Shown: positions 1 through 64,000 of the stretch, piece by piece
Numbering within the stretch: position 1 is the stretch's first letter
How the letters are laid out: each line of letters begins with the position of its first letter
Source of the DNA: Escherichia coli 042
Lineage (GTDB): Bacteria > Pseudomonadota > Gammaproteobacteria > Enterobacterales > Enterobacteriaceae
Direction: 5' to 3' (one strand)
Assembly: GCF_000027125.1 (NCBI RefSeq)
Contig: NC_017626.1
Length of the DNA stretch: 64,000 nucleotides
Made by a program: the position numbers and the translations under genes
Notes under the pieces: model-generated
Seen by the model: the letters and a program-made list of their open reading frames with translations, nothing else
Told to the model about the DNA's origin: nothing
The model's database searches: none

Positions 1-531
1 TACGAATAATAGTTCAACACACAGGTAATCCCATGCGTTAAATTTAACGTTTAAAAAATACTGAATAGCGAAGATCGTACACGTTGCAATAGATGCAATT
101 GCGATCGGAACCGTGAGAGATTTATTGGAATTGAGAGATTGAAAATAGCTATTTGAGAAATTAAAAAATAAAGCAACAGGTAAGGCTAACACAATAGGAA
201 TATAGACATTATATTGATAACCCTGAACAAAAGAATACAAACAAAACAGTAGTAAAACAATTACTCCAGAAAGAATTTTTTGTGCAAACGTTACATTTAA
301 TAGTTTTATTTTATCTGTAGAATCATTATATTTTTTTATAACAAACAGATCCACACCAAAATCAGTAACCACCCGAAGGACTTCGAGAAAACCAACTAAA
401 AAAATGAACTCTCCGCCTACATCTTCTCCTAAGGAACGAGTAATCAGAATTATTGCAAGTGTTTTAAAACCGAAGTAACATATTTTATTAAATAGCGAAA
501 AAATGCCATCGGAGAAAATTTCTTTGATCAT
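1..531 (-). CDS. O-antigen flippase Wzx-like, 5' portion only; gene continues beyond window start
   Basis: Manual translation of minus strand from ATG at 531-529: 177 codons open to the window edge in very AT-rich DNA; product MIKEIFSDGIFSLFNKICYFGFKTLAIILITRSLGEDVGGEFIFLVGFLEVL... is hydrophobic with a Wzx-type N-terminal pattern. Not in the ORF track because the stop lies outside the window. Confidence 0.5.
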   Translation of the reverse strand, partial: MIKEIFSDGIFSLFNKICYFGFKTLAIILITRSLGEDVGGEFIFLVGFLEVLRVVTDFGVDLFVIKKYNDSTDKIKLLNVTFAQKILSGVIVLLLFCLYSFVQGYQYNVYIPIVLALPVALFFNFSNSYFQSLNSNKSLTVPIAIASIATCTIFAIQYFLNVKFNAWDYLCVELLFV

Positions 532-572
532 GTCATGCCTACTGGTGAGATCCTGGTCGAAAAATAAACCAC

Positions 573-1904
573 TTACTGACCATGATAAATTTTATTTTTA
601 ACAAGTAATGGAGATATAAGAACAATCGGCAATGATTTTAGAAGAAAAGCCAATGGCAAAATCAGTTCACCACGAACAGCATAAAAAAATCCAGATATCA
701 TGGAGATGGCAACAAAGTTTATTATTATCCGTTGATTATTTAGTCCCCATTTAATAAAAAGCATCACCCCTGATAAATACAGTAAATAAATAATCACTCC
801 CAAGTTTAGACTCAGCAACGATGACTCTAACAATCCTGAAGATGACAACGCAATACCAGAGGATACATCACCTAAAACAATTATTGAAAAATCTTTTGCG
901 ATTTGTTGATCATCAAGAAAACCAAGACCGCTTAGCGGTAATACTTGTGTGAATACCACAGCGGGATGAAGTTGATCCCATCCTGATGATTGCATATCAA
1001 ACAAATTCTGCATCCCCCCAAGAGTAGAGGATAGCGAATCTAAAACAATGCCAATATAAATCATAAAATCGATTTGGTACCCTTCACGGAAATACGATAC
1101 CATCGAGAAGCATAAAAAACCGGCGATGAGAAATATTGGTTTTGAGAGTTGCTTAAATAAATTTCTTACTCTATACTCATTAGAGTACATATATAGTATA
1201 AAAATACAAATCACTGAAAAGAAAAACTTATTACGTATTCCAATAGCTAAATCAGATGCAAGTAAAACAAATGCAATAACTTTAATGTAGGTCGGTGTTT
1301 TAAAATAAAAAGTGGACAATGACATTACAACTGCAAAACCACTAATAGCACGAATAAAAAATGGAACTTGGGATAGCAATTCTTCGCTTTCAGTATAAAT
1401 TGCTAAATGCCCTTCTCCTGAATTCAATATAAACATAAGATAAATTAATATTTTGTATAATTGACACAGTGCAACAATAGAAAACAAAATATAAAATAAA
1501 CTAGTTAAATATCTTTTTTCTTCTTTTATGACAGTCTCTGTTGTTTGCAAGTAAAGGATGGAATTGATCAACATCCCCCAGATACAAATTATTTCAAACC
1601 CATGATTTGCGTTTTTAAAATAGTAAAGATAAATCGATGGCAAACCAATAATCAAAGAAAAAACGAATGCAAAAAGTAAGGTTAGTGATAAATAGCGAAC
1701 TCTATTAATATAATAATAGAACATCAAAACAACTAATAGCGCTGTAGATATAGTGGCTAAAATATCAATATACACTTGCGATACAAATGTATCCGCCCCT
1801 CCCCACAAGAAACATGAGGATAGTGAAAGAAATACAGAAAAATATATAGCCAGATGTTTAAACTGTATTTTATTGCACAATAATGAATAATATTGCTTAT
1901 GCAT
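573..1904 (-). CDS. polytopic membrane protein, putative O-antigen polymerase (Wzy-like)
   Basis: 443-aa ORF made of many hydrophobic segments and no recognisable enzymatic motif; position inside an O-antigen cluster. Wzy assignment is inferred from context. Confidence 0.45.
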   Translation of the reverse strand: MHKQYYSLLCNKIQFKHLAIYFSVFLSLSSCFLWGGADTFVSQVYIDILATISTALLVVLMFYYYINRVRYLSLTLLFAFVFSLIIGLPSIYLYYFKNANHGFEIICIWGMLINSILYLQTTETVIKEEKRYLTSLFYILFSIVALCQLYKILIYLMFILNSGEGHLAIYTESEELLSQVPFFIRAISGFAVVMSLSTFYFKTPTYIKVIAFVLLASDLAIGIRNKFFFSVICIFILYMYSNEYRVRNLFKQLSKPIFLIAGFLCFSMVSYFREGYQIDFMIYIGIVLDSLSSTLGGMQNLFDMQSSGWDQLHPAVVFTQVLPLSGLGFLDDQQIAKDFSIIVLGDVSSGIALSSSGLLESSLLSLNLGVIIYLLYLSGVMLFIKWGLNNQRIIINFVAISMISGFFYAVRGELILPLAFLLKSLPIVLISPLLVKNKIYHGQ

Positions 1905-2087
1905 AGTAATTAGCTTTACTAGTGAAGTAACTCATTTGAAAAATAAGAAACAGTTAATTTTACAATCTCTTATTCGGGATGAACGCAAATAAAAACACCA
2001 ATGCTAAATATAAACAATTTATAAACAATCTATTACTGAGCGGTTAAATGACAAACCGCTCAAGAGTAGAAAAAAGTTTATATTTTT

Positions 2088-3509
2088 TTACAAAAGAGTA
2101 ACTTTATGCAAAACTTCTAACACTAATTTTTCAGCTTTTATTATGTTATCTGCTTCTGCATAGCATCGCAATTCAGGTGCGTTGCCTGACGGTCGCAAAT
2201 GGATTATTGAACCATCACTTAGTGTCAATCTTAACCCGTCAATTGTATCCACCGATTGTACATGAAGATCGACAAAGCCTATTCTTTCGATAAATTCTTG
2301 AGGATTTTCTTGAGCTGACGCGATAATGCTTTTGCTTTTGCTTGTTGCAAAATTTTGAACTCTATTTGAGTAGGTAAATCGTGGTGGCAACTCCGCCAAG
2401 AGTTTTGAAATAGTCACATTATTTTTTATAGCCAGTGCCAGTACCATTAAAGCAGGCAAAACAGCATCTCTTGTTGGAAGCGCTTTAATCATACCGCTGT
2501 TATAATTTACATCGCTACCTAAAAGATACCCACCGTTAGCCTCAAACCCTGCAACCCTATCAAAACTATTATTCAGAGAATCAAACGCTGAAATGACGTA
2601 TGGTGAACCAATTTTAGTCAGCGTTACATGATTAAACCACCCGCAAGTCTGAATAACCGTATTACAACTTACAGGTACAGCTACCGCTTCAATATTCATT
2701 GCCTTTGAGCAAAATAGTCCTAATATATCACCCCGTAACCAAACGCCATTTTCGTCAGCAACCAAAGGACGATCGCCATCACCATCGGTAGAAAAAATCA
2801 TATCGAGGTCATACTCAGATGACCAGTGTAAAGCTTTTTCTTCATCTTCTTTTGATACTGCTTCAGTATCAATAGGCACAAACTCATCACTTCTACCAAT
2901 ACTTACAACTTCAGCACCAAGCTTACTGAATATTTCTGAATAAAGATCCCGTCCCGCACTTGAATGTTCATAAATCCCGATACGTTTACCTTTAAATATA
3001 TTTGAAAAAATTGAAGTGTTTCTCTCGATATAAGTATCAGCGGCACGCTTTGAACATTGTAATTCTGGCAATACAGTTACATCAGGATACTCTTTTTCAG
3101 CATGTATAATGCTGTTCTCATTTTCTTTTGAAATTTCCCCGTCTGGACGATAGAATTTCAAACCATTTCTATCAAATGGAATATGACTTCCAGTAACCAT
3201 TATTGCAGGAATCCCATCGGCAATCGCTTGATTTGCCAAAGCTGGAGTTGGAATTACACCGTAGTAAATAGGTTTAATACTACATTCCAACAATGCTGCT
3301 GCGCAAGCTTGTGCCATAGCATAGCTGCTTGGGCGATTATCTATTGCGAGCGCAACCTCTTTAAAAGAAAAATCCTTCATCATTACATCGATAAAAGCAT
3401 AAGTGAATGCAGCACACACGTTGGGTGTAAAATCTTTCACTAATCCACGAGCACCACTTGTACCAAATGCAATTCCGCTATTTTTAATTACATCATTGGT
3501 AATATTCAT
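2088..3509 (-). CDS. phosphomannomutase/phosphoglucomutase-family sugar phosphate mutase (manB-like)
   Basis: ORF-track protein has a [11 protein letters not shown] active-site serine loop and DGDGDR metal-binding loop typical of alpha-D-phosphohexomutases. Start trimmed to the ATG at 3509 (MNITNDV...), which avoids overlap with manC. Confidence 0.7.
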
Positions 3510-3513
3510 ATAA

Positions 3514-4929
3514 TTATTTATCCTCAACACGACCATATTTATCACTTAGGCGCACAATATCATCATCACCTAGATATACACCCGACTGAATCTCAATTAC
3601 TTCTAATGGTATCTTTCCTGGATTTTCCAAGGTATGAACTGTGCCAATTGGTATGAAAGTTGACTCATTTTCAGTGACGAAAAAAGTGCGTTCGCCGCAA
3701 GTCACCTTTGCAGTACCAGCGACAACCACCCAATGCTCAGCTCGATGATGATGCATTTGTGTTGAGAGACATTCACCAGGCTTAACGGTAATACGCTTTA
3801 CCTGATAACGGTCGCCACGTTCTACAGAATCATAACGTCCCCAAGGACGATAGACTTCGCGATGGGATATATGTTCGCTACGTTTTTGCTTTTTAAGAAT
3901 TTCGACAATCTTCTTTATGTCTTGTACGTTGTCTTGCTGTGCTACCAGGAGCGCATCTTTAGTTTGAACTATAATAAGGTTATTAACTCCTACAGTGCTG
4001 ATCAGTGAACCTTCAGAGTAAATGTAGTTGTTCCTGCTGTCATAGTTAATTACATCGCCATGCGATACGTTTTCATGTTCATCTTTCTCTGATATTTCCC
4101 AAAGTGATGTCCATGAACCGATGTCACTCCAGTCAGCATCAAGTGGAATAACTACACAATCCTGAGTTTTTTCCATTACCGCATAATCAATTGACTCATC
4201 GGGACATTCTGCAAAGACATCAGAATTTAATCTGATAAAATCTAGATCAGTACTAGCACTGGAAAGCGACTCTTTACACGCTGCTAAAATATCAGGGCGA
4301 AATTTTTTCAATTCATCTAAATATACGCTCGCCTTGAACATGAACATACCACTATTCCACAAATAGCATTTTTGTTCGAGATAATTTTTAGCCGTTTCTA
4401 AATCAGGTTTTTCGACGAAAGAATTTACTTTAAATACAGAGTTTTTAACTTGTTCGCCCTTTTTAATATAGCCATACCCAGTTTCAGGTTTGGTCGGGAC
4501 GATGCCAAAAGTCACTAACTTATTGTCAACGGACTCTTGTTCTGCAGCTAAAACAGCTGCATGGAAGGCTTCAATATCCTGAATAGCATGGTCAGCAGCA
4601 AGAACCAGCATATGATGATCGCCATGGAGTTCTAGAGACTTTAGAGCAGCCAGCGCAACGGCGGGCGCAGTATTTCTACCTACAGGTTCTAGAATAATCT
4701 GGAAGTCATCCACACCGAACTGTCGCAATTGTTCAGCAACAATAAATCTATGCTCATTATTGCTAACAATGACAGGAGGCAAACAATTTAATCCATCAAG
4801 TCTCTTCAACGTTTCCTGGAGCAAACTATTTTCATTAATCAATGATAAAAATTGTTTCGGGTATAACGAACGCGAAAGAGGCCATAAGCGAGTACCAGAA
4901 CCACCGGCCATAATAATTGGGATAATCAT
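3514..4929 (-). CDS. manC: mannose-1-phosphate guanylyltransferase / mannose-6-phosphate isomerase (type II)
   Basis: 471 aa; N-terminus [27 protein letters not shown] is the nucleotidyltransferase signature; a cupin-like C-terminus; clear paralogue of cpsB at 17171-18607. Confidence 0.85.
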
Positions 4930-4930
4930 T

Positions 4931-6133
4931 TTATTTAACAGACTCCTTAATTTTCTGGATATATGGGCTCAATTTAGCTTCCCATGAAAAATTCTCACCG
5001 ATAAACTTTTTCGCAACTAATGCTGTTTCGGTATATTTATCCAGATTTGTTATAAAATAATTTAATACACGTAAATATTCTTCTTTTGTATTGGCAACAT
5101 AAATCTCCTTACCCTCCTCTGCTCCCAAGCCTTCAAAGCCTACAGTAGAAGAGATACAAGGTAATCCCAACGCCATATATTCAAGTACCTTATTTTGGAT
5201 ACCTGCCCCTAATCTAATAGGACATACACCAATATGCCCATCAGCTGCTGCATAAGTTATGCTATCAACTTCACCTGTGACAACAACGCCAGGCTGGCTT
5301 TCTAACCAACTCTTATCTTTATCTGTAATACGTCCGATGACCTTAAATTCAAAATTACCATGCTTGTTAAGAAATGGTAAAACTTCCTTGGTGAACCATC
5401 TCACACCATCCATATTTTGCAAAGAATATAAATTACCTATAAATACAAGGGTTATCTTTTTATCTTTAGCTATTTTTCGTTCTGAAAAAGGTAAGCTAAC
5501 GGCATCAACACCATTTCCACAGACTAATACATTATTCGGACGGTCTGGATATAAATAATCGGAGTCAACCTGTGATACCAAAGTAGTCAAGCTGAACTTG
5601 TTATTTATAGTTCGCTCATATCGTTCGAGTCTTTTTTGTTCAAAAGAATATACAAATGTTTTTAAACTCAATAAAGATGCTTTTTCCTTTACTCGTTTAT
5701 AATTAAGTGAAATGGCATCGGTCATCTCTAAAAAATTTATATCTTTATTCTCTTTCACATAATCACCAACCCTTATCAAATGTGAAAGAGTTGCAGAATG
5801 TTCAGGTAATAACTGCTTAAGTTTATCTTCAAATTCTTTAGATTTATAATACCCAATCTGTAGGGGAGTATTTGAAAACAAAGAGAATATGACATTTAAA
5901 ATAGATTTTTTCTTTGAAAGATATACTCTGTGAACACTACTAAAAACTTCACGATCATATTCATAGTTGAGCTCTTCGCGTTTATCACACAGACTCAGCA
6001 ACGTAAGATCATAATGCTTAGACAGTTCTTTACAGATCTTATAGATACGTAATCGATCCCCACCAATGACAGGAAACGGGAACCGTGGAGTCAAAACTAA
6101 TATCTGTTTCTTATTTATATCAATATTACTCAT
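4931..6133 (-). CDS. glycosyltransferase, GT4 family (GT-B fold)
   Basis: 400 aa; C-terminal half has the GT4 pattern (GNG..., E-x7-E-like [10 protein letters not shown]); ATG start; located in the O-antigen cluster. Confidence 0.7.
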
Positions 6134-7130
6134 AAATCTTTCTCAATTCATTTTCAAATAAAATATGTTCATGCAGAGCTTTCCTTTCGACACTGGGTGA
6201 ATTATCTACCAAGTATGAATAGACTTCATAATACTCAGAATAGTAAGTATAAAAGAAAATATTCGAATCCTTTTGTTCGCGGAAAGCAGAGATCCGTGTG
6301 CATATAACATTTTTGCATGTGAGTTTTGCTTCAGCTAAAGTCCTTCCATACCCCTCGGCAAGCGAATGAGCCCAAACAATTTTAGAATTACAATATAGTT
6401 TGACGACTTCCTCTAAAGAAACAAAACCAATAATTTCAATTTCTTTATCTGTATCCCGCCCATCAATTAAGTCGTTAACCTTGCTAATACCATTCCCACA
6501 ACCTAATATTTTTAATGGTATTCTTTCTTCCCTTGGGATTGAAAAATAATAGTCCAGAGCTGTGCCTAGATCCTTATTATCCCCTAAACCTGAAACTAGA
6601 AGTAAATATCCAAGATCTTTTATTTCGGTAACATTAGCAATTTTCTCAAATGAGAAAAATGGATTTGGGAGCAGGATAGATTCTATACACTTAAATAGCG
6701 ATATTCTCTTAGATACTCGCTGAGTGCTTTGAGAAATAAATATTACTTTCTTTGCTAAAAAAGATGAAAAATAAATACAGACTTTCACATAAATGGCAGC
6801 AAGATTTCGTTTATTTTTCTTAAGACTAATGAAGTCATGAATTATAACAATTGCCTTACCTAATAACAAGTCAATGATGGAACTACTATTATAGGGATAT
6901 ATATTATACTTAGTTCTATAAAATATACCCATAATTGGTATTAAAAGCTGCTCTACTATTATAAAAAGAACATTCAGAAACCATGAAGGCAGCTTATGGA
7001 ATGCTTTTGGACATGCAACATAAATAACCTGAACATTATTGTCTCTTAACTTTTGCACAAGTTCAGAAGTATAGATCGGTATTCCTCTTTTCAAAATACC
7101 ATCAAAAAAATTATTTACAATTACTTTCAT
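6126..7130 (-). CDS. glycosyltransferase, GT4-like
   Basis: ORF-track frame 6126-7163 begins with TTG; the internal ATG at 7130 (MKVIVNNFF...) has an AAGAG Shine-Dalgarno ~8 nt upstream. C-terminal LAEGYGRTLAEA motif resembles GT4 enzymes. Confidence 0.6.
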   Translation of the reverse strand: MKVIVNNFFDGILKRGIPIYTSELVQKLRDNNVQVIYVACPKAFHKLPSWFLNVLFIIVEQLLIPIMGIFYRTKYNIYPYNSSSIIDLLLGKAIVIIHDFISLKKNKRNLAAIYVKVCIYFSSFLAKKVIFISQSTQRVSKRISLFKCIESILLPNPFFSFEKIANVTEIKDLGYLLLVSGLGDNKDLGTALDYYFSIPREERIPLKILGCGNGISKVNDLIDGRDTDKEIEIIGFVSLEEVVKLYCNSKIVWAHSLAEGYGRTLAEAKLTCKNVICTRISAFREQKDSNIFFYTYYSEYYEVYSYLVDNSPSVERKALHEHILFENELRKIYE

Positions 7131-7229
7131 GTTTGCTCTTAAGTTTATTTCAGATATTATCAATAGTATAAAAATAGTCAGGATTATTATTTCTTATTTT
7201 GAGAACGCATCATATAAACACAATCTTAC

Positions 7230-7268
7230 CACGCTACCGCCCCTGGCTTAACAGCTACCAGTGCACTA
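7230..7268 (-). promoter_or_regulatory. JUMPstart element with ops (GGCGGTAGCGTG), RfaH-dependent antitermination site in the O-antigen operon leader
   Basis: Minus-strand sequence TAGTGCACTGGTAGCTGTTAAGCCAGGGGCGGTAGCGTG matches the 39-bp JUMPstart consensus and ends with the ops element. Confidence 0.85.
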
Positions 7269-7523
7269 GCAAAATGCCAAAGATGTACCCCGCCCCGCTA
7301 GCTATCGCAAAGCTATCTTAAATTCAAACGCCAATTGTCTTACCAAATGCTGTCAGAAACAAGGATAAATCCAACAAAAAATAGATTAAACTTAGTAGGT
7401 TAACTCGTTGTTATTCTTTGTTTTAAAAAGAAAAACGACAGTAACATTCCTTTGTTTAAAGCATAGACGCCGGGATGTTAGCTGCCGCTATTTATCTAAA
7501 TTATTGTTACATTGGCTTGGGAT

Positions 7524-8417
7524 CTATTCCCCGAGCAACTTCTCAATGCTCTTACGGAACTTTGGCCCTTCCTTCAGGTTGCGCAGTCCATACTTCACAA
7601 ACGCCTGCATATAGCCCATTTTTTTACCGCAGTCGTAGCTGTCGCCGGTCATCAGCATGGCATCAACGGACTGTTTTTTCGCCAGTTCGGCAATAGCATC
7701 AGTCAGCTGAATACGCCCCCATGCACCAGGTTGCGTGCGTTCAAGTTCCGGCCAAATATCGGCAGAAAGCACATAGCGACCAACGGCCATGATGTCTGAG
7801 TCCAGCGTCTGCGGCTGATCCGGTTTTTCGATAAATTCGACGATGCGGCTGACTTTACCTTCACGATCCAGTGGTTCTTTGGTCTGAATGACGGAGTATT
7901 CAGAGAGGTCACCCGGCATACGTTTTGCCAGCACCTGGCTGCGGCCCGTTTCGTTGAAGCGCGCAATCATGGCAGCAAGGTTATAGCGTAGCGGATCGGC
8001 GCTGGCGTCATCGATAACAACGTCTGGCAGTACCACGACAAATGGGTTGTCACCAATGGCAGGTCGTGCACATAAAATGGAGTGGCCCAAACCTAAAGGT
8101 TCGCCCTGACGCACGTTCATAATGGTCACGCCCGGCGGACAGATGGACTGCACTTCCGCCAGTAGTTGACGCTTCACGCGCTGTTCAAGGAGAGATTCTA
8201 ATTCATAAGAGGTGTCGAAGTGGTTTTCGACCGCGTTCTTGGACGCGTGAGTTACCAGGAGGATTTCTTTGATCCCTGCAGCCACAATCTCGTCAACAAT
8301 GTACTGAATCATTGGCTTGTCGACGATCGGTAGCATCTCTTTGGGAATCGCCTTAGTGGCAGGCAACATATGCATCCCAAGACCCGCTACAGGAATAACT
8401 GCTTTTAAATTCGTCAT
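7524..8417 (-). CDS. galF: UTP-glucose-1-phosphate uridylyltransferase paralogue GalF
   Basis: Protein [30 protein letters not shown]... matches GalF as I recall it; start trimmed from the ORF-track MDEI extension to the ATG at 8417. Confidence 0.9.
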
Positions 8418-8591
8418 TATTTCATCCACCTGTAAAATGGTTGCTGAATTATAGCTTGTTCGATTTTTTTCGCCAGCATCAATTACCCTGAATTGATTAC
8501 TGAATTACTTGTGATGTTACGCCGCTTCGTTGTGGATTGCAGTAGCATTGTTCCTAAGTATGGCTCCATTTTTCCAGGAATGGTCGCAAAT

Positions 8592-9986
8592 CTACTCTCT
8601 CCGTTCTGGCAATCTAAAGTTAATCTTTTCCACATTAACAATATGGTGATTAACCCTGTCGATATCGACGGAGCTTTGCCCTCTTTCATTCACCGCATGA
8701 ACATTTGCAAGAGACAGCAGTGTTTCTTTTTTCGCCATAAAGACGCCGCGAACGTCTTTGCGCATGTCGAAGTTCATGCTCAATGCGGGTCCAACAGAGG
8801 ATTCCTGCATCACTTTGATATTTCGTATAAAAAGATGTTGCGGTTTGTTGTGTAACTCCAACGAGGCACGCTTCATCTCAATGTTAGTCAGTGCAACAAA
8901 GGAGACAGCATTCCCGGCAGAGATTTGGATACCGCGCAATTTGTAAGCAAGGTGGGTGTTATCCAGCTGAATATTATTCACTCGGAAATTTTGCGGTATC
9001 GAGAGATATTTGCCTTTAATTACCCCATAACCGATTAACATCCCGGCGCTATTAATCATTTCAATATTATCAATCACGAAATTGTCACAACCGTAAATAG
9101 CGACCGTGGCGTTATCAATACCTGCTTTCTTACTGAAATCCGGCGTGATATTGCGGGCTTTGATATTACGAATAACAAAATGTTTACCATTTTCAACATG
9201 GATCAGTTGTCGACAATCCGATCCCGTGATATTCGCCACGACAAAGTTTTTCACTGCCTGGTCTTCCGGGTAGTTATTATCATAAGTACTCCCCGCAAGG
9301 CCTATGCCGATTCCCCAGTTGATTTTGCCGTTGGTACAGTTGATGCGCTCGATGATGTGGTCGGAGATCAAAATATCACTGTCGTTAATCGCCACGTTCC
9401 ATTCAATGGCGTCCCCCTGTAAGTCGCTGAACTTACAATTGGTGATGTTGGCACCGATAATCTGGTTATGAAATCCCTGACGTAAGATGGCGTAATTAGC
9501 GTGGCTGACAGTGAGGTTATCGATGGTCAGGTTGCGCATGACCCGTTTGTTTTTGCCGCCGATATAAATCTGCGTTACTGGGCCAAAGCCGCTCATCGCC
9601 AGCCCTTTGATGGTGCAGTCAGAGCCGCGCACATCCAGGGTGATGTTATGCATACTGCCGCCCTCCTCCCCTGTCACCTGGCTGCCGTCTTGTAAGACAA
9701 AACGCCCTCTGCCGTTGCCGCGCAGGCTTCCAAGGATGTGTAACGTTTTGCCAGGAGGAATGAAGATGCCGGTGTTGATATTTTCACAAACCAATCCGGC
9801 AGGCACGACGACCGTTTGCCCTTCGCTGAAGGCTTGTTTAAATGAAGCAATCCAGTCGTGTGGGTTGTAGTCGTTAATGTTAACGCTTTGCCGGGCAGGA
9901 AGTGCTCGGGCGAAAGGCGTATGAAGGAAGGCAAGCGCCGAGCTTACCGTCAGGAAAGTGCGTCGGGAGAGTTTTTTAAATGGCAT
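8592..9986 (-). CDS. wcaM: colanic acid biosynthesis protein WcaM
   Basis: 464 aa, same length as K-12 WcaM; signal-peptide-like N-terminus; last gene of the wca operon, adjacent to galF. Confidence 0.88.
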
Positions 9987-9996
9987 ACGTTCTCCT

Positions 9997-11217
9997 CTAT
10001 AAAGCTTGCAGCAAGCTGGCGAGTTCTCGATTAATCACCTGCTGGTTAAAATCATGTTCGACTTTTTCGCGCGCACGTTTGATAACCGGAGCCAGTTCGT
10101 CGGTGTCCAGTTGGCTAAACGCCGCCAGTCGTTGCGCCAGTGCACGGGCATCGTTCTCAGGCACCAGCCAGCCGGATTTGTCAGCCTCCACCAGTTCCGG
10201 TATTCCGCTATGCAGAGTAGAAACCACCGGAATGCCGACCGCCATCGCTTCCATTAGCGCCACCGGAATGCCTTCCATATCACCATCCGCACCTGTAACC
10301 GATGGCAACAGGAAGACATCCGCGTCGTCGAGCATCGCTTTCACTTCGTGGCTCGGTTTAAAGCCCGGCATCTCCACCACATCTTCCAGTTGATATTGTT
10401 CGATGAGGGTGCGCAGGCGTCGTTCCCACGGGCCAATGCCGAGGATGCGATAGCGAAATGCCACGCCCTGCTCTTTCAACTGACGGCAGGATTCGATCGC
10501 CACATGCAGGCCTTTTTTCTCGGTTAAGCGTGCGACGGAGATGATTTCCAGCGGTATTGCGGGCGCTTTCACCGGACGCGGGCTAAAACGCGTCATGTCC
10601 ACGCCCATGCGCGATACGGCAATTTTTTCCCTCGGGCAGCCCATTTTTTGCAGCCTTCCGGCCCAGAGATCGCTGATCGGTAGCATCAAATCGCCACGGC
10701 GAAACAGTTGCTGATATTCGGGGGTGTAGTGGTTGAGCACTTCCCGACTGGAGATATCAATGCCGTGGAAGATAGTAGCGATTTTGCCGCGAATGACACC
10801 CAGTTCCCGTAGTTTTGCTGCGGTTACCCCCGCCGGGCCAAAATGAGCGATGAACACATCGGCATAAAATGGTGTTGCGACCTGGCCGCAAATGGCAGAC
10901 AAAATCAGGTTCCGCGACTCGGCACCATAGCGTTTGAGGTTGAGCGCCTGCCAGGTATTTTTGCGATGAATGCCGCGTAAGGTCTGGCTGGCGCGGTGGC
11001 GCAGCTTCGCCACTTTGCCCGTAGGTTCGTCCTGTAACCAGCGGGTTCTGGCGGCAAGGTTGTATTTCGTCCATGCCGCGTGGGTGTTTTGTGTGTCGCC
11101 TTTTTGCAGCGCGACAATCTCCACCTCAAATCCCATATCAATAAACGCAGTGATTTGGTTGAGAACGAAGGTTTCCGACGACAGCGGAAATTTCAGTAAA
11201 AAGAAGCCGACCTTCAT
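9997..11217 (-). CDS. wcaL: colanic acid glycosyltransferase WcaL
   Basis: 406 aa GT4-type protein in conserved wca order. Confidence 0.88.
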
Positions 11218-12494
11218 TTCACCTCCCCGATGCGTTCAAGCACAGATTGCACCATCTGCATTCCCGTCTGACGTTCGCGACTGACGGCTTCGTTAAGTCG
11301 CGCGTTCAGCGCCGGAAGTTGGCCTAAGGTATCCGCAACCATCGCTTGCAGGCTGCCGTCCAGTAAATGACGGATATCAATTGCCATCTCTGGCAGCCCC
11401 AGCTGCTGCATAATCCCGGCGGATTTATGTTCATAGTTGATGGCAATCGCCGGAGTGGCAAAGTTCATCGAGATAATGGCTGAGTGCAGGCGCGTACCGA
11501 CGGTGAGTTCACTGGCACCGAGAATTTTGCCCATTTCCAGATCATTGAGTTCATCCATCACTACGTGGTAACGGGCAGGATCGCAGATGTGCTGGCGCAG
11601 ATTGAGCGCCACCATGCGGTCGTCTTTGTTATAGCTGTCGATGCCCGTACAGGTGGAGAGCGCAATGACCTGATAGCCTTCGTCGAGAATGCGATTGACC
11701 ACCCCGGCAAAGGCTTTTTCATACGCTTGTTGGGTGGTGCCGAGACGTTTGTCGAACGGTGCCAGTTCGCGCAGGGTAATTGCCACCGTTTTCTGTTGTG
11801 CGGCAACGTCCAGCCAGTGTTGAACGGCATAGCTGGCGGTGAAGTCTTCTGTGTGGTGATCGACCAGCCACGCGGTATCGACGCCATGTTCAACTTTTGC
11901 AGTGGAGATATTGCTGCGTTTCATCAAATCAAGGCTGACCGATTCGCGCAGGATCAGCGCATCGCAGTGACCAAAAACGTAGTTCGCCAGTTGGTTAAAT
12001 TGCTCATCCTGGAAGGGGCCGACGCTGTGACCAATCATAAACAGCGGCTTTTTCGCCATAAATGTGCAAAGCGCATGTTCAAACTGTGGCACGCCGTAGA
12101 GATCGACAAAAAACGATCCGCCGACCTGAATAATGGCGTCGTAACCTGACAGCAGGCGCACGAAGTCAGTGAATCCCTGGGCGATGGCGATATTACGCAA
12201 CTTGCCAGTGTCGGTGACGCGTGAGAGCAATACCTGATGCTGGTAGCGGCGACGGAGGACTTTTTTAACGCGCCCGACAACGCCCGCCACGCTGTTGTGT
12301 TGTTTCATTTGCAGGAACAGTGGATCGCCCATTACCGGGCGGTTGAGCAGCCAGGAAGAACTGACCGGATAGCGGCTCATCACGTCCACTTCGGCATGTG
12401 GATTGAGGATGTTGATGGCATCAAGTAAGCCGCGCAGGATGGCGCTGTCGCCACGATTGCCGCAAGTGTGGTTGCCCAGAATAAGTAATTTCAT
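11214..12494 (-). CDS. wcaK: colanic acid pyruvyl transferase WcaK
   Basis: 426 aa; 4-nt overlap with wcaL (translational coupling); conserved position. Confidence 0.88.
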   Translation of the reverse strand: MKLLILGNHTCGNRGDSAILRGLLDAINILNPHAEVDVMSRYPVSSSWLLNRPVMGDPLFLQMKQHNSVAGVVGRVKKVLRRRYQHQVLLSRVTDTGKLRNIAIAQGFTDFVRLLSGYDAIIQVGGSFFVDLYGVPQFEHALCTFMAKKPLFMIGHSVGPFQDEQFNQLANYVFGHCDALILRESVSLDLMKRSNISTAKVEHGVDTAWLVDHHTEDFTASYAVQHWLDVAAQQKTVAITLRELAPFDKRLGTTQQAYEKAFAGVVNRILDEGYQVIALSTCTGIDSYNKDDRMVALNLRQHICDPARYHVVMDELNDLEMGKILGASELTVGTRLHSAIISMNFATPAIAINYEHKSAGIMQQLGLPEMAIDIRHLLDGSLQAMVADTLGQLPALNARLNEAVSRERQTGMQMVQSVLERIGEVK

Positions 12495-12555
12495 TTTTTC
12501 CTCATAAATTTGATGCCAGGTGAAGCTGCGTTTGTTTTGTTCGTTGCCGCTTTTT

Positions 12556-12745
12556 GCCTGATGCGACGCTGGCGCGTCTTATCAGGCCTACAAGACCCGA
12601 GCACAGAACCGTAGGCCGGATAAGGCGTTCACGCCGCATCCGGCATTCAGTGCCTGATGCGACGCTGACGCGTCTTATCAGGCCTACAGGTCCCGAGCAC
12701 AGAACCGTAGGACGGATAAGGCGTTTTACGCCGCATCCGGCAACC
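12556..12745. repeat. REP/BIME cluster (several palindromic units) between wzxC and wcaK
   Basis: Repeated GCCTGATGCGACGCTGGCGCGTCTTATCAGGCCTAC and CCGGATAAGGCGT...CGCCGCATCCGGCA units in alternating orientation. Confidence 0.85.
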
Positions 12746-12769
12746 ATTGCCGGAACCGAAAACAACAAC

Positions 12770-14248
12770 TCACCCCGCCCGTAAAAGCATTTTCATTTTT
12801 TCGCTGCGACAAAACTGACGCTTCACTTCCACCACCAGCGGATGGCGCGACAGCACAATCATCACTACAAACGCCAGCACGCCTGCGGCTATTTGCACCG
12901 CCAGCAGCATCCCCAGCGCCAGTTGCCCTTTCAGCACAATGCCCAGCGCATAACTGACCACCAGCGTCGGCAGCGAGAGATAAAACGGCAGCCATAAACT
13001 CAGGATGTACTGGCGATAACTGGAACCGAGCACCGGTTTAATCATCACGAAGTAACTCAGAATGGTGTTGATAATCTGCACCAGCAGGAAGCCGAGCGTG
13101 ACGCCGATTGCGCCCGCCATTTGCCCACCTATAACAATCGCCGGAATAAACAGAAAGGTTTTGAATACGTTGAATTTAAAGCTGATATCGACCCGCGCTT
13201 TCGCCATCAGCAGCGAACCAATCGGGTTCCCCACTGAGCGCAGCAGCCCCACCACACACAGTAAATGCAGCACCGGAATAATGCTGTTCCACTTCTCACC
13301 AAAGACCAGCGGTACAAAGTTATTCGACACCACCATCAGCCCCAGCAGCGCCGGAAAGTTGATAATCCCCACCACCGACAGCAGCTTGTAGAAGTTGACG
13401 CGCAGCTTTTCGGTGTCGTCCTGAATTTTGGCAAATGCCGGAAACAACACGCGGGTGATGATCGGGTTCAGCTTCATCGGCGGCACAACGGCCACGTTGT
13501 ACGCCAGGTTGTATCCCCCTGCCACGCCCGCGCCAAGAATACGCGCCAGCACCAGCGTTGAAAGGTTGGTGTTGAGATAGTTGATGATGCTGTCCGCCGT
13601 CAGCCAGGCACCAAAACGTAAGTTCGGTGCTACCGACGCCAGCGAGAAGTGCAGACCGGGACGATAAATTTTGCGGCCAAAGTAGCCAAACAGCAGCGTT
13701 CTTACCGTACTATTGACCAGATAACCGAGGATCGCGGTCATCGCCAGCGGCCAGAAATGGGCGCTAACCACAGTAAAAGTGAAGCCCGCCAGCACCGCGC
13801 TGGTTTCGATCATGCCGATTTTGTTGAACTCCAGCTCCTTCTGCATCAACGCGCGGAACTGTTGCCCGTGGGGGATCACCACAAACGCCAGCGACAATGT
13901 TTTAATCAACGGTGCCAGGTCCGGGTTATTCAGCACGTCGCCGATGAGATCACTCAACAAAAACACCGCCACGCACACCACGATCCCCAGCCCGACGTTC
14001 AGCCAGTACAGCGTGGTGAGTTCAAGGTGGCTGATTTCTTTTCGCTGAATAATCGAGTTAGCGATACCGAAGTCAGAAAGCGTATCTGCCAGCGCGATAA
14101 TCACCAGCGACACAGTCAGCAGGCCGAACTGGTGGTTGTCGATAATCCGCGCCAGCACGGTCATCTGTACCAGCCCGAGGCCGATGATGATCACCGTGGC
14201 AATCGCCGACCACTTCGCGCCGCTGATGGTTTTTTCACGTAAGCTCAT
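12770..14248 (-). CDS. wzxC: colanic acid repeat-unit flippase WzxC
   Basis: 492 aa polytopic membrane protein; conserved position. Confidence 0.9.
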   Translation of the reverse strand: MSLREKTISGAKWSAIATVIIIGLGLVQMTVLARIIDNHQFGLLTVSLVIIALADTLSDFGIANSIIQRKEISHLELTTLYWLNVGLGIVVCVAVFLLSDLIGDVLNNPDLAPLIKTLSLAFVVIPHGQQFRALMQKELEFNKIGMIETSAVLAGFTFTVVSAHFWPLAMTAILGYLVNSTVRTLLFGYFGRKIYRPGLHFSLASVAPNLRFGAWLTADSIINYLNTNLSTLVLARILGAGVAGGYNLAYNVAVVPPMKLNPIITRVLFPAFAKIQDDTEKLRVNFYKLLSVVGIINFPALLGLMVVSNNFVPLVFGEKWNSIIPVLHLLCVVGLLRSVGNPIGSLLMAKARVDISFKFNVFKTFLFIPAIVIGGQMAGAIGVTLGFLLVQIINTILSYFVMIKPVLGSSYRQYILSLWLPFYLSLPTLVVSYALGIVLKGQLALGMLLAVQIAAGVLAFVVMIVLSRHPLVVEVKRQFCRSEKMKMLLRAG

Positions 14249-14249
14249 A

Positions 14250-15644
14250 TCAATATGCCGCTTTGTTAACGAAGCCTTTGAATACCGTCAGGAAAACGAT
14301 TTTGATATCGAACCAGACGCTCCATTCGCGGATGTACTCAAGGTCGAACTCGACGCGTTTTTCCATTTTCTCCAGCGTGTCGGTTTCGCCGCGCCAGCCA
14401 TTAATCTGCGCCCAGCCGGTAATGCCCGGTTTCACTTTATGGCGCAGCATGTAGCCTTCAATGAGCTGGCGATACTGTTCGTTATGCGCCACCGCGTGCG
14501 GACGTGGACCCACAATCGACATCCCCCCGGTCAGCACATTGATAAACTGCGGCAGTTCATCCAGCGAGGTGCGGCGCAGAAAGTTCCCCACTTTGGTGAC
14601 GCGCGGATCGTTCTGCGTCGCCTGGGTCACCACTTTGTCGTTCTCCATCACTTTCATGGAACGGAACTTCCACACTTTGATCGGCTTGCCATCCATGCCG
14701 TAGCGAGTCTGGCGGAAAATAACCGGCCCAGGTGAGCTCAGTTTCACCGCCAGCGCAATGCAGCACAGCACCGGGGAGATCAGCAGCAGGATAAGCGTCG
14801 CCAGCACAATGTCTTCCGCACGTTTGAGCAGGCGGTTAACCCCGGAAAGCGGCGTGTCGTAAAGCGGCACCACCGGAACGCCGTTCATCTCTTCAAGACG
14901 TGAATGAAGAATGTTGAAGGTAAAAACATCGGGGATCAGCAGCACCGAACAGGTGGTGTCCGCCAGTTGATGGACCAGTTTTTTCACTCGCGCGCCGTCG
15001 CACATCTGCATCGCGATATAGACGTTATGAATCTTGCCCGCTTTTGCATCCTCTACCAGCTGTTGCAGATTGCCCGCCCAGTCGTTAGAAACGCCGCCCG
15101 GTTTTGGGTCGTGGTATACGCCCACCACTTCAAACCCTAACCACGGCTGATTACGGAAGCTCTCCATCAGCATTTGTCCGGCGGCTAAATCCCCCGCCAC
15201 CGCGACCATCCGCTTGTTATAGCCATGATTACGCAGCCAGCCCGCCCCAATGCGAATACATGAACGGCAAACCACCAGTCCGATGCTGGTCAGCCCATAC
15301 AACGCCAGCCAGATTTTCAGTTGCGTGTCGAAATCATTGTTGAACGCCACCAGTCCGGCGCTGAAAATCACGCTTAAGGTCCAGTTTTGTAGCAACAGAG
15401 CAAATTCTGTCGCTGCCCGAACACCGCGCCATGAGCGATAAAAATCGGTGATGCCGCCCAGCATCTGGAACACCACCAGCGTAATCAGCGCCACCAACAG
15501 GTGCATGTAGAGGAATGACAGTCCGCTGACTTCGCAAACCAGCCATAGTCCGGCAAACATGATGGTGATATCTGAAAAGCGTTGCACCATAGAGATTAAC
15601 GATGCATTGGTTTTCGCTCGCTCGCGCTTTTTTAGATTTGTCAT
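14250..15644 (-). CDS. wcaJ: undecaprenyl-phosphate glucose-1-phosphate transferase WcaJ
   Basis: 464 aa; C-terminal sugar-transferase domain (…DELPQF…GPRP…) with N-terminal membrane segments. Confidence 0.9.
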   Translation of the reverse strand: MTNLKKRERAKTNASLISMVQRFSDITIMFAGLWLVCEVSGLSFLYMHLLVALITLVVFQMLGGITDFYRSWRGVRAATEFALLLQNWTLSVIFSAGLVAFNNDFDTQLKIWLALYGLTSIGLVVCRSCIRIGAGWLRNHGYNKRMVAVAGDLAAGQMLMESFRNQPWLGFEVVGVYHDPKPGGVSNDWAGNLQQLVEDAKAGKIHNVYIAMQMCDGARVKKLVHQLADTTCSVLLIPDVFTFNILHSRLEEMNGVPVVPLYDTPLSGVNRLLKRAEDIVLATLILLLISPVLCCIALAVKLSSPGPVIFRQTRYGMDGKPIKVWKFRSMKVMENDKVVTQATQNDPRVTKVGNFLRRTSLDELPQFINVLTGGMSIVGPRPHAVAHNEQYRQLIEGYMLRHKVKPGITGWAQINGWRGETDTLEKMEKRVEFDLEYIREWSVWFDIKIVFLTVFKGFVNKAAY

Positions 15645-15698
15645 CGTTGTTCCTGTTATTAGCCCCTTACCCGCAGTGGGGTAAGGGAAGATCCGACA

Positions 15699-17069
15699 TT
15701 ACTCGTTCAGCAACGTCAGCAGAGTTCGCGTTCTCGCTTCCATCAGCGGCACATCACCGCGTGATTCCACATTCAACCGCACCACCGGTTCGGTGTTGGA
15801 GGAGCGCAGGTTAAAGCGCCAGTCGGCAAAGGTCATACTGATGCCATCGGTGCGATCCACCGCCAGCGCCTCGCGGCTAAAATGCTGTTCCACGCGATTA
15901 ATTGCCTCAACGGGTTGCGCCAGTTTGCTGTTGATCTCACCGCTTGCCGGAAACGCTGCCATCCGGTCGCGCACCAGTTCGCCCAGCGTTTTCCCTTTCA
16001 GGCACACCAGTTCGGCGACCAGCAGCCACGGGATCATGCCGCTGTCGCAGTAGGCAAAATCACGGAAGTAATGGTGGGCGCTCATTTCGCCACCGTAGAT
16101 GGCGTCTTCCTTGCGCATCCGTTCTTTAATAAAGGCGTGTCCGGTTTTCGACATTACCGGGGTGCCGCCTGCGGCCGTCACCACATCAACGGTGTTCCAG
16201 GAGAGACGCGGATCGTGGATGATCTTCGCGCCGGGATTTTTTTCGAGGAACGCTTCTGCCAGCAGGCCGACAATGTAGTAGCCCTCGATAAACTGCCCTT
16301 TTTCGTCAAACAGAAAACAGCGGTCAAAATCGCCATCAAAGGCAATGCCCATATCCGCGCCGTGTTTGATGACCGCATTGCGGGTGTCGTCGCGGCATTC
16401 CGGCAGCAATGGATTAGGAATACCGTTGGGGAAATTGCCGTCCGGCGTGTTGTGTACTTTGATGAATTCCACCGGTGCGCCGAGGGCGTTAAAGCGGGCT
16501 TCGATGGCGTCCACCACCGGACCCGCCGCGCCGTTCCCGGAGTTAATCACCAGCTTGAGCGGCGTGAGGTTTTTGACGTTGATATAACCGAACAGGTGAT
16601 CAACGTAAGCGTCACGCAGATTGATTTGCTGATAGCGACCGCGTTTGGTTTCATCGACAGGAGGGAAGTCATTGGCTTCTGCCAGGCGCTGGACGTCGCG
16701 CAGTCCGGTATCACCGCTGATCGGGCGAGCCCCTTCGCGCACCAGCTTCATGCCGTTGTAATCCATCGGGTTATGGCTGGCGGTAACTTCGATGCCGCCA
16801 TCCACGCCGAGATGGAACGTGGCGAAATAAATCTCTTCGGTGCCGGACATGCCAATATCCAGCACATCGACGCCCGCATCCTGTAAACCTTTCGCCAGCG
16901 CCAGTTTTAAGGTTTCGCTGGTGAGGCGGACATCACCGCCTAACACAATAGTTTTCGGTTTGAGAAATTCGCCATAGGCGCGACCAATGCGCCAGGCAAT
17001 ATTTTCATTCAGTTCTTCGCCTAATTTCCCGCGAATATCATAGGCTTTAAAGCAGGTTAATTTTTTCAT
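15699..17069 (-). CDS. cpsG: phosphomannomutase
   Basis: TASHNP active-site motif; start trimmed to [14 protein letters not shown] (ATG at 17069), giving 456 aa. Confidence 0.9.
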
Positions 17070-17170
17070 ATCGTTACCCTTTTTCAGGCAATAGTTGGCC
17101 CTGACCGAAACGGCCAATTTTGTTTTTGTCGTTATTTACCGGAGAATTAATCCGGTTGATTATTCAACTG

Positions 17171-18607
17171 CTACACCCGTCCGTAGCGATCCGCGAAGCG
17201 CACCACATCATCCTCTTCGAGGTAAGACCCGGAGCGCACTTCAATTAAATCGAGTGGAATTTTCCCCGGGTTTTCCAGGCAGTGCGTCGCCCCCAGCGGA
17301 ATATAAATCGACTCGTTTTCACCAAGCAGTTTGATATCACCGTCAATAGTGACTTTTGCCGTTCCTGCGACAACCACCCAGTGTTCCGCGCGGTGATGGT
17401 GCATCTGTACCGACAAACCCTCGCCCGGTTTCACGGTGATGCGTTTCACCTGGTAGCGGTCGCCCGCGTCGATAGAGTCATATTTGCCCCACGGGCGATA
17501 CACTTCGCGATGCACCCGATGCTCATGGCGACCGTCGGCTTTGATCTGCTCGACCACTTTTTTCACATCCTGCACCGCGTTACGGTCGGCAATCAGCACC
17601 GCATCTTTGGTCTGCACCACTACCAGATCTTTCACCCCGACGGTGGTGACCAGGCCAGATTCGGCGTACACATAGCTGTTTTCAGTTTTGTGATTAATCA
17701 CATCGCCGTGGCAAACGTTGCCCTCGGCGGTGTGGGCGCTGATCTCCCATAATGAAGACCAGGAACCGACATCGCTCCAGCCCGCATCCATCGGCACCAC
17801 AACGGCATCTGCCGTACGTTCCATGACCGCGTAATCCACAGACTCTTCCGGGCAGGCGAGAAACGCTTCTTCATCCACACGAATAAAATCGAGATCCGGA
17901 TCGACGGCGCTCATCGCTTTTTCACAGGCGTCGAGAATATCCGGGCGATATTTTTTCAGCTCTTCTAGATAGCGTCCGGCGCGGAACAGGAACATACCGC
18001 TGTTCCAGTAATATTCGCCGCTTGCCACATAGGCCTGAGCGGTTTCCAGATTCGGTTTTTCGACAAACTGCGCCACTTCAAAGGCCACCGTATCCTGCTC
18101 ACCCGCCGACACTTCACCGCGACGAATATAGCCATATCCGGTTTCAGGTAGATCCGGCACAATGCCGAAGGTCACCAGCTTGCCTGCTTCGGCATACGGC
18201 ATGGCGTTACGCACGGCGGCACGGAACGCGTCTTCGTCGGCAATCACATGATCCGCTGCCAGCACCAGCATTAATGGGTCGCTCTCCGGGCTATGACGTT
18301 TTGCCGCCAGCGCCGCCAGCGCAATGGCAGGTGCAGTGTTACGCCCTGCCGGTTCGAGAATAATGTTCTCGGTGAGTTTGTTCAGTTGACGCAGCTGTTC
18401 CGCGACAATAAAGCGGTGCTGCTCATTGCAAATCACCACCGGGCTTTCGCACTCCACGCCGTTCAGGCGGCAGATGGTGGTTTGCAGCATGGTGAGATCG
18501 CCTTTCAGGCATAAAAACTGCTTGGGGTAAAGTACGCGGGAAAGCGGCCATAAGCGGCTCCCGGAGCCACCTGCCATCACAACTGGATAGAGTTTCGACT
18601 GCGCCAT
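17171..18607 (-). CDS. cpsB: mannose-1-phosphate guanylyltransferase
   Basis: 478 aa; [14 protein letters not shown] nucleotidyltransferase motif. Confidence 0.9.
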
Positions 18608-18609
18608 AA

Positions 18610-19833
18610 TTATCCCCGAATATCATTTATAAATTGACGTAACACGTTCTCTTTATCGAGCGTGCGTTCGGCATATTCACGTGCCACCGTGTTGTGTTTG
18701 GGCAGCAGGAGCGCCTGACGAATCCCCGCCACCAGCGCCTCGACCGATTCCGGTTCAACGCAAACCGCAATGCCCGGAAAGGTTTCGCAAAGGTGTCCCA
18801 GTTCGGTGTGAGCTTCTGCGGTAATCACCGCGTTGCCGCCTACCGCCAGAATATTGGTCAGTTTCGACGGCAATACGGCATCCGCCGCGCCGCGTTTTTG
18901 CACCACCAGATGGCAATCGCCCATCTTCAGCAGTGCGGGTAAAGCGTCATACGATTGCAGCGGGAAGAATTGCATGTTGCGCAGTCCACGCTGTTGCGCC
19001 ATTTTTTCCAGTCGCGCTTTGCCGCCGCCCTGCCCGACAATGGCAAAAATCAGCGGTTCATCACGCAGGCGTTCGGCAGCTTCAATAACGTTTTCCAGCC
19101 CCTGCTTTTCACCAATATTGCCGGAGTAAAGAATGATTTTTTTGTTATCCGGCAGGCCAAGCTGGTTACGAAGGGCATCAACATCGGCCTCTGCGACATG
19201 CTGAAAACGGGTAATTTCTGACCAGTTGGGGAAGAAGATGACGTTTTCTGCCGCCACGCCTTTTTCGATGGCTTTATTCATCATCGAACGCGAAATCGTG
19301 GAGACGTTATCGACGTTATGCAGTCCGCTACGTTCGAACGCCGTTGCCAGCTGTGCCACTTTGCCGCCTTTGCCTTTTCCGGCAAGGCCCAGCCCCAGCA
19401 TGGCGTCCACTTCGTAATCCTGAATATGCAGCACGGTACGCGCGCCAGAGAGTTTCGCCAGCAGGCGCATTCCCGGCGTGCAAAACAGCGTTGGCACTAC
19501 GCCGATAATGCGATCCGGCTTCCAGCGACGTTGCGCCATCAACGGGAAAAAACTGCTGGCGGCAAAACTGCCGAGATGCAACAGGCGTTTCAGGGTGCTC
19601 GGCTGTTTTGGCACGTACAGCGGGCAGCGCCACACCGTGGCGGCCCCCTCTTCTCGTTTGTACCGCCAGGCGGAATAGTTCTCGCCCACCTGCCATTGCG
19701 GGTAGTAAGGCGGTGCGGTAATAACCCGCACCTCATGACCTTGTGCCGCCAGCCATTCCACCATCTCTCCGGTGTATTTGCCGATACCGGTTAACTCCGG
19801 CGAGTAGTTAATGCCGTAGACCAGTATTTTCAT
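18610..19833 (-). CDS. wcaI: colanic acid glycosyltransferase WcaI
   Basis: 407 aa GT4-like protein; conserved position. Confidence 0.88.
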
Positions 19834-20309
19834 AATCCGGGTACTCCGGCACGCTTCTCAGCGAGAAAATAGGCGCGGCTGTTAGCGTGAACATTGTCAC
19901 TGGCGAGCAGTGCATCCGGCGTCAGCCAGCGGTAATCGTCATGCTGCTCATCCGGCAGTAACAGCTCTTCTTCCGATACTCTGAAGCGAAAACCGAGCAC
20001 CACATAGTGAGTGGTGAAATCCGTGCCGGAGAAGTTATCGTCATAAAAGTGCTGCCAGACACCGTAAAACTGGCCTGCTGTTATCGGCAGACGCAGCCCC
20101 AGTTCCGCCATCGTCAGCCGCTCAAATGCGGCTTCCAGCGTTTCGTCTTTCTGCACGCGCCCTCCCGGCACAAACCAGTAACCCTGCGCCGGGCGGTTGG
20201 TTCTTTTGCCAAGCAGAAACTCGCCGCGACTGTTCTCGACAATAAAATCGAGAGAGACAAGCGGAGTGGAGCGCACTACCGTGGCAAAGTCTTCCTGACG
20301 TAAAAACAT
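19830..20309 (-). CDS. gmm: GDP-mannose mannosyl hydrolase (Nudix)
   Basis: Nudix-family protein; start taken at the second Met (MFLRQEDF...), 159 aa; 4-nt overlap with wcaI. Confidence 0.85.
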
Positions 20310-20311
20310 CA

Positions 20312-21277
20312 TTACCCCCGAAAGCGGTCTTGATTCTCAAGGAACCACTGGTAAGTGCTGGCAAGCCCCGCTTCCAGTGAGATTTCGTGATACCAGCCAA
20401 GCTGATGCAGGCGCGTCACATCCAGCAGTTTGCGCGGTGTGCCATCTGGTTTGCTGGCATCAAAAACCACCCGACCTTTGTAACCCACCACTTTGGCGAT
20501 GGTTTGCGCCAGCTCGCGGATAGTGCAGTCAACGCCCGTGCCGACGTTAATGTGCGACAGCATCGGCTGGGTGTTCTCCAGCCAGACTTCGTGCGCCAGC
20601 TCCATGACATGAATGCTCGCCGCCGCCATATCATCGACATGCAGAAATTCGCGCATCGGTGTACCGCTGCCCCACACCACCACGTCCGGCGCATTCTGTG
20701 CCGTCGCCTCGTGGAAGCGACGCAGCAATGCAGGGATCACATGCGAATTACTCGGGTGGAAGTTGTCGTGTGGCCCGTACAGGTTGGTCGGCATGACCGA
20801 GCGGTAATCGCGTCCGTACTGACGGTTGTAAGATTCGCACAGTTTGATCCCGGCGATTTTGGCAATGGCATAAGGCTCGTTGGTCGGCTCCAGCGTACCC
20901 TGCAACAACTCGCTTTCTGCCATCGGCTGTTTTGCCAGTTTCGGGTAGATACAGGACGATCCGAGAAACAGCAGTTTGTTCACGTCGTTCTGATGCGCGG
21001 CGTGAATGATGTTGCTCTCAATCATCATGTTCTGATAGATGAAATCCGCCGGATACGTGTTGTTGGCGACAATGCCGCCCACTTTCGCCGCCGCCAGATA
21101 GACCTGGTCAATGCTTTCGCTGGCAAAGAAATCATGCACCGCCCGGCTGTCCAGCAGGTTCAGCTCGTCGCGGGTGCGTAATACCAGTTCCACATCACCG
21201 CGCTGTTCGAGCTGCCGCCTGATGGCAGAACCGACCATCCCGCGATGGCCAGCGATAAAAATGCGTTGTCTACTCAT
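20312..21277 (-). CDS. fcl: GDP-L-fucose synthase
   Basis: 321 aa; N-terminal Rossmann motif [14 protein letters not shown] of the SDR family. Confidence 0.9.
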
Positions 21278-21279
21278 GC

Positions 21280-22401
21280 TTATGACTCCAGCGCGATCGC
21301 CACGTCGTAGCCGTGAGATTTCAGCAGAGAGTGTTTTTTCGCCGCTTCGAGGTCATTAGCCACCATTTCAGACACCATCTCTCTGAGGGTGATTTCCGGT
21401 TTCCAGCCCAGTTTTTCGTGCGCTTTGGTCGGGTCACCGAGCAGCGTTTCAACTTCTGCCGGACGGAAGTAACGCGGATCAACGGCGATAATCACATCAC
21501 CCGGTTTAACGCCCGGCGCGTCATGCCCGGTGACGGAAACCACAATGCCCTTCTCTTCAACACCCGTGCCTTCAAAGCGCAGTTTGATGCCCAGCTGTGC
21601 TGCCGCCATTTCCACGAACTGACGTACGGAGTACTGAACGCCGGTCGCGATAACGAAATCTTCCGGCTGTTCCTGTTGCAGCATCATCCACTGCATTTTT
21701 ACGTAGTCTTTGGCGTGGCCCCAGTCACGCAGGGAATCCATATTGCCGAGGTACAGGCACGACTCCAGCCCCTGGGCGATGTTGGCGATTGCGCGGGTGA
21801 TTTTGCGGGTAACGAAGGTTTCGCCGCGGCGCGGGGATTCATGGTTGAAGAGAATACCGTTACAGGCATACATGCCGTAGGATTCGCGGTAGTTAACGGT
21901 GATCCAGTAGGCATACAGTTTGGCGACCGCATACGGAGAGCGTGGATAGAACGGCGTGGTTTCTTTCTGCGGAATTTCCTGCACCAGACCATACAGTTCA
22001 GAGGTGGAAGCCTGATAGAAACGGGTTTTCTTTTCCAGACCGAGGAAGCGGATCGCCTCCAGCAGGCGCAGCGTACCCATCGCATCGACGTCTGCGGTAT
22101 ATTCCGGTGACTCAAAAGAAACCGCAACGTGGCTCATTGCGCCCAGGTTGTACACTTCATCCGGCTGCACTTCACGCAAAATGCGCGTCAGGTTGGAGGT
22201 ATCACTCAGGTCGCCATAATGCAGATGGAATTTCGGGTTGCAGGTGTGCGGATCCTGATAAATGTGATCCACGCGCTCGGTGTTGAATGACGATGCACGA
22301 CGCTTAATACCATGCACCTCGTAACCTTTTTCCAGCAGAAACTCTGCCAGGTAAGAACCGTCTTGTCCGGTTACACCGGTGATGAGAGCGACTTTTGACA
22401 T
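21280..22401 (-). CDS. gmd: GDP-mannose 4,6-dehydratase
   Basis: 373 aa; [19 protein letters not shown] Rossmann motif. Confidence 0.92.
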
Positions 22402-22427
22402 GTCTTATTCCTCTGTATTTTTTGAAT

Positions 22428-22976
22428 TTATTCAGTTTCAACGCGTTCGCGTATCACCACTGCGGGATTCCCCCGGCAAACCACATTTGCCGGAAGCGAT
22501 TTAAAAACACTGCTTCGCGCACCCACGACGGTGCCGTCGCCAATCGTGACGCCAGGCGCGACAAAGACATCGGTTGCCAGCCAGCATTTCTCGCCAATCA
22601 CAATAGGCGTGGCGTTAATGGTGAAATGTTGACTTGCATGGTCGTGGCTCCCGGTGCATAAATAACTTTTTTGCGATATCACCGAATGTGCGCCAATGGT
22701 TATTTCACCGAGGGTATATAAATTGACGTCATCGCCGACCCACGCGTAATCACCTAAGGTTAATTTCCACGGATAGGTAATTTTTACTGACGGACGAATA
22801 ACTACGTTTTTTCCTATTTTTGCGCCGAATAAACGTAATAAAAATGCCCGCCAGCGATACAATACTTGTGGCGACCAGGCAAATATTGTTGCCTGTACTG
22901 CCCACCACAATTGCACTTTAATAGCGTTGCCACCCCGGAACCCTTTCGGCACCGAGAATCCACTTAAATCCTGCAT
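22428..22976 (-). CDS. wcaF: colanic acid acetyltransferase WcaF (hexapeptide-repeat)
   Basis: 182 aa with left-handed beta-helix hexapeptide repeats. Confidence 0.88.
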   Translation of the reverse strand: MQDLSGFSVPKGFRGGNAIKVQLWWAVQATIFAWSPQVLYRWRAFLLRLFGAKIGKNVVIRPSVKITYPWKLTLGDYAWVGDDVNLYTLGEITIGAHSVISQKSYLCTGSHDHASQHFTINATPIVIGEKCWLATDVFVAPGVTIGDGTVVGARSSVFKSLPANVVCRGNPAVVIRERVETE

Positions 22977-22991
22977 CGTTTTCCCTTATAT

Positions 22992-23738
22992 TCAGCTTTT
23001 GTTATATAAGGCTTTCGTCTTTGAGGTAGTACGTTGGCGTAAATGCCAGGATAATTCTGCCCAGAAGCCAGGCACATGTAATATCTGCCGTTGGACTTTT
23101 TTGGCGTCAGCACATAATTCCATATTATTGGTGGTAGATACTCCACCCATAGAAAATTCAGACACCAGGCCATTGAGTTTTCTAAATGCATAACCAGCTT
23201 TATACATTTTGGCTGCCAGCGCGTAATCGGAAGAAACTTTATATTCCAGGTCATAACGCCATTTTTTCAAGCCGGATACCGGAAAAAATATCGCCTGATG
23301 ACTGGCGGGCAGGCTGTGATAAATATACCAGCCCGGTTTGGCGCTACGTTTAATTTTATGCCCGTCGCCAAAATCCAGCAGCGCATCGCCGGTGATCATC
23401 ACGTTATCTTTTTGCACTTTTAACTTACGGACAAAATTTGCGGCATCCTGATGAAAAATATCGCCTGAATTGAGAAACAGCGCGAACTTGCCTTGCGCCA
23501 TTTCAATACCTTTGTTCATGGCGTCGTAGATACCGTTATCTGGTTCGCTGACAAAGCGTAGGTTATAGATACCATTGAGATTTTCCAGATACTCACGGGT
23601 ACCGTCGTTGGAACCGCCATCGACAACAATCCATTCGAAGCTGATATCGTCCGCCTGCGCCAGATGCGCCAGAGAGGCGTGTGTTTTGACTATCCCTTCG
23701 AGGTTACGAAACGCGACAGTGATTATGCTAAGCAACAT
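22992..23738 (-). CDS. wcaE: colanic acid glycosyltransferase WcaE (GT2)
   Basis: 248 aa; GT2-like N-terminus (…[10 protein letters not shown]…). Confidence 0.88.
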
Positions 23739-23748
23739 GTTCTTATTC

Positions 23749-24966
23749 TTACCTCGTAATATTTAACGCTTTTCGCAAAATAAACGGACAGACGATTAAA
23801 AATGCATATTCCGGGCTAAATATCGAACCGGTAAAAAACAGCGATACCGGAGTAAAAAGATATAATTGCACGCGAAAATTGCGGTTATCACCAAAAGCGT
23901 TGATCATCATTTTTATCACTTTCCCCATGTACCACAGTGATAAAAACACCGCGAACCAGGAAAAATAAATAATCAGCAGATACAAACCATTGTCTATGGT
24001 TTTTCCGACATCCGCACCGTTAAATATTCCGAATGATGCGACATATTCATAAAGTGAGCCAAATCTGACTACACCGTCAATATGGGTCAAAGAATAACCG
24101 ACCATCACCAGCGGACCGACAATACGATAATATGATGACGATCCTTCCGTACCTAAATCGCCCAGACGGGTGGAAATATAAGGAAATGCAATTACCACAC
24201 CAACCAGGAATACAGCCAGAGAAATCAATGCTAACGGTAACTTTTTCTTAATCGCCTCTTTATTCAGATATTGAAATGCCCACTCCAGCAAATAAAACAG
24301 GATAAAGGTCATAACCCCTGAAAACGATCCGGATAATATTATCCCTGCGAGAATCATAGCATCGGTTTTAGGCGTTTTGATACCAAACTGTTTGATGCTG
24401 AGCCAAATTGAGATTAATGCCAGAGCGAAAAATGCCGGTTCGAAATAAAGTGCTGTCGTGCGCTTGCCGCCGAATTTAATGAAATTCAGCACATAGCTGT
24501 TGCTGTAAATCAGATATTTCGAAATCGACTCCATAATACTGCTGCCACCGGTGAGGATAATTTGCGCCATCTCCACCGCCGCCAGCGCCACCACCAGCCC
24601 GACCACCAGATAAAAGAAACGTAATATCTTGCGATGGTTGTGTGGCGAAATTGTTTTAAAGCGAATACTCCACACCATGCCAATAATGATCACAATATAG
24701 ACAAACAGCATGGTTGAAGTGACGTATTTACTGGCATCCAACGACTGACCAAACAGGTAGTTAAACGCCGTGAGTCCCGCACCAATCCCTAAGGCAATCA
24801 TCAATTTTTTAACGCTGATGCGCTCTAAAAACAGCAGTAACAAGACAGGTAAAAAAGTGACGATGGTGATGGGAAAACTTTCGCCAAGCTGGGCGATTTT
24901 GACGTTAACCAACAGGTAAATCAGCGGCAGCAGCAGGTAGCTACAGATTCTGATAGAAGTTGACAT
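23749..24966 (-). CDS. wcaD: colanic acid polymerase WcaD
   Basis: Polytopic membrane protein; start trimmed to [15 protein letters not shown] (ATG at 24966), 405 aa; overlaps the wcaC 3' end by 26 nt. Confidence 0.85.
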
Positions 24967-26158
24967 ACTCCTCCAGCATCTGTTGTCCACTGTAGGCGGC
25001 GCGGCTGCGCTGGCTGAACTCATCCAGCGTGGTACTAAATATCGCCTGCGCGATTTCCGGTTTGCTTAACTGCACCAGTTGCAGCACGTCTTCTTCACTG
25101 ACGGTTTTACCGCCGGATTTTTGCAGCACTTCCCGCGCCGCGTCGCTATGGGTGGCAATCACCGGCACGCCAATCGATAGCGCCTCACACAAAATTAGCG
25201 GGTAGTTATCGACGCGAGAACTGAATACCAGCGCATCCATCTGATTGAGCGCGCTCATCAACTTGCGCTTGTCAGTTTCAAAGCCGTGATTAACCACGTT
25301 GCCAGCGGTGAACGGCGAGAACTTACCAAAGGTATGCAGTTCGATTTTGTCGCCCAGCGCCATCATCTCGCGTACCAGTTGCTGGTTAGTTTTGCCGTCG
25401 TAACGCAGGTCATGCGCTACCACCGCGATTTTCGGCTTGCCCTGAGTTTCGCGCACCGGAGGCAAGTCCGCCAGAATCGCTTCGGTTGCCATATCAATGC
25501 CATTATTGATAATCCGGCAACGCCCTGGACCGTACAGACTATTGAAAGCATCAGCCACATGCTGGCTGGGGGAAATAAACTGACAGCCCAGCGCCAGCAT
25601 CTCACGGAATAACTGGCGTTTGCCCGCCACCAGCTGGTGTGCGCGATCAATCTTCACCGGCGGATAATTATTTAAGGTCGGGCATTTCTGGCAGCCCGTT
25701 TTCCAGCCTTCGCAACCGTCGGTAAAGGCGCAGCGTCCGGTAACGCTCCAGTGATCGTGCAGCGTCCAGACCAGAGTGACATCCGGTTTGTGGTTTTTCA
25801 CCTTTTCGCAAAAGCGCACCACGCTCTTAAGATTTAGCCAGTAGCTGTGCAGCACATGAAAATGCAGAACCACCGGGCCCGGTGTGCAAGTAATGGTGCG
25901 ATATAACTCATTGAAATTGCCAAACAGATCGCGATTAAACAGACGAAACAGGGCAATGTTCGCCATCGCGGTCATCTGCGGCGTATGTTTGATGACCTGC
26001 GGATAGTTTTGATGGCTGACGCTCTCTTTGCCGCCTTTGCCGTAGCCGTAGACAAAATGTGACGCCAGCCCCTGTTGCAGCGCACGCTGGTGGAGATCTA
26101 ACGCCACACCTGCCGCCCCGCCTTCCGCCAATCGCACATTAAATTGCAGAATATTCAT
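24941..26158 (-). CDS. wcaC: colanic acid glycosyltransferase WcaC
   Basis: 405 aa GT4-like protein. Confidence 0.88.
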   Translation of the reverse strand: MNILQFNVRLAEGGAAGVALDLHQRALQQGLASHFVYGYGKGGKESVSHQNYPQVIKHTPQMTAMANIALFRLFNRDLFGNFNELYRTITCTPGPVVLHFHVLHSYWLNLKSVVRFCEKVKNHKPDVTLVWTLHDHWSVTGRCAFTDGCEGWKTGCQKCPTLNNYPPVKIDRAHQLVAGKRQLFREMLALGCQFISPSQHVADAFNSLYGPGRCRIINNGIDMATEAILADLPPVRETQGKPKIAVVAHDLRYDGKTNQQLVREMMALGDKIELHTFGKFSPFTAGNVVNHGFETDKRKLMSALNQMDALVFSSRVDNYPLILCEALSIGVPVIATHSDAAREVLQKSGGKTVSEEDVLQLVQLSKPEIAQAIFSTTLDEFSQRSRAAYSGQQMLEEYVNFYQNL

Positions 26159-26643
26159 TTAATTACCTTCACTCGCGCTTTTTCTCCCACCACCAGCGCG
26201 TTGTCCGGGACAGAGTCGAGCACCACGCTGCCCGCGCCCACGGTGACGTTGTTACCAAGCGTGATATCACCAAGAATAATGACGTTGGCACCGAGCTCGA
26301 CGCCGTTGCCAATGTGTGGACATGCCATGTTATCGGCACCACGATTGCCGATAGTGACGCCGTGGCGAATGGTGAAATCATCCCCCGCTACCACGTTTTT
26401 ATTGATCACTACGGCGTAACCGTGATGGATAGTGAAACGGCGACCAATGGTTGCGGCTGCCTGGATTTCATAACCGAAAAAGCCTTCGGTGATAATGCGA
26501 TACAGCACCAACAGCGGGGCCGCCCAAAGATTGTTGAGGACGTTCTTTTTGCGCCACACCGAACAAAAATGAGCGGCGCGATAGGCAAGAACCATGCAGC
26601 ACGGGCGTAAACTCCAGCTGTTGGCGCGCAGATCTTCCAGCAT
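26155..26643 (-). CDS. wcaB: colanic acid acetyltransferase WcaB
   Basis: 162 aa hexapeptide-repeat acyltransferase. Confidence 0.88.
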   Translation of the reverse strand: MLEDLRANSWSLRPCCMVLAYRAAHFCSVWRKKNVLNNLWAAPLLVLYRIITEGFFGYEIQAAATIGRRFTIHHGYAVVINKNVVAGDDFTIRHGVTIGNRGADNMACPHIGNGVELGANVIILGDITLGNNVTVGAGSVVLDSVPDNALVVGEKARVKVIK

Positions 26644-26645
26644 CT

Positions 26646-27485
26646 TTAGCGCCCCCGAATACCATCAGCCAGACGTTTGCCGTTACGCACCGACAGCAGC
26701 GTCAACAACGTGCGCCAGGTCATACGTTTATTGCGGATCTGGTAGAGGGTAAACAGCTGATATTTTTTACTGGCACGGTCGAATTTATCTTTGTGCTTGC
26801 GGTAAAAGTGGAAGTATCCGGAGAATTTTTTTGGTGACGAGGTGATCTGCATTTCGCCGTGATTGATATGCAGGATCTGCGTCGCCTCTTCTACTTTCCA
26901 CGGTTCGCCATACTCCACCACCATCCGCAGGAAAATGTCGTAATCCTGTGCCGCTTTCAGTTCGGTATCGAACAAACACTCTTTGAAACGCCACGCCCAG
27001 GTAAAGACCTGATTGCCAATGATATTGCGTTTGTAGAACAGGCGGCGTGAATACGGCGATTTGGGATACAGTGGTAAGCTTGCCGGTTGGGAATAAACTT
27101 CTCCCTGGCATACGTAGTCGTTAGCGTACAAAAAGGCGTGAGTGACCAGTTGCTGTTTATGGGCGAGGAAGACGCTCAGGCGGTTGGGTGTCCATTCATC
27201 ATCATCATCGATTCCGGTGATATATTCCCCTTGCGCCAGCATAATCGCCTGGTTACGTACCGCGCACGCCCCGTTGTTAATGTCGTTGTGAATGTAGGTG
27301 ATACGCGGGTCGTTGAGGGCGGTGACGTACTGTTGCAGCTGTTCCCAGGAGGTGGAGCAATCATCCACGATGATCATCTCCCAGTTACTGTAGTCCTGGC
27401 GCAGGACCGATTTTATCGCCCGAATCGCCAGTTGTTGGCGGTTCCAGGTCGGCATATAGATTGAAATCAGCGGATTGTCTTTCAT
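26646..27485 (-). CDS. wcaA: colanic acid glycosyltransferase WcaA (GT2)
   Basis: 279 aa; GT2 N-terminus ISIYMPTWNRQQ...VDDCS. Confidence 0.88.
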   Translation of the reverse strand: MKDNPLISIYMPTWNRQQLAIRAIKSVLRQDYSNWEMIIVDDCSTSWEQLQQYVTALNDPRITYIHNDINNGACAVRNQAIMLAQGEYITGIDDDDEWTPNRLSVFLAHKQQLVTHAFLYANDYVCQGEVYSQPASLPLYPKSPYSRRLFYKRNIIGNQVFTWAWRFKECLFDTELKAAQDYDIFLRMVVEYGEPWKVEEATQILHINHGEMQITSSPKKFSGYFHFYRKHKDKFDRASKKYQLFTLYQIRNKRMTWRTLLTLLSVRNGKRLADGIRGR

Positions 27486-27549
27486 AGGTTGTTCTCCCGG
27501 AGTGTCGAGATGTTCTGCCGGTTTATAAGCTTGTTTACGGGTTCTGTTG

Positions 27550-27612
27550 CCGGATGCGGCGTGAACGGAGGTCGGATAAGATGCGTCAGCATCGCATCCG
27601 ACAGCGGATCTC
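27550..27612. repeat. REP-like palindromic unit between wcaA and wzc
   Basis: CCGGATGCGGCG...GCATCGCATCCGAC inverted-repeat structure typical of REP. Confidence 0.5.
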
Positions 27613-27613
27613 G

Positions 27614-29776
27614 TTATTTCGCATCCGACTTATATTCGTATTCGTAATAGCCATAATCCTGATACGCGCTGGCGCGGCGGAAGATGGAGTTCAGAATCAC
27701 CCCTTTCACCGGAATACCGTTTTGCTCAAAGCGGCTCAGACTGGTTTCCACTTCTTTCAATGTGTTGACCGCATAACGCGCCACCATTAACGTGGTTCCA
27801 ACATGACGACCAACAATTGCCGCATCGGTCACTGCCAGAATCGGCGGCGTATCAATCAACACCAGGTCGTAGTTTTTACTCGCCCAGTTCACCAGTTCGG
27901 CAAAGCGTTCGCTCATCAACAGTTCAGAAGGATTTGGCGGCACCTGACCGCGCGGGATCAGGTCAAATTTGGCAATAGAGGTCGGTTTAGCAGCGGTAGT
28001 AATATCGCCCTGACCAATCAGAATTTCCGACAGACCATTAACGTTATTAGTGCCCAACAGCTCGTGGGTGTAGCCTTTGCGCATATCGCAGTCGATCAAC
28101 AACACCCGTTTATTGGTCTGGCTGATCACCGCCGCCAGGTTGGCGCAGACAAAGGTTTTACCGATTGACGGGCTAACCCCGGTCATCATCAACACATTGT
28201 TCTGTGCCTGCATCATCGCGAAGTGCAGACTGGTACGCAGACTACGGATGGCTTCAATCGCCAGATCGGTTGGATTCCCCACCGCCAGTAGCTGGCTCTG
28301 TTTATAGCGTTTAACCCCTTTGATGGTTTTGACGCTATCGCGCGCTTTCTGCCACTCCGACAGCGGGATGCTGGCATAGACGCTGATGCCATGTTCTTCC
28401 AGCACCTGCGGGCTTTCAATGCCGCGATTGAACAAAGAGCGCAGCAGCACACCCACGATAGAGAGCATCAGGCCGAAGATAATCGCCCCGAGGATAATCA
28501 GCCCTTTCTTCGGTTTCAGCACACCAGGCTGGGTGATTGCCGGGTCAACAATGCGCACATCGCCGACGGTGCTGGCTTCGGTGATTTTCAGCTCCTGTTC
28601 TTTATTCAGCAGTTGCATATAGACCTGCTGCCCAGACTCGACATCGCGGGTCAGACGGACAATTTCCTGCTGGGTTTTCGGCATCGCCGTTACGCGACCG
28701 TTAAGTTTGGCTTTTTCGTCTTCCAGCGCCTGCCGTTTCTCCAGCAGCGTGCGATACGCCGGGTGAACTTTGGTGTACAGCTTGGAGATTTCCGCTTCTT
28801 TAAAGGTCAGTTCGTTCAACTGCGCGTCGATGTTCACCATCGAATCGAGCACCGCTTTCGCTTCCAGCGGCAGATCAACAGAATCTTTATCCTGACGGAA
28901 GGCATTCAGTTTGTTTTCGGCAACATCGAGGCGGCTACGTACTTCCGGTAACTGTTGCGCGAGGAAAGCGAGGCTTTTCGACGCTTCCGCCGATTTGCGC
29001 TCAATATTTTGTTCCTGATAGTTACGAGCGATGCTGTTAAGAATGTCGCGGATCTGTTCACGATCTTCACCGGTATAAGTCAGGCTCAGGACGCCTGCGT
29101 CTTTGCCGTTCTCCGTTACCGTCAGGCTGTTTTGCAGTTGATTGATCATCCCCAGCGTGGAGTATTTGGTGACGGTAAACTCACTGCCCGGGCGGGCGTG
29201 AATAGCTTCAACCATCAGCGTGACGCCTTCTTTTTTCAGCATCTGGCCCGCTTGCCCACGGGCGCTAAAGCCGCCATCGCTGCTCAGAGTGTAGTTTTTA
29301 TCGTCCAGCACATTAAGCGTAAACACCTGATCCGCCATCTCTTTCGGGCGGTTAAAGGTGGTCACTTTTACCGTCTCGTTCTGGCGTCCCATCAGGCGAT
29401 CCCAGCCCGCACCGAAAATCGGGAACGTGTTTTTGCTCACTGCAATATCGAGGTCGAGATCGTCCACCGTTTTACCAAGCACCAGACGCGAACGAATCAA
29501 CTGGATCTCGGCGTCCGATGCAGGCGGTTTGTTGGCTAATGCAGAGCCAATATCCTGCACCAGCGAATTGCCGCTGCTTTGTTCGATTTGTACCAGTGCG
29601 TCGGCGCTGTATATCGGCGTGGCGAAGAAGGTGTAAACCACGGCACAGAGGGCGAATACGGCGGTGATGCCAATTACCCACCAGCGCGCTTCAATGACGG
29701 TGCCGACCAGGCGACCAATATCGATTTCATCACTGCCCGTTACCGGAGCGGCATGTTGTTTTACTTTTTCTGTCAT
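27614..29776 (-). CDS. wzc: tyrosine autokinase / polysaccharide co-polymerase Wzc
   Basis: Start trimmed to MTEKVKQHAAPVTG (ATG at 29776), 720 aa; Walker A-like GVSPSIGKT and a C-terminal tyrosine-rich tail YQDYGYYEYEYKSD. Confidence 0.9.
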   Translation of the reverse strand: MTEKVKQHAAPVTGSDEIDIGRLVGTVIEARWWVIGITAVFALCAVVYTFFATPIYSADALVQIEQSSGNSLVQDIGSALANKPPASDAEIQLIRSRLVLGKTVDDLDLDIAVSKNTFPIFGAGWDRLMGRQNETVKVTTFNRPKEMADQVFTLNVLDDKNYTLSSDGGFSARGQAGQMLKKEGVTLMVEAIHARPGSEFTVTKYSTLGMINQLQNSLTVTENGKDAGVLSLTYTGEDREQIRDILNSIARNYQEQNIERKSAEASKSLAFLAQQLPEVRSRLDVAENKLNAFRQDKDSVDLPLEAKAVLDSMVNIDAQLNELTFKEAEISKLYTKVHPAYRTLLEKRQALEDEKAKLNGRVTAMPKTQQEIVRLTRDVESGQQVYMQLLNKEQELKITEASTVGDVRIVDPAITQPGVLKPKKGLIILGAIIFGLMLSIVGVLLRSLFNRGIESPQVLEEHGISVYASIPLSEWQKARDSVKTIKGVKRYKQSQLLAVGNPTDLAIEAIRSLRTSLHFAMMQAQNNVLMMTGVSPSIGKTFVCANLAAVISQTNKRVLLIDCDMRKGYTHELLGTNNVNGLSEILIGQGDITTAAKPTSIAKFDLIPRGQVPPNPSELLMSERFAELVNWASKNYDLVLIDTPPILAVTDAAIVGRHVGTTLMVARYAVNTLKEVETSLSRFEQNGIPVKGVILNSIFRRASAYQDYGYYEYEYKSDAK

Positions 29777-29778
29777 TC

Positions 29779-30222
29779 TTATACCTGCTCTGCGTTCAAT
29801 GCCTGCGCCCACTGGCGGGCAGACCGTTCAAGTAATGTGTACACCGCTGCAAACGTTTCCCGGCTTTTGCGATATGGATCGGGGATTTCACATTCGTTAT
29901 CCCAGTGACCAAACAGCATCACTTTGCCGCGCATCTCAGGTGCCATCTCGCATAAGCGTTCGATATGGCGCTTTTCCATGGTCAAAATCAGGTCGTAGTT
30001 GCGACACAGGCTGCGGCTGATTTGACGGGCACAGTGACCTTCCAGAGACAGTTGATGTTCTGCGGCGACGCTGATAGCGGTAGGATCAGCGCCCTTACCG
30101 ACCAGCGCGCCGAGTCCAGCGGACTCCACTTTCAGCTCCGGGTGATAACGTTGCAGTAAGCGTTCCGCCGTCGGGGAACGGCAAATATTGCCGACACAGA
30201 CAACTAATATGTTGTTAAACAT
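29779..30222 (-). CDS. wzb: low-molecular-weight protein-tyrosine phosphatase Wzb
   Basis: 147 aa; N-terminal CVGNICRSP P-loop. Confidence 0.92.
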   Translation of the reverse strand: MFNNILVVCVGNICRSPTAERLLQRYHPELKVESAGLGALVGKGADPTAISVAAEHQLSLEGHCARQISRSLCRNYDLILTMEKRHIERLCEMAPEMRGKVMLFGHWDNECEIPDPYRKSRETFAAVYTLLERSARQWAQALNAEQV

Positions 30223-30227
30223 GACGA

Positions 30228-31367
30228 TTACCAGTTATGAATGTCGCTGGCTGTATCCGTCATGTAACGGACACCGCTAATAGTTGGCAGCAACTGATTG
30301 ATCAGACGGTTCCAGCGGGAAACCGGTGCGGTGGTGACATACACCACGTCATAAGGTTGCAGGCGGAATTCTGTCGCCATCACCAGCGACGTCGCATCGG
30401 ACATATCCAGCTGATAGATATTGGCAATCTTGCCGTTACGCCCGCCCTCGCCTTTCAGCGGACGAATGACAAAGATGCCGCTGGCGTTGGAGGTGGTCAT
30501 GTCGATGCCTTCAGCATTGCCCAGGGCTTCAGTCAGGGTCATACCGCTAAAGTCCATTTTCAGGGTGCTCTGTTTCTTCACTTCACCCATCACAAACACT
30601 TTCAGATCATCATTACGCGGCACGTAGAGAATATCGCCAGGATAAAGCAGTCGGTTCTGATTGAGGTCGCCGTTTTGCATCAGCGCCTGCAAAGAAATGC
30701 GTTCTTCACGACCATTGTGTGTTAGCACCACGTTGCGCCAGTCAGCGGTGTCGGTCAGGCCACCTGCGGCGTTGATGGCGTCGAGAATGGTCAGTGGTAC
30801 GTTGGTGATCGCCTGTTGACCGGATTTATTCACCTGACCGGAGATATACGCTTTTTGCGAGCGGAAGGCGGCGATATTAACGTCCACCTGCGGGTCAGCG
30901 ATGTACGTCGCTAAGCGCCCGGTAATATCACTGCGGATTTCAGCGAGCGTTTTCCCCACCACGTGAACTTTGCCGATATACGGGTAGAACATGGTGCCGT
31001 CAGGCTGTACCCAGTTGCCGGTGTCGCTGGAGCTGCGGTACTGACCGGCTGGCGTGGTGAGCTCCGGGTGATCCCAGACGGTGACATTAAGAACGTCCCC
31101 CGGCCCGACGCGATACTGGTAATTCGCGATCTCACTTTCCAGCGTCATATTGGGGCGCGCTACGTTGGGTCGTGGACGTAATTGGTCAATCAGGCGCGGG
31201 GTCAACGGATAAACATTCACCATTTTGTCGAGATCGAAATCAGCGTCCTGCTGTTTGATGACGTCTTTGCCCATCGTCGACATATTGCTGCCCGGAAGTA
31301 CTGTGCAACCGCTTATCAAGGTTACTGACACCAATAATGGCATCAATTTCATTTTGGATTTCATCAT
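30228..31367 (-). CDS. wza: outer-membrane polysaccharide export lipoprotein Wza
   Basis: 379 aa; lipoprotein signal ending ...LISGCT. Confidence 0.9.
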
Positions 31368-31545
31368 TGTTTATTTATCACTTTGGCAGAGTAATTATCC
31401 TGTGCACTATTAATAGCAATGTCGCCATGCACATTTACCTTGCAGTTAATTGAATAAAAATTTAACTGGCATCAGTCCTAAAAAAATTGATTTCATCCGC
31501 AGGCTATTGACAGAATAATTCAGACTGGTCTTTCAGGCATCCAGA

Positions 31546-31584
31546 CACGCTACCGCCCCTGGCTTTTTAGCTACCAATACACTG
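31546..31584 (-). promoter_or_regulatory. JUMPstart element with ops (GGCGGTAGCGTG) in the wza leader
   Basis: Minus-strand sequence CAGTGTATTGGTAGCTAAAAAGCCAGGGGCGGTAGCGTG; shares the ...AGCCAGGGGCGGTAGCGTG core with the element at 7230-7268. Confidence 0.85.
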
Positions 31585-31769
31585 ATTTAGCTTAATTTTT
31601 AAAACCCTCTCAACATACAGTCGTTGATGAGAAAGGGTTATTGCGGAAATTAACTTCCGAATATAAGGTGACATTATGGTAATTGAATATTGGCTCTCCA
31701 ATAATGCAGGAGGAAGTGTTACAGCTAACGGAATAGCAGGCAAGGTAACAATTCGGCAATTGGCTATTT

Positions 31770-31785
31770 TTAAGAATTATATTAA
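31770..31785 (-). promoter_or_regulatory. candidate RcsAB-box-like site upstream of wza
   Basis: TAAGAATTATATTAAG partly resembles the RcsAB box consensus TaAGaatatTCctA; the match is weak and the position is not verified. Confidence 0.25.
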
Positions 31786-32025
31786 GTGTCATTCAATATG
31801 GTTTTTAGGAGTTTCTTTAGGTTGACAATATTTAATATAGTGTCTCCACATGCGATATTTCTTAAATAATGTTTTATTATTACCACTTTTAATTCAGGGA
31901 TAATGTGAGGTTATAAACCTCAAATAATATGAGATAAATAGTGCTGCAACATTGCATTTTTGCCCCGATTTATCCATGATCGAATTGTGACATTTGTCAT
32001 ACAACGAATAGGTTTTGTACTTACT

Positions 32026-33609
32026 ATGGAATGGATTGCCGATCCGTCTATCTGGGCCGGGTTAATCACGCTGATTGTGATCGAACTGGTCCTCGGCATT
32101 GATAACCTGGTCTTTATTGCCATCCTCGCCGAAAAACTACCGCCGAAGCAGCGCGACCGCGCACGGGTTACCGGGCTGCTGCTGGCGATGTTAATGCGCC
32201 TGTTACTGCTGGCGTCAATCTCCTGGCTGGTCACCCTGACTCAACCGCTGTTCAGCTTCCGCTCGTTTACCTTTAGCGCCCGCGACTTAATCATGCTGTT
32301 TGGTGGTTTCTTCCTGTTGTTCAAAGCCACGATGGAGCTTAACGAACGGCTGGAAGGGAAAGACAGCAATAACCCCACGCAACGCAAAGGTGCGAAGTTC
32401 TGGGGGGTGGTGACACAAATTGTGGTACTGGACGCCATCTTCTCACTCGACTCAGTGATTACCGCCGTCGGGATGGTCGACCATTTACTGGTCATGATGG
32501 CCGCCGTGGTTATCGCTATCAGCCTGATGTTGATGGCCAGCAAGCCGTTAACCCAGTTCGTTAACAGTCACCCGACCATCGTTATTCTCTGCTTAAGCTT
32601 CCTGTTGATGATTGGCTTTAGCCTGGTGGCGGAAGGTTTCGGCTTCGTCATTCCGAAAGGCTACCTGTACGCTGCCATTGGTTTCTCGGTGATGATCGAG
32701 GCGCTCAATCAGTTGGCTATCTTTAACCGGCGACGTTTTCTTTCCGCTAACCAGACGCTGCGCCAGCGGACTACCGAAGCGGTAATGCGCCTGCTTAGCG
32801 GGCAAAAAGAAGATGCGGAACTGGACGCCGAAACCGCGTCCATGCTGGTGGATCATGGTAACCAGCAGATCTTTAATCCGCAGGAACGGCGGATGATTGA
32901 GCGGGTACTTAATCTTAACCAGCGTACTGTCAGCAGCATTATGACGTCGCGCCACGATATTGAGCATATCGATCTCAACGCGCCGGAAGAAGAAATCCGC
33001 CAGTTGCTGGAGCGAAATCAGCATACGCGGCTGGTGGTTACTGATGGCGATGACGCAGAAGATTTGCTCGGTGTTGTTCACGTTATCGACCTGCTACAAC
33101 AGTCTCTGCGCGGCGAACCGCTCAACCTGCGGGTGTTGATTCGCCAGCCGCTGGTGTTCCCGGAAACCTTGCCGTTGTTACCTGCCCTGGAGCAGTTCCG
33201 TAATGCTCGCACACACTTTGCTTTTGTGGTGGATGAGTTTGGTTCAGTGGAAGGGATTGTGACATTAAGTGACGTCACTGAAACCATTGCCGGTAACTTA
33301 CCGAACGAAGTGGAAGAGATCGACGCCCGCCATGATATTCAGAAGAATGCGGACGGTTCCTGGACGGCGAATGGTCATATGCCACTGGAAGATCTGGTGC
33401 AATATGTGCCGCTACCGCTGGATGAGAAACGCGAATATCACACCATTGCCGGGCTGCTGATGGAATATTTGCAGCGTATTCCAAAACCTGGCGAAGAAGT
33501 TCAGGTGGGGGATTATTTGCTTAAAACGTTGCAGGTGGAAAGCCATCGCGTGCAGAAGGTGCAGATTATACCGCTGCGTAAGGATGGCGAGATGGAGTAC
33601 GAGGTGTGA
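32026..33609 (+). CDS. yegH: inner-membrane TerC-family protein with CBS/CorC domains (UPF0053)
   Basis: Start trimmed to [13 protein letters not shown] (ATG at 32026), 527 aa; N-terminal membrane domain followed by a soluble C-terminal region. Confidence 0.85.
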
Positions 33610-33946
33610 TGGTATCGGCCATTTTACCCAATGCTGCGTAACGCCTTATAACTTCAGCAATGAAGCGATGTCTGTGGTACATGGACATCACAGCGGGGGT
33701 GTGGGTCCGGCTGTAAATCGCCGAATCGTTTCCTGTAGGCCGGGGCAGCCCACATGGATGTGGGCTGAGGGCGCGTTTTACAGGGATGTTACCTCGCGCC
33801 CGTACCCGATAGCCGAAAGGAATAAGATGAGGGAACCGCGCCAGCGGCGATTTACCGCCGGGAGCCCGGGTTGCCAGGGTGGTGGCGATTGAGCCACCCT
33901 GGCACGTTCACCGGCTTGAGCGTTCCATAGTAGCGAGGAACATCAA

Positions 33947-34168
33947 GTGAACGGAACAGCCTTCGATCTTACATATTCAGAATATAATGGTGCCGCCGCT
34001 CGCGATGCTGATGGGATCTATCGCGTCATGTATGTCGCAAAATTTGAAGAAGCGGTTTACGTATTGCATTGTTTTCAAAAGAAAACACAGACTACCAGTC
34101 AATCGGATATTGATTTAGCCAAACGACGCTATAAAGAACTTGTTCAGGAGCGGAAAAATGAAAATTGA
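33947..34168 (+). CDS. RelE/HigB-2 (Gp49-like) family toxin, apparently N-terminally truncated (possible remnant)
   Basis: C-terminal core ...GIYRVMYVAKFEEAVYVLHCFQKKTQTTSQSDIDLAKRRYKEL carries the LHxFxKKTQ signature. The frame is closed by an in-frame TGA at 33917-33919 and the first start is GTG at 33947, leaving only 73 aa. Confidence 0.5.
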   Translation: MNGTAFDLTYSEYNGAAARDADGIYRVMYVAKFEEAVYVLHCFQKKTQTTSQSDIDLAKRRYKELVQERKNEN

Positions 34169-34448
34169 AACCTTTGATAGTGTGTGGGATGCGGTGAGTG
34201 ACACCCCTGAACAAGCGGAAAATATGCGGATCCGTGCCGAACTTGTTACGATCATTAATAACTGGATTGAACAACAAGGGTTTAGCCAGGCTCAGGCAGC
34301 GTCTGCTTTAGGGGTCACTCAACCTCGCATATCTGAACTTGCCAGAGGTAAGATCCAGATCTTTAGTATCGATAAATTGATCACCATGATGGCTCATGCA
34401 GGATTGCATATTCAACGTATTGAAGTTCAATATCCACATGCTGCTTAG
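34158..34448 (+). CDS. HigA-2-like XRE-family helix-turn-helix antitoxin
   Basis: MKIETFDSVWDAVSDTPEQAENMRIRAEL...GFSQAQAASALGVTQPRISELARGKIQIFSIDKL fits the small HTH antitoxin pattern; AGGAG Shine-Dalgarno at 34146-34150; ATG at 34158 overlaps the toxin ORF 3' end. Confidence 0.7.
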   Translation: MKIETFDSVWDAVSDTPEQAENMRIRAELVTIINNWIEQQGFSQAQAASALGVTQPRISELARGKIQIFSIDKLITMMAHAGLHIQRIEVQYPHAA

Positions 34449-34459
34449 TACTATAAATA

Positions 34460-34489
34460 CAGATGGCGACAAATTGACGCCGCCATCTG
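34460..34489. terminator. hairpin between the convergent antitoxin gene and asmA (possible bidirectional terminator)
   Basis: CAGATGGCG...CGCCATCTG inverted repeat; no strong U-tract, so the call is tentative. Confidence 0.35.
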
Positions 34490-34500
34490 CATAACTTGTC

Positions 34501-36354
34501 TTACATCTTCTCCAGCAACTTCTTCACATCTTTGCCATTGCGGGAATCTTTATTCCGCTCGGCCCAGTCATTCAGGCGACGTTTCGCTTCGTCCTGTAAG
34601 TGTTTACGCAGTAACTGATCCACTTGCAGACTGTAATTGAGTTGCTGCCAGTTGCCATAAACCCGCAGCGGTACTGGCGTTTCTTTGAGGAAATCAATCA
34701 GTTTGCTTTCCCCGTTCCAGCCACCCACGACCCGAATATCAAACTGGGTGTCGCAGGTTTGATCTGCCAGATTCAACATACCTTCCCCTGTAAGCGCCAG
34801 CACAGGCGATTGACCTTGCATGTCGTTTAACGTCACGACGCCATCCTTCAACATCAAATCGGTGGTAAAGCGGTCAAGACGCGTCACGTTATCAAAGTTT
34901 TCAGCGGCCTTCACATCACCACCATTACGCTCTACCGCTTGCTGAATCATCTGCTGGAAGTTCATCCCTTCCATGCGCGTGTCGGTCATTTCGACATGTG
35001 CCTGTCCTTGCCAGTTGTGGCGGAATGCGTCGGCATCTATGTCAGCACCGGAGAAATCACCAGCCAGTGACATCTTTCCAGTCAACGAAATCGGATAGTT
35101 AAACGCCTTCAGAATGGTGCCAATCTCAACGTTTTCCAGCCGGGGCTGGAAGTTTATCCGCGGATTTATTGATGTCGCGTCCAGCGCGCCCGGCAGTGAA
35201 ACCTGTCCACCGTTAAGTTTGCCCTGCAGTTGAGTAATTTCCAGCAGACCCGACTTGTTGGTCATTTGCGTGGCAACATCTGTAAAATTCATTCCGCGCC
35301 AGCGCACGTTACTGGCCTGCAACAAAATATCAGCCGTAAAGCCTTGCAGTCCCTGATAGGCCGGTTCATCAATACGCGAAGAAATGACCGGGCGCGGCAA
35401 CGTTGATTGGCTCTGCCCCTGCTGCGCGGCACCGTTTTCACCGTTCGCTGTTTCATTAAGCGGGATGAGGTTGTCAAGATTCAGTTGCGGAAATTGCAGT
35501 CTCAGCTGCCATTCCGGTTGCTCTGTCAGCGTGACCTGTGCTTGCCCGCTCAGCGTACTGTCATTGGCGGTCAAACTAATTTGGTTAAATGAAAGGCGTT
35601 TATGTGACTCCTGCCACTGGGCCTGGAAACTCCCCTGCCCCTGAATACCTTGTTTTGGTAAATCTGCACCCTGCAACTGCCAGTTAACTTGTTCAATAGC
35701 CGCCGTTAAATCATGCGGATAATCAGAAGCATCTACCGTACCGTTAAGGGATATCGTGAGATCGCGCTGATCGCGATTAACCCGCCCGGAGAACTCAAAT
35801 GAACCACGATGTTGGGGATCTTGTTCCATTTGCAGGCGAATATTGCGGATTGTCACCTGCTCGTCATCTTCATGCTGGAACACCAGCACGCTGTCCGCCA
35901 CCTTAAGACTGGATATATCAAACGACCATCCGCGATCGTCTGACAGATCCGGCAAGGTATTGTCGCGCGGTGCAACCGGAGCGTCTTCACTGCGCACCGC
36001 TTCCGTCTGCGGCGTCAGTTGAATCACTGCCCCTTTTAGCATCACCTGCTTAACGCTCAGTTGATGACTCAGCAGTGGTAAAAGCGCCACGTCCAGACGC
36101 ATGTTGTCTGCGCGAACCAGTGGCTGGCTCGCGCCCTGGGCAGTGAGAGACATTCGCCCGGAGAGGATACTAAGCTGCGGCCAGACGTGCCAACGCAGTG
36201 GCCCGTCGAGCTGCAATTGATAACCGCTACGTGCAGCAACTTGCTTGACCATATAGTCGCGGAAATCATTCGGATTCACCAGCAACACTAACGCAGATAA
36301 CCCGGTCACCAGCACGACCAGGAGTATCATCAGCGTCGTCAGAAATCGTCTCAT
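34501..36354 (-). CDS. asmA: outer-membrane assembly protein AsmA
   Basis: 617 aa; N-terminal signal anchor; matches AsmA length and position. Confidence 0.9.
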   Translation of the reverse strand: MRRFLTTLMILLVVLVTGLSALVLLVNPNDFRDYMVKQVAARSGYQLQLDGPLRWHVWPQLSILSGRMSLTAQGASQPLVRADNMRLDVALLPLLSHQLSVKQVMLKGAVIQLTPQTEAVRSEDAPVAPRDNTLPDLSDDRGWSFDISSLKVADSVLVFQHEDDEQVTIRNIRLQMEQDPQHRGSFEFSGRVNRDQRDLTISLNGTVDASDYPHDLTAAIEQVNWQLQGADLPKQGIQGQGSFQAQWQESHKRLSFNQISLTANDSTLSGQAQVTLTEQPEWQLRLQFPQLNLDNLIPLNETANGENGAAQQGQSQSTLPRPVISSRIDEPAYQGLQGFTADILLQASNVRWRGMNFTDVATQMTNKSGLLEITQLQGKLNGGQVSLPGALDATSINPRINFQPRLENVEIGTILKAFNYPISLTGKMSLAGDFSGADIDADAFRHNWQGQAHVEMTDTRMEGMNFQQMIQQAVERNGGDVKAAENFDNVTRLDRFTTDLMLKDGVVTLNDMQGQSPVLALTGEGMLNLADQTCDTQFDIRVVGGWNGESKLIDFLKETPVPLRVYGNWQQLNYSLQVDQLLRKHLQDEAKRRLNDWAERNKDSRNGKDVKKLLEKM

Positions 36355-36375
36355 GGTATCCTCAATGGGCCTGAA

Positions 36376-36957
36376 TTAGTCTTTATCGATTCGGCTGGCT
36401 ACCGCGCCCTGCTGGTTGCGATATTTCGCATCTTCACGGCGGTTGTAAGGTCGCGCCGCCGGGCCGGAAAGCGGCTCAAAGCTCAGCGCACCAATTAACA
36501 TGCCCGGACGCAGCGCCAGCGGCAGCTTACCGGAGTTGTAGAACTCCAGCACAATACAGCCAGACCAGCCCGGATCGATACGGTGCGCGGTGACGTGCAC
36601 CATCAGCCCCAGACGCGCCAGTGAGGAACGACCGTCCAGCCAGCCCACCAGATCGGCTGGCAGCGTCACCGACTCCAGCGTCACCGCCAGCGCCAGCTCT
36701 CCTGGGTGAAGATAAAACGCCTCGCTTTCATCGAGTACGATCTCATCGCTCATCACGCGGTCAAGCGCGGCGCTCACTTCATCTTTGGGACCGCTCAGAT
36801 CGATAAACGCTGCCGTGTGACCACGGAAGGTACGAAATTTATTGCCCAGGCGCACATCCACCGTCGCGCCATTAATACGCTCCACTGGCGGACGTGGGTT
36901 GATCGACAAACGGCCTTCATCAAGCCAGGCTTCAATATCTCGGTCACACAGACGCAT
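36376..36957 (-). CDS. dcd: dCTP deaminase
   Basis: 193 aa; [18 protein letters not shown]-terminus of Dcd. Confidence 0.92.
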
Positions 36958-37048
36958 GGCATTTTCTCCTTTCGTGCATCACTCCCTTAACGCCAATTAC
37001 GTCAAGGGCATACCAGGTTATCACTGAACGGTACACAATTTATCAAGC

Positions 37049-37690
37049 TTATTCAAAGAACTGACTTATTTTCGCTTTCAATATATCGATGGCGATGCGG
37101 TTTTTCCCGCCGCGTGGCACGATAATGTCCGCATATTGTTTAGAAGGCTCAATGAATTGCAGGAACATCGGGCGCACGGTTTTTTGATATTGCGCCATCA
37201 CGGAATCCATTGAACGCCCACGCTCGTTAACGTCACGCTTGATGCGGCGCATCAGACAGATATCCAGCGGGGTATCAACGAAAATTGAGAAGTTAAGTTC
37301 ATCACGCAAACGCGCATCCGTCAGCAGCAAAATGCCTTCGAGAATGATGACTTTCTTCGGCTCAACCGTCACCGTTTCTTTCATACGCGTATGTTCAACA
37401 TAGCTGTAAACCGGCAGGTCAATTGCCGAGCCGCGTTTCAATGCTTGTAAATGCTCAAGCAGCAGGCTGTGATCCATCGCGCTGGGATGGTCGTAGTTGG
37501 TCTTAACGCGTTCTTCCATCGACAGATGGCTTTGATCTTTGTAATAGCAGTCTTCGGGAATTACGCCGATGTGTTCATCACCGACTTGCTCACGTAATTC
37601 ACGATAAAGGGTACTGGCAATAAGACTCTTGCCGGAAGCCGATGCGCCAGCGATACCGATAATGACGCACTGATGAGACTGATCAGTCAT
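37049..37690 (-). CDS. udk: uridine/cytidine kinase
   Basis: Start trimmed to [22 protein letters not shown] (ATG at 37690), 213 aa; Walker A P-loop. Confidence 0.9.
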
Positions 37691-38007
37691 ATATTTAGCG
37701 ACCTGATTAACCTGGATGTTAGGAAGGGGGCGACGAAGCGCCAAACGCGGCAATTATAGGGATTTCATCCGCCTGATACCAGTCGAATAGCGTTGCCGCG
37801 CGCTCAGAGTTAATTGTTGACGAAGAATTCCCGGTGGCAAATTACGTTGATCAGTTTTATACAAGGTAAAAAATGTTATACGCCGTTGCGCAAATTATCC
37901 GCCTTTACGTCACTTTATGTGCAATTCGCATATAAAATGTAAAACTTTTGTACTAGCATAAACACAGAAACGAATACTGGCGACCTGGTCTTGCGGATAA
38001 AGCGGTA

Positions 38008-41000
38008 ATGAGCAAACAATCACAGCATGTATTAATTGCCCTGCCCCACCCGCTGCTTCACCTGGTCAGTTTAGGTTTAGTCTCGTTTATCTTTACCCTT
38101 TTCTCGCTTGAGCTTTCGCAGTTTGGCACCCAACTTGCCCCATTGTGGTTCCCGACGTCCATCATGATGGTGGCGTTTTATCGCCATGCCGGGCGCATGT
38201 GGCCGGGGATTGCGCTGAGCTGCTCGCTGGGAAATATCGCCGCATCCATCCTGCTTTTTTCCACCAGCTCGCTGAACATGACCTGGACGACCATCAATAT
38301 TGTTGAAGCCGTGGTCGGGGCAGTGCTACTGCGTAAATTACTGCCGTGGTATAACCCCTTGCAAAATCTGGCTGACTGGCTGCGTCTGGCACTCGGCAGC
38401 GCCATTGTTCCGCCTCTGTTGGGGGGGGGTTCTGGTTGTCCTGCTGACGCCCGGAGACGATCCTCTCAGGGCATTTTTGATATGGGTACTGTCAGAATCC
38501 ATCGGCGCACTGGCACTGGTGCCACTGGGATTGTTATTTAAACCACACTATCTGCTGCGCCATCGCAACCCACGGTTGCTTTTTGAGTCGCTGCTCACGT
38601 TAGCCATCACACTGACGTTAAGCTGGCTTTCGATGCTGTATCTGCCGTGGCCTTTTACTTTCATTATTGTGCTGTTGATGTGGAGCGCCGTGCGCCTGCC
38701 ACGAATGGAAGCCTTTTTGATCTTCCTTACCACGGTGATGATGGTGTCACTGATGATGGCCGCTGATCCCTCCCTGCTTGCTACGCCGCGTACATACCTG
38801 ATGAGCCATATGCCGTGGCTACCGTTTTTGCTGATCCTGCTGCCCGCCAACATCATGACCATGGTGATGTATGCCTTTCGTGCGGAACGCAAACACATTT
38901 CCGAAAGCGAAACCCGCTTTCGGAACGCGATGGAATATTCCGCCATCGGCATGGCATTAGTGGGCACCGAGGGGCAATGGCTGCAATCCAACAAAGCGCT
39001 CTGCCAGTTTCTCGGTTACAGTCAGGAAGAACTGCGCGGACTCACCTTTCAGCAACTGACCTGGCCGGAGGATCTCAATAAAGATCTGCAACAGGTTGAA
39101 AAGCTGATCAGCGGTGAAATAAACACCTATTCAATGGAAAAACGCTACTACAACCGCAATGGCGATGTTGTCTGGGCGTTGCTTGCCGTCTCACTGGTGC
39201 GCCACACCGATGGTACGCCGCTCTATTTTATCGCTCAGATTGAAGACATTAACGAGCTAAAACGCACCGAACAGGTGAACCAGCAACTGATGGAGCGCAT
39301 CACGCTGGCTAACGAAGCGGGCGGGATTGGCATCTGGGAGTGGGAGCTAAAGCCGAATATTTTTAGCTGGGATAAGCGGATGTTCGAGCTGTATGAAATT
39401 CCTCCGCATATCAAACCGAACTGGCAGGTGTGGTACGAGTGCGTGCTGCCGGAAGATCGCCAGCACGCCGAAAAAGTGATTCGCGATTCATTGCAATCAC
39501 GCTCTCCCTTTAAACTGGAATTTCGCATTACCGTGAAAGACGGCATCCGCCATATCCGCGCCCTCGCCAACCGGGTACTGAATAAAGAAGGCGAAGTCGA
39601 ACGTCTGCTCGGCATTAATATGGATATGACCGAGGTTAAACAGCTTAACGAGGCATTGTTTCAGGAAAAAGAGCGCCTGCACATTACGCTGGACTCCATC
39701 GGTGAAGCCGTGGTCTGTATTGATATGGCGATGAAAATTACCTTTATGAATCCGGTGGCGGAGAAGATGAGCGGCTGGACGCAGGAAGAAGCATTAGGTG
39801 TTCCGCTCCTGACGGTGTTGCATATTACTTTTGGCGACAACGGACCATTAATGGAGAACATTTACAGTGCCGACACCTCACGTTCCGCGATTGAACAAGA
39901 TGTGGTGTTGCACTGTCGGAGCGGCGGCAGCTACGACGTGCATTACAGTATTACGCCGTTAAGTACTCTGGACGGCAGCAATATAGGCTCGGTTCTGGTG
40001 ATTCAGGACGTCACCGAATCGCGTAAAATGCTGCGCCAGCTGAGCTACAGCGCCTCCCATGATGCACTGACGCATCTCGCCAATCGCGCCAGTTTTGAGA
40101 AGCAACTACGCATCCTGCTGCAAACGGTAAACAGTACACATCAGCGACATGCCCTGGTGTTTATCGATCTTGATCGCTTTAAAGCGGTGAATGACAGCGC
40201 CGGGCACGCCGCTGGCGACGCTTTACTGCGCGAACTGGCGTCATTGATGCTGAGTATGCTGCGCTCCAGCGACGTGCTAGCGCGACTCGGTGGCGATGAA
40301 TTTGGTCTGCTGCTGCCAGATTGTAATGTCGAAAGTGCGCGTTTTATCGCTACACGTATTATCAGCGCCGTGAATGACTATCACTTTATCTGGGAAGGAC
40401 GTGTACATCGGGTAGGTGCCAGTGCCGGGATTACCTTGATTGATGACAACAATCATCAGGCGGCTGAAGTGATGTCGCAGGCTGATATCGCCTGTTATGC
40501 CTCCAAAAATGGTGGACGGGGCCGGGTGACGGTTTACGAACCGCAGCAAGCTGCCGCACATAGCGAACGGGCGGTGATGTCGCTTGATGAACAGTGGCGG
40601 ATGATTAAAGAGAATCAGTTGATGATGATCGCCCGCGGTGTCGCTTCGCCGCGGATCCCGGAAGCGCGTAATTTGTGGCTGATTTCACTTAAGCTCTGGA
40701 GTTGCGAAGGCGAGATTATTGATGAACAAACATTTCGTCGTAGCTTCAGCGATCCGGCACTTAGCCATGCTCTTGACCGACGGGTATTCCACGATTTTTT
40801 CCAGCAGGCCGCAAAAGCGGTTGCCAGTAAAGGCTTAAGCATCGCCCTCCCCCTTTCCGTTGCCGGTTTGAGTAGCGCCACGCTGGTGAATGAACTAATT
40901 GAGCAGCTGGAAAATAGCCCTCTACCACCACGGTTATTACATCTGATTATTCCGGCAGACGCGATTTTAGATCACGCAGAAAGCGTGCAAAAACTGCGGC

Positions 41001-41326
41001 TGGCAGGATGTCGGATCGTATTCAGTCAGGTGGGCCGCGATCTGCAAATCTTCAACTCGCTGAAAGCGAATATGGCAGATTACCTGCTACTTGATGGTGA
41101 GTTATGCGCCAACGTGCAGGGAAATTTGATGGATGAGATGCTGATTACGATCATTCAGGGGCACGCTCAGCGGCTCGGGATGAAGATCATCGCCGGGCCA
41201 GTCGTTTTACCCTTAGTGATGGATACGCTTTCTGGCATCGGCGTCGATCTGATTTATGGCGATGTGATTGCCGATGCCCAACCGCTGGATTTGCTGGTGA
41301 ATAGCAGTTATTTCGCGATTAACTGA
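38008..41326 (+). pseudogene. dgcE: diguanylate cyclase DgcE (MASE1-PAS-GGDEF-EAL), interrupted by a +1 frameshift in a G9 homopolymer at 38431-38439
   Basis: N-terminal ORF 38008-38541 reads ...SAIVPPLLGGGSGCPADARRR* while frame 38300-41326 continues ...VLVVLLTPGDDPLRAF... through the GGDEF (RLGGDEFG) and EAL regions. Deleting one G restores a 1105-codon reading frame. Confidence 0.8.
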
Positions 41327-41343
41327 GGGAGCGTTTGCCCATT

Positions 41344-41368
41344 GCCTGATGCGACGTATCAGGCCTAC
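41344..41368. repeat. single REP unit at the alkA 3' end
   Basis: GCCTGATGCGACGTATCAGGCCTAC palindromic unit. Confidence 0.6.
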
Positions 41369-42222
41369 AATTCGTCCGTTCCGTCTGGTTGCCAGCCTTC
41401 TGTATACCAGATATGCAACAGCGCATAAGAACGCCAGGGCTTCCAGCGTTCGGCATAACGGCGGATTTGTGCCGGTGTCATTCCCGGAAATCGCTGTTTA
41501 ATCAGATAATCATCCGGCAGGAAAACATCTTTCGCCTGCCAGCCACGTAAGGCGAAATAATTCGCCGTCCAGCGCCCGATACCCGGAAAAGTTTGCAGCG
41601 TTTTCATCGCTTGTTCTACGTCGCCCGGAATTGTCATTGGTAAGGTGCCCTCCAGCGCCGCATTTGCCAGATGAATCAGTGCCTCTGCCCGTTTCAACGG
41701 CATACCTAACGCTTTTAATGCCTGCGGGTCGGCTGCAGCCAGCCGCTGAGGCGTGGGGAAGCAGACATAATCCGGAAAATCATCCAGCCGTTCGCCATAA
41801 AGCTGTGCCACTCTGGCGGTCAATTTTGCCGCCATCGCCACGCTCACCAGTTGGCCTAAAATCGCCCGCACGCCCTGCTCAAAAGCATCAACACTGCCGG
41901 GTAAACGCAATCCGGGCCGCGCCGCGCCTAACTTGCCCAACGCACCGTTAACAATCTGCGGGTGACATTGCAGATCAAACAGGCGGCTCATTTTCGCCAG
42001 ACACTCTGCGGCAACAGGTTCTAAACCTGCACTTAAATTTATGTGCAGAGTATGGCGGGCTATATCCGGAATAGCAGTCACCACGCCGCGATATTCGCCC
42101 ACCGCCAGACTACGGGCATAATAATCGTCAGCGACCGTTTCCACACCGTTCACCGCACGGGCGGCGAGAAATCCCAACATCCACGACCAGTCATACGGCG
42201 GCTGCCAGTTCAGGGTATACAT
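41365..42222 (-). CDS. alkA: 3-methyladenine DNA glycosylase II
   Basis: 285 aa; MYTLNWQPPYDWSWMLGFLAARAV N-terminus of AlkA. Confidence 0.9.
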   Translation of the reverse strand: MYTLNWQPPYDWSWMLGFLAARAVNGVETVADDYYARSLAVGEYRGVVTAIPDIARHTLHINLSAGLEPVAAECLAKMSRLFDLQCHPQIVNGALGKLGAARPGLRLPGSVDAFEQGVRAILGQLVSVAMAAKLTARVAQLYGERLDDFPDYVCFPTPQRLAAADPQALKALGMPLKRAEALIHLANAALEGTLPMTIPGDVEQAMKTLQTFPGIGRWTANYFALRGWQAKDVFLPDDYLIKQRFPGMTPAQIRRYAERWKPWRSYALLHIWYTEGWQPDGTDEL

Positions 42223-42274
42223 CGCATCTCCTTGTTAATCCGCTTTCAGCATAAACGTTATTCAGACGCTACGC

Positions 42275-42282
42275 TTTGCTTT
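42275..42282 (-). promoter_or_regulatory. Ada box (AAAGCAAA) in the alkA promoter
   Basis: Minus-strand AAAGCAAA about 50 bp upstream of the alkA start, matching the alkA-type Ada site. Confidence 0.6.
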
Positions 42283-42355
42283 CATATTCCGGTTGTCGCG
42301 ACGGCAACATTTCGCTAAAGTCACGCCCCTTCTTCACCGGCATGGGGATTATTTC

Positions 42356-43708
42356 GTGTTTATTGGTTTTGATTACGGTACAGCAAACTGTTCAGTGGCG
42401 GTTATGCGCGACGGTAAGCCGCAATTACTGAAAATGGAAAACGACAGCACGCTGCTGCCTTCAATGCTTTGCGCGCCAACGCGTGAAGCGGTAAGCGAAT
42501 GGCTGTACCGCCATCATGATGTTCCGGCAGACGACGATGAAACGCAGGCGCTGTTGCGTCGGGCGATTCGTTATAACCGCGAAGAAGATATCGATGTTAC
42601 GGCGAAAAGCGTGCAGTTCGGTCTTTCCTCACTGGCACAGTACATTGATGATCCAGAAGAGGTGTGGTTTGTGAAATCACCAAAATCATTCCTCGGTGCC
42701 AGCGGCTTAAAACCGCAGCAGGTAGCGCTGTTTGAGGATCTGGTCTGCGCAATGATGTTGCACATTCGCCAGCAGGCGCAGGCGCAGCTGCCGGAGGCAA
42801 TTACTCAGGCGGTGATTGGTCGCCCGATCAACTTCCAGGGGCTGGGCGGCGATGAAGCAAACGCCCAGGCGCAAGGGATTCTGGAACGCGCGGCGAAGCG
42901 TGCCGGGTTTAAGGATGTGGTATTCCAGTACGAGCCGGTCGCGGCTGGGCTGGATTACGAAGCCACCTTGCAGGAAGAAAAACGGGTGCTGGTGGTGGAT
43001 ATCGGCGGTGGTACGACTGACTGTTCATTGCTGCTGATGGGGCCGCAGTGGCGTTCGCGTCTCGATCGTGAAGCCAGCCTGCTGGGTCACAGTGGTTGCC
43101 GTATTGGCGGTAACGATCTGGATATCGCACTGGCGTTTAAAAACCTGATGCCGTTACTGGGCATGGGTGGCGAAACCGAAAAAGGCATCGCCCTGCCGAT
43201 TCTGCCGTGGTGGAATGCGGTTGCCATCAACGACGTTCCTGCACAGAGTGATTTCTACAGTAGTGCCAACGGTCGTCTGCTTAACGACCTGGTACGCGAT
43301 GCCCGCGAACCGGAAAAAGTGGCCCTGTTACAGAAAGTCTGGCGTCAGCGTTTAAGCTATCGCCTGGTACGTAGCGCAGAAGAGAGCAAAATTGCGCTTT
43401 CAAGCGTAGCGGAAACCCGCGCCTCACTGCCGTTTATCAGCGATGAACTGGCTACGCTGATTAGCCAGCAAGGGCTGGAAAGCGCCCTCAGCCAGCCACT
43501 GGCGCGGATTCTGGAACAGGTGCAACTGGCGCTGGATAACGCCCAGGAAAAACCGGACGTTATCTACCTGACCGGCGGTAGCGCCCGTTCGCCGCTGATT
43601 AAAAAAGCGCTGACAGAACAGTTGCCGGGCATTCCGATTGCAGGTGGCGATGACTTTGGCTCCGTCACCGCCGGGCTGGCACGCTGGGCGGAAGTGGTGT
43701 TTCGTTAA
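42356..43708 (+). CDS. yegD: Hsp70-family (actin-like ATPase) protein YegD
   Basis: GTG start at 42356 gives 450 aa beginning FIGFDYGTANCSVAV; ORF-track frame extended upstream to 42293. Confidence 0.85.
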   Translation: MFIGFDYGTANCSVAVMRDGKPQLLKMENDSTLLPSMLCAPTREAVSEWLYRHHDVPADDDETQALLRRAIRYNREEDIDVTAKSVQFGLSSLAQYIDDPEEVWFVKSPKSFLGASGLKPQQVALFEDLVCAMMLHIRQQAQAQLPEAITQAVIGRPINFQGLGGDEANAQAQGILERAAKRAGFKDVVFQYEPVAAGLDYEATLQEEKRVLVVDIGGGTTDCSLLLMGPQWRSRLDREASLLGHSGCRIGGNDLDIALAFKNLMPLLGMGGETEKGIALPILPWWNAVAINDVPAQSDFYSSANGRLLNDLVRDAREPEKVALLQKVWRQRLSYRLVRSAEESKIALSSVAETRASLPFISDELATLISQQGLESALSQPLARILEQVQLALDNAQEKPDVIYLTGGSARSPLIKKALTEQLPGIPIAGGDDFGSVTAGLARWAEVVFR

Positions 43709-43720
43709 TTGAAAACTGGC

Positions 43721-45667
43721 TCAGCAACGGCTTAAATCAGCCTGCGCCTGAGCCAGTTTTTCTGCCGCCTGACGTAACGGTTCCATCAACGGCATGGTCC
43801 GTGCTGGAGCATGAAGGCGGAATCGCTGCAACTCTGTCGCACCGACAGTCAGCGCCGATTCCAGCCGATGTCGTTTGGCGGCCATTTTTGCCATTACCGC
43901 TTGTCTGTCTGCAGGCGTTACCGCTTCGTTCGGCCTGAAAACAAAACGGCGTTCGCAACTCGCTTTCCAGTCGATAACCGCCTGGGTCAGATGATCACCA
44001 AAACCTTTAACTTGCTTAACGCTCCGTCGGGTAACGTCTGCCGCCGTTTCAATACCAAAGGACCGTAACGCCGCTTTACGCGCAGGGCCAACGCCGGGAA
44101 TAGAGGCAACATCAATAAAAAATCCCTCCAGAAACTTCTGCTTCTGCCGTTCCCTTGCGGTGTCCTGAAGTGCTGCCAGATCGCGCTTTTCTTCTTCCGG
44201 TAACCCAAGAATTTCGTCCTTCATTTTTTCGAGCATCGTCCGTTTGGCAATAAAACCTTCCAGCCCGCCCAACTGTTGGATCTGGCTGACTAAATGGTCA
44301 TAGTCCATTTTTGCGCGATTAAAAGCCTCTCTTCGTCGCTGGACTTCTGCTTTGTACGCTTTGCTTGTCAGGCTGCCAATAATCCAGATAGCCGCCAGCA
44401 CGGGAACCAAAATGATATAACGCGGTTCTACCTGAAGGCCGCAAAGCAACAGCGATAACGCTGACAGTGTGATCTCAATCAGAATGATGTATTCACGCCG
44501 TAACAGGCCTAAAGGAAGCGGCCTGCCAGTCGGTTGGAAATGATCGGGTAATGGCAGTTGCAATGCTGGTGGTGCTACTGACGCCATCACCATCGCCCAG
44601 ACTTTCGCCAGCACAAAATCACCGCTGGTGGTAATGACCTCTTCGCCGAGATCAATAAAATAGATAACGCCTTGATTATCCAGCGCACACCACGGGCAGT
44701 CAGTCAAATGACCAGGGTAAACATGCATTGCCGAAACGGTACATTTCTTTAACTGTTGGCGTAGTAAATCAAGTGCCGCTACCCACGCTTTTGCCGTCGG
44801 ACGCCCGGTTGCCACGCCACTTTCCGTGAATGCCTGCTGAAACATGGCTTCAACATCGCCCGGTAACATCGACAGCGGAATAGATCGTGGCGGCGGTTTT
44901 AAACCACGTCGCTGATTATCTGACGCGTAGGCATAACGGAAATGGGCAATATCCGTCTCCAGCGCATTACCCGCATCAGAGATAAGCGGTACACCAGAAT
45001 AAGGATGCCGCCCACCAAACAAGACGTGAAAAATCAGCAACGCAAGGCCAAAATTATCGTGATTCGCGGTACGTTCAAAACCGACAAATGACGACAAGGT
45101 TTGTAGCTCTGGCGGCGTAAAATGCGACACGCCGACTTCGCATAAATGCAGTGTGCCATTGGCGTTAATCTGAAAGGAGTCGCTATCAATCAACACCACT
45201 TTGCTGTCACGGCCTACCATAAAGCTGTTCTGGTTTACGTCACCCACGACATGCCCGTGCTCGTGAACCGTAGCAAAAGATGACGCAATATTGCGCGCAA
45301 CATAGAGTAGAAAATCCCACGCACAATGAGGGTAACGTTGGCGACGATGTGCCGGGCTATAGATCATATGAATCGGTTCTTTACCAGAAACTTTTGGCAT
45401 CATAAAACCGATAACTTTTCCGCCTCGTCCACCGTGAAGCGTTGCCTGCGGCCAGGCGACATAATCCAGCAACTGTGCGTCAGCTGTCGCAGCCATAAAG
45501 GCAAGTTTGTCCTGTTTTAAGGCGGGTGGCGGCGTGTGATAAATCTTGGCGACGCTATCGACAAACTCCTCGATATCATAAACCGCGCCTTCACCACCTT
45601 TACCCAGTTCACGCCCGAGAGTGGTCAATTCACCTGTCGATGTAAATACTTTTATATTTGTCTTCAT
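43721..45667 (-). CDS. yegI: protein kinase-like protein YegI
   Basis: 648 aa; N-terminal kinase-like domain, a predicted transmembrane segment and a coiled-coil/helix-hairpin-helix-like C-terminus. Confidence 0.85.
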   Translation of the reverse strand: MKTNIKVFTSTGELTTLGRELGKGGEGAVYDIEEFVDSVAKIYHTPPPALKQDKLAFMAATADAQLLDYVAWPQATLHGGRGGKVIGFMMPKVSGKEPIHMIYSPAHRRQRYPHCAWDFLLYVARNIASSFATVHEHGHVVGDVNQNSFMVGRDSKVVLIDSDSFQINANGTLHLCEVGVSHFTPPELQTLSSFVGFERTANHDNFGLALLIFHVLFGGRHPYSGVPLISDAGNALETDIAHFRYAYASDNQRRGLKPPPRSIPLSMLPGDVEAMFQQAFTESGVATGRPTAKAWVAALDLLRQQLKKCTVSAMHVYPGHLTDCPWCALDNQGVIYFIDLGEEVITTSGDFVLAKVWAMVMASVAPPALQLPLPDHFQPTGRPLPLGLLRREYIILIEITLSALSLLLCGLQVEPRYIILVPVLAAIWIIGSLTSKAYKAEVQRRREAFNRAKMDYDHLVSQIQQLGGLEGFIAKRTMLEKMKDEILGLPEEEKRDLAALQDTARERQKQKFLEGFFIDVASIPGVGPARKAALRSFGIETAADVTRRSVKQVKGFGDHLTQAVIDWKASCERRFVFRPNEAVTPADRQAVMAKMAAKRHRLESALTVGATELQRFRLHAPARTMPLMEPLRQAAEKLAQAQADLSRC

Positions 45668-45867
45668 AATGTTTCAAGGGCAGTCATATTATATTTTAAT
45701 GAATAATAACACTGCCCATTATAATTATTTCTATATTGGAAGAGTCCCACTCAAGAATAAAAATGATAATGCAATTTCATCAGGATACAATTCAATTCCA
45801 ACCTGATAATGATTCACTTCCACAGGTTTTTTGCTAACTTTTACTACACAGGGATTCTGGAGAAAAA

Positions 45868-46329
45868 ATGAAAAAGATATTACTTATGTTGAGTCTGCTA
45901 TTTTTTACTACCGCGGGCTTTAGTGAAGTTTCGGATACGTTAGTGACGGGAGGTTATGATAAACAAGCGATGTCTGACGCCATTCAACATGCGCGGAAAG
46001 AAACCGATCAATTCATCGAAGTTATGAATAAAAAAGATGCAGATACTTTCGCAGTCAAAGCCCCGATAACCGATCACGGAAGAACCGAGCATTTCTGGCT
46101 TACGGATGTCACTTATTCTAACGGCATATTTATTGGCGTAATAAGCAATGACCCTGGTATTGTTACAAACGTAGAATATGGTCAGGAGTGGAAAATCAAG
46201 AAAGAAGATATTTCAGACTGGATGTATACGCGCGGGGATAAAATTTACGGCGGTTATACCATTGATCCTTTATTGGTCACCTATCCAAAAGAAGAAGCCG
46301 ACGAGCTAAGAGCAAAATTAGTTCGCTAA
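45868..46329 (+). CDS. yegJ: DUF2314-family secreted protein YegJ
   Basis: 153 aa with an N-terminal signal peptide (MKKILLMLSLLFFTTAGFS). Confidence 0.8.
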   Translation: MKKILLMLSLLFFTTAGFSEVSDTLVTGGYDKQAMSDAIQHARKETDQFIEVMNKKDADTFAVKAPITDHGRTEHFWLTDVTYSNGIFIGVISNDPGIVTNVEYGQEWKIKKEDISDWMYTRGDKIYGGYTIDPLLVTYPKEEADELRAKLVR

Positions 46330-46356
46330 CCAGCCATTATATTGATTGCTTAAACT

Positions 46357-46384
46357 GGCGGTTGAACTGTTGTCTTCAACCGCC
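46357..46384. terminator. hairpin between convergent yegJ and yegK (possible bidirectional terminator)
   Basis: GGCGGTTGAA-ctgttgtc-TTCAACCGCC, a 10-bp perfect stem. Confidence 0.4.
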
Positions 46385-46393
46385 ATGCGATGT

Positions 46394-47155
46394 TCATTCT
46401 GTCCACAGCGCCAGTGCCAACGTTTTATCATCATCGGTACGCTCGTTTACCGCCGGGCTGGACAAAAACTGCTTTAACAATTCAGGTAATAAATCGAGTT
46501 GTTCCTGCGTTGCTGACGCCAGCCCATTGAAAAACGGGGTAAAGAAAGGCACATGGGGAGAATTATCCAGCATATTTAACGCCAGCCGCTGGATACCATC
46601 CGTAAAAGCTGCAACTTTGTGCGCACGCTCAGTGCTGGTGAAAGTTTCCAGTCTGGAAACCGCATCTTCATCAGTAATGAAGTGTGTCATATTGGCATAT
46701 TCACCCACCATCGGCGTGAGCGGCAGTTGCAGACCGTGCCCCAAATCTACCACCACGCCGCCATCGCCAATCTGCATAATCAGGGTGCCATTAGCTGATG
46801 AAATCAATCCCATAAACGTGCAGGCAAAATCTCGAACAGCTAATTCTTTGGCTTCCGCCTCGGCAAAAAGTCGCTGACGAATAGTCAGCACAATATCCGT
46901 TGCGAGGACATCATTAAGCCCAAATTCCCCGCCCTGCACTTTTTGCATCATATAAGCCATCGCTTCATTGACGGCAAGCATCGCACCTTCGCCACCCTGC
47001 GAGACGCTACCTGCGCCATCGGCGACAAATAACGTCAATAATGGCTGCTGGTCATTTAGCCAGGCAACCTGCATCTGGCAGGCATCCTGGCAAGGCAAGT
47101 CCGCGCTGATGTGCGACGTTCCAACGGTTGATGCATAGACCAGACGCCAGCTCAC
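46394..47155 (-). CDS. yegK: PP2C-family Ser/Thr protein phosphatase YegK
   Basis: 253 aa; 4-nt overlap with yegL. Confidence 0.85.
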
Positions 47156-47811
47156 ACTGACGTCCAGCCTTTTGGCGCTTCCAGCACAACTTCCGTTCCC
47201 GGCGTGGAGCGGGAAACCGAACGCAGTGAACTGGATAACCAGCTAAACAGTTCACGGAATTGTAATCCCTGCAGTGGCAAAGGCTGACGAACGCTGATTT
47301 GTGCCAAAGTCTTCATATCCGCCCCCTGAACACCGATGGAAAAGAAGGCAAACTTCTTATCTTCTTCCCCCTGAAACACTTTGTTGGCGGCAGCCTGCCA
47401 CTCATCGGTTGGAGCGCCATCGGTGATCAGGAAAATCCACGGGCGATAATACGAAATACCATTTGCACGATACTCACGTTTGCGCTCCTCTACCATATCC
47501 AGGGCTTTGGTAATGGCAGCGCCCATTGGTGTATCGCCCTGGGCAAACAGGATGGGTGGGAAAAAATTAGCGGCGCTGGTAAAGGGTTGTTCCACATGCA
47601 CCGGGCCGAACGTCACAATGCCGAGTTCCACTCTTTTTAAGGCCAGCGGGTCGGCAAGCAGCTCATCGCGAAAGGTAACCAATCCGGCATTAAGTTCATT
47701 AATAGGTCTTCCGCTCATCGAGCCAGAAACATCCAGCAACAAAATGCAGGGGCAACGTGGTTCCGGGTTACTGGCAAAATCGCTGGTGGCAAACATGATT
47801 TGTTCGCTCAT
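47152..47811 (-). CDS. yegL: von Willebrand factor A domain protein YegL
   Basis: 219 aa; vWA MIDAS-like motif DVSGSMSG near the N-terminus. Confidence 0.85.
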
Positions 47812-47992
47812 AAGAAATCCTTTCTTAGAGAATTATTGAGGTCCGGTATCATACCGATTGCAATAATGAAATAAGAGCAAACGAAGAAACTTTCAGAATT
47901 AGGCCCGGCGGCGCAGAAAATTTTGCTATTCGCCTCGCAAGAACGAAGAGCCGTCGATTGACACTAAGGGCGGAGTGACATAATTTCAGGAG

Positions 47993-48134
47993 TGAGGGTT
48001 AGGGAGAGGTTTCCCCCTCCCCCTGGTGTTCTTAGTAAGCCTGGAAGCTAATCACTAAGAGTATCACCAGTATGATGACGTGCTTCATCATAACCCTTTC
48101 CTTATTAAAAGCCCTCTTCTCCGGGAGAGGGTTT
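47993..48134 (+). ncRNA. sibA: Sib antisense sRNA (type I antitoxin), unit 1 (SibA-like); coordinates approximate
   Basis: Sigma70-like promoter TTGACA (47958-47963), 17-nt spacer, TAATTT; fully antisense to ibs unit 1; ends at a stem-loop CCCTCT...AGAGGG followed by T residues. Confidence 0.7.
48032..48091 (-). CDS. ibsA: Ibs type I toxin peptide, 19 aa (MMKHVIILVILLVISFQAY)
   Basis: Manual translation of the minus strand; hydrophobic Ibs-family peptide encoded opposite the Sib RNA. Confidence 0.8.
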   Translation of the reverse strand: MMKHVIILVILLVISFQAY

Positions 48135-48327
48135 CCCGTTTCAGCGTCCCGCTGAAATCGTCGGCTTACCTCCTTTCGCCCTGAATGCAGTCTATCGCTA
48201 ACGCGTGAACAAAATAGTTTCCTCTGTGATTATTGCGTAACGACTCGCAAAGAATATTTGCTGGCAGGATCGCAGACTGCAAAGCCTGCAGATTGACAAT
48301 CTTATCGTGAAGGCATACTTTCAGGAG

Positions 48328-48465
48328 TGAGGGTAGAGCGGGGTTTCCCCCGCCCTGGTAGTCTTAGTATGCTGGGTAGCTAATCACTAAGAGCACCACG
48401 ATGATGAGTATCTTCATCATGACCCTTTCCTTATTTAAGGCCCCTTCCTCGGGAGGGGCTTTCCC
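48328..48465 (+). ncRNA. sibB: Sib antisense sRNA, unit 2 (SibB-like); coordinates approximate
   Basis: Promoter TTGACA (48293-48298), 17-nt spacer, TACTTT; terminator stem GCCCCT...AGGGGC plus T-run. Confidence 0.7.
48364..48420 (-). CDS. ibsB: Ibs type I toxin peptide, 18 aa (MMKILIIVVLLVISYPAY)
   Basis: Manual translation of the minus strand, antisense to Sib unit 2. Confidence 0.75.
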   Translation of the reverse strand: MMKILIIVVLLVISYPAY

Positions 48466-48655
48466 GTTTCAGCGTCCCGCTGAAATCGTCGGCTTACCTC
48501 CTTTCGCCCTGAATGCAGTCTATCGCTGACTTGCGGATAAAATAGTTTCCAGTGTGATTATTGCGTAACGTCTCGCAAAGAATATTTGCTGGCAGGATCG
48601 CAGACTGCAAAGCCTGCAGATTGACAATCTTATCGTGAAGGCATACTTTCAGGAG

Positions 48656-48793
48656 TGAGGGTAGAGCGGGGTTTCCCCCGCCCTGGTAGTCTTAGTAAGC
48701 TGGCCAGCTAATGACTAAGAGCACCACGATGATGAGTAGCTTCATCATGACCCTTTCCTTATTTATGGCCCCTTCCTCGGGAGGGGCTTTCCC
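48656..48793 (+). ncRNA. Sib antisense sRNA, unit 3 (additional SibB-like copy); coordinates approximate
   Basis: Near-identical to unit 2 with a 328-bp period; promoter and terminator are conserved. Confidence 0.65.
48692..48748 (-). CDS. Ibs type I toxin peptide, 18 aa (MMKLLIIVVLLVISWPAY)
   Basis: Manual translation; differs from the unit 2 peptide at two positions. Confidence 0.75.
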   Translation of the reverse strand: MMKLLIIVVLLVISWPAY

Positions 48794-48955
48794 GTTTCAG
48801 CGTCCCGCTGAAATCATCGGCTTACCTCCTTTCGCCATGCACGTAGTCTATCGCTAACGCGTAGATAAAATAGTTTCATGTGTTATTACTGGATGCGTGC
48901 TCGCAAATGTGCCCGTCATTCAGACGATTCCCGACAGTGTTTCATAATTCCTCCA

Positions 48956-48973
48956 TTTTTCTCCCTTATTGGC
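48956..48973 (+). promoter_or_regulatory. BaeR box in the mdtA promoter
   Basis: TTTTTCTCCCTTATTGGC matches the BaeR consensus TTTTTCTCCATDATTGGC at 17 of 18 positions, about 55 bp upstream of the mdtA start. Confidence 0.7.
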
Positions 48974-49026
48974 TGGCTACACTAGTATCATTCCGCGAAA
49001 CGTTTCAGGAAGAGAAACTCTTAACG

Positions 49027-50274
49027 ATGAAAGGCAGTTATAAATCCCGTTGGGTAATCGTAATCGTGGTGGTTATCGCCGCCATCGCCGCATTCTGGTT
49101 CTGGCAAGGCCGCAATGACTCCCAGAGTGCAGCCCCAGGGGCGACGAAACAAGCGCAGCAATCGCCAGCGGGTGGTCGCCGTGGTATGCGTTCCGGCCCA
49201 TTAGCCCCGGTTCAGGCGGCGACCGCCGTAGAACAGGCAGTTCCGCGTTACCTCACCGGGCTTGGCACCATTACCGCCGCTAATACTGTTACGGTGCGCA
49301 GCCGCGTGGACGGTCAACTGATGGCGTTACATTTCCAGGAAGGCCAGCAGGTCAAAGCAGGCGATTTACTGGCAGAAATTGACCCCAGCCAGTTCAAAGT
49401 TGCATTAGCACAAGCCCAGGGCCAACTGGCAAAAGATAAAGCCACGCTTGCTAACGCCCGCCGTGATCTGGCGCGTTATCAGCAACTGGCAAAAACCAAT
49501 CTCGTATCCCGTCAGGAGCTGGATGCCCAACAGGCGCTGGTCAGTGAAACCGAAGGCACCATTAAGGCTGATGAAGCAAGCGTCGCCAGCGCACAGCTGC
49601 AACTCGACTGGAGCCGCATCACCGCACCAGTCGATGGTCGCGTTGGTCTCAAGCAGGTTGATGTTGGTAACCAAATCTCCAGTGGTGATACCACCGGGAT
49701 TGTAGTGATCACCCAGACGCATCCTATCGATTTGCTCTTTACCCTGCCGGAAAGCGATATCACTACCGTAGTACAGGCGCAAAAAGCCGGAAAACCGCTG
49801 GTTGTTGAAGCCTGGGATCGCACCAACTCGAAGAAATTAAGTGAAGGCACGCTGTTAAGCCTCGATAACCAAATCGATGCCACTACCGGTACGATTAAAG
49901 TGAAAGCACGCTTTAATAATCAGGATGATGCGCTGTTTCCCAATCAGTTTGTTAACGCGCGTATGTTAGTCGACACCGAACAAAACGCCGTAGTGATCCC
50001 AACAGCCGCCCTGCAAATGGGCAATGAAGGCCATTTTGTCTGGGTGCTGAATAGCGAAAACAAGGTCAGCAAACATCTGGTGACGCCGGGCATTCAGGAC
50101 AGTCAGAAAGTGGTGATCCGCGCAGGTATTTCTGCGGGCGACCGCGTAGTGACGGACGGAATTGATCGCCTGACCGAAGGGGCGAAAGTGGAAGTGGTTG
50201 AAGCTCAAAGCGCCACCACTTCGGAAGAGAAAGCCACCAGCCGCGAATACGCGAAAAAAGGAGCACGCTCCTGA
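49027..50274 (+). CDS. mdtA: RND efflux membrane fusion protein MdtA
   Basis: Start trimmed to [14 protein letters not shown] (ATG at 49027), 415 aa. Confidence 0.9.
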
Positions 50275-53200
50275 TGCAGGTGTTACCCCCGAGCAGCACA
50301 GGCGGCCCGTCGCGCCTGTTTATTATGCGTCCTGTCGCCACCACGCTGCTGATGGTGGCGATCTTACTCGCCGGGATTATCGGTTATCGCGCCCTGCCCG
50401 TTTCGGCGCTGCCGGAAGTGGACTATCCAACCATTCAGGTAGTCACGCTCTACCCAGGTGCGAGCCCGGATGTCATGACCTCTGCCGTTACCGCGCCGCT
50501 TGAACGCCAGTTTGGGCAGATGTCTGGCCTGAAACAGATGTCGTCGCAAAGTTCCGGCGGTGCGTCAGTTATCACCTTACAGTTCCAGCTAACATTACCG
50601 CTCGATGTCGCCGAGCAGGAAGTGCAGGCCGCGATTAACGCTGCGACCAACTTGTTGCCGAGCGATCTGCCTAACCCGCCGGTTTACAGCAAAGTGAACC
50701 CGGCAGATCCACCAATCATGACGCTCGCCGTCACCTCAACCGCCATGCCAATGACGCAAGTGGAAGATATGGTGGAAACCCGCGTCGCGCAGAAAATCTC
50801 GCAGATTTCCGGCGTCGGCCTGGTGACACTTTCCGGCGGTCAGCGTCCGGCTGTTCGCGTCAAACTTAACGCTCAGGCGATTGCCGCCCTCGGCCTGACC
50901 AGCGAAACCGTGCGCACCGCCATTACCGGCGCTAACGTTAACTCGGCAAAAGGTAGCCTCGACGGCCCTTCCCGTGCGGTTACGCTTTCCGCGAACGACC
51001 AGATGCAATCCGCCGAAGAGTATCGCCAGCTAATCATCGCCTACCAGAACGGCGCACCGATTCGTCTGGGCGATGTCGCAACCGTAGAGCAAGGTGCAGA
51101 AAACAGCTGGCTCGGCGCATGGGCGAATAAAGAACAGGCCATTGTGATGAATGTTCAGCGCCAGCCCGGTGCTAACATTATCTCCACCGCCGACAGCATC
51201 CGGCAGATGCTGCCACAGCTCACCGAGAGTCTGCCGAAATCGGTGAAGGTGACGGTACTTTCTGACCGTACCACCAATATCCGCGCATCCGTCGATGATA
51301 CTCAGTTTGAATTGATGATGGCTATCGCGCTGGTAGTCATGATTATCTACCTGTTTTTGCGCAATATTCCGGCGACCATCATTCCCGGCGTCGCAGTGCC
51401 GCTGTCGTTAATCGGCACCTTCGCGGTCATGGTGTTTCTCGATTTTTCAATCAATAACCTGACGCTGATGGCGTTAACTATCGCCACCGGATTTGTGGTC
51501 GATGACGCCATCGTGGTGATCGAAAACATTTCCCGCTATATCGAAAAAGGCGAAAAACCGCTGGCGGCAGCGCTCAAGGGCGCGGGTGAAATCGGCTTTA
51601 CCATTATCTCGCTGACCTTCTCACTGATTGCGGTGTTGATCCCACTGCTGTTTATGGGCGATATCGTCGGGCGACTGTTCCGCGAATTTGCTATTACACT
51701 GGCGGTCGCGATTTTGATCTCAGCCGTGGTGTCGCTGACCCTGACGCCGATGATGTGCGCACGGATGCTCAGCCAGGAGTCGCTGCGTAAACAGAACCGC
51801 TTCTCCCGTGCCTCGGAGAAAATGTTCGACAGAATAATCGCCGCCTATGGTCGTGGACTGGCGAAAGTGCTGAATCATCCGTGGCTGACTTTAAGCGTAG
51901 CGCTCAGCACGCTGCTGCTTAGCGTTCTCTTGTGGGTGTTCATTCCGAAAGGTTTCTTCCCGGTACAGGACAACGGCATTATTCAGGGTACTTTGCAGGC
52001 ACCGCAATCCAGTTCCTTTGCCAATATGGCCCAGCGGCAACGCCAGGTTGCAGACGTGATTTTGCAGGATCCGGCGGTGCAAAGTTTGACCTCGTTTGTT
52101 GGCGTTGACGGCACTAACCCATCGCTGAACAGTGCGCGTTTGCAGATCAACCTCAAACCGCTGGATGAGCGTGATGACCGGGTGCAAAAAGTCATCGCTC
52201 GTTTGCAAACGGCGGTAGATAAAGTGCCGGGCGTCGATCTCTTCCTGCAACCAACGCAGGACCTGACCATCGATACTCAGGTCAGCCGCACCCAGTACCA
52301 GTTTACCTTGCAGGCAACTACACTGGATGCACTCAGCACCTGGGTGCCACAGTTGATGGAAAAACTCCAGCAGTTGCCACAGCTTTCTGATGTCTCCAGC
52401 GACTGGCAGGACCAAGGGCTGGTGGCGTATGTCAATGTTGATCGCGACAGCGCCAGCCGTCTGGGGATCAGCATGGCGGATGTCGATAACGCCCTGTACA
52501 ACGCGTTTGGTCAGCGGCTGATTTCCACTATTTATACTCAGGCTAACCAGTATCGCGTGGTGCTGGAACACAACACCGAAAATACCCCAGGCCTCGCGGC
52601 GCTGGATACCATTCGCCTGACCAGCAGCGACGGCGGCGTGGTGCCGCTAAGCTCAATTGCCAAAATTGAGCAGCGTTTTGCGCCGCTCTCCATCAACCAT
52701 CTGGATCAGTTCCCGGTAACGACTATCTCCTTTAACGTGCCGGATAACTATTCGCTGGGCGATGCGGTGCAGGCGATTATGGACACCGAAAAGACGCTGA
52801 ATCTGCCGGTGGATATCACCACGCAGTTCCAGGGCAGCACCCTCGCCTTCCAGTCGGCGCTGGGCAGCACTGTCTGGCTGATTGTCGCGGCGGTGGTGGC
52901 GATGTATATCGTGCTCGGCATTCTGTACGAGAGCTTTATTCACCCGATAACCATTCTCTCGACGCTACCCACCGCAGGGGTCGGCGCGCTGCTGGCATTA
53001 ATGATTGCCGGTAGCGAACTGGATGTGATCGCCATTATCGGCATTATTTTGCTGATCGGTATCGTGAAGAAGAACGCCATCATGATGATCGACTTCGCGC
53101 TGGCTGCCGAGCGCGAGCAAGGCATGTCGCCGCGCGATGCTATTTACCAGGCTTGTCTGTTGCGTTTTCGTCCGATCCTGATGACCACTCTGGCGGCTCT

Positions 53201-53396
53201 GCTTGGCGCGCTGCCGCTGATGTTAAGTACCGGGGTCGGCGCGGAACTGCGTCGTCCGTTAGGTATCGGCATGGTCGGCGGTCTGATAGTCAGCCAGGTG
53301 CTGACGCTGTTTACCACGCCGGTGATTTATTTGCTGTTCGACCGCCTGGCATTGTGGACCAAAAGCCGCTTTGCTCGTCATGAAGAGGAGGCGTAA
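50274..53396 (+). CDS. mdtB: RND efflux transporter MdtB
   Basis: 1040 aa, twelve-helix RND permease architecture. Confidence 0.92.
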
Positions 53397-56300
53397 GTGA
53401 AGTTTTTTGCCCTCTTCATTTACCGCCCGGTGGCGACGATTTTACTGTCGGTCGCCATTACCCTGTGCGGCATACTGGGCTTCCGTATGCTGCCGGTCGC
53501 CCCACTGCCGCAGGTCGATTTTCCGGTGATTATGGTCAGCGCCTCGCTGCCCGGTGCATCGCCGGAGACAATGGCGTCTTCCGTTGCCACACCGCTGGAG
53601 CGCTCACTTGGGCGCATTGCCGGGGTTAGTGAAATGACCTCCAGTAGTTCGCTCGGCAGCACGCGCATTATTTTGCAGTTTGATTTTGATCGGGATATTA
53701 ACGGCGCAGCGCGCGATGTGCAGGCGGCGATCAACGCCGCGCAAAGTCTGCTACCCAGCGGGATGCCCAGCCGTCCGACCTACCGCAAAGCGAACCCGTC
53801 GGATGCGCCAATTATGATCCTCACGCTGACATCCGATACTTATTCGCAGGGTGAACTGTACGATTTTGCCTCGACGCAGCTGGCTCCGACGATTTCGCAA
53901 ATCGACGGCGTCGGTGATGTCGATGTTGGCGGCAGCTCACTGCCCGCCGTGCGCGTCGGGCTGAATCCGCAGGCGCTGTTTAATCAGGGCGTCTCGCTGG
54001 ACGATGTGCGCACTGCCATCAGCAATGCCAACGTGCGTAAACCGCAGGGGGCGCTGGAAGATGGCACTCACCGCTGGCAGATCCAGACTAACGATGAACT
54101 GAAAACCGCTGCTGAATATCAGCCGCTGATTATTCATTACAACAACGGCGGCGCGGTTCGTCTGGGCGATGTGGCGACGGTGACCGACTCAGTGCAGGAT
54201 GTGCGCAACGCTGGGATGACCAACGCCAAACCGGCTATTTTGCTGATGATCCGCAAGCTGCCGGAAGCCAATATTATCCAGACGGTTGACAGCATCCGGA
54301 CAAAATTACCGGAGTTGCAGGAGACCATTCCGGCGGCGATTGATCTGCAAATTGCCCAGGATCGCTCCCCCACCATTCGCGCCTCGCTGGAAGAAGTCGA
54401 GCAAACGCTGATTATCTCGGTGGCGCTGGTGATTCTGGTGGTCTTTTTATTCCTGCGCTCGGGTCGCGCCACTATTATTCCCGCCGTTGCAGTGCCGGTT
54501 TCGCTGATTGGTACGTTTGCGGCGATGTACCTGTGCGGTTTCAGTCTCAATAATCTTTCGTTAATGGCGCTCACCATCGCTACTGGTTTCGTGGTGGATG
54601 ACGCGATCGTGGTGCTGGAAAACATTGCACGTCATCTGGAAGCGGGGATGAAACCGCTACAGGCCGCGCTGCAAGGTACCAGTGAAGTCGGATTTACGGT
54701 GCTATCGATGAGTCTGTCACTGGTGGCGGTGTTCCTGCCGCTACTGTTGATGGGCGGATTGCCGGGCCGCCTGTTACGCGAATTTGCCGTGACGCTTTCT
54801 GTCGCCATTGGGATTTCGTTGCTGGTTTCCCTGACGCTAACGCCAATGATGTGTGGCTGGATGCTGAAAGCCAGCAAGCCGCGCGAGCAAAAGCGTCTGC
54901 GTGGTTTTGGTCGCATGTTGGTAGCCCTGCAACAAAGCTACGGCAAGTCACTGAAATGGGTGCTTAATCATACCCGTCTGGTGGGCGTGGTGCTGCTTGG
55001 CACCATTGCTTTGAATATCTGGCTGTATATCTCGATCCCGAAAACCTTCTTCCCGGAGCAGGACACCGGCGTGTTGATGGGCGGGATACAGGCGGATCAG
55101 AGTATTTCGTTTCAGGCGATGCGCGGTAAGTTGCAGGATTTCATGAAAATTATCCGTGACGATCCGGCAGTGGATAATGTCACCGGATTTACCGGCGGTT
55201 CGCGGGTGAACAGCGGGATGATGTTTATCACCCTCAAGCCACGCGGCGAACGCAGCGAAACGGCGCAGCAAATTATCGACCGTCTGCGCGTGAAGCTGGC
55301 GAAAGAACCGGGGGCTAATCTGTTCCTGATGGCGGTACAGGATATTCGCGTTGGCGGACGTCAGTCGAACGCCAGCTACCAGTACACGTTGTTATCCGAC
55401 GACCTGGCGGCACTGCGCGAATGGGAGCCGAAAATCCGCAAAAAACTGGCGACGTTGCCGGAACTGGCGGACGTGAACTCCGATCAGCAGGATAACGGCG
55501 CGGAGATGAATCTGGTTTACGACCGCGACACCATGGCACGGCTGGGAATCGACGTACAGGCCGCCAACAGTCTATTAAATAACGCCTTCGGTCAGCGGCA
55601 AATCTCGACCATTTACCAGCCGATGAACCAGTATAAAGTGGTGATGGAAGTGGATCCGCGCTATACCCAGGACATCAGTGCGCTGGAAAAAATGTTCGTT
55701 ATCAATAACGAAGGAAAAGCGATCCCGCTGTCGTATTTCGCTAAATGGCAACCGGCGAATGCTCCGCTGTCGGTGAATCATCAAGGATTATCGGCAGCCT
55801 CGACCATCTCGTTCAACCTGCCGACCGGAAAATCGCTCTCGGACGCCAGTGCGGCGATCGATCGCGCAATGACCCAGCTTGGTGTGCCTTCGACGGTGCG
55901 CGGCAGTTTTGCCGGCACGGCGCAGGTGTTCCAGGAGACGATGAACTCACAGGTGATCCTGATTATCGCCGCCATCGCCACGGTGTATATCGTGCTGGGT
56001 ATCCTTTACGAGAGTTACGTACATCCGCTGACGATTCTCTCCACCCTGCCCTCGGCGGGCGTTGGAGCGCTGTTGGCGCTGGAGCTGTTCAATGCCCCGT
56101 TCAGCCTAATCGCCCTGATAGGGATCATGCTATTAATCGGCATCGTAAAGAAAAACGCCATCATGATGGTCGATTTTGCGCTTGAAGCCCAACGGCACGG
56201 TAACCTGACGCCGCAGGAAGCTATTTTCCAGGCCTGTCTGCTGCGTTTTCGCCCGATTATGATGACTACCCTGGCGGCGCTGTTTGGTGCGCTGCCGCTG

Positions 56301-56474
56301 GTATTGTCGGGCGGTGACGGCTCGGAGCTGCGGCAACCATTGGGGATCACCATTGTCGGCGGTCTGGTAATGAGCCAGCTTCTGACGCTGTATACCACGC
56401 CGGTGGTGTATCTCTTTTTCGACCGTCTACGGCTGCGTTTTTCGCGTAAACCTAAACAAACGGTAACCGAGTAA
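53397..56474 (+). CDS. mdtC: RND efflux transporter MdtC
   Basis: 1025 aa RND permease paralogous to MdtB. Confidence 0.92.
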
Positions 56475-57890
56475 ATGACAGATCTTCCCGACAGCACCCG
56501 CTGGCAATTGTGGATTGTGGCTTTCGGCTTCTTTATGCAGTCGCTGGACACCACCATCGTCAACACCGCGCTTCCCTCAATGGCGCAAAGCCTCGGGGAA
56601 AGTCCGCTACATATGCACATGGTCATTGTCTCTTATGTGCTGACCGTGGCGGTGATGCTGCCCGCCAGCGGCTGGCTGGCGGACAAAGTCGGCGTGCGCA
56701 ATATTTTCTTTACCGCCATCGTGCTGTTTACTCTCGGTTCACTGTTTTGCGCGCTTTCCGGCACGCTGAACGAACTGTTACTGGCACGCGCGTTACAGGG
56801 CGTTGGCGGTGCGATGATGGTGCCGGTCGGAAGGCTTACGGTGATGAAAATCGTACCGCGCGAGCAATATATGGCGGCGATGACCTTTGTCACGTTACCC
56901 GGTCAGGTCGGTCCGCTGCTGGGTCCGGCGCTCGGCGGTCTGCTGGTGGAGTACGCATCGTGGCACTGGATCTTTTTGATCAACATTCCGGTGGGAATTA
57001 TCGGCGCGATCGCCACACTGATGTTAATGCCGAACTACACCATGCAGACGCGGCGCTTCGATCTTTCCGGCTTTTTATTGCTGGCGGTTGGCATGGCGGT
57101 ATTAACCCTGGCGCTGGACGGCAGTAAAGGTACAGGTTTATCGCCGCTGGCGATTACTGGCCTGGTCGCTGTTGGCGTGGTAGCACTGGTGCTTTATCTG
57201 CTGCACGCCAGAAATAACAACCGCGCTCTTTTCAGTCTGAAACTGTTCCGCACTCGTACCTTTTCGCTGGGCCTGGCGGGGAGCTTTGCCGGACGTATCG
57301 GTAGCGGCATGTTGCCCTTTATGACGCCGGTTTTCCTGCAAATTGGCCTTGGCTTCTCACCGTTTCATGCCGGACTGATGATGATCCCGATGGTGCTCGG
57401 CAGCATGGGGATGAAGCGAATTGTGGTACAGGTAGTGAATCGCTTTGGTTATCGTCGGGTACTGGTGGCGACCACGCTGGGTCTGTCGCTGGTCACCCTG
57501 TTGTTTATGACTACCGCCCTGCTGGGCTGGTACTACGTTTTGCCGTTCGTCCTGTTTTTACAAGGGATGGTCAACTCGACCCGTTTCTCCTCCATGAACA
57601 CCCTGACGCTGAAAGATCTCCCGGACAATCTGGCGAGCAGCGGCAACAGTCTGCTGTCGATGATTATGCAATTGTCGATGAGTATCGGCGTCACCATCGC
57701 CGGGCTGTTGCTGGGGCTTTTTGGTTCGCAGCATGTCAGCATCGACAGCGGCACCACACAAACCGTCTTTATGTACACCTGGCTTAGCATGGCGTTGATC
57801 ATCGCCCTTCCGGCGTTCATCTTTGCCAGAGTGCCGAACGATACGCATCAAAATGTAGCTATTTCGCGGCGAAAAAGGAGCGCGCAATGA
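56475..57890 (+). CDS. mdtD: MFS transporter MdtD
   Basis: 471 aa major facilitator superfamily protein. Confidence 0.9.
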
Positions 57891-59290
57891 AGTTCTGGCG
57901 ACCCGGTATTACCGGCAAACTGTTTCTGGCGATTTTCGCCACCTGCATTGTCTTGCTGATCAGTATGCACTGGGCGGTGCGTATCAGTTTTGAGCGTGGC
58001 TTTATTGATTACATCAAGCATGGTAATGAACAGCGATTACAACTGTTAAGTGATGCGCTTGGCGAGCAGTATGCGCAGCATGGCAACTGGCGCTTCCTGC
58101 GCAACAATGATCGCTTTGTCTTTCAGATCCTGCGCTCATTTGAACACGATAATTCGGAAGATAAACCCGGCCCGGGTATGCCACCACACGGCTGGCGTAC
58201 TCAGTTCTGGGTGGTTGATCAAAACAACAAAGTGCTGGTTGGTCCGCGAGCGCCGATTCCACCTGACGGTACACGGCGACCCATTCTGGTCAACGGTGCG
58301 GAAGTGGGTGCGGTGATTGCCTCCCCTGTTGAGCGACTGACCCGCAATACTGATATCAATTTCGATAAACAACAGCGGCAAACCAGCTGGCTGATTGTCG
58401 CCCTGGCAACGTTACTCGCGGCGCTCGCCACCTTTCTGCTGGCGCGTGGTCTGTTGGCCCCGGTCAAACGGCTGGTGGACGGCACGCACAAACTGGCGGC
58501 GGGCGATTTCACAACCCGCGTGACGCCCACCAGTGAAGATGAACTGGGCAAACTGGCGCAAGACTTCAACCAGCTTGCCAGCACGCTGGAGAAAAACCAG
58601 CAAATGCGGCGCGATTTTATGGCCGATATTTCTCACGAACTGCGTACGCCATTAGCGGTGCTGCGCGGTGAACTGGAAGCCATTCAGGATGGCGTGCGTA
58701 AATTCACGCCGGAGACGGTGGCGTCTTTACAGGCGGAGGTCGGTACACTGACCAAACTGGTTGACGATCTCCATCAGTTGTCGATGTCTGATGAAGGCGC
58801 TCTCGCCTATCAAAAAGCACCGGTAGATTTGATCCCACTGCTGGAAGTGGCGGGCGGCGCATTTCGCGAACGATTCGCCAGCCGTGGCCTGAAACTGCAA
58901 TTTTCCCTGCCAGACAGTATTACCGTATTTGGCGATCGCGACCGTTTAATGCAGTTATTCAATAACTTACTGGAAAACAGCCTGCGCTACACTGACAGTG
59001 GCGGCAGCCTGAAAATCTCTGCCGAGCAGCACGACAAAACGGTGCGCCTGACCTTTGCTGACAGCGCGCCGGGCGTCAGTGACGATCAGCTACAAAAATT
59101 GTTTGAACGTTTTTATCGCACCGAAGGTTCCCGCAACCGCGCCAGCGGCGGTTCCGGGCTGGGGCTGGCGATTTGCCTGAACATTGTTGAAGCCCATAAT
59201 GGCCGCATTATTGCTGCCCATTCGCCTTTTGGCGGGGTAAGCATTACAGTAGAGTTACCGCTGGAACGGGATTTACAGAGAGAAGTATGA
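57887..59290 (+). CDS. baeS: envelope-stress sensor histidine kinase BaeS
   Basis: 467 aa; HAMP domain, H-box [10 protein letters not shown] and HATPase region; 4-nt overlaps with mdtD and baeR. Confidence 0.9.
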
Positions 59291-60009
59291 CCGAGTTACC
59301 AATCGACGAAAACACACCGCGTATTTTGATCGTGGAAGATGAACCGAAGCTGGGGCAGTTGCTCATTGATTATCTGCGTGCTGCGAGCTATGCGCCGACG
59401 CTTATCAGCCACGGCGATCAGGTACTGCCGTATGTGCGCCAGACACCACCGGATCTGATCCTGTTGGATCTGATGCTGCCTGGCACCGATGGCCTGACGC
59501 TGTGCCGGGAAATTCGTCGTTTTTCTGACATTCCGATCGTGATGGTGACGGCGAAAATCGAAGAGATCGACCGCCTGCTCGGGCTGGAAATTGGCGCAGA
59601 TGATTATATCTGCAAGCCGTACAGCCCGCGGGAAGTCGTAGCGCGCGTCAAAACCATTTTGCGCCGTTGCAAACCGCAGCGCGAATTGCAGCAACAGGAT
59701 GCCGAAAGCCCGTTGATTATCGACGAAGGTCGTTTTCAGGCTTCATGGCGCGGTAAAATGCTTGACCTGACGCCTGCGGAATTTCGTCTGCTGAAAACGC
59801 TCTCTCATGAACCAGGAAAAGTGTTCTCCCGCGAGCAATTGCTCAATCATCTTTATGACGACTACCGCGTAGTAACCGACCGCACCATCGACAGCCACAT
59901 TAAAAACCTGCGTCGCAAGCTGGAATCTCTCGACGCCGAACAGTCATTTATCCGCGCCGTTTACGGCGTCGGTTACCGCTGGGAAGCCGACGCCTGCCGC
60001 ATCGTTTAA
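59287..60009 (+). CDS. baeR: OmpR-family response regulator BaeR
   Basis: 240 aa; receiver domain and winged-helix DNA-binding domain. Confidence 0.92.
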
Positions 60010-60020
60010 CATTTTTACCT

Positions 60021-60053
60021 GCCGGAGAAGGCATTCACGCCGCATCCGGCAAC
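60021..60053. repeat. REP-like palindrome downstream of baeR (possible terminator)
   Basis: GCCGGA...ACGCCGCATCCGGCA. Confidence 0.4.
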
Positions 60054-60188
60054 ATTATCCCATGCATTGTCGGCTATCTGACATTATCTCTTCGCCCTGG
60101 CAACCGCCTGAAAATCGCTCATACTTTAATCGGTAAACAGTCCTTTTAGATGCTGTTTTCGATACGCAATTTCAATCAAGGAGTCATT

Positions 60189-60521
60189 ATGGCTGGTTGG
60201 TTTGAACTCAGTAAGAGCAGTGATAATCAATTTCGGTTTGTGCTAAAAGCGGGCAATGGTGAGACTATCCTCACCAGCGAGCTGTATACCTCAAAAGCCT
60301 CTGCGGAAAAGGGCATCGCGTCGGTGCGTAGCAACAGCCCGCAAGAAGAACGCTATGAGAAAAAAACGGCAAGCAATGGCAAATTCTATTTCAATCTGAA
60401 AGCCGCCAATCATCAAATTATCGGCTCCAGCCAGATGTATGCCACCGCGCAATCTCGTGAAACCGGAATTGCCTCCGTTAAAGCAAATGGCACAAGCCAG
60501 ACGGTGAAAGACAATACGTAA
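60189..60521 (+). CDS. yegP: DUF1508-family protein YegP
   Basis: Start trimmed to MAGWFELSKSSDNQFRF (ATG at 60189), 110 aa with two internal repeats. Confidence 0.85.
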   Translation: MAGWFELSKSSDNQFRFVLKAGNGETILTSELYTSKASAEKGIASVRSNSPQEERYEKKTASNGKFYFNLKAANHQIIGSSQMYATAQSRETGIASVKANGTSQTVKDNT

Positions 60522-60667
60522 TTACGATGCCGGGCGCGTGTTGTTGGCGTCTGGCGCTTTACCAGCTCCCCCCTACAGCGCTACAATGCCCGCCCTTAAA
60601 GTGGGGCACTCCCCTAACCGCTTCATCAGGTGAAGCGGATCTGACCTGTCATCAGAACGAGAGAATT

Positions 60668-62029
60668 ATGTTTAAACCGGAACTCCTTTCCCCGGCGGGA
60701 ACGCTGAAAAATATGCGTTACGCTTTCGCTTATGGCGCAGATGCTGTTTATGCGGGCCAGCCGCGTTACTCCCTGCGTGTGCGCAACAACGAATTCAACC
60801 ACGAAAATCTTCAGCTCGGCATTAATGAAGCCCATGCGCTGGGGAAAAAGTTTTATGTCGTGGTCAACATTGCACCGCACAACGCCAAGCTGAAAACCTT
60901 TATCCGTGACCTGAAACCGGTGGTGGAAATGGGGCCGGATGCGCTGATTATGTCTGATCCAGGGCTGATTATGCTGGTGCGTGAGCACTTCCCTGAAATG
61001 CCGATCCACCTCTCGGTGCAGGCTAACGCCGTGAACTGGGCGACGGTGAAATTCTGGCAGCAAATGGGACTGACCCGCGTGATCCTCTCTCGCGAGCTGT
61101 CGCTGGAAGAGATTGAAGAGATTCGTAATCAGGTGCCGGATATGGAGATCGAGATCTTCGTTCACGGCGCGCTGTGCATGGCCTACTCCGGTCGCTGCCT
61201 GCTCTCTGGCTATATCAACAAGCGCGACCCGAACCAGGGCACCTGCACCAACGCCTGCCGCTGGGAGTACAACGTCCAGGAAGGGAAAGAAGATGACGTT
61301 GGCAACATCGTACACAAGTACGAGCCGATTCCGGTGCAAAATGTTGAGCCGACGCTGGGTATCGGCGCGCCAACCGACAAAGTGTTTATGATCGAAGAAG
61401 CCCAGCGTCCGGGCGAGTATATGACCGCGTTTGAAGATGAGCACGGCACTTACATCATGAACTCGAAAGATCTGCGCGCCATCGCCCATGTAGAACGCCT
61501 GACCAAAATGGGCGTGCATTCGCTGAAAATCGAAGGTCGTACCAAATCTTTCTACTATTGCGCACGCACCGCGCAGGTTTACCGTAAAGCTATCGATGAC
61601 GCCGCTGCGGGCAAACCGTTCGATACCAGCCTGCTGGAAACTCTGGAAGGTCTGGCGCATCGTGGCTATACCGAAGGTTTCCTGCGTCGTCATACTCACG
61701 ACGATTATCAGAACTACGAATACGGTTATTCAGTTTCTGACCGCCAGCAGTTTGTTGGTGAGTTTACCGGTGAGCGCAAGGGCGACCTCGCGGCGGTAGC
61801 GGTGAAAAATAAATTCTCCGTTGGCGACAGCCTTGAGCTGATGACGCCGCAAGGCAACATTAACTTTACCCTTGAGCACATGGAAAACGCCAAAGGCGAA
61901 GCAATGCCGGTCGCACCGGGCGATGGTTATACTGTGTGGATCCCGGTGCCGCAGGATCTTGAGCTAAATTACGCGCTGCTGATGCGTAATTTCTCCGGGG
62001 AAACCACGCGTAACCCCCACGGTAAGTGA
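60668..62029 (+). CDS. yegQ: U32-family peptidase-like protein YegQ
   Basis: Start trimmed to MFKPELLSPAGTLKNMRYAF (ATG at 60668), 453 aa. Confidence 0.88.
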   Translation: MFKPELLSPAGTLKNMRYAFAYGADAVYAGQPRYSLRVRNNEFNHENLQLGINEAHALGKKFYVVVNIAPHNAKLKTFIRDLKPVVEMGPDALIMSDPGLIMLVREHFPEMPIHLSVQANAVNWATVKFWQQMGLTRVILSRELSLEEIEEIRNQVPDMEIEIFVHGALCMAYSGRCLLSGYINKRDPNQGTCTNACRWEYNVQEGKEDDVGNIVHKYEPIPVQNVEPTLGIGAPTDKVFMIEEAQRPGEYMTAFEDEHGTYIMNSKDLRAIAHVERLTKMGVHSLKIEGRTKSFYYCARTAQVYRKAIDDAAAGKPFDTSLLETLEGLAHRGYTEGFLRRHTHDDYQNYEYGYSVSDRQQFVGEFTGERKGDLAAVAVKNKFSVGDSLELMTPQGNINFTLEHMENAKGEAMPVAPGDGYTVWIPVPQDLELNYALLMRNFSGETTRNPHGK

Positions 62030-62063
62030 TTAATTTCGATTATTTTTCCCGGATGGAAAATTC

Positions 62064-62079
62064 TTAGAAACCGATCACA
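62064..62079 (+). promoter_or_regulatory. candidate CRP site (class II position) in the cyaR promoter
   Basis: TTAGAaaccgaTCACA with a good right half-site, centred about 42 bp upstream of the CyaR 5' end; -10-like TATCAT at 62101-62106. Confidence 0.4.
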
Positions 62080-62113
62080 TACAGCTGCATTTATTAAGGT
62101 TATCATCCGTTTC

Positions 62114-62200
62114 GCTGAAAAACATAACCCATAAAATGCTAGCTGTACCAGGAACCACCTCCTTAGCCTGTGTAATCTCCCTTACACGGGCTTATTTTTT
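62114..62200 (+). ncRNA. cyaR: CyaR (RyeE) Hfq-dependent sRNA
   Basis: GCTGAAAAACATAACCCATAAAATGCTAGCTGTACCAGGAACCACCTCCTTAGCCTGTGTAATCTCCCTTACACGGGCTTATTTTTT matches the CyaR sequence as I recall it, including the intrinsic terminator. Confidence 0.85.
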
Positions 62201-62522
62201 ACGCATAAGCCCTATCCCTGATAACCGTCTTCCATTGACCACATCGATAGAATCTCCCTTCATAGCACGATGCCTTTCACACAACGGCATCGTGCTCGCC
62301 CAGGTTCCGGCTACGCACAGCCAGAACGCGCATGTTTGACGCTTACCAAAAAATGAACCTAAAGCATTGGAATATTTTTGACATCATTTTCTGATGGCGG
62401 CATAAAATAAAAATGCTGCTTTAGTTTCATCTATCTGTTTGTCATTATTACTCACATTCAATAATGGTGTTGAAGAACAACTATCAGAGATAAAAATGAA
62501 TGTGTACATCGTAGTCTTGAAT

Positions 62523-62846
62523 CTATTCTCGCTCTCCACATTTGAATGTCAGACGAGCGACGCCATGTAATCCTGCACCTTCTGTCTTCAGGTCAACTAT
62601 CTGCATTTTTTTGCCCTGAGTAACACAGAAATGAGCTGCATCATTTTTTACTATATTTTCTGCACCAGAAATTCTGCCCCTGGCTAAAGAAGCTTCGGCT
62701 TCGGTGTAGTATTGGTTATCGAGTTTACGCTGAATATTACTTTTATATGCAAGACCAAATTTACCGATACTTGTCTCATCATTATGTACAGCACACCCAG
62801 ACATAAGAAAAACACTAATTAATGATATAGCAGCTATCTTTTTCAT
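62523..62846 (-). CDS. yegR: lipoprotein YegR
   Basis: Start trimmed to MKKIAAISLISVFLMSGC (ATG at 62846); lipobox LMSGC. Confidence 0.8.
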   Translation of the reverse strand: MKKIAAISLISVFLMSGCAVHNDETSIGKFGLAYKSNIQRKLDNQYYTEAEASLARGRISGAENIVKNDAAHFCVTQGKKMQIVDLKTEGAGLHGVARLTFKCGERE

Positions 62847-63249
62847 CTCACCTTCCCCCATTAAATACCAACGACACGCTCTGGTGTTTAAATATAATAA
62901 TGGCATGATTATTATAATTGAATAGGATTATAATAAATGTTCTGTACAACATTTCCTACATAAGTAGGAATTACATACACGGATGCCTTCCGGGTAACCC
63001 CATGGGGGGGTTAATATATTTTTAATAGTATATTGAAGATGCCACTGTTTAGTTGAATATTAGGTATATGCTCTTTTTTGAAATTTATCGGTGGCTGCCG
63101 TTAACATTCACTGTCCCCATTGCAAGCTCCTGGTGGTAACCACTGAATCCTCTATACTTGAACTGACTTTTTATCCTCCGACTTTCATCCTGTTCTGACT
63201 CCACCTTTTCTTTTCTGCTCTACACTATCTACAGACCAATCATAAAGGC

Positions 63250-64000
63250 ACATACGATCATGGCAGAATTTCCCGCCAGCTTACTGATTCTTAATGGCAA
63301 AAGTACTGACAATCTACCCTTGCGCGAAGCAATTATGCTGTTGCGTGAGGAAGGAATGACGATCCATGTGCGGGTCACCTGGGAGAAAGGCGATGCCGCA
63401 CGATATGTAGAGGAGGCCCGGAAGTTGGGCGTCGCAACGGTGATTGCCGGTGGTGGCGATGGCACCATTAATGAAGTTTCTACGGCGTTGATTCAATGTG
63501 AGGGGGATGACATACCCGCGCTGGGAATTTTGCCATTAGGAACCGCCAATGATTTTGCCACCAGTGTAGGGATTCCTGAGGCACTGGATAAGGCGCTGAA
63601 ACTGGCAATTGCCGGTAACGCCATTGCGATAGATATGGCGCAGGTCAACAAACAAACCTGTTTTATTAATATGGCGACAGGCGGGTTTGGGACGCGTATT
63701 ACCACAGAAACGCCGGAAAAATTAAAAGCCGCGCTGGGTGGCGTCTCTTACATCATTCATGGCTTAATGCGCATGGACACTCTGCAACCGGACCGTTGTG
63801 AAATCCGCGGTGAAAACTTTCACTGGCAAGGTGACGCCCTGGTCATAGGTATTGGTAACGGGCGTCAGGCCGGTGGCGGTCAGCAATTGTGCCCGAACGC
63901 GTTAATTAACGATGGCCTGCTGCAACTGCGCATTTTTACCGGCGATGAAATTCTTCCAGCTCTCGTATCAACCTTAAAATCTGACGAAGATAACCCGAAT
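63250..64000 (+). CDS. yegS: lipid kinase YegS (diacylglycerol kinase catalytic domain), 3' end outside window
   Basis: [18 protein letters not shown]... with the GGDGT motif of DAGK_cat-family kinases; ORF is open to the window end. Confidence 0.85.

What the first reader, a model, noticed from the sequence alone, without database searches (positions are those of the whole stretch)
33610..34500. HigB-2/HigA-2-like type II toxin-antitoxin cassette between yegH and asmA, with an apparently decapitated toxin
Two overlapping small ORFs lie in an ~890-bp gap between yegH and asmA. The downstream one (34158-34448) is a convincing XRE-type HTH antitoxin with a strong AGGAG Shine-Dalgarno. The upstream one (33947-34168) carries the C-terminal RelE/Gp49-type core (YRVMYVAKFEEAVYVLHCFQKKTQ) but can only start at a GTG 27 codons upstream of that core, because an in-frame TGA sits at 33917-33919; no frame encodes the usual N-terminal 30-40 residues. 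This looks like a toxin-inactivated TA remnant with a retained antitoxin, or an unusually short toxin. From memory, K-12 has no gene between yegH and asmA, so this may be a strain-variable insertion.
Basis: partly seen in the sequence, partly recalled or inferred. Interest (0 to 1): 0.65.

Follow-up and report, generated by a model that had tools for sequence, protein, structure and literature searches.

The report
Decayed toxin-antitoxin cassette between yegH and asmA
This is an ordinary, already-annotated relic of a small toxin-antitoxin gene pair: one old deletion removed the promoter and the front half of the toxin gene, while the antitoxin gene was left intact.

Summary

The 891-bp yegH-asmA spacer is a hybrid.
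- Window 33610-33997 is ordinary non-coding spacer found in TA-less E. coli.
- Window 33999-34500 is the 3' part of a Gp49/HigB-type toxin plus HTH_37 antitoxin cassette.

At this same site the cassette is intact in 793 of 5426 complete E. coli genomes. Another 115 carry exactly this truncation, which NCBI's PGAP annotation pipeline already annotates as a toxin pseudogene 'missing N-terminus' next to an intact HTH protein. K-12 and most strains have no cassette.

The deletion removed the 74-bp promoter/palindrome leader and toxin codons 1-56.
- The 73-aa ORF is a chimera of 17 spacer codons and toxin residues 57-112.
- It keeps Pfam Gp49 positions 46-90 of 90, only strands β3-β4 and helix α3 of the predicted RelE-like fold, and 9 of 19 invariant family positions.
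- Full-length relatives are 112-116 aa, so this is not a naturally short toxin.

The antitoxin protein is identical to the one in intact cassettes. Whether it is expressed or selected is unresolved. Toxin damage beside an intact antitoxin recurs at this locus and in other species.

Verdict: known kind, low interest. Side observation: the left half holds a dispersed hairpin element that resembles a CsrA-binding RNA.

The parts
33610..33997 (+). Native, TA-less yegH-asmA spacer sequence ('long' allele). It replaces the cassette's promoter leader and toxin codons 1-56.
   Evidence: 99.7% identical to the TA-less spacers of other strains (H6/L003). The 195-bp block 33803-33997 is single-copy and present in 4336 of 5426 genomes, including K-12, BL21 and ST131.
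33715..33899 (+). Dispersed repeat of about 185 bp with two GGA-loop hairpins (TwoAYGGAY-like, possibly CsrA-binding). It is part of the spacer, not of the TA cassette.
   Evidence: 86% identical to a copy in the K-12 lysO-aqpZ spacer. Rfam TwoAYGGAY scores 31.5 bits, below the gathering score of 43. RNA fold -65.3 kcal/mol, z = -4.39. It occurs inverted between REPs in L024.
33947..33997 (+). First 17 codons of the chimeric 73-aa ORF (GTG start, GAGGA 7 nt upstream). They derive from an accidental 20-codon ORF of the native spacer.
   Evidence: The same GTG ORF (VNGTAFDLTYSEYNDAATNA*) is present and unannotated in the K-12 spacer.
33961..33988 (+). The only (weak) sigma-70-like candidate upstream of the orphan antitoxin: CTTCGA-16 nt-TATAAT, 8 of 12 matches. 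The perfect -10 hexamer lies 10 bp left of the junction.
   Evidence: Own loose scan. The standard scan found no promoter or terminator in 33560-34540.
33996..34000 (.). Deletion/recombination junction: ...AATGGTGCCGCC|G|CTCGCGATGCTG. To the left is spacer sequence that ends exactly where the REP begins in TA-less alleles. To the right is toxin codon 57 onward.
   Evidence: Alignment of four alleles. megablast splits the query at 388/390. All 115 truncated genomes break at the same position, 244 of the intact-allele query.
33999..34168 (+). Toxin remnant: residues 57/58-112 of a 112-aa Gp49/HigB-type RelE-fold toxin (strands β3 and β4, helix α3). A pseudogene.
   Evidence: 55 of 56 residues identical to WP_001227701 residues 57-112. 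Pfam Gp49 model positions 46-90 only, against 1-90 for the intact protein. AF2 model of the intact protein has pLDDT 93.4 and topology β1-α1-α2-β2-β3-β4-α3. PGAP note: 'missing N-terminus'.
34158..34448 (+). Intact HTH_37 (XRE-type) antitoxin gene of 96 aa, with AGGAG 6 nt upstream. It overlaps the toxin remnant by 11 bp.
   Evidence: Pfam HTH_37 E 5e-22. The protein is identical to the antitoxin of the intact cassette L002. PDB 2a6c matches at E 3.4e-14.
34449..34500 (+). 52-bp cassette-type spacer running to the asmA stop codon. It is shared with intact-TA alleles and differs from TA-less alleles, which carry a REP here.
   Evidence: Alignment.

Best explanation
The region is a hybrid allele of a hypervariable intergenic site. 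Its right 502 bp come from a chromosomal type II toxin-antitoxin operon. That operon encodes a Gp49/HigB-type RelE-fold toxin first, then an overlapping HTH_37 antitoxin. It is intact at the same site in about 15% of E. coli.

**Shown**
- One ancient deletion or illegitimate-recombination event joined the end of the ordinary TA-less spacer, at the point where its REP would begin, to toxin codon 57.
- The event removed the 74-bp leader (a 13-bp-arm palindrome plus TATAAT) and toxin residues 1-56.

**Inferred**
- In intact alleles the toxin probably acts as a ribosome-associated mRNA endonuclease. The antitoxin would neutralise it and repress the operon through the leader palindrome. This rests on fold and family only.
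- In the window the toxin is dead. It lacks β1, α1, α2, β2 and 10 of 19 invariant family residues.
- The 73-aa ORF is an accidental in-frame fusion with a 20-codon spacer ORF.
- Loss of the toxin is tolerated, whereas loss of the antitoxin first would be lethal. That asymmetry would explain why the antitoxin survives.

**Unresolved**
- The antitoxin gene remains intact but has lost its own promoter. Any expression would depend on read-through from yegH or on a weak spacer promoter.
- Whether the antitoxin still does anything is unknown.
For: **Hybrid structure**
- The query splits at 388/390. The left part matches TA-less strains at 99.7% and the right part matches intact-TA strains at 99.4%.

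**Allele counts in 5426 complete genomes**
- 793 intact and 115 truncated, all with the same breakpoint.
- The apparent 'short-left' variants are the same allele carrying an IS110-family insertion.

**Toxin**
- Only residues 57-112 are retained.
- Pfam covers half the domain in the window and the full domain in the intact allele.
- The AF2 model has pLDDT 93.4. Foldseek's top hits are M. tuberculosis HigB1 (TM 0.67), S. pneumoniae HigB, V. cholerae HigB2, ParE2 and RelE.
- 10 of 19 invariant family columns lie in residues 1-56.
- Full-length homologues are 112-116 aa.

**Antitoxin and promoter**
- The antitoxin protein is identical to the one in intact cassettes.
- The promoter/palindrome leader is present in the intact allele and absent from the window.

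**Independent inactivations that spare the antitoxin**
- ECONIH6 has a frameshifted toxin.
- In other species the toxin is damaged or absent in 6 of 9 loci that have an intact antitoxin.

**Existing annotation and literature**
- PGAP annotates the same pseudogene.
- Orphan antitoxins are reported as abundant in E. coli, especially phylogroup B2 (PMC10790755).
Against: - No experimental data on toxicity, neutralisation or transcription were available.
- The remnant ORF is still open in all seven truncated alleles examined. It also has a Shine-Dalgarno-like GAGGA before its GTG, so translation of a 73-aa product cannot be excluded.
- The formation route is unresolved. No genome carries the hypothetical intermediate (spacer unit plus full cassette): 0 of 5426. 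The event could therefore be illegitimate recombination between two allele types rather than an in-situ deletion.
- The palindrome in the intact allele's leader could be the yegH terminator rather than an operator.
Confidence: 0.88

Rival explanations
1. The antitoxin-only module is kept by selection. The orphan antitoxin would be expressed by yegH read-through or from the spacer's TATAAT. It would act as an anti-addiction or immunity factor against related Gp49/HigB-type toxins arriving on plasmids or phages, or as a transcription factor for other genes.
For: - The antitoxin protein is identical to, or one conservative residue (V90I) away from, the one in intact cassettes, in all 7 truncated alleles from diverse lineages including SMS-3-5, ABU 83972 and O157:H16.
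- Antitoxin polymorphisms are 11 synonymous to 4 nonsynonymous overall. Within truncated alleles they are 4 synonymous plus V90I. All 4 variable sites in the toxin remnant are nonsynonymous.
- The toxin family is common on plasmids: 637 records, 303 conjugative, 115 from Escherichia.
- The literature discusses anti-addiction roles for orphan antitoxins (PMC10790755).
Against: - The cassette's own promoter is deleted, and only a weak 8-of-12 promoter candidate remains.
- Polymorphisms are shared between truncated and intact alleles. The synonymous bias may therefore have arisen in intact cassettes and been imported by recombination.
- The counts are too small for a test.
- Apart from three E. 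coli plasmid records with a ≥99% identical toxin, the nearest plasmid-borne toxins are only about 72-74% identical. Cross-neutralisation at that distance is doubtful.
- In WB61 the antitoxin is also mostly deleted, so it is dispensable.
Confidence: 0.2
2. The 73-aa ORF is a functional, unusually short toxin, or a functional antitoxin-binding decoy. It would be translated from the GTG at 33947.
For: - The ORF is open, with GAGGA 7 nt upstream of the GTG.
- It retains the most conserved C-terminal motif, YVLHCFQKKTQ, and the C-terminal helix.
- The ORF is intact in all seven truncated alleles examined.
Against: - It lacks β1, α1, α2 and β2 of a four-stranded RelE-type fold, and 10 of 19 invariant positions.
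- Its first 17 residues are spacer-derived and unrelated to the family.
- No short family exists: intact relatives are 112-116 aa, and the shorter ones carry stops or truncations.
- All 4 polymorphisms in the remnant change the amino acid.
- No promoter was detected.
Confidence: 0.03
3. The truncated form is the original arrival. A 3' fragment of the cassette would have been inserted at the REP of a TA-less spacer, and intact alleles would be a separate acquisition. On this view there was no deletion of an intact resident cassette.
For: - The junction lies exactly where the REP begins in TA-less alleles.
- This spacer is a rearrangement hotspot. Alleles include a REP-only form, an inverted unit between REPs, and IS110 insertions.
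- No intermediate allele exists in 5426 genomes.
Against: - The right boundary of the truncated allele is base-for-base the same as in intact alleles, down to the asmA stop codon (TAA, against TAG in TA-less alleles). The simplest explanation is derivation from a resident intact allele.
- Truncated and intact alleles share polymorphisms.
- Either way the outcome, a dead toxin with an intact antitoxin, is the same.
Confidence: 0.12

Closest known systems
Gp49 (PF05973) / HigB-type toxins of the RelE/ParE superfamily with HTH_37 (PF13744) antitoxins: M. tuberculosis HigB1 (7AWK/7NBU), S. pneumoniae HigBA (6AF3/6AF4), V. cholerae HigB2-HigA2 (5JA8, 8A0X)
   Same: - Toxin-first gene order with overlapping genes.
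- The intact allele gives a full Gp49 domain.
- The predicted fold matches HigB1 (TM 0.67), S. pneumoniae HigB and HigB2 (TM about 0.59).
- The antitoxin is an XRE-type HTH.
   Different: - Sequence identity to solved members is only 12-21%.
- V. cholerae HigB2/HigA2 is not detected by sequence search.
- The window copy lacks the N-terminal half of the toxin and the promoter.
- Activity is untested.
The intact yegH-asmA cassette of E. coli O157:H7, O55:H7, IAI39 and others (toxin WP_001227701, antitoxin WP_000687871/872)
   Same: - Same chromosomal site.
- 99.4% DNA identity over window 33999-34500.
- Identical antitoxin protein.
   Different: The window lacks the 74-bp leader and toxin codons 1-56. 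These are replaced by 388 bp of TA-less spacer.
Orphan antitoxins and degraded chromosomal TA loci, as surveyed in E. coli (PMC10790755) and K. pneumoniae (PMC7192599)
   Same: - An intact antitoxin sits next to a missing or pseudogenised toxin.
- The allele is present in phylogroup B2 strains such as ABU 83972.
- Independent toxin-inactivating lesions recur.
   Different: Nothing material. This is one more instance, here with an exactly mapped breakpoint and allele frequencies.
TwoAYGGAY RNA (Rfam RF01731), proposed to be a CsrA-binding sRNA (PMC4333381). This concerns the left-hand spacer element only.
   Same: Two hairpins with AYGGAY-type loops (ACAUGGAUGU and ACAGGGAUGU) enclosed by an outer stem.
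   Different: - It scores 31.5 bits against a gathering score of 43.
- It is a dispersed repeat of E. coli intergenic regions, not a described member.
- It is unrelated to the TA cassette.

Membership tests
Gp49/HigB-type RelE-fold toxin (Pfam PF05973) | Match to the whole Gp49 domain | tested here: not met
   The window ORF matches model positions 46-90 of 90 only. The intact allele at the same site matches positions 1-90, E 1.5e-30. The window gene is therefore a fragment of a member, not a member.
Gp49/HigB-type RelE-fold toxin (Pfam PF05973) | Complete RelE-like fold (N-terminal strand, two helices, antiparallel sheet, C-terminal helix) | tested here: not met
   The AF2 model of the intact protein gives β1(4-7) α1(11-16) α2(20-34) β2(52-58) β3(64-71) β4(75-84) α3(91-111), pLDDT 93.4. 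It matches HigB1, HigB, HigB2, ParE and RelE structures. The window retains only residues 57/58-112, that is β3, β4 and α3.
Gp49/HigB-type RelE-fold toxin (Pfam PF05973) | Conserved family residues present | tested here: not met
   10 of 19 invariant columns (F7, P19, G27, Q34, G36, P39, K43, P44, G51, I55) lie in the deleted part.
Gp49/HigB-type RelE-fold toxin (Pfam PF05973) | Growth inhibition or ribosome-dependent mRNA cleavage | not testable with these tools
   Needs expression and cleavage assays.
Type II TA operon, higBA-type organisation | Toxin gene upstream of and overlapping the antitoxin gene, preceded by an autoregulated promoter | tested here: inconclusive
   Gene order and the 11-bp overlap are retained. 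The leader of the intact allele, with its 13-bp-arm palindrome and TATAAT, is deleted from the window. The operator function of that palindrome is inferred, not shown.
HTH_37 / XRE-type antitoxin (Pfam PF13744) | Full-length HTH_37 domain and intact ORF | tested here: met
   HTH_37 model positions 2-76 of 80, E 5e-22. The protein is identical to the antitoxin of intact cassettes. PDB 2a6c matches at E 3.4e-14.
HTH_37 / XRE-type antitoxin (Pfam PF13744) | Neutralises the cognate toxin and binds the operator | not testable with these tools
   Needs co-expression and DNA-binding assays.
   No HigB2 or HigA2 chain appears in phmmer or profile searches of the PDB at E<=1. There is only a fold-level match, TM about 0.5-0.6 at 12-16% identity. 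M. tuberculosis HigB1 and S. pneumoniae HigB are closer.
NCBIfam TIGR02683 (upstrm_HI1419 RelE/ParE toxin) | Score above the curated cut-off | tested here: not met
   The intact toxin scores 27 bits against a cut-off of 62.85. The window ORF has no hit.
TwoAYGGAY RNA (RF01731), spacer element 33711-33854 | Score at or above the Rfam gathering threshold | tested here: not met
   31.5 bits (window) and 30.6 bits (K-12 paralogue) against a gathering score of 43.

The most novel reading that the evidence does not exclude
The locus is not a dead relic but an antitoxin-only immunity gene. After the deletion, the orphan HTH_37 antitoxin would be transcribed from the adjoining spacer unit or by yegH read-through. 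Selection would keep it because it neutralises related Gp49/HigB-type toxins arriving on plasmids or phages (anti-addiction or anti-defence). The in-frame 73-aa chimera might be co-translated as a decoy.

Separately, the 185-bp spacer element with two CsrA-consensus hairpins could be an undescribed CsrA-titrating RNA repeat of E. coli.
Probability: 0.15. Interest if true: 0.4.

Novelty: already known. Interest (0 to 1): 0.15.

Why it matters
It matters little. It is a clean, well-mapped example of the usual decay path of chromosomal type II TA modules: the toxin goes first and the antitoxin lingers. It sits at a hypervariable intergenic site with at least six allele types.

Three modest uses:
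- **Annotation.** The 73-aa ORF should not be called a toxin.
- **Strain typing.** The allele could serve as a marker.
- **Natural experiment.** About 115 sequenced strains carry the orphan antitoxin, against about 793 with the intact pair. That contrast could be used to test whether orphan antitoxins give cross-immunity.

Tried and rejected
- **Left half as a multi-copy mobile element that hit the toxin gene: rejected.** The 195-bp block next to the junction is single-copy native spacer, present in 4336 genomes including K-12. Only the element at 33715-33899 is dispersed.
- **Two different truncated junction types (long-left and short-left): rejected.** The 'short' hits are the same allele interrupted by an IS110-family element.
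- **Intermediate allele (spacer unit plus full cassette): not found.** A synthetic joined query gave 0 of 5426 genomes.
- **Naturally short toxin family: rejected**.
- **Group II intron or retron-like RNA in the GC-rich leader: no support.** There was no Rfam hit apart from the sub-threshold TwoAYGGAY match.
- **Literature search for this locus** (yegH, asmA, toxin-antitoxin): nothing specific.
- **Anti-phage defence models (PADLOC):** only weak, uninformative hits.
- **Selection test on the orphan antitoxin: inconclusive.** There are few sites, and polymorphisms are shared with intact alleles.
- **GTDB species scan with the antitoxin:** no copy in the other Escherichia or Salmonella representatives. 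That scan finds close relatives only and samples one genome per species.

Full report
**1. The observation**

yegH (31960-33609, + strand) and asmA (34501-36354, - strand) leave an 891-bp gap. It contains a GTG-initiated 73-codon ORF (33947-34168). A 96-codon ORF follows from the ATG at 34158 (ending at 34448), overlapping the first by 11 bp. AGGAG lies 6 nt upstream of that ATG.

An in-frame TGA sits at 33917-33919. Pfam places the first ORF in Gp49 (PF05973), but only over model positions 46-90 of 90 (E 2.8e-17). The second ORF falls in HTH_37 (PF13744, E 5e-22).

**2. What the region is made of**

megablast against 5426 complete E. coli genomes shows that the 891 bp is composite. Only 115 genomes hold it whole. 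Elsewhere, query positions 1-388 and 390-891 occur in different genomes, always between yegH and asmA.

Annotated examples and an alignment define four alleles.
- **A, intact cassette.** The yegH stop is followed by a 74-bp leader, a 112-aa RelE/ParE-family toxin (WP_001227701) and a 96-aa HTH protein.
- **B, TA-less 'long' spacer.** 388 bp plus a REP.
- **C, TA-less 'short' spacer.** This is the K-12 type.
- **D, hybrid.** This is the window's allele. It equals B up to ...AATGGTGCCGCC and then equals A from toxin codon 57 to asmA.

PGAP annotates D as a toxin pseudogene, 'incomplete; missing N-terminus', followed by an intact HTH protein.

Counts are 793 genomes with A and 115 with D. All D alleles break at the same position of the A query, 244-745. 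Hits that seemed to have a shorter left arm are the same allele carrying an IS110-family insertion at about 33786. A synthetic query joining the spacer end to the 5' part of the cassette found no genome with both (0 of 5426). So no intermediate allele is known.

**3. The toxin remnant**

The 73-aa ORF aligns to residues 57-112 of the intact toxin, with 55 of 56 identical. tblastn finds no other toxin-derived coding sequence in 33001-35000.

Its first 17 codons, and the GTG with GAGGA 7 nt upstream, belong to the native spacer. K-12 has the same ORF ending after 20 codons, and it is unannotated. The ORF is therefore an accidental in-frame fusion.

The intact protein matches the whole Gp49 domain. 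With a 7-sequence family alignment it gives a confident AF2 model (pLDDT 93.4). The topology is β1(4-7) α1(11-16) α2(20-34) β2(52-58) β3(64-71) β4(75-84) α3(91-111).

Foldseek's best PDB matches are M. tuberculosis HigB1 (7AWK, TM 0.67), S. pneumoniae HigB (6AF4), V. cholerae HigB2 (5JA8, TM about 0.59), ParE2 and RelE. Sequence and profile searches reach only S. pneumoniae HigB and M. tuberculosis HigB1.

The remnant keeps β3, β4 and α3 only. It loses 10 of the 19 invariant family columns. Intact relatives in Paraburkholderia, a Pseudomonas cerasi plasmid and Nocardia are 112-116 aa. There is no short-toxin family. I conclude the toxin is inactive. This is an inference from fold and conservation, not an assay.

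**4. The antitoxin**

The window's antitoxin protein is identical to that of intact cassettes such as L002 and O157:H7. The six other D alleles sampled carry WP_000687871, which differs by V90I and is also found in intact cassettes.

Over the shared 502 bp no site distinguishes D from A, and five polymorphisms are shared between the two classes. This suggests an old deletion allele that has since exchanged sequence with intact alleles.

In the antitoxin, variable sites are 11 synonymous and 4 nonsynonymous. Within D alleles they are 4 synonymous plus V90I. All 4 variable sites in the toxin remnant are nonsynonymous. This fits constraint on the antitoxin and none on the remnant. But the numbers are small and the changes may have arisen in intact cassettes, so it does not show that the orphan is under selection.

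The cassette's leader (ATCAAATGCGCAG-N7-CTGCGCATTTGAT followed by TATAAT) is deleted. The standard scan finds no promoter or terminator in 33560-34540. A looser scan finds only CTTCGA-16-TATAAT at 33961-33988 in the spacer. Expression of the orphan is therefore uncertain.

**5. Toxin-first decay recurs**

At the same locus, ECONIH6 has a frameshifted toxin with an intact antitoxin. WB61 has a larger deletion running from the 3' end of yegH through most of the antitoxin.

A scan of one genome per species found antitoxin relatives in 12 loci. These include Photorhabdus, [Erwinia] mediterraneensis, a P. cerasi plasmid, Paraburkholderia, Nocardia and several metagenome-assembled genomes. None were in the other Escherichia or Salmonella representatives.

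Of the 9 loci with an intact antitoxin and adequate flank, only 3 have an intact toxin. The others carry in-frame stops, 5' truncations or no toxin.

The toxin family is frequent on plasmids: 637 records, 303 of them conjugative. Three E. coli plasmid records carry a ≥99% identical toxin, and otherwise the nearest plasmid relatives are about 72-74% identical.

A published survey reports abundant orphan antitoxins in E. coli, particularly in phylogroup B2 (ST73 and others), and discusses anti-addiction roles (PMC10790755). ABU 83972 carries this allele.

**6. The left half and the site**

The yegH-asmA spacer is hypervariable. Besides A-D there are two further alleles.
- A minimal 67-bp allele consisting of one REP (L023).
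- An allele in which the roughly 300-bp unit lies inverted between two inverted REPs (L024).

About 299 genomes have neither the cassette nor the 195-bp block.

Within the unit, 33715-33899 is a dispersed repeat, 86% identical to a copy in the K-12 lysO-aqpZ spacer. Its core folds into an outer stem enclosing two hairpins with loops ACAUGGAUGU and ACAGGGAUGU (-65.3 kcal/mol, z = -4.39). It gives sub-threshold matches to Rfam TwoAYGGAY: 31.5 and 30.6 bits against a gathering score of 43.

TwoAYGGAY RNAs have been proposed to bind CsrA (PMC4333381). From my own knowledge, the two loops resemble the SELEX CsrA consensus RUACARGGAUGU. I did not test this here. The element is not part of the TA cassette.

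**7. Verdict**

Three refinements apply.
- The decapitation is a junction with unrelated spacer DNA at about 33998, not a point lesion.
- The GTG start is fortuitous.
- The 'HigB-2' label is only a fold- and Pfam-level resemblance.

The allele is already annotated in public genomes and is an instance of a well-described phenomenon. Interest is low. The only open points are whether the orphan antitoxin is expressed and useful, and what the CsrA-like spacer repeat does.

Noticed in passing
window 33715-33899 (core 33711-33854); K-12 paralogue L006:1498-1637 (lysO-aqpZ spacer): A dispersed repeat of about 185 bp whose RNA folds stably (z = -4.39). It forms two hairpins with loops ACAUGGAUGU and ACAGGGAUGU inside an outer stem. 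It gives sub-threshold Rfam TwoAYGGAY matches (about 31 bits against a gathering score of 43). There are 1-5 places per E. coli genome, median 2. The loops resemble the CsrA-binding consensus (own knowledge). TwoAYGGAY has been proposed as a CsrA-binding sRNA (PMC4333381).
   Followed up: partly
yegH-asmA spacer across genomes: L023 (67 bp, a single REP), L024 (unit inverted between two inverted REPs), L003/L004 (long and short forms), L010 (WB61 deletion): The spacer is a rearrangement hotspot with at least six allele types. The roughly 300-bp non-coding unit occurs in both orientations flanked by REPs, which suggests REP-mediated inversion or insertion.
   Followed up: partly
L027:1-400 and L028:1-400 (O157:H16 98-3133, EA13), insertion point equivalent to window ~33786: An IS110-family ('RNA-guided transposase') element is inserted inside the second GGA hairpin loop of the dispersed element in a subset of truncated-allele strains.
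   Followed up: partly
window 47958-48763: Three tandem repeats of about 328 bp each carry a SIB RNA (Rfam RF00113, 140-150 bits) opposite an Ibs-like short hydrophobic ORF (type I toxin-antitoxin). From memory, K-12 has two copies (sibA, sibB) at this position.
   Followed up: partly
window 33947-34009 equivalent; K-12 L009:1646-1708: The native spacer of K-12 and most strains contains a 20-codon GTG ORF (VNGTAFDLTYSEYNDAATNA) with GAGGA 7 nt upstream. It is unannotated in NC_000913.3 and is probably fortuitous. It supplies the start of the chimeric ORF in the window.
   Followed up: no
window 24000-44000: The best match to any of 5426 complete E. coli genomes is only 97.6-98.2% identical over 20 kb. 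The window therefore comes from a lineage, or a locally recombinant segment near the colanic-acid genes, that is not closely represented among complete genomes.
   Followed up: no
L002:2764-2796 (intact allele leader): A perfect 13-bp-arm palindrome, ATCAAATGCGCAG-N7-CTGCGCATTTGAT, sits immediately after the yegH stop codon and just upstream of a TATAAT. It could be the antitoxin's operator, the yegH terminator, or both.
   Followed up: no
L003:938-976: A JUMPstart RNA element (RF01707, 57 bits) lies upstream of the wza side of the locus, as expected for the colanic-acid operon leader.
   Followed up: no

What the first reader, a model, noticed from the sequence alone, without database searches (positions are those of the whole stretch)
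38420..38545. dgcE (yegE) split by a +1 frameshift inside a G9 homopolymer
The MASE1 N-terminal reading frame (from 38008) ends at 38541 after the run of nine G at 38431-38439. The remaining PAS-GGDEF-EAL part continues in the +1 frame to 41326. Removing a single G gives one 1105-codon ORF whose junction reads ...PPLLGGVLVVLLTPGDD. This is either a genuine inactivation, a slipped-strand (phase-variable) switch of a c-di-GMP enzyme, or a homopolymer sequencing error.
Basis: seen in the sequence. Interest (0 to 1): 0.6.

Follow-up and report, generated by a model that had tools for sequence, protein, structure and literature searches.

The report
Frameshifted dgcE gene, poly-G slippage
One extra G in a run of guanines has broken the E. 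coli biofilm-signalling gene dgcE in this strain's lineage; it is a real, inherited mutation of a common and already catalogued kind, not a sequencing error and not a demonstrated genetic switch.

Summary
ORF1 (38008-38541, 177 aa) and the +1 frame open to 41326 are as described. Deleting one G gives a 1105-aa protein that differs from K-12 DgcE at 14 residues.

The frameshift is real. The same G9TT sequence occurs in five independent sequences (the window plus four independent assemblies) of this haplotype: draft genome, NCTC PacBio and two metagenome assemblies. Six other assemblies of the same haplotype carry G8TT and an intact gene. Tract length is perfectly linked to two SNPs (40357, 44996). 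These are therefore two sister clonal sub-lineages separated by one stably inherited slippage event, not frequent switching.

Most E. coli have an interrupted run (TTG GGG GGT GTT). Uninterrupted runs are rare derived alleles: G8TT, and G9T with V141G. They have been frameshifted repeatedly, to G9TT or G10T, on at least five dgcE haplotypes, including EAEC 042. PGAP already annotates these genes as 'frameshifted'. Published work lists dgcE among the most often pseudogenised E. coli genes.

The lesion lies in the MASE1 domain, whose deletion is a null for curli control. Loss of the DgcE input to csgD is therefore expected but was not tested here. This is an ordinary, known kind of lesion at a modestly interesting mutational hot spot.

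The parts
38421..38429 (+). Run of nine G in dgcE codons 138-141 (TTG GGG GGG GG|T T..). This is the site of the +1 insertion. The intact sister lineage has G8 here, and K-12 has GGGGGGTG.
38008..38541 (+). ORF1, the truncated product: 140 native DgcE residues (TM1-4 and half of TM5 of MASE1) plus a 37-residue out-of-frame tail, ending at TAA 38539-38541. The exact 177-aa sequence is in NCBI nr and UniRef, named 'Putative diguanylate cyclase YegE'.
38429..41326 (+). Native downstream reading frame of dgcE (V141 to the stop at 41324-41326), now one base out of register with the start codon. It has no further stops or indels.
38062..38890 (+). MASE1 transmembrane domain (residues 19-294 of the repaired protein), interrupted by the frameshift at residue 141.
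   Evidence: hydropathy scan
38915..40024 (+). Three PAS regions (residues 303-416, 452-537, 555-672).
40052..40522 (+). GGDEF domain (residues 682-838), with the GGDEF motif intact in the repaired translation.
40700..41272 (+). EAL domain (residues 898-1088).
40357..40357 (+). Synonymous SNP linked to the tract state. It is T in all five G9TT sequences. It is C in all six G8TT sequences and in most outgroup haplotypes.
44996..44996 (+). Second linked SNP, in yegI. It is A in all G9TT sequences and in the outgroups, and G in all G8TT sequences.
38519..38521 (+). GTG that gene callers use as the start of a 935-aa 'ORF2'. It overlaps the end of ORF1 and has no Shine-Dalgarno-like sequence upstream, so it is a hypothetical restart only.
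37049..37690 (-). udk, the upstream divergent neighbour (synteny marker).
41365..42222 (-). alkA, the downstream convergent neighbour (synteny marker).

Best explanation
dgcE (yegE) in this window is a pseudogene made by a single +1 replication-slippage insertion (G8 to G9) in codons 139-141, inside the fifth membrane helix of the MASE1 domain.

Shown: (1) The usual E. coli sequence here is TTG GGG GGT GTT, a G6 run interrupted by T. (2) In this strain's haplotype a synonymous GGT-to-GGG change fused it into an uninterrupted G8. (3) One sub-lineage then gained a ninth G and has passed it on clonally together with a linked SNP.

Sequence consequence: translation from the native start yields 140 native residues plus 37 junk residues and stops at 38541. 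The PAS-GGDEF-EAL part is out of register.

Inferred from published genetics: deleting MASE1 gives the same null phenotype as deleting dgcE. [quoted passage not shown]

Across the species, uninterrupted runs (G8TT, G9T) are rare derived alleles. They behave as a mutational hot spot and have been frameshifted independently on several haplotypes.
For: Anatomy.

Not an assembly artefact:
- Window 28519-51326 is identical to an NCBI draft genome (L039) and to a megahit metagenome contig (L042).
- It differs only in the ibs/sib repeat region from a second metagenome scaffold (L040).
- It differs only by indel noise plus one SNP from an NCTC PacBio genome (L041).
- All of these carry G9TT.
- The 935-aa downstream product specific to this haplotype is indexed in 55 blocks of the collection.

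Single stable event:
- Six independent assemblies of the same haplotype (L043-L048) carry G8TT and encode exactly the repaired 1105-aa protein.
- Tract state is perfectly linked to SNPs 40357 and 44996. Each sub-lineage carries one derived allele.
- Private SNPs within each sub-lineage come with no change in tract length.

Hot spot:
- K-12-type G6TGTT is an exact 94-mer in about 1416 of 5426 complete genomes.
- G8TT is in 26, in-frame G9T in about 59, and G9TT in 1, a different haplotype at 96.7% identity.
- G10T is in about 91, including EAEC 042, and PGAP annotates it 'frameshifted'.
- Frameshifted tracts fall on at least five separate clades of the dgcE gene tree.
- The exact 177-aa product is indexed in 504 blocks, mostly on 2-200 kb contigs, i.e. 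short-read assemblies.

Literature:
- MASE1 deletion is a null for CsgD and matrix (PMC6510439).
- A different dgcE frameshift abolishes curli and is complemented by wild-type dgcE (PMC6029578).
- dgcE is among the most frequently pseudogenised genes in 2377 E. coli genomes (PMC13322260).
- It is annotated as a pseudogene in nine pathogenic strains (cited in PMC11327459).
- Indel rate rises exponentially with run length in E. coli (PMC8510543).
Against: - No raw reads could be inspected, so within-culture heterogeneity at the tract is unknown.
- Both frame states exist among near-identical genomes. The downstream 965 codons carry no secondary lesion. That is expected for a recent mutation, but also for a reversible switch or a split gene that still works.
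- In S. flexneri a disrupted dgcE still contributed measurable c-di-GMP (PMC11327459), so 'null' is an inference for this allele.
- Some tract-only differences between long-read assemblies may be sequencing errors: AR_0150 and AR_0151 differ at nothing else in 36 kb. The complete-genome counts for G9T versus G10T are therefore soft.
Confidence: 0.8

Rival explanations
1. Slipped-strand phase variation. On this reading the uninterrupted G run is a reversible ON/OFF switch of DgcE, and so of curli/cellulose biofilm. It would flip often enough to matter within populations, and G9 is simply the OFF phase.
For: - The tract lies in the 5' part of the ORF, and every +/-1 change toggles the frame.
- ON and OFF versions exist on near-identical backgrounds in three lineages: the window lineage; N169 versus N137/N196, which differ by 1 SNP plus the tract in 40 kb; and AR_0150 versus AR_0151, which differ by the tract only in 36 kb.
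- Many lengths are on record: G8TT, G9TT, G10TT, G9T, G10T and G11.
- The downstream ORF stays intact in every frameshifted allele examined.
Against: - Within the window lineage the tract state is perfectly linked to two SNPs in 11 independent sequences, with no homoplasy.
- Clonal series are uniform: Ec-042 T0/T5/T20, four MRSN, five EC21Z and eight AR dog/cat isolates are all G10T.
- The run is not conserved. About 97% of complete genomes that match carry an interrupted run, so selection does not maintain it.
- E. coli is mismatch-repair proficient.
- The AR pair also shares a second, unrelated frameshift, so the tract varies there in an already dead gene or through sequencing error.
Confidence: 0.1
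2. Homopolymer sequencing or assembly error. On this reading the real genome has G8 and an intact dgcE.
For: - G9 is the longest homopolymer in the window and the only run of 8 or more, exactly where a lone indel error would fall.
- The NCTC PacBio assembly of the same lineage has 30 indels in 22.8 kb (26 in the 12.8 kb compared), which fragment asmA and yegI.
Against: - The same G9TT appears in a draft genome, two metagenome assemblies (one by megahit) and the PacBio genome.
- The same kinds of pipeline report G8TT in the sister sub-lineage, and the difference tracks two SNPs.
- No other gene in the 64 kb is split.
- The frameshifted product is found overwhelmingly on contigs of short-read-assembly size.
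Confidence: 0.03
3. Broken in DNA but still functional. A fraction of full-length DgcE would be restored by RNA-polymerase slippage or +1 ribosomal slippage on the G run. Alternatively, an internally initiated protein lacking the first membrane helices (for example from GTG 38519) would still make c-di-GMP.
For: - A run of nine G allows perfect re-pairing after a one-base slip (read from the sequence).
- The 965 downstream codons are intact.
- S. flexneri DGC pseudogenes, dgcE among them, raise c-di-GMP and give several protein products (PMC11327459).
Against: - No recoding signals are present. The RNA around and downstream of the run folds no better than shuffles (z = 0.07), there is no Rfam match, and no stop or rare codon sits at the slip site.
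- No Shine-Dalgarno-like sequence precedes any candidate restart codon.
- DgcE lacking MASE1 is a null for csgD and matrix even though it is expressed (PMC6510439).
- The split arrangement is not conserved among orthologues.
Confidence: 0.07

Closest known systems
dgcE/yegE pseudogenes in other E. coli and Shigella: G10T alleles such as EAEC 042, O157:H7 Sakai ECs_2874, S. flexneri S2255, and the soil-strain H486fs allele
   Same: The same gene is lost by small lesions in many lineages. PGAP already flags the poly-G alleles as 'frameshifted'. Loss of DgcE gives curli-negative strains (PMC6029578). dgcE is reported among the most often pseudogenised genes (PMC13322260; PMC11327459 citing Povolotsky & Hengge 2016).
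   Different: The window's exact allele is G9TT, derived from G8TT. It is rare among complete genomes: one other case, on another haplotype. O157 Sakai carries a different +A insertion 45 nt downstream. S. flexneri carries an IS insertion. The soil strains carry 1456delC.
Homopolymer-tract contingency loci and reversible frameshifts, for example poly-G tracts of Neisseria, Haemophilus and Campylobacter, the C-run of Bordetella bvgS, and the 7C tract of M. tuberculosis glpK (bioRxiv 10.1101/717272; PMC10334774; PMC1891110)
   Same: An intragenic mononucleotide run whose length sets the reading frame. Several lengths are seen in nature, and ON and OFF alleles occur on closely related backgrounds.
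   Different: Here the run is not conserved in the species. The tract state is clonally stable and linked to SNPs in the one lineage that could be resolved. No switching rate is known, and the host has active mismatch repair.
Frameshifts corrected by transcriptional slippage, for example Shigella mxiE/spa13 T/A runs and endosymbiont poly-A tracts (recalled from the literature, not checked here)
   Same: A long homopolymer sits at the frameshift site, so polymerase slippage could in principle restore the frame in some transcripts.
   Different: Known cases use A/T runs and a conserved split arrangement. This one is a G run, the split is not conserved, and no supporting signal was found.
Phase-variable c-di-GMP enzymes, for example C. 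difficile PdcB, controlled by an invertible element (PMC9286219)
   Same: A heritable on/off state of a c-di-GMP turnover enzyme would change many downstream phenotypes together.
   Different: That mechanism is site-specific inversion with demonstrated reversibility. Here it is a slippage indel with no demonstrated reversibility.

Membership tests
DgcE (YegE) orthologue | Located between udk and alkA, as in E. coli K-12 | tested here: met
   udk 37049-37690 (-), dgcE 38008-41326 (+), alkA 41365-42222 (-). K-12 has the same order.
DgcE (YegE) orthologue | Near-identity to K-12 DgcE over the full length once the frame is restored | tested here: met
   1105 aa, 14 differences, no gaps.
DgcE (YegE) orthologue | Domain order MASE1 - 3 PAS - GGDEF - EAL | tested here: met
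   Pfam scan of the repaired protein.
DgcE (YegE) orthologue | A single uninterrupted ORF that encodes the active enzyme | tested here: not met
   The +1 frameshift at 38421-38429 leaves a 177-aa ORF1. It is therefore a pseudogene allele of dgcE.
Slipped-strand phase-variable (contingency) locus | A simple repeat inside the ORF or promoter whose length changes switch expression | tested here: met
   In-silico lengths 5, 8 and 11 are in frame and all others truncate. Natural alleles of several lengths exist.
Slipped-strand phase-variable (contingency) locus | Tract length varies among very close relatives independently of the clonal frame (homoplasy) | tested here: not met
   Five G9TT and six G8TT sequences of one haplotype are perfectly partitioned by two SNPs. 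Clonal isolate series are uniformly G10T. The long-read pairs that differ only at the tract are ambiguous.
Slipped-strand phase-variable (contingency) locus | The repeat is maintained across the species or lineage | tested here: not met
   Most genomes carry the interrupted GGGGGGTG or AGGGGGTG. Uninterrupted runs are in about 3% of complete genomes.
Slipped-strand phase-variable (contingency) locus | Measured high-frequency, reversible switching within a culture | not testable with these tools
   This needs read-level data or a reporter or fluctuation assay.
Programmed recoding (ribosomal frameshift or transcriptional slippage) | Stimulatory signals at the slip site (internal SD, stop or rare codon, downstream structure) | tested here: not met
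   Fold z-score 0.07. No Rfam hit. The codons after the run are GGT TCT GGT TGT.
Programmed recoding (ribosomal frameshift or transcriptional slippage) | The two-frame arrangement is conserved among orthologues | tested here: not met
   The great majority of E. coli dgcE genes are single ORFs.
Sequencing artefact | Not reproducible in independent data sets or technologies | tested here: not met
   G9TT is reproduced in four further independent assemblies. It is therefore not an artefact of one assembly.

The most novel reading that the evidence does not exclude
The uninterrupted G8-G10 run in some E. coli lineages acts as a true, reversible contingency switch of the master diguanylate cyclase DgcE, letting mismatch-repair-proficient E. 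coli toggle curli/cellulose biofilm capacity on ecological time-scales. The repeated ON/OFF pairs on near-identical backgrounds would then be its footprint. A weaker variant is that the split gene keeps a residual c-di-GMP output uncoupled from the RdcA/RdcB input.
Probability: 0.1. Interest if true: 0.6.

Novelty: already known. Interest (0 to 1): 0.25.

Why it matters
[quoted passage not shown] A strain with this allele is therefore predicted to be matrix-poor at low temperature, which bears on environmental persistence, adhesion and host interaction.

For annotation, the practical lesson is that this split is a genuine lineage marker and should not be 'repaired'.

For evolution, the locus shows a clear sequence of steps. 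A harmless synonymous change (GGT to GGG), or a T-to-G change at the end of a run, lengthens a homopolymer. This creates a hot spot that then repeatedly knocks out a gene whose loss is evidently tolerated or favoured in many lineages. None of this changes current understanding; it adds detail to a known pattern of dgcE decay.

Tried and rejected
1. Census by one query. Flank SNP haplotypes blur the identity bands, so I used allele-specific 70-95-nt queries and counted exact matches. I checked the subtraction of partial hits against listed rows. The counts for G9T and G10T cover one flank haplotype only and are lower bounds.

2. Metagenome scan with a variable-gap pattern. It gave only 9 hits, all of the K-12 type, so it was uninformative about tract lengths.

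3. Povolotsky & Hengge 2016 and Lee et al. 2012 PNAS are not held. Their content is cited only second-hand or replaced by PMC8510543.

4. The literature search 'yegE + frameshift' was swamped by author names. PMC10459773 and PMC5635171 said nothing on dgcE lesions. No paper found describes the poly-G tract itself.

5. Recoding signals: the RNA fold and Rfam were negative. A scan for restart codons with an SD was also negative.

6. I first assumed G8TT was the species wild type and G10T a double mutant. Both were rejected once K-12 and the in-frame G9T allele were seen.

7. Shigella origin of the window was considered because no complete E. coli genome matched at 100%. It was rejected: the colanic-acid and neighbouring genes are intact, and exact matches exist in E. 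coli draft, NCTC and metagenome assemblies.

8. Statistical rarity of a G9 run was rejected as an argument, since 57% of shuffles contain a run of 9 or more.
Full report
**1. What is in the sequence**

The window has a single run of nine G at 38421-38429.

- An ATG ORF runs 38008..38541 (177 aa). The +1 frame is open from 38300 to 41326.
- Deleting one G gives a 3318-nt ORF of 1105 codons with the junction PPLLGGVLVVLLTPGDD.
- The repaired protein differs from K-12 DgcE at 14 of 1105 positions with no gaps.
- It scans as MASE1 (19-294), three PAS regions, GGDEF (682-838) and EAL (898-1088).
- The gene sits between udk and alkA, as in K-12.
- The insertion falls in codons 139-141, in the fifth hydrophobic segment of MASE1.
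- ORF1 therefore encodes 140 native residues plus a 37-residue Arg-rich out-of-frame tail.
- No other gene in the 64 kb looks split.
- A run of 9 or more is not improbable by composition alone (57% of shuffles). The significance comes from comparison with other genomes, not from statistics.

**2. Is it real?**

- Window 28519-51326 is base-for-base identical to an NCBI draft genome contig (GCA_036599305.1) and to a megahit metagenome contig (ERZ27265098).
- It matches a second metagenome scaffold (ERZ28619124) except in the repetitive ibs/sib region.
- It matches the NCTC PacBio genome LR134238.1 except for 30 indels in 22.8 kb (26 in the 12.8 kb first compared) and one SNP. Those indels fragment asmA and yegI there and are evidently errors.
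- All of these carry G9TT.
- The 935-aa downstream product, which gene callers produce only when the gene is split, is indexed for this exact haplotype in 55 blocks of the protein-position collection.

A one-off homopolymer error is therefore excluded.

**3. One event or a switch?**

The exact repaired 1105-aa protein exists on 15 contigs. Six of them were retrieved: two NCBI drafts, two Logan assemblies, one megahit contig and one metagenome scaffold. All six carry G8TT.

Across 5 G9TT and 6 G8TT sequences the tract state is perfectly linked to two SNPs.

- At 40357 the base is T with G9 and C with G8. C is also the state in most other haplotypes, so T is derived with G9.
- At 44996 the base is A with G9 and in the outgroups, and G with G8, so G is derived in the G8 clade.
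- Private SNPs inside each group are not accompanied by tract changes.

This is the pattern of two sister clonal sub-lineages separated by a single slippage event that has been stably inherited. It is not the pattern of a rapidly flipping tract.

**4. The tract in the species**

K-12 reads TTG GGG GGT GTT, a G6 run interrupted by T. That exact 94-mer is in about 1416 of 5426 complete genomes. Most others differ only by flank SNPs or by TTA for TTG.

Uninterrupted runs are derived and rare.

| Allele | Change | Frame | Complete genomes |
|---|---|---|---|
| G8TT | synonymous GGT to GGG | intact | 26 |
| G9T | GTT to GGT, V141G | intact | about 59 |
| G9TT | +1 on G8TT | shifted | 1 (2013C-4830) |
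| G10T | +1 on G9T | shifted | about 91, incl. EAEC 042 |

- 2013C-4830 is on a haplotype only 96.7% identical to the window, and it also has a 2-nt deletion at nt 78.
- PGAP annotates the G10T alleles 'frameshifted'.
- O121-type G8TT and an APEC G10T share the same flank SNP.
- On a dgcE gene tree built without the tract, frameshifted alleles fall in at least five separate clades, several with an in-frame sister.
- The protein cluster also holds products of G10TT, G11 and other variants.
- The 177-aa product shared by G9TT and G10T is indexed in 504 blocks, mostly on contigs of 2-200 kb, i.e. short-read assemblies.
- For the UK_Dog/N169 haplotype the split form is indexed in 475 blocks against 39 for the intact G9T form.

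The picture is a run that lengthens by T-to-G substitution at its edge. Transient-misalignment mutagenesis is the textbook mechanism for this; that is my inference. The longer run then suffers +1 slippage. This agrees with the exponential dependence of indel rate on run length in E. coli (PMC8510543).

Some tract-only differences between long-read assemblies may be errors or neutral drift in an already dead gene. AR_0150 and AR_0151 are identical over 36 kb apart from the tract, and both share another frameshift at nt 2080. N169 differs from N137/N196 by one SNP plus the tract in 40 kb.

**5. Consequence**

- Chromosomal deletion of the whole MASE1 domain gives the same null phenotype as deleting dgcE, for CsgD level, csgB::lacZ and macrocolony matrix, although the truncated protein is made (PMC6510439).
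- A different natural dgcE frameshift (H486fs) abolishes curli and is fully complemented by wild-type dgcE (PMC6029578).

Residual activity cannot be excluded. S. flexneri dgcE, disrupted by an IS element, still contributes c-di-GMP (PMC11327459). Here, however, I found no Shine-Dalgarno-like sequence before any candidate restart codon, no unusual RNA structure (z = 0.07) and no Rfam family.

**6. Comparison with what is known**

The gene is dgcE beyond doubt, and the allele is a pseudogene of it. Loss of dgcE is already documented:

- it is a pseudogene in nine pathogenic E. coli (Povolotsky & Hengge 2016, as cited in PMC11327459);
- it is among the most frequently pseudogenised genes in a 2377-genome pangenome (PMC13322260);
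- O157:H7 Sakai ECs_2874 carries a separate +A insertion 45 nt downstream of the tract;
- CFS3246 has an IS1 truncation.

The exact truncated protein is in nr and UniRef.

As a mechanism it resembles homopolymer contingency loci. It fails two of their defining features that could be tested here: homoplasy among close relatives, and conservation of the tract. The key feature, a measured switching rate, cannot be tested with these tools.

I found no paper that describes the poly-G tract itself as the recurrent lesion site. That detail may be a small addition, but the thing itself is known.

**7. Verdict**

- Observation: confirmed, with the run coordinates corrected.
- Interpretation: the 'genuine inactivation' option is right (confidence about 0.8). 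'Sequencing error' is rejected (about 0.03). 'Phase-variable switch' is not supported but not excluded (about 0.1). Residual function through recoding or restart is about 0.07.
- Novelty: already known.
- Interest: low to modest (0.25). It comes mainly from the recurrent, run-length-dependent knock-out of E. coli's master diguanylate cyclase.

Noticed in passing
window 1-7200: The end of an O-antigen gene cluster: manB, manC, a wzy of the O17/O44/O73/O77/O106 family, and glycosyltransferases. It is 100% identical to complete genomes such as ECA64, CB6837 and O17_K12a. By contrast, the best complete-genome match for 30000-50000 is only about 97.5-97.9%. The region is therefore a mosaic of differently related segments.
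   Followed up: partly
window 33947-34448: A small two-gene module, Gp49/HigB-like (73 aa) and HTH_37/HigA-like (96 aa), lies between yegH and asmA. The yegH-asmA gap is about 890 nt here. It is about 450 nt with no annotated gene in N169 and 2013C-4830. This is probably an inserted toxin-antitoxin pair.
   Followed up: partly
L015 (O157:H7 Sakai) dgcE nt 458, about 45 nt downstream of the tract: The Sakai yegE pseudogene (ECs_2874) keeps the interrupted K-12-type tract. It is broken by a different single-A insertion, GATCCTCATCAGG versus GATCCTCTCAGG.
   Followed up: yes
L029 (E. coli 2013C-4830) dgcE nt 78-79 and the tract: This is the only complete genome with G9TT. It also has a 2-nt (GT) deletion near the 5' end of dgcE, and PGAP starts its pseudogene 133 nt downstream. 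The gene thus carries two independent lesions.
   Followed up: yes
L024/L025 (AR_0150, AR_0151) dgcE nt 2080: Both isolates share a 1-nt C deletion in dgcE. Over 36 kb they differ from each other only in tract length, G10T versus G9T. This is either drift in a dead gene or long-read homopolymer error.
   Followed up: partly
L041 / L013 (LR134238.1, NCTC PacBio genome): Relative to the window, this assembly has 26 single-base indels in 12.8 kb (30 in 22.8 kb). They fragment asmA, yegH, yegI and mdtA into pieces. It looks like an unpolished long-read assembly and is a caution for any pseudogene call made from it.
   Followed up: partly
window 48030-48770 (ibs/sib repeat region between yegL and mdtA): Three Ibs toxin genes are called here. 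Other assemblies of the same lineage differ only in this repeat region, with clustered mismatches and indels (L040, L043). This suggests repeat copy-number variation or collapse during assembly.
   Followed up: no
L002 (E. coli CFS3246): dgcE is truncated after about 1.1 kb by an IS1A insertion, and the deletion reaches into alkA. This is another independent route to loss of dgcE.
   Followed up: no
L022 (E. coli N137) position 36270, mdtC: A G5-to-G4 deletion frameshifts mdtC in N137 but not in its near-identical relatives N169 and N196. It is either a recent mutation or a sequencing error.
   Followed up: no
window 63004-63010: The second-longest G/C homopolymer in the window, a G7 run. Its coding context was not examined.
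   Followed up: no

Follow-up and report, generated by a model that had tools for sequence, protein, structure and literature searches.

Which bases in the short interval between alkA and yegD are read by Ada, and do the promoters of these two divergent genes overlap? The question is raised by a gap of only 133 bp, at positions 42223–42355 of the 64-kb stretch of Escherichia coli DNA analysed here (referred to as the window), which has the same length in K-12. The gap holds the classical alkA promoter of E. coli, which depends on Ada and the biology of which is already known. It is highly probable that alkA is transcribed from 42241 with a TATGCT −10 element and with the Ada operator as a stand-in for the −35 element, and that this arrangement stands back to back with a sigma-70 promoter for yegD. 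As textbooks have covered this promoter and its Ada site for decades, they carry little weight as a discovery. Natural variation, both among ~60 related genomes and within thousands of E. coli strains, however, gives independent backing to AAT-N6-GCAA over AAAGCAAA and AAANNAAAGCGCA as the definition of the operator. The region also yields a prediction, open to experiment, of where the uncharacterised promoter of yegD lies, together with a strikingly conserved yegD leader beside the Ada site that could inform studies of yegD control.

Locus and comparison set

A 333-bp query over the region gave matches in 5411 of 5426 complete E. coli genomes, and the locus in E. coli N3 was 100% identical to the window over this query. 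In both N3 and K-12 the RefSeq gene order is dgcE, alkA (−), yegD (+) and yegI, with 133 bp between the divergent genes (Table 1), and Pfam recognises AlkA_N and HhH-GPD domains in AlkA. Alignment to K-12 revealed three SNPs in the gap (42271, 42237 and 42234), the first of which lies outside the Ada contact boxes and the other two in the alkA 5′UTR.

Some features of the flanking genes were also recorded. AlkA has 285 residues in the window (ending ...DGTDEL) compared to 282 in K-12, and the 858-bp alkA gene is also present in three other E. coli strains. A REP-like palindrome, GCCTGATGCGACGTATCAGGC, is located between the convergent genes dgcE and alkA (41338–41375, with the end of alkA at 41365–41375). 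For K-12, dgcE–alkA is reported, and yegD–yegI listed, as a convergent overlapping-transcript pair (PMC12288877).

Table 1. Positions of promoter elements, operator and genes at the alkA/yegD locus (window coordinates; negative positions are relative to the mapped alkA start)
Feature	Sequence	Position	Strand	Remarks
alkA CDS		41365–42222	−	DNA-3-methyladenine glycosylase II, 285 aa; ATG at 42222–42220; ORF list, Pfam, RefSeq
alkA Shine-Dalgarno	AAGGAG	42228–42233	−	by reading the sequence
alkA +1	G	42241	−	K-12 start (PMC3415461) transferred via near-identical alignment; 19-nt 5′UTR
alkA −10	TATGCT	42248–42253	−	−12 to −7
Spacer, Ada B box to alkA −10		42254–42275	−	22 nt; length fixed, sequence variable
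Octamer	AAAGCAAA	42275–42282	−	older alkA Ada definition; −41 to −34; 7 of 8 bases common to the operator
Ada operator	AATATGAAAGCAA	42276–42288	−	−47 to −35; AAT-N6-GCAA
Ada B box	GCAA	42276–42279	−	6 bp downstream of the A box
Ada N6 spacer	ATGAAA	42280–42285	−	from sequence
Ada A box	AAT	42286–42288	−	from sequence
yegD −35 (predicted)	TTGTCG	42293–42298	+	top plus-strand sigma-70 candidate
yegD −10 (predicted)	TAAAGT	42316–42321	+	17 bp from the −35; implied start ~42327–42330
yegD discriminator and leader		42322–42348	+	highly conserved; ends in the Shine-Dalgarno GGGGA, 42344–42348
yegD CDS		42356–43708	+	Hsp70/actin-like ATPase, 450 aa; GTG start

Relatives of AlkA were found by protein similarity, with one genome per species and no selection for the motif. 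The resulting dataset of 62 sequences comprised the window, K-12 and 60 loci of a genome collection, covering Escherichia, Citrobacter, Enterobacter, Klebsiella, Raoultella, Kosakonia, Phytobacter, Lelliottia, Yokenella and other genera; no Salmonella or more distant Enterobacterales were among the loci returned by the protein-pattern scan. All 62 sequences have alkA and yegD as divergent neighbours, separated by 130–149 bp with one exception of 196 bp. Two loci labelled as Chryseobacterium sp. 18061 (L031) and Terrisporobacter mayombei (L061) carry enterobacterial alkA sequence, the second on a 449-bp contig which is 100% identical to residues 210–280 of the window AlkA, and both most likely represent mislabelled or contaminated assemblies.

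The alkA start and core promoter

Kim et al. 2012 (PMC3415461, supplementary file 2) mapped the K-12 alkA start to 2145583 (−), with 39 reads and a 5′UTR of 19 nt. The upstream sequence given there, CGGAATATGAAAGCAAAGCGCAGCGTCTGAATAACGTTTATGCTGAAAGCG, ending in ...TATGCTGAAAGCG, differs from the window by one base. The original prediction had named the mapped alkA start as the check that could overturn its Ada site; the start at 42241 proved compatible with that site, placing the octamer AAAGCAAA at −41 to −34.

The −10 element is TATGCT in 54 of the 62 sequences and TATGAT, TATCAT, TAGACT or TATCAA in the remainder (mean column identity 0.96). A usable −35 element is absent: the hexamer found 17 bp upstream of the −10, AAGCGT (42276–42271), matches TTGACA at only one of six positions, and neither of two promoter scans called a sigma-70 promoter in the alkA direction within the gap, as would be expected of an activator-dependent promoter. 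The Ada operator occupies the place of a −35 hexamer.

The distance between the B box and the −10 element was 22 nt in all 57 sequences in which it could be scored, while the mean identity of these 22 nucleotides was 0.59. The two longest gaps, those of Citrobacter amalonaticus S646 (196 bp) and Enterobacter sp. JUb54 (149 bp), owe their length to extra bases in the alkA 5′UTR, downstream of the −10 element, and both keep 35 nt between the Ada site and that element; the insert in C. amalonaticus is ~60 bp long. Mean column identity in the 5′UTR (42223–42240) was just 0.36, although the aligned relatives have AGGAG close to the start codon of alkA.

Two repeated structures were noted in the gap. 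A 7-nt direct repeat on the alkA strand, TGAAAGC, occurs within the Ada site (42278–42284) and again at −7 to −1 (42242–42248), but its second copy is not conserved in relatives and the repeat is probably due to chance. The palindrome GTCGCGAC is likewise unconserved in relatives and was treated as a chance occurrence.

A candidate yegD promoter and a conserved block that overlaps it

The yegD gene had been predicted to begin with GTG at 42356, ~75 bp from the Ada site, and the distance from the end of the octamer to this codon is indeed 74 bp. An in-frame TTG at 42293, which would extend the protein by 21 codons and underlies a 471-aa yegD in the ORF list, was rejected: relatives carry 1-nt indels in the stretch concerned, and the codon aligned with residue 1 of YegD is GTG or ATG throughout the 62 sequences, so that the 450-aa start stands.

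The sigma-70 candidate in the yegD direction scored 9.4 bits, compared to a 90th percentile of 8.9 for the best scores per 181 nt in the window, and it was missed by a stricter 9-of-12 consensus scan. Its −35 element reads TTGTCN in 62/62 sequences (column identity 0.99), and TAAAGT and the 17-bp spacing are invariant in all 62, window included, while the distal part of the spacer (42299–42307) has an identity of 0.54. Conserved hexamers held apart by a spacer of variable sequence and fixed length form the pattern expected of a promoter, and from the sequence pattern we infer that yegD is read from a sigma-70 promoter of its own, TTGTCG-17 bp-TAAAGT. In line with sigma-70 dependence, yegD is raised 14-fold in an rpoS mutant of EDL933, where it is among the top 50 raised genes. 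Visual comparison with the consensus sequences for sigma-32, sigma-E, sigma-28 and sigma-54 gave no convincing match for yegD. The implied start falls on pyrimidines (CCCT, 42327–42330), which is unusual, and the K-12 start table of Kim et al. 2012 (PMC3415461) has no entry for yegD.

Conservation does not end with the promoter. A block of ~40 nt on the plus strand (42308–42348), which starts a little before the predicted −10 and ends with the Shine-Dalgarno sequence, is at least 90% identical at most positions over the 61 relatives, with flanking spacers at 40–55%, and it extends ~27 nt past the −10, beyond what a core promoter needs. Mean identity over the 61 related sequences was 0.91 for the yegD leader and 0.99 for its Shine-Dalgarno sequence. 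Judging by this conservation, the block may hold an operator, a leader element or a further regulator site for yegD. Coding potential was rejected as its cause, as relatives show 1-nt indels within the block; the same indels, together with the lack of a third-base pattern, speak against a 24-codon ORF on the alkA strand (ATG at 42343).

Several published effects on yegD may act at this block. The small RNA RyhB activates translation of yegD but not a yegD transcriptional fusion (PMC4666370), overproduction of YegJ raises yegD mRNA (PMC13232886), and RpoS has the negative effect described above.

The reach of conservation well past the −10 is also what would be seen if yegD transcription began further upstream, within or beyond the alkA promoter, so that 42308–42348 were an RNA element of the 5′UTR rather than part of a promoter (for instance, a structure hiding the ribosome-binding site and opened by RyhB) and the two transcripts truly overlapped. 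An effect of RyhB on translation only would imply an inhibitory leader (PMC4666370), and CACGCCCC (42322–42329) can pair with the GGGG of the Shine-Dalgarno sequence and with CGUG, which contains the start codon. The predicted fold of the leader, however, is weak (−7.8 kcal/mol) and no better than that of shuffled sequences (z = +0.7 to +1.1), with no covariation to test, and no Rfam family was found in the leader, the sole match being at chance level (E = 9.4) and located inside alkA; RNA structure is therefore an improbable cause of the conservation. The unconstrained RyhB–yegD duplex energy is at background, being equalled by 35% of random 54-mers, and the published interaction energy is also poor (PMC7154689). 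Finally, the divergent overlapping-transcript pairs reported for K-12 do not include alkA–yegD (PMC12288877), and two hexamers flanking a variable 17-bp spacer resemble a promoter. We regard an upstream start as unlikely and retain the predicted sigma-70 promoter at 42293–42321 as the preferred reading.

Relationship between the two promoters

It had been suggested that the divergent promoters overlap. With the yegD promoter as predicted, this would not hold for their cores, which would abut, the predicted yegD −35 lying 4 bp beyond the Ada A box, with ~87 bp between the mapped alkA start and the predicted yegD start; it would hold only for the upstream zones contacted by alpha-CTD and activator. 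Polymerase at alkA would reach to ~42296–42301 and polymerase at yegD to ~42273, so the two upstream zones would share a segment that includes the Ada site. None of the 16 divergent excludons of MG1655 is formed by this pair, although both genes are weakly expressed (PMC12288877).

Such proximity could mean that the Ada operator is bidirectional, with bound Ada, or Ada together with polymerase, also activating yegD or blocking its −35, and with the layout coupling the two genes. Of the 56 sequences scorable for both elements, 52 have 4 bp between the A box and the predicted yegD −35, and conservation across the family takes in the entire 74-bp stretch from one −10 element to the other. Binding of alpha subunits upstream of Ada (PMC4437013) would fall on the yegD −35, and both alkA and yegD are reported to be negatively affected by RpoS. 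In Yokenella regensburgei, however, an additional 16 bp separate the A box from the predicted yegD −35 (20 bp instead of 4), while both promoters are otherwise intact. It is the only clear case in the set in which the two promoter halves have been pulled apart, and this insertion, taken together with the invariant distance from the Ada site to the alkA −10, indicates that the Ada site travels with alkA. Moreover, the site is asymmetric and inverted as seen from yegD, and yegD goes unmentioned in both text and supplement of a tiling-array study of the response to MNNG, the top hits of which were ada, alkA and alkB (PMC6505713). Two-way action of the operator is thus decidedly unlikely. Its specific form as a shared element, in which either induction of alkA turns yegD off by placing alpha subunits over the yegD −35 or Ada turns yegD on, appears more doubtful still; if true, it would tie YegD, an Hsp70-like protein resembling a chaperone, to the adaptive response to alkylation. 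We accordingly continue with the reading in which an Ada-dependent alkA promoter and a separate yegD promoter abut.

Definition of the Ada operator

The octamer AAAGCAAA was found exactly where it had been predicted, at 42275–42282 on the alkA strand, and its identification as the alkA-type Ada site is right in that it belongs to the known K-12 alkA promoter. The structural unit, however, is better described as AAT-N6-GCAA at 42276–42288, so that the conserved Ada unit is shifted 6 bp upstream relative to the octamer. The 13-mer AATATGAAAGCAA is given as the alkA A/B-box site in Table 7 of PMC6505713. In the Ada–DNA structure the A box is read by residues R45 and R71 and the B box by F114, H115 and R118, the boxes being 6 bp apart (PMC4437013). 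Affinity is ~10-fold lower where the base just 5′ of the B box is A, as in the alkA/aidB type, instead of C (PMC4437013; rule also in PMC3788762), and the window has A at this position (42280; AAA-GCAA), which places it with the lower-affinity alkA/aidB type. By the A/B-box definition the region carries an Ada operator, with Ada function assigned by analogy to the near-identical K-12 promoter. A literature search with the literal Ada motifs returned unrelated papers only.

In the aligned relatives AAT-N6-GCAA is kept in 58 of 61 non-window sequences, at −64 to −68 from the ATG in most of them. The A box is invariant in 62/62 sequences (identity 1.00), followed by the B box (0.99) and the N6 spacer (0.93), while the last A of the octamer (42275) has an identity of only 0.26. 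The Ada site ranks as the third most conserved of 121 13-column runs in the gap, the neighbouring spacers being 0.41–0.59 identical.

Older papers define the site differently, as AAAGCGCA for ada and AAAGCAA for alkA (PMC3788762), or as AAANNAAAGCGCA (PMC6505713, PMC3788762), and the functional Ada sequence at alkA could accordingly be one of the older boxes, AAAGCAAA or AAANNAAAGCGCA, instead of AAT-N6-GCAA. K-12 agrees with this in having AAAGCAAAGCGCA, a perfect match to AAANNAAAGCGCA. The window, however, has AAAGCAAAGCGTA, mismatched at 42271 (GCGTA, compared to GCGCA in K-12), and exact matches to the 61-mer with the window allele number 2192 E. coli records as opposed to 1509 for the K-12 61-mer, which makes the K-12 version the rarer of the two by this measure. 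Of the 61 other sequences, 17 contain the octamer and 9 the full 13-mer; position 42275 is conserved at 26% and the GCGYA tail at 72%, compared to 99–100% for the A and B boxes, and the reviewed Ada–DNA structure favours these boxes (PMC4437013, PMC6505713). An older box as the functional sequence is very improbable, and AAT-N6-GCAA is retained as the operator.

Motif counts alone are uninformative. The octamer AAAGCAAA has six matches in the 64-kb window compared to 4.5 ± 2.1 expected, a number equalled in 26 of 100 shuffles, and AAT-N6-GCAA has 11 matches compared to 17.9 expected; since both are at chance level, significance rests on position relative to the mapped start and on cross-species conservation. 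Despite these counts, a functionless chance match of the octamer is next to inconceivable and is effectively refuted by its position relative to the mapped start, by family-wide conservation with fixed spacing and by decades of published work on the near-identical K-12 promoter.

Variation and interruption of the site

Five Escherichia sequences (K-12, three other E. coli strains and E. albertii) were aligned to the window. Polymorphisms were present at 42271, 42269, 42262, 42303 and 42352 and in the alkA 5′UTR, and the Ada boxes and both −10 elements were free of them.

In E. coli 23CRST001 the Ada B box is separated from the alkA −10 by an inserted IS4-family element (ISVsa5, IS10-like; positions 2540–3880 of locus L067), at a site corresponding to window 42267–42275, with a 9-bp target duplication, AGCGTAGCG. 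Judging from its position, this insertion should uncouple alkA from Ada in this strain. Two other loci, those of Intestinirhabdus alba (L024) and Phytobacter massiliensis (L046), have GCAG instead of GCAA as the B box, with the spacer also changed in P. massiliensis, suggesting that Ada control of alkA may be weakened or lost in both.

Proposed mechanism of alkA activation

Following alkylation damage, Ada methylated at Cys38 reads the A and B boxes with its N-terminal domain and, lying over the −35 position, recruits polymerase through a contact with sigma-70. Landini and Busby are said to have described such a contact of Ada with sigma-70 at alkA in 1999. Going by the geometry, Ada at −47 to −35 would act like a class II activator and make up for the contact that the absent −35 element cannot offer.

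The published properties of the system are as follows. Methylation of Cys38 removes negative charge and serves as an electrostatic switch for sequence-specific DNA binding by Ada (PMC4437013). At the alkA promoter, RNA polymerase alone binds weakly, binding of the alpha subunit upstream depends on Ada, and transcription can be stimulated by both methylated and unmethylated Ada and is lowered by RpoS (PMC4437013). Treatment with MNNG induces alkA by +2.72 log2 units (PMC6505713).

Comparison with known systems

The closest system is the alkA promoter of K-12, which shares with the window the locus, gene order, Ada A and B boxes, −10 element and spacing, so that the mapped start transfers directly. 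The two differ by three SNPs, of which GCGCA (K-12) to GCGTA (window) at 42271 breaks the match to AAANNAAAGCGCA outside the A and B boxes.

The ada and aidB promoters have the same operator grammar, AAT-N6-GCAA, and the same reader, the N-terminal domain of methylated Ada. In both, the Ada site lies upstream of the −35, whereas at alkA it covers the −35 position, and both forms of Ada can stimulate alkA. Distances between Ada site and start differ among ada, alkA and aidB, and the mode of action at alkA is a different one: at the ada promoter polymerase binds only with methylated Ada, and the ada site has a C 5′ of the B box, with ~10-fold higher affinity compared to the A at alkA (PMC4437013).

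Class II activator-dependent promoters, at which the activator lies over the −35 and touches region 4 of sigma-70, resemble alkA in that they lack a usable −35, have their activator site centred near −41 and involve a contact with sigma-70. Activators of the class II type are ligand-binding dimers, whereas Ada is an asymmetric monomer switched on by self-methylation.

Divergent promoter pairs with a shared control region are similar in layout, with starts ~87 bp apart (that of yegD being predicted) and a regulator site between them; they differ in that the alkA and yegD halves are separable, as the insertion in Yokenella shows.

Follow-up and report, generated by a model that had tools for sequence, protein, structure and literature searches.

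We tentatively propose, at a little short of even chances, that the yegL, pphC and yegI genes of Escherichia coli 042 constitute an autonomous, horizontally transferred three-gene phospho-switch that resembles TerY-P in build, is made from other protein families and may act by sensing DNA. The genes lie in the window analysed here, a stretch of 64,000 nucleotides, where they form the previously described E. coli locus yegL–pphC–(yegJ)–yegI, that is, a three-gene cassette with an embedded yegJ. The activity of PphC, the kinase activity of YegI and its dephosphorylation by PphC, and the yegJ polymorphism have already been published. Added here are the counts of the triad and of yegJ, the exclusion of yegJ, the three-gene invariance, the architecture of YegI and the non-membership in the TerY-P family. 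The preliminary description had spoken of a largely unknown function, which is understated, as both enzymes have been biochemically characterised (10.1101/303594, 10.1101/819920).

The open reading frames of the window place four genes, exact to the base, where they had been described. On the minus strand, yegL (47152–47811, 219 aa) is the first cassette gene and encodes a vWA-domain protein (Pfam VWA, E = 6e-10); pphC, or yegK (46394–47155, 253 aa, GTG start), encodes a PP2C phosphatase (Pfam PP2C_2, E = 1.7e-50); and the third cassette gene, yegI (43721–45667, 648 aa), encodes an inner-membrane Ser/Thr kinase. The reported 4-nt overlap was confirmed by reading GTGA at the yegL stop and pphC start. 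The plus-strand yegJ (45868–46329, 153 aa) is divergent to yegI and convergent to pphC, and its product matches DUF2314 (E = 5.5e-25), in agreement with the earlier account; that account also called the protein secreted, for which the one ground is a Sec-type signal-peptide-like N-terminus, MKKILLMLSLLFFTTAGFS, so that secretion is putative. The RefSeq annotation of strain O169:H41 Res13-Lact-PER13-34, which is 100% identical, has these genes as well. Comparison of three E. coli lineages yielded dN/dS values of 0.04–0.19 for all three triad genes, and this purifying selection indicates that yegL, pphC and yegI are real, functional genes.

yegJ is carried by a low-GC (0.38) insertion of 789 bp (45614–46402) standing in for the 53-bp pphC/yegI junction seen in strains that lack yegJ; the alignment with O157 is broken at 45613 and 46403, and the insertion alters the final 2 residues at the C-terminus of PphC and ~16 residues at the start of YegI. 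A perfect 11-bp inverted repeat (46356–46385; 100% complementary, 8-nt loop) lies where the stops of the convergent yegJ and pphC face each other and probably acts as a bidirectional terminator, by which yegI is uncoupled from yegL–pphC. The AT-rich divergent yegI/yegJ spacer (45668–45867), which would hold the promoters of both genes, contains the promoter-like ATGATA-17-TACAAT (45763–45791, plus strand) that matches the yegJ promoter listed for K-12; the exact form of the listed K-12 yegI promoter, TTGTTA-18-TATAAC, was not found in this strain. RpoD binding and an H-NS site have been reported in the K-12 spacer (PMC3946193). In yegJ-carrying strains, yegI would thus be severed from yegL–pphC and driven by its own promoter, and the cassette in E. 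coli, given the reported H-NS site, may be a silent core locus.

Across 5426 complete E. coli genomes, the triad was present at a fixed position in 5416 (99.8%), with full-length genes kept in 5392 and IS insertions within the locus in some; yegJ was found in 1924 (35%). Outside Escherichia, the order vWA→PP2C→kinase on a single strand was observed at 67 of 67 loci, and at 43 of these the final vWA codon directly adjoins the start of the phosphatase gene or overlaps with it. The largest shared fourth gene family reached at most 11 of 80 loci, and the commonest Pfam family among 146 nearest-neighbour proteins was seen 4 times. Because the three-gene order is invariant and no fourth gene is conserved, the cassette is autonomous and consists of three genes only. 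Its relatives occur in Proteobacteria, Planctomycetota, Acidobacteriota, Cyanobacteria, Actinobacteria and the archaeal Methanoregula; identity passes from 90% in E. marmotae straight to 62% in Klebsiella and 60% in Piscinibacter; and 83 plasmid records carry the cassette, 46 of these being conjugative. Together, the broad range of phyla, the sharp drop in identity and the plasmid carriage point to horizontal mobility.

Elsewhere, the cassette frequently has defence or mobile-element genes as neighbours, which makes the earlier suggestion of a candidate defence or stress module a reasonable one. By family counts alone, which had no matched control and are not an enrichment statistic, the neighbours comprise an SLFN-like helicase, MazG-like, McrA-like, BrxR and JetB in Piscinibacter; GmrSD, SymE and type I R-M in Klebsiella; AbiH, a KAP NTPase and Tn7-like genes in Chromobacterium; DUF262 on a Rhizobium plasmid; type I R-M and Mrr directly downstream at a further locus (L091); and, among the nearest-neighbour proteins, GajA, JetA and AriA. 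The context at one locus (L090) is purely housekeeping. Against a defence role stands the core status of the locus at a fixed position in E. coli, defence systems being normally accessory. The locus is present in the phage-sensitive laboratory hosts that serve as negative controls in defence assays: K-12 MG1655 has it, yet is the recipient for testing cloned defence systems, TerY-P included, and E. coli B, the classical T-phage host, carries an uninterrupted yegL–pphC–yegI operon.

YegI had been described as protein kinase-like, and the domain search proposed at that time matched PP2C and VWA but found no Pfam Pkinase in YegI, whose sole Pfam match is a sub-threshold HHH_5 (21.7 bits, cut-off 27). 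YegI is a Ser/Thr kinase nonetheless, because its AlphaFold model (pLDDT 95.0, pTM 0.83) is Hanks-like, the catalytic residues K41, D143 and D161 are invariant and kinase activity has been published (10.1101/819920). The kinase domain (aa 1–305; 44753–45667, minus strand, as for all YegI segments) superposes in Foldseek on PknB, CaMKII, BRAF and others with a TM-score of about 0.7 on the target, and G24, N145 and E187 are likewise invariant in 115 homologues. The catalytic loop VIGDVNQ and the DSD in place of DFG are atypical, which explains why Pfam Pkinase misses the protein. In published work, YegI is an active Mn2+-dependent Hanks-type kinase that undergoes autophosphorylation at serines of the activation loop, with second-order kinetics, read by the authors as consistent with dimer formation, and PhoA-LacZ fusions established it as a two-pass inner-membrane protein (10.1101/819920).

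The kinase domain is followed by a CHCC zinc site, a membrane hairpin, long helices, a predicted (HhH)2 DNA-binding domain and a probable coiled coil. The zinc-binding module (aa 306–335; 44663–44752), modelled as two short strands and then a helix, contains C309, H315, C324 and C327, all four invariant in the 115 homologues. The hairpin (aa ~391–440; 44348–44497; helices at 391–410 and from 420 onward) is hydrophobic among homologues although its sequence is variable. The (HhH)2 assignment (aa ~513–575; 43943–44131) draws on the sub-threshold HHH_5 match, on profile matches to the HhH regions of archaeal L32e, Pol IV and REV1, and on the structural neighbours of a separately modelled C-terminus (pLDDT 94.9), namely HhH elements of the Rad51/Dmc1 N-terminal domain, Hjm, DisA, Hef, RuvA and ComEA, for which Foldseek probabilities reached 0.99 but E exceeded 0.1. 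We infer that the tail is a cytoplasmic (HhH)2 of a type known for sequence-independent DNA binding. The long C-terminal helix (aa 585–647; 43727–43915), single in both models, is a probable coiled coil or dimerisation element.

PphC is an active Mn-dependent PP2C phosphatase that dephosphorylates YegI at the autophosphorylated activation-loop serines (10.1101/303594), and the substrates shown in published work are YegI itself and PphC, no other. The MIDAS residues of YegL (D27, S29, S31, T94, D131) are conserved without exception in 72 of 72 orthologues, so that its metal site, judged by sequence, is intact; with a median identity to non-Escherichia orthologues of 66%, YegL is the most conserved of the three (PphC and YegI, 41–42%). 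Its C-terminal motif W191-L-S193-x-S195...V-S200-x-S202-x-P-G (47197–47241, minus strand) has each of the four serines kept in 71 of 72 orthologues, across phyla; the canonical TerY of E. coli G3/10 lacks the motif. This is a candidate phospho-acceptor or interaction motif; alternatively, these serines may have a purely structural role, lining a helix of the vWA fold.

In the switch that we propose, a YegI dimer in the inner membrane would detect DNA at the membrane through its (HhH)2 tail, whether this comes from an entering phage or plasmid or is abnormal DNA of the chromosome, and DNA binding would trigger trans-autophosphorylation. Active YegI would then phosphorylate YegL, with S193, S195, S200 and S202 as candidate sites, and possibly other proteins; the MIDAS protein YegL would deliver the output, and PphC would hold the switch off and reset it. 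The link to DNA draws on the predicted (HhH)2 of YegI and on reports that overproduction of YegI and, separately, of YegL increases endogenous DNA damage (10.1101/354589). The most probable role would be in conflict with invading DNA or in DNA-stress signalling; a part in defence or DNA surveillance is plausible.

The locus had been likened to TerY-P-type triads, and this holds for the vWA/PP2C/Ser-Thr-kinase operon and for the zinc module after the kinase (PMC11090510), but not for the validated TerY-P family (Gao et al. 2020). Genuine membership, with the locus guarding E. coli in the way that TerY-P is reported to act against T7-like phages and Autographiviridae (PMC7699616, PMC10889362), is very unlikely: the three domain types and their order (vWA with MIDAS, PP2C, Ser/Thr kinase) are shared, yet the PADLOC TerY, PP2C and STK_OB models, which score 572, 358 and 878 bits on the G3/10 system (L088, 8001–11260), gave a weak 13 bits (E = 0.013) for YegL and no match for PphC or YegI, and pairwise BLASTP stayed at noise level (E = 0.006 for vWA, none for PP2C, 0.016 for the kinase). 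The proteins also differ in size (277, 239 and 561 aa in TerY-P versus 219, 253 and 648 aa here). Both kinases carry a C-terminal nucleic-acid-binding module, predicted in YegI, and both systems often lie near restriction-modification genes; however, the kinase of TerY-P is a soluble protein that combines an OB fold with an S/T-rich tail, whereas YegI has the zinc site, membrane hairpin and (HhH)2. Within E. coli, TerY-P belongs to the accessory genome and is rare (4 of 5426 genomes, on a mobile island beside type I R-M), whereas yegL–pphC–yegI is core, and anti-phage activity has been shown for TerY-P alone, by cloning into MG1655, which already has yegL–pphC–yegJ–yegI. Membership was rejected on these scores and on the kinase tail, and by sequence comparison it is already refuted. 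Still less credible is that yegJ, counted earlier as a module member, is a functional fourth component. It is embedded between pphC and yegI, and action in the same pathway has been speculated (PMC13232886), but 65% of E. coli genomes lack it, as do all 76 triad loci examined outside E. coli, other Escherichia species included. Its closest relative outside E. coli, in Superficieibacter, directly follows yegD in the order yegD–yegJ–...–mdtA, with no triad nearby and a nucleotide divergence (75%) like that of yegD and mdtA. Overexpressed yegJ also induces yegD, and together these observations tie yegJ to yegD rather than to the triad; the phylogenetic distribution already contradicts the four-component module, and yegJ is unrelated to the triad.

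Many bacterial Hanks kinase/PP2C pairs control growth and envelope, and the locus could be a domesticated housekeeping or stress-signalling pair (stationary-phase, envelope or DNA-damage, for example) with ordinary substrates and no part in foreign-DNA conflict. We consider this unlikely, though the strongest of the alternatives. It accords with the core status, fixed position and purifying selection in E. coli, with very low expression seen only in stationary phase (10.1101/819920), with a yegI mutation that was beneficial and swept in phage-free long-term evolution, and with the homologue amid housekeeping genes. Against it, the cassette is patchy outside Escherichia with a sharp identity drop, is missing from most Enterobacteriaceae, as in Superficieibacter, and has been found both on conjugative plasmids and within defence islands; its three genes always move as a unit, independent of the host genome; and YegI has no extracytoplasmic sensor domain, its sole ligand-type domain being the predicted DNA-binding one. 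The H-NS site, the operon broken by yegJ in 35% of genomes and the IS insertions could instead mark a silenced, horizontally acquired relic, functionless in present E. coli, with yegJ insertion as one step of decay. This is improbable in view of the dN/dS values, the full-length genes in nearly all genomes, the activity of both enzymes, the overproduction phenotypes and the sweep at yegI.

The DNA-sensing phospho-switch that we favour has partial counterparts. The broad TerY-P triad (Anantharaman, Iyer & Aravind 2012), as summarized in PMC11090510 and PMC4978471, combines a TerY-like vWA protein, a PP2C and a kinase fused to a zinc ribbon, and was proposed to be a metal-sensing phosphorylation switch tied to DNA-processing or restriction systems. 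By that summary definition, yegL–pphC–yegI has all architectural features, with the membrane hairpin and (HhH)2 as extras and no adjacent ter (tellurite) genes; the CoCoNuT and H. pylori triads, as summarized, are embedded in larger McrBC-type operons, whereas this cassette stands alone. With PknB/PstP, PrkC/PrpC and Stk1/Stp1 it shares the kinase fold, activation-loop autophosphorylation, a co-operonic PP2C acting on the kinase and a membrane anchor. Those kinases have extracellular PASTA or other sensors, whereas both ends of YegI are cytoplasmic and its tail is predicted to bind DNA; unlike them, YegI has the DSD and VIGDVNQ motifs, and a vWA gene invariably accompanies it. DisA and ComEA also bear an (HhH)2 module on a signalling or membrane-anchored protein, a statistically weak likeness (E > 0.1) confined to that small module; the output of DisA is diadenylate cyclase, ComEA has none, and the ComEA HhH lies outside the cytoplasm.

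Directly adjoining yegL are three SibRNA/ibs type I toxin–antitoxin repeats (47958–48763, plus strand; Rfam SIB_RNA, 149.5, 140.8 and 140.2 bits), whose ibs coding sequences are annotated in the matching O169:H41 strain. Their adjacency had been taken as a hint to function; the repeats are indeed beside yegL, but they are Escherichia-specific, none being found in the neighbourhoods of non-Escherichia triad loci, and so uninformative on the cassette elsewhere. They are neighbours that lie outside the cassette.

The four ORFs of the yegI–yegL locus lie in the window exactly where the preliminary description had placed them: yegI (43721–45667, minus strand, 648 aa), yegJ (45868–46329, plus strand, 153 aa), yegK/pphC (46394–47155, minus strand, 253 aa, GTG start) and yegL (47152–47811, minus strand, 219 aa). 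The 4-nt overlap reported there was borne out as well, the coding strand reading ...TCA GTG TGA, with the pphC GTG start within the yegL stop (GTGA). Of the three domains it had named, Pfam searches recovered PP2C_2 in PphC (E = 1.7e-50; 171.9 bits against a cut-off of 24), a match to the PP2C (PPM) phosphatases, and VWA in YegL (E = 6e-10), but Pkinase (PF00069) did not match the window YegI at E ≤ 10; some YegI orthologues have a precomputed PF00069 match. YegJ matched the DUF2314 family (PF10077; E = 5.5e-25, 88.5 bits against a cut-off of 22). E. coli O169:H41 strain Res13-Lact-PER13-34 carries the yegJ segment at 100% identity, and RefSeq annotates yegI, yegJ, pphC and yegL there in a stretch bordered by dgcE, alkA and yegD and, at its opposite end, by ibs and mdtABC.

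PphC (YegK) has been characterized as a Mn-dependent, PP2C-like phosphatase with activity on YegI (10.1101/303594). YegI has Ser/Thr kinase activity with a preference for Mn, in spite of atypical motifs (DSD for DFG); it autophosphorylates on three activation-loop serines with second-order kinetics and crosses the inner membrane twice, leaving both the N and the C terminus in the cytoplasm (10.1101/819920). The two have been described as the sole Hanks-type kinase/PP2C phosphatase pair of E. coli. Transcription of the pphC locus was undetectable and that of yegI very low and confined to stationary phase; yegI mutated recurrently in the long-term evolution experiment; and yegJ, present in K-12, is missing from O157 and B strains, in which a 4-nt overlap joins pphC to yegI (10.1101/303594, 10.1101/819920). 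All of this, from the locus and its enzymes to the yegJ polymorphism, had thus been described before. Our literature search found no link to TerY-P or phage made for these genes in the papers that name them.

The preliminary description had wrongly counted yegJ as a member of the module. By tblastn, YegJ was absent from all 80 loci of other species that encode a YegI relative, a set that includes other Escherichia species with a contiguous triad of yegL, pphC and yegI; YegD was found in these loci in Escherichia alone. Within E. coli, the 4.1-kb region was matched in 5416 of 5426 complete genomes (5392 at ≥80% coverage) and yegJ in just 1924 of them (35%), the triad being contiguous in 65% of genomes and split by yegJ in the window strain. 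Alignment to O157 broke at window positions 45613 and 46403: a 789-bp segment of 38% GC stands in place of 53 bp at the pphC/yegI junction and alters the two C-terminal residues of PphC and ~16 residues at the N terminus of YegI. The YegI N terminus replaced alongside yegJ still resembles a genuine, diverged YegI N terminus. We found no convincing direct or inverted repeats at the segment ends that would serve as mobility signatures. A perfect 11-bp inverted repeat (46356–46385) lies between the convergent stops of yegJ and pphC, and therefore yegI is probably transcribed alone in yegJ-carrying strains, from the AT-rich spacer. In K-12 the yegI/yegJ spacer is bound by the RpoD holoenzyme and has an H-NS site (PMC3946193); the published K-12 yegI promoter, TTGTTA-18-TATAAC, was not found in that exact form in the window strain.

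The closest YegJ outside E. coli (75% identity) is encoded by Superficieibacter electus, where yegJ immediately follows yegD on the same strand, in the interval from alkA–yegD to mdtA, and where the triad is missing (S. electus locus L089, 4453–6462). Nucleotide identity to the window was 75% for this yegJ, 78% for yegD and 74.5% for mdtA. Given this placement and the matching divergence, yegJ looks like an old resident of the yegD–mdtA interval linked to yegD, in keeping with the report that YegJ induces yegD. The two genes may be an ancestral pair (L089 4453–6462 against window 42356–46329). A 2026 study (PMC13232886) found that YegJ binds the RNase E N-terminal domain and that its overproduction damages the envelope, triggers Cpx/Psp envelope stress and induces yegD. 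That study treats YegJ as a cytoplasmic partner of RNase E, yet the protein (45868–46329) has a Sec-type signal-peptide-like N terminus; the two-hybrid prey fragment began at residue 16, and N-terminal tagging failed (PMC13232886). Together with the envelope stress, these observations suggest that the reported interaction may reflect a mislocalised fragment that lacks the signal.

Purifying selection acts on each gene of the triad (dN/dS 0.04–0.19), with dS about double the values for alkA, yegD and mdtA. The highest value was that of pphC (46394–47155), at 0.21–0.30 against 0.05–0.11 in flanking genes when the window was compared with O157:H7 strain TT12A (L002) and a further comparison locus (L003); nucleotide identity of pphC among E. 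coli lineages was only 92–94%. Diversifying selection on the triad was rejected, as dN/dS is low despite the raised dS. On these sequence comparisons, the raised dS indicates older alleles or recombination; the values for pphC point to old alleles or imported segments at this gene.

The genes that belong together form a mobile cassette of three, of which the vWA gene is the best conserved. YegI relatives in a library with 50%-identity clusters numbered 9717 (E ≤ 1e-3) or 3227 (E ≤ 1e-30) cluster representatives, and most of the best matches were ~645 aa long and aligned end to end. Identity fell from 90% in E. marmotae straight to 62% in Klebsiella spallanzanii and K. aerogenes and 60% in Piscinibacter and Chromobacterium; sampled at one genome per species, relatives occurred in Beta-, Gamma- and Deltaproteobacteria, Planctomycetota, Acidobacteriota, Cyanobacteria, one actinobacterium and the archaeal Methanoregula. 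In all 67 non-Escherichia loci with enough sequence, the genes for YegL, PphC and YegI followed in this order on one strand, and the end of the YegL gene abutted or overlapped the start of the PphC gene in 43 of the 67. Median identity was 66% for YegL, 42% for YegI and 41% for PphC. No fourth gene family recurred: the next commonest clusters, present in at most 11 of the 80 loci, reflected Escherichia synteny or generic families, and the commonest Pfam family among 146 nearest-neighbour proteins had 4 members. Full-length homologues were present on 83 plasmid records, 46 of them conjugative, and the carriers include Pseudomonas megaplasmids and Agrobacterium and Rhizobium plasmids. Phage genomes held essentially no homologues, with one weak partial kinase match only, and the cassette is therefore not phage-borne. 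Several 'plasmid' records of 1.4–4.9 Mb that are labelled E. coli and contain the locus (H45, H46, H50, H53) are evidently misfiled chromosomes or chromosome fragments, which makes E. coli counts in the plasmid collection unreliable. One further locus with a YegI relative (L033, 1749–9971) has an insert of ~6.8 kb that separates the vWA gene from the PP2C gene, parallel to the interruption by yegJ, and two Thiotrichales contigs (L067, L069) encode a YegI relative with neither a vWA nor a PP2C gene nearby.

The AlphaFold model of YegI (pLDDT 95.0, pTM 0.83) places a kinase domain at residues 1–305 that superposes on PknB and other Hanks kinases, the Foldseek matches (probability 1.00, target TM-score ~0.7) indicating the bilobal kinase fold. 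The catalytic lysine and two catalytic/metal aspartates (K41, D143 and D161) are invariant in YegI homologues, and the K39D and D141N mutants, equivalent to K41 and D143, were inactive (10.1101/819920). Directly after the kinase domain, C309, H315, C324 and C327, invariant in 115 homologues, sit on two short strands and a helix; YegI is thus a kinase C-terminally fused to a zinc-ribbon-type module, with metal binding predicted. A variable linker leads to a helical hairpin (~391–440) matching the experimentally mapped membrane segments, after which the model shows long helices, a compact helical domain (~513–575) and a final 60-residue helix. Pfam HHH_5 aligned to residues 517–553 at 21.7 bits, under the cut-off of 27, and the YegI profile matched HhH regions of archaeal L32e, Pol IV and REV1 (E 0.007–0.1 for L32e and Pol IV). 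For a separate model of the last 154 residues (pLDDT 94.9), the top Foldseek neighbours were almost all (HhH)2 domains, among them the Rad51/Dmc1 N-terminal domain, Hjm, DisA, Hef, RuvA and ComEA, with probabilities ≤0.99 and E > 0.1 because the domain is small. These sub-threshold profile and fold matches together point to a putative cytoplasmic (HhH)2 DNA-binding tail. In YegL, the MIDAS residues D27-x-S29-x-S31, T94 and D131, which form the metal site of a TerY-like vWA domain, are invariant in 72 of 72 orthologues, and each serine of a C-terminal motif, W-L-S193-x-S195...V-S200-x-S202-x-P-G, is kept in 71 of 72.

As summarized in PMC11090510, the TerY-P triad combines a vWA protein of the TerY type with a PP2C phosphatase and with a Ser/Thr kinase that carries a fused zinc ribbon; stand-alone TerY-P-like modules with an OB-fold kinase are described in PMC11090510 and PMC7699616 as validated anti-phage systems. 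The locus shares this layout of vWA, PP2C and kinase plus zinc module, its three genes being adjacent and co-directional in the 67 non-Escherichia loci and in 65% of E. coli genomes. To assess membership we used the PADLOC models TerY (PDLC02224), PP2C (PDLC02222) and STK_OB (PDLC02223), with the proteins of the validated system of E. coli G3/10 as positive control, since no NCBIfam model matched even the G3/10 proteins. The G3/10 system, recovered via the start of its published sequence and cloned for phage assays, encodes vWA, PP2C and kinase proteins of 277, 239 and 561 aa, adjoins a type I restriction–modification (R-M) system on a mobile island (L088) and occurs in 4 of 5426 E. coli genomes. 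YegL scored 13.1 bits (E = 0.013) against the TerY model, for which G3/10 TerY scored 572.5; PphC did not match the PP2C model even at E ≤ 10 (control 357.8 bits), nor YegI the STK_OB model (control 877.9 bits). Pairwise BLASTP against G3/10 gave E = 0.006 for YegL, no alignment for PphC and E = 0.016 for YegI. The G3/10 kinase has an OB fold in place of the zinc site, membrane hairpin and HhH domain of the YegI tail, and G3/10 TerY lacks the serine motif of YegL. Membership in the validated TerY-P family is therefore rejected on these PADLOC and BLASTP results. The architecture recognized in the preliminary description was right and a defence or stress role is plausible, but its assignment to the TerY-P family was wrong. 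On sequence criteria, the locus resembles the TerY-P triad in layout and stands outside the validated family, and current defence-annotation models miss it. A 'TerY-P variant' active in P. aeruginosa is reported in PMC10889362; we could not identify it as YegI-type, and no P. aeruginosa protein was among the best 120 matches to a YegI homologue from a Pseudomonas plasmid. Given that no family-level similarity links the window locus to the validated system, the label 'TerY-P anti-phage' should not be transferred on architecture alone.

The cassette often sits near genes tied to defence. In Piscinibacter its neighbours are NYN/OST-HTH, SLFN-like helicase, MazG-like, McrA-like, HIT and SNase genes followed by BrxR and JetB; in K. 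spallanzanii, BrnA, GmrSD, SymE and type I R-M; in Chromobacterium, AbiH, a KAP NTPase and Tn7-like TniQ/TniB/transposase; and in a metagenomic contig (L091), HsdR/S/M and Mrr directly downstream. A Pseudomonas megaplasmid has umuDC-like and transfer genes nearby, a Rhizobium plasmid a His-Xaa-Ser system and a DUF262 gene, and locus L092 SNase genes, a HipA-like gene and many unannotated ORFs. R-M, GmrSD, Mrr or Wadjet genes thus adjoin the triad in several other hosts but not all, locus L090 having housekeeping genes throughout. When the 146 nearest-neighbour proteins were compared with PADLOC and Pfam, as a qualitative source of examples and family counts among the 25 top families, GajA, JetA and AriA were among the matches listed; an SNase family occurred in 3 of the 146 proteins and in 5 of 80 loci. 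In qualitative terms, the pattern is that of an accessory gene set often tied to defence islands. In several betaproteobacterial loci a 69–70-aa ORF precedes the triad (L004, 5719–6474; L092, 5700–6501; L091, 6075–6284), and in two of them the next gene resembles staphylococcal nuclease and begins like a signal peptide; a mobile-element marker or an accessory gene confined to the lineage may lie behind this. No ter genes adjoin the window triad. A gene annotated as TerC-family, yegH, lies ~10 kb away (approximately 32000–33600; L003, 864–2447), probably a coincidence because asmA, dcd, udk, dgcE, alkA and yegD lie between.

Published experiments have shown that PphC reverses YegI autophosphorylation, making the two a kinase/phosphatase pair. 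Building on this, we propose as the most likely mechanism that dimeric, membrane-anchored YegI would detect DNA at the inner membrane through its predicted cytoplasmic (HhH)2 tail; DNA binding would promote trans-autophosphorylation; YegI would then phosphorylate YegL, its most constrained partner, possibly on the serine motif, and perhaps other proteins; and PphC would reset the switch. A DNA-related output has independent support, because YegI and, separately, YegL promote DNA damage when overproduced (10.1101/354589). A role against invading DNA is favoured by where the cassette occurs: patchily, on plasmids and often beside defence genes. A serious rival is that the cassette has been domesticated for stress signalling, since the locus belongs to the E. 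coli core genome, is mostly silent under laboratory conditions and occurs in standard phage-sensitive hosts; MG1655, the sensitive recipient in assays for resistance to T7-like phages, itself carries yegL–pphC–yegJ–yegI. It is possible, though less likely than not, that the cassette is a widespread immune or DNA-surveillance system in which a membrane kinase senses DNA via (HhH)2 and signals via the MIDAS/vWA protein with a PP2C off-switch, and which in E. coli would be a silent core defence against phages or conjugative plasmids missed by PADLOC and NCBIfam. Were this defence reading true, it would add more than 3,000 sequence clusters (50% identity) to the known immune systems, and E. coli laboratory strains would carry one silent immune system. 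With a mobile three-gene unit whose vWA member is most conserved, yegJ outside it and a predicted DNA-binding kinase tail, the hypotheses narrow to three: that the membrane is where DNA is sensed, that YegL is a substrate and that the cassette acts in conflict with foreign DNA; and the analysis yields specific, testable predictions.

The preliminary description had also drawn on the neighbouring sib/ibs repeats. Three SibRNA/ibs repeats (47958–48106, 48293–48435 and 48621–48763) do lie directly past yegL, but they carry no weight for the interpretation. Their number varies among strains, with three copies in the window strain and in O157 and two ibs genes in the K-12 annotation. Upstream, the large diguanylate cyclase gene dgcE (yegE) is annotated as frameshifted in O157:H7 strain TT12A (L002, 235–3553).

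Follow-up and report, generated by a model that had tools for sequence, protein, structure and literature searches.

Three tandem Sib/Ibs units between yegL and mdtA in Escherichia coli: very probably sibA/ibsA and two SibB-type modules in a common arrangement

Published work has already described the Sib/Ibs module, its mechanism and strain-to-strain variation in the number of Ibs copies, and RefSeq routinely annotates the very peptides considered here. In SibC, recognition of the ibs mRNA involves two domains, TRD1 (+46 to +68) and TRD2 (+99 to +115), either of which is enough for repression on its own, and among the five Sib RNAs of K-12 variability is highest in the regions that contain the TRDs (Han et al. 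2010, PMC2943612). O157:H7 has 6–7 Ibs genes compared with five in K-12, and extra copies have been described in O157:H7, Shigella and E. fergusonii (Fozo 2010). An Ibs toxin of Salmonella is reported to inhibit the Fo sector, which brings down both ATP and membrane potential, and to need a basic residue at position 3 and Leu11 (bioRxiv preprint 2025, 10.1101/2025.05.26.656083). At the yegL–mdtA junction, MG1655 has just sibA/ibsA and sibB/ibsB, in agreement with the initial annotation of the present sequence.

The stretch analyzed here (the window; 64,000 nucleotides of E. coli 042, contig NC_017626.1) contains three tandem units of ∼328 bp between yegL and mdtA, all of them intact (47958–48813). 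Tandem Repeats Finder reports a single array at 47979–48888 with a period of 328, 2.8 copies, 89% matches and a score of 1441. Three full-length matches to the Rfam SIB_RNA family (RF00113) lie on the plus strand at 47958–48106, 48293–48435 and 48621–48763, coordinates that begin at the −35 box and are therefore offset from the true transcripts. Their scores of 149.5, 140.8 and 140.2 bits (E-values of 3e-31 to 7e-29) are far above the gathering score of 56, identifying all three as Sib antitoxin RNAs. Together with three ORFs on the opposite strand, these results bear out the initial description of three tandem type I units. The flanking ORFs and the annotation of matching genomes place the array at the sibA/sibB locus, and we conclude that this is very probably that locus in a common three-unit form, comprising sibA/ibsA and two SibB-type modules. 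The features are as follows.

47152–47811, minus strand: yegL, encoding a vWA-domain protein; left flank (ORF, and yegL annotation in matching genomes).
47958–47986, plus strand: Sib1 (SibA) promoter; −35 TTGACA at 47958–47963, 17-nt spacer, −10 TAATTT at 47981–47986; the predicted start, 7 nt downstream, falls at the curated MG1655 sibA 5′ end.
47994–48137, plus strand: Sib1, the SibA antitoxin RNA, 144 nt, with a terminator hairpin at 48110–48137; 1 mismatch to MG1655 sibA; Rfam 149.5 bits; predicted fold −58.5 kcal/mol, z −4.9.
48032–48091, minus strand: ibsA ORF, MMKHVIILVILLVISFQAY plus stop; ribosome-binding site at 48093–48103; same peptide as RefSeq IbsA WP_010723109.1 of K_EC180, a near-identical genome.
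48139–48157, 48467–48485 and 48795–48813, no strand assigned: conserved hairpin TTTCAGCG-TCC-CGCTGAAA, just past each Sib terminator.
48293–48321, plus strand: Sib2 promoter; −35 TTGACA at 48293–48298, −10 TACTTT at 48316–48321.
48329–48464, plus strand: Sib2 antitoxin RNA, 136 nt, SibB-type 'ILY' allele; ends by homology to curated MG1655 sibB; Rfam 140.8 bits; fold z −3.7.
48370–48392, 48420–48438 and 48439–48464, plus strand: TRD1 equivalent, TRD2 equivalent and terminator of Sib2 (TRDs by alignment with SibC).
48364–48420, minus strand: ibs ORF of unit 2, MMKILIIVVLLVISYPAY plus stop; ribosome-binding site at 48422–48432; identical to RefSeq WP_012767742.1, 'Ibs family toxin'.
48621–48649, plus strand: Sib3 promoter; −35 TTGACA at 48621–48626, −10 TACTTT at 48644–48649.
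48657–48792, plus strand: Sib3 antitoxin RNA, 136 nt, SibB-type 'LLW' allele; by homology to sibB; Rfam 140.2 bits.
48698–48720, 48748–48766 and 48767–48792, plus strand: TRD1 equivalent, TRD2 equivalent and terminator of Sib3 (TRDs by alignment with SibC).
48692–48748, minus strand: ibs ORF of unit 3, MMKLLIIVVLLVISWPAY plus stop; ribosome-binding site at 48750–48760; identical to RefSeq WP_100249772.1, 'Ibs family toxin'.
49027–50274, plus strand: mdtA, encoding an RND efflux membrane-fusion protein; right flank (ORF with an internal ATG at 49027, and annotation in matching genomes).

The 5′ and 3′ ends of the Sib genes align exactly with the MG1655 annotations of sibA (144 nt) and sibB (136 nt), and the promoters (TTGACA, 17 nt, TAATTT or TACTTT) lie 7 nt upstream of the positions matching the curated 5′ ends. 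GC-rich hairpins at the 3′ ends of all three RNAs are predicted terminators by homology to the curated K-12 transcripts, and the predicted folds are stable and conserved across the three (z −3.6 to −4.9). A generic promoter and terminator scan picked up none of these sites, since their −10 hexamers and T-runs depart from consensus, and the assignments therefore rest on homology to the K-12 transcripts. We do not take the scan as evidence that the signals are absent, because the curated transcript ends coincide with the predicted sites. For the ibs genes of the array, no convincing −35/−10 pair was found by eye or by analogy with the mapped ibsC start. The TTTCAGCG-TCC-CGCTGAAA hairpin falls in the presumed ibs 5′ leader/promoter region; it is specific to the yegL–mdtA array and is missing from the sibC locus.

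The three minus-strand peptides are exactly those read in the initial annotation. Each is hydrophobic and 18–19 aa long, starts with MMK, has an aromatic C-terminus, lies antisense to and wholly inside a Sib gene, and is preceded by its own ribosome-binding sequence, AAGGAAAGGGT. All three also have Lys3 and Leu11, the residues corresponding to those needed by the Salmonella toxin. The assignment of unit 1 to IbsA holds: the peptide is identical, and over 144 nt the Sib RNA has a single mismatch to K-12 SibA. By homology with the characterized K-12 system, each unit would produce a Sib RNA of ∼136–144 nt from its TTGACA-17-TAnTTT promoter, and this RNA would pair with the perfectly complementary mRNA for an 18–19-aa hydrophobic peptide encoded on the opposite strand, entirely within the Sib gene. 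Pairing is expected to begin at the two recognition domains, with TRD1 in the 3′ portion of the ORF and TRD2 across the ribosome-binding site and start codon, and would block translation and lead to mRNA decay. The predicted outcome is that a membrane-acting, ATP-depleting toxin is kept silent.

The initial annotation had described units 2 and 3 as nearly identical outside the peptide-coding core, a description that fits the 5′ flank and the portion of the unit close to the terminator. The 64 nt upstream of Sib are identical in the two units, as are the first 41 nt of Sib itself. The description does not extend to the 3′ part of the unit, where the two have diverged with ∼30 downstream differences and where unit 3 joins the unique DNA upstream of mdtA. 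Within the RNAs, Sib2 and Sib3 differ at 6 of 136 positions. Four of these six fall in the 23-nt equivalent of the SibC TRD1 (hypergeometric P = 0.008), confirming that the substitutions cluster in the antisense recognition region, and TRD2 is essentially identical between the two units. Sib3 differs from K-12 SibB by 4 nt, all within the TRD1 equivalent, with a single residue changed (F15W).

Computed duplex energies indicate how these differences could affect specificity. For TRD1, cognate duplexes are predicted at −41 to −43 kcal/mol, compared with −28.5 to −29.9 kcal/mol for the cross pairs between units 2 and 3. For TRD2, where cognate energies are −25 to −27 kcal/mol overall, the values for units 2 and 3 are −27.3/−27.4 kcal/mol for cognate and −27.1 kcal/mol for cross pairs. 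Sib2 and Sib3 should therefore be told apart by TRD1 and not by TRD2, so the cognate specificity proposed at the outset applies to the first domain and not to the second. Because the two units have TRD2 in common, mutual cross-repression between them is plausible to likely, judging from the pairing calculations.

The initial annotation had also regarded three units as one more than expected, a view that does not survive comparison with other E. coli genomes. Copy number at yegL–mdtA ranges from 1 to 4, with three units in an estimated ∼41–45%, two in ∼42% and four in ∼12% of 5,426 complete genomes, fractions that derive from identity bands and a 60-row sample of a collection skewed to clinical and laboratory isolates. 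In that sample, drawn evenly from the ranking, 24 rows have three units, ∼24–26 have two, 7 have four and 1–2 have one. The window array aligns collinearly at ≥95% identity with 2,461 of the 5,422 matching records, and its A-ILY-LLW haplotype is present at ≥99% identity in 52. We observed ten architectures: A; A-LLF; LLY-WIF; LLW-ILY; A-ILY-LLW; A-WIF-ILY; A-LLF-LLW; A-LLW-ILY′; A-ILY-WIF-LLY; and A-LLF-WIF-ILY. Exact matches to the 40-nt TRD1 blocks occur in 2,510 genomes for unit 2, 519 for unit 3 and 2,973 for K-12 SibB. The full Sib core of unit 2 is 100% identical to that of unit 2 in strain A_5 and is 2 nt from that of unit 3 in O157. The unit 3 core occupies array position 1, 2 or 3 in other strains. 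Downstream flanks cluster by array position and cores cluster by allele. The W-type TRD1, which is the unit 3 sequence, is also present in Escherichia sp. E1V33 and strain E69, and the WIF allele is present in E. whittamii; mdtA in these three is 92–94% identical to that of the window, and 93–94% in the lineages that carry the unit 3 sequence, compared with 97–98.5% among E. coli.

The finding of the same cores at different array positions, together with related cores in other Escherichia species, points to a reshuffling of old, widely shared cassette alleles, and we consider it highly likely that the array arose in this way. What distinguishes the alleles of this old pool is chiefly TRD1 and ibs codons 4–5, and the three-unit haplotype was probably put together through unequal crossing-over or gene conversion involving the nearly identical repeat flanks, a history read from mosaic patterns in ∼15 genomes. 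The initial annotation had instead proposed that sibB/ibsB was duplicated recently, within this strain's lineage, and that its pairing core then diversified rapidly. In favour of that proposal are the identity of units 2 and 3 over the upstream flank and the start of Sib, and the few, TRD1-clustered differences between the two RNAs, but these identical flanks cannot date a duplication because they are common to all SibB-type units in many strains. A recent origin is made very improbable by the persistence of both TRD1 blocks, unchanged, in the thousands and hundreds of genomes noted above, by the varied positions and combinations in which the cores occur (the unit 3 core is found beside the K-12 IbsB allele), and by the unit 3 block in other Escherichia lineages; convergence on shared cores is implausible for identical multi-site haplotypes. 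That the third unit could have arisen in assembly, through collapse or expansion of a repeat, is a natural concern for ∼328-bp tandem repeats with long identical stretches, which are prone to short-read misassembly. Its probability is nevertheless negligible, because units 2 and 3 are distinguishable both in the core and downstream, K_EC180, a complete genome obtained independently, is 99.7% identical over all 1,251 bp, and three collinear units occur in thousands of complete genomes. A further reading is that at least one unit has fallen silent and is decaying. K-12 cells deficient in SibA are viable, and expressing ibsA in a deletion background was reported to do no harm (Han et al. 2010, PMC2943612), which suggests that the units may be unequal in potency. 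We regard decay as unlikely, since in all three units the −35 is perfect, the spacing of −10 and start is the same, the ORF is intact and begins with ATGATG, and the ribosome-binding site and terminator are retained, as are the two residues linked to toxicity, and since the cores are unchanged across hundreds to thousands of genomes.

The shuffled-allele explanation can be refined, though not replaced, by a further reading in which RNA-level diversifying or balancing selection keeps old TRD1 alleles so that co-resident modules stay at least partly orthogonal. In a MAFFT alignment, 18 distinct SibB-type alleles, a small and non-independent sample, vary at Sib nt 42–57, 80–83 and 110 and are invariant at nt 24–41, 58–79 and 84–104. 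Relative to SibC, the inter-allele variation falls in the TRD1 equivalent and, at one position, the TRD2 equivalent. Third positions capable of synonymous change are polymorphic at 4 of 5 sites in ibs codons 12–17 but at 0 of 7 in codons 3 and 6–11 (Fisher P = 0.010), and the changes at residue 15 are conservative (F/Y/W). Selection would also account for the variability of the TRDs among the K-12 RNAs (Han et al. 2010, PMC2943612) and for TRD1 alleles common across species-level divergence, but the invariant stretches may reflect stronger structural constraint and the sharing between species could be due to introgression. Orthogonality is incomplete: in strain A_5 the Sib RNAs of two units are 1 nt apart, outside both TRDs, the same TRD1 block occurs more than once in ∼200 genomes, and units 2 and 3 have a TRD2 in common. 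A strict form of the selection reading is rejected on account of the A_5 pair and the genomes with repeated blocks, and the partial form is possible but doubtful. We offer as similarly tentative the broader proposal that yegL–mdtA is a cassette-shuffling locus whose cross-species TRD1 alleles are kept by diversifying or balancing selection, with synonymous and conservative codon changes that tune specificity and preserve the toxin and a shared TRD2 that provides back-up cross-protection. If it were true, the array would amount to an experiment run by nature, on the scale of populations, in how orthogonality of antisense RNAs evolves.

These results indicate that K-12 is not the norm at yegL–mdtA, where arrays of one to four units are composed from a handful of shuffled alleles across E. 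coli. Work on Sib/Ibs specificity, redundancy and phenotypes in K-12 may consequently not transfer directly to pathogenic and commensal strains. The combination of natural TRD1 variation with a shared TRD2 also provides a ready panel for asking how few nucleotides set antisense specificity.

The closest known system is the K-12 sibA/ibsA–sibB/ibsB pair (formerly QUAD1a/1b and ryeC/ryeD), which occupies the same chromosomal site and has the same unit anatomy as the window array, but with one unit fewer. K-12 SibB has the length, promoter, terminator and TRD2 of units 2 and 3, but its allele is LLF, whereas the window has ILY and LLW, neither of which is the K-12 allele. Unit 3 was considered as the orthologue of K-12 sibB, given its position adjacent to mdtA and its TRD2 and N-terminus, which are the same. 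This assignment was rejected because the LLF (IbsB) and LLW alleles coexist in one array in D7 and ZF34, and LLW comes first in ST1193; unit 3 is therefore not simply 'the' sibB orthologue. The arrays of O157:H7 (A-WIF-ILY), D7 and ZF34 (A-LLF-LLW), A_5 and O145 (four units) have the locus, repeat period and cassette pool of the window, and in three- and four-unit E. coli arrays RefSeq annotates the same proteins; they differ from the window array only in cassette order and combination. SibC/ibsC, the member dissected by experiment (Han et al. 2010, PMC2943612), resembles the window units in general architecture and in its predicted multi-stem fold, but lies at a different locus (fau–serA) with a different flanking repeat and encodes a peptide of 19 aa instead of 18. 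The K-12 paralogues differ from one another in both TRDs, whereas between units 2 and 3 the difference is confined to TRD1. A functional analogy can be drawn with the antisense RNAs of plasmid incompatibility, ColE1 RNAI/RNAII and R1 CopA/CopT, where a few loop nucleotides likewise determine specificity and minor changes give rise to new specificities (PMC3919570), although those RNAs control replication and Sib/Ibs are chromosomal toxin–antitoxin modules.

Between yegL and mdtA, Tandem Repeats Finder reports a single array at 47979-48888 (period 328, 2.8 copies, 89% matches, score 1441). An Rfam scan of the whole window places one full-length SIB_RNA match (RF00113, gathering score 56) in each of its three units. 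Because Rfam coordinates begin at the -35 box and end short of the terminator, they are offset from the real Sib transcripts, the ends of which we carried over from MG1655 by sequence identity. In all three units, AAGGAAAGGGT precedes a short ibs ORF on the strand opposite the Sib RNA.

Features of the yegL-mdtA interval
47152-47811, minus strand: yegL, left flank
47940-48930: yegL-mdtA intergenic region, E. coli chromosome
47958-48106: SIB_RNA match, unit 1, 149.5 bits
47994-48137: Sib1
48091..48032, opposite Sib: ibs ORF, unit 1, peptide MMKHVIILVILLVISFQAY
48293-48435: SIB_RNA match, unit 2, 140.8 bits
48329-48464: Sib2
48420..48364, opposite Sib: ibs ORF, unit 2, peptide MMKILIIVVLLVISYPAY
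48621-48763: SIB_RNA match, unit 3, 140.2 bits
48657-48792: Sib3
48748..48692, opposite Sib: ibs ORF, unit 3, peptide MMKLLIIVVLLVISWPAY
49027-50274, plus strand: mdtA, right flank

The three units described in the initial annotation are present, and its Ibs peptides, promoter motif and repeat length were all correct. Assignment of the array to the Sib/Ibs family is secure by every sequence-level criterion. A TTGACA-17 nt-TAATTT/TACTTT promoter precedes each predicted Sib start by 7 nt, and every Sib RNA has at its 3' end a GC-rich hairpin with TTTCC after it. These signals escaped a generic consensus scanner, since neither the -10 boxes nor the T-runs match the consensus, and the putative promoters and terminators therefore rest on homology to K-12. 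Sib1-3 are predicted to fold into a common multi-stem shape with the terminator hairpin at its end (-58.5 to -59.6 kcal/mol; z-scores -3.6 to -4.9; none of 200 shuffles folded equally well). A perfectly conserved hairpin, TTTCAGCG-TCC-CGCTGAAA, lies 1-2 nt past each Sib terminator (48139-48157, 48467-48485 and 48795-48813), in the presumed ibs leader/promoter region; it is confined to the yegL-mdtA array and is lacking at the sibC locus.

Elsewhere in the window, Rfam matches comprise full-length CyaR/RyeE sRNA (RF00112, 62112-62197, plus strand, 100.7 bits), which is expected downstream of this E. coli region; naRNA4, a REP-derived nucleoid-associated RNA (12614-12684, plus, 79.7 bits); and an "algC RNA" motif (17074-17123, minus, 78.2 bits). 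Two JUMPstart elements (RF01707), at 7230-7268 and 31546-31584 (both minus; 59 and 57 bits), lie in the window's first half and indicate two polysaccharide operons under RfaH control, probably those for O antigen and colanic acid.

The initial annotation expected two units here, as in K-12, and for K-12 this holds: the only features that the curated MG1655 record annotates between yegL and mdtA are sibA (144 nt), ibsA, sibB (136 nt) and ibsB. As an expectation for the species it does not. Of 5,426 complete E. coli genomes searched by megablast with 47800-49050, 5,419 contain the locus, and 2,461 matching records align collinearly in one piece at ≥95% identity, the three-unit arrangement; 52 align at ≥99%. 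Among 60 rows drawn at even steps through the ranking, 24 have three units (∼41%), 24-26 have two (∼42%) and one or two have a single unit (∼2-3%); seven (∼12%) were counted as four-unit arrays from their 89% coverage, and the one opened has four. Of the two-unit rows, 15 have ibsA and one other unit, nine lack ibsA and at most two are partial matches. The closest genome is that of the swine isolate K_EC180, with a match of 99.7%; it encodes the identical three RefSeq proteins. An assembly artefact is ruled out for the third unit, as the units are distinguishable and the arrangement recurs in thousands of independent complete assemblies. Three-unit arrays are common and annotated, and their like had already been reported: K-12 has five Ibs genes (Han et al., PMC2943612), and Fozo et al. 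2010 (PMC2887945) counted six in O157:H7 EDL933 and seven each in Sakai, Shigella boydii, S. sonnei and E. fergusonii, and considered lineage-specific duplications. Plasmid records hold 10 of the 20,671 Sib-like places in the E. coli genome search, so the units are occasionally plasmid-borne.

To locate the variation, we aligned the Sib RNAs of the window with K-12 SibA, SibB and SibC and marked the SibC target-recognition domains, TRD1 (+46 to +68, target within the ORF) and TRD2 (+99 to +115, target the translation initiation region) (Han et al., PMC2943612). Six positions distinguish Sib2 from Sib3: 42, 48, 49, 57, 83 and 110. Four of them fall inside the 23-nt equivalent of TRD1 (hypergeometric P=0.008), bearing out the earlier observation that changes concentrate where antisense RNA and toxin mRNA pair; one is at the final position of the TRD2 equivalent and another in ibs codon 4. 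TRD1 holds all four differences between Sib3 and K-12 SibB (P=0.0007). In an alignment of 18 distinct SibB-type alleles, taken from 14 genomes, the variable columns concentrate at nt 42-57, 80-83 and 110, and nt 24-41, 58-79 and 84-104 are invariant. The TRD1 changes are mostly synonymous third-position changes (Val12, Ile13, Pro16, Ala17) or aromatic exchanges (F/Y/W) at residue 15; of the third positions open to synonymous change, four of five vary in codons 12-17 and none of the seven in codons 3 and 6-11 (Fisher P=0.010).

This pattern had been attributed to recent duplication followed by diversification. We compared the upstream flank, Sib core and downstream flank separately for every unit in the window, MG1655, O157:H7 2159, A_5, EC958 (ST131) and K_EC180. 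The cores cluster by allele, and neither by strain nor by array position: the unit 2 core is identical to A_5 unit 2 and 2 nt away from O157 unit 3. Downstream flanks cluster by array position (last versus internal), and the 70-nt upstream flank is identical across nearly all SibB-type units in all strains compared. The unit 3 core (LLW) is last in D7 and ZF34, behind the K-12 IbsB allele, second in ST540 and first in ST1193, which lacks ibsA. Ten architectures were seen (A, sibA/ibsA unit; others, SibB-type alleles).

Array architectures
One unit: A
Two units: A-LLF (K-12), LLY-WIF, LLW-ILY
Three units: A-ILY-LLW (window), A-WIF-ILY (O157), A-LLF-LLW, A-LLW-ILY'
Four units: A-ILY-WIF-LLY, A-LLF-WIF-ILY

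With queries of 40 nt that have the variable block at their centre, and so force the 28-nt megablast seed over the variable positions, the unit 3 block is exact in 519 genomes (one mismatch in 436 more), the unit 2 block in 2,510 and the K-12 SibB block in 2,973. In B2-type EC958 and ST1193, neither of which has ibsA in this interval, the unit beside yegL is SibB-type with an upstream flank closer to that of the SibA unit (13 versus ∼30 differences), which suggests that this first unit is a recombinant.

When one genome of each species was scanned for the pattern, the A/B-type unit turned up ahead of mdtA in several Escherichia lineages and in Citrobacter, Salmonella diarizonae and Pseudocitrobacter. 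Most have a single unit (Citrobacter species, S. diarizonae, E. whittamii, Escherichia sp. MOD1-EC7003), and two are present in Pseudocitrobacter, Escherichia sp. E1V33 and strain E69; these counts indicate that the array grew from a single unit within Escherichia. The W-type TRD1 of unit 3 (AGCTGGCCAGCT) recurs in E1V33 and E69, and the WIF allele in E. whittamii. Because mdtA in these three genomes is only 92-94% identical to that of the window, versus 97-98.5% among E. coli, the cores must predate, or cross, species-level divergence. Their recurrence across strains, array positions and divergent lineages contradicts recent duplication and diversification in the lineage of the window. The data instead fit unequal recombination, which would reshuffle old cassette alleles between near-identical flanks. 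Strain E69 (CP089930.1) is labelled E. coli and bears a novel Ibs variant, MMKLVIIVVLLVISLPAY; its mdtA (94%) suggests that it is probably a cryptic Escherichia clade.

By homology, each Sib would repress its fully complementary ibs mRNA, with pairing beginning at TRD1 and TRD2 and then spreading, leading to mRNA decay. For SibC, one TRD alone is enough for repression, and a contiguous 22-25-bp helix sufficed to redirect it onto ibsD (Han et al., PMC2943612). Calculated TRD1 duplex energies are -41.1 to -43.1 kcal/mol for cognate pairs, versus -29.9 for Sib2/ibs3 and -28.5 for Sib3/ibs2; for TRD2 they are -27.3 and -27.4 (cognate) versus -27.1 for both non-cognate pairs. Sib2 and Sib3 also share a 26-nt identical stretch (nt 84-109) spanning the start codon and ribosome-binding site. 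From this stretch and the near-equal TRD2 energies we predict that units 2 and 3 are told apart by TRD1 only and could cross-repress through TRD2. The Sib RNAs of A_5 units 2 and 4 differ by 1 nt that lies outside both TRDs (position 83; Ile or Leu at ibs codon 4), so strict orthogonality within one array is not required. As for the toxin, a Salmonella Ibs peptide is reported to bind the Fo a and b subunits, reducing ATP and membrane potential, and to need a basic residue 3 and Leu11 (2025 preprint, 10.1101/2025.05.26.656083); Lys3 and Leu11 are kept in all three Ibs peptides of the window.

The observation itself is confirmed, and modules and copy-number variation of this kind were already known. 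The population-level pattern, in which variation is focused on TRD1 and TRD2 is shared, is mildly interesting and usable experimentally. TRD variability was already remarked by Han et al. for the five K-12 paralogues (PMC2943612); the TRD1-focused variation described here extends current understanding and does not overturn it.
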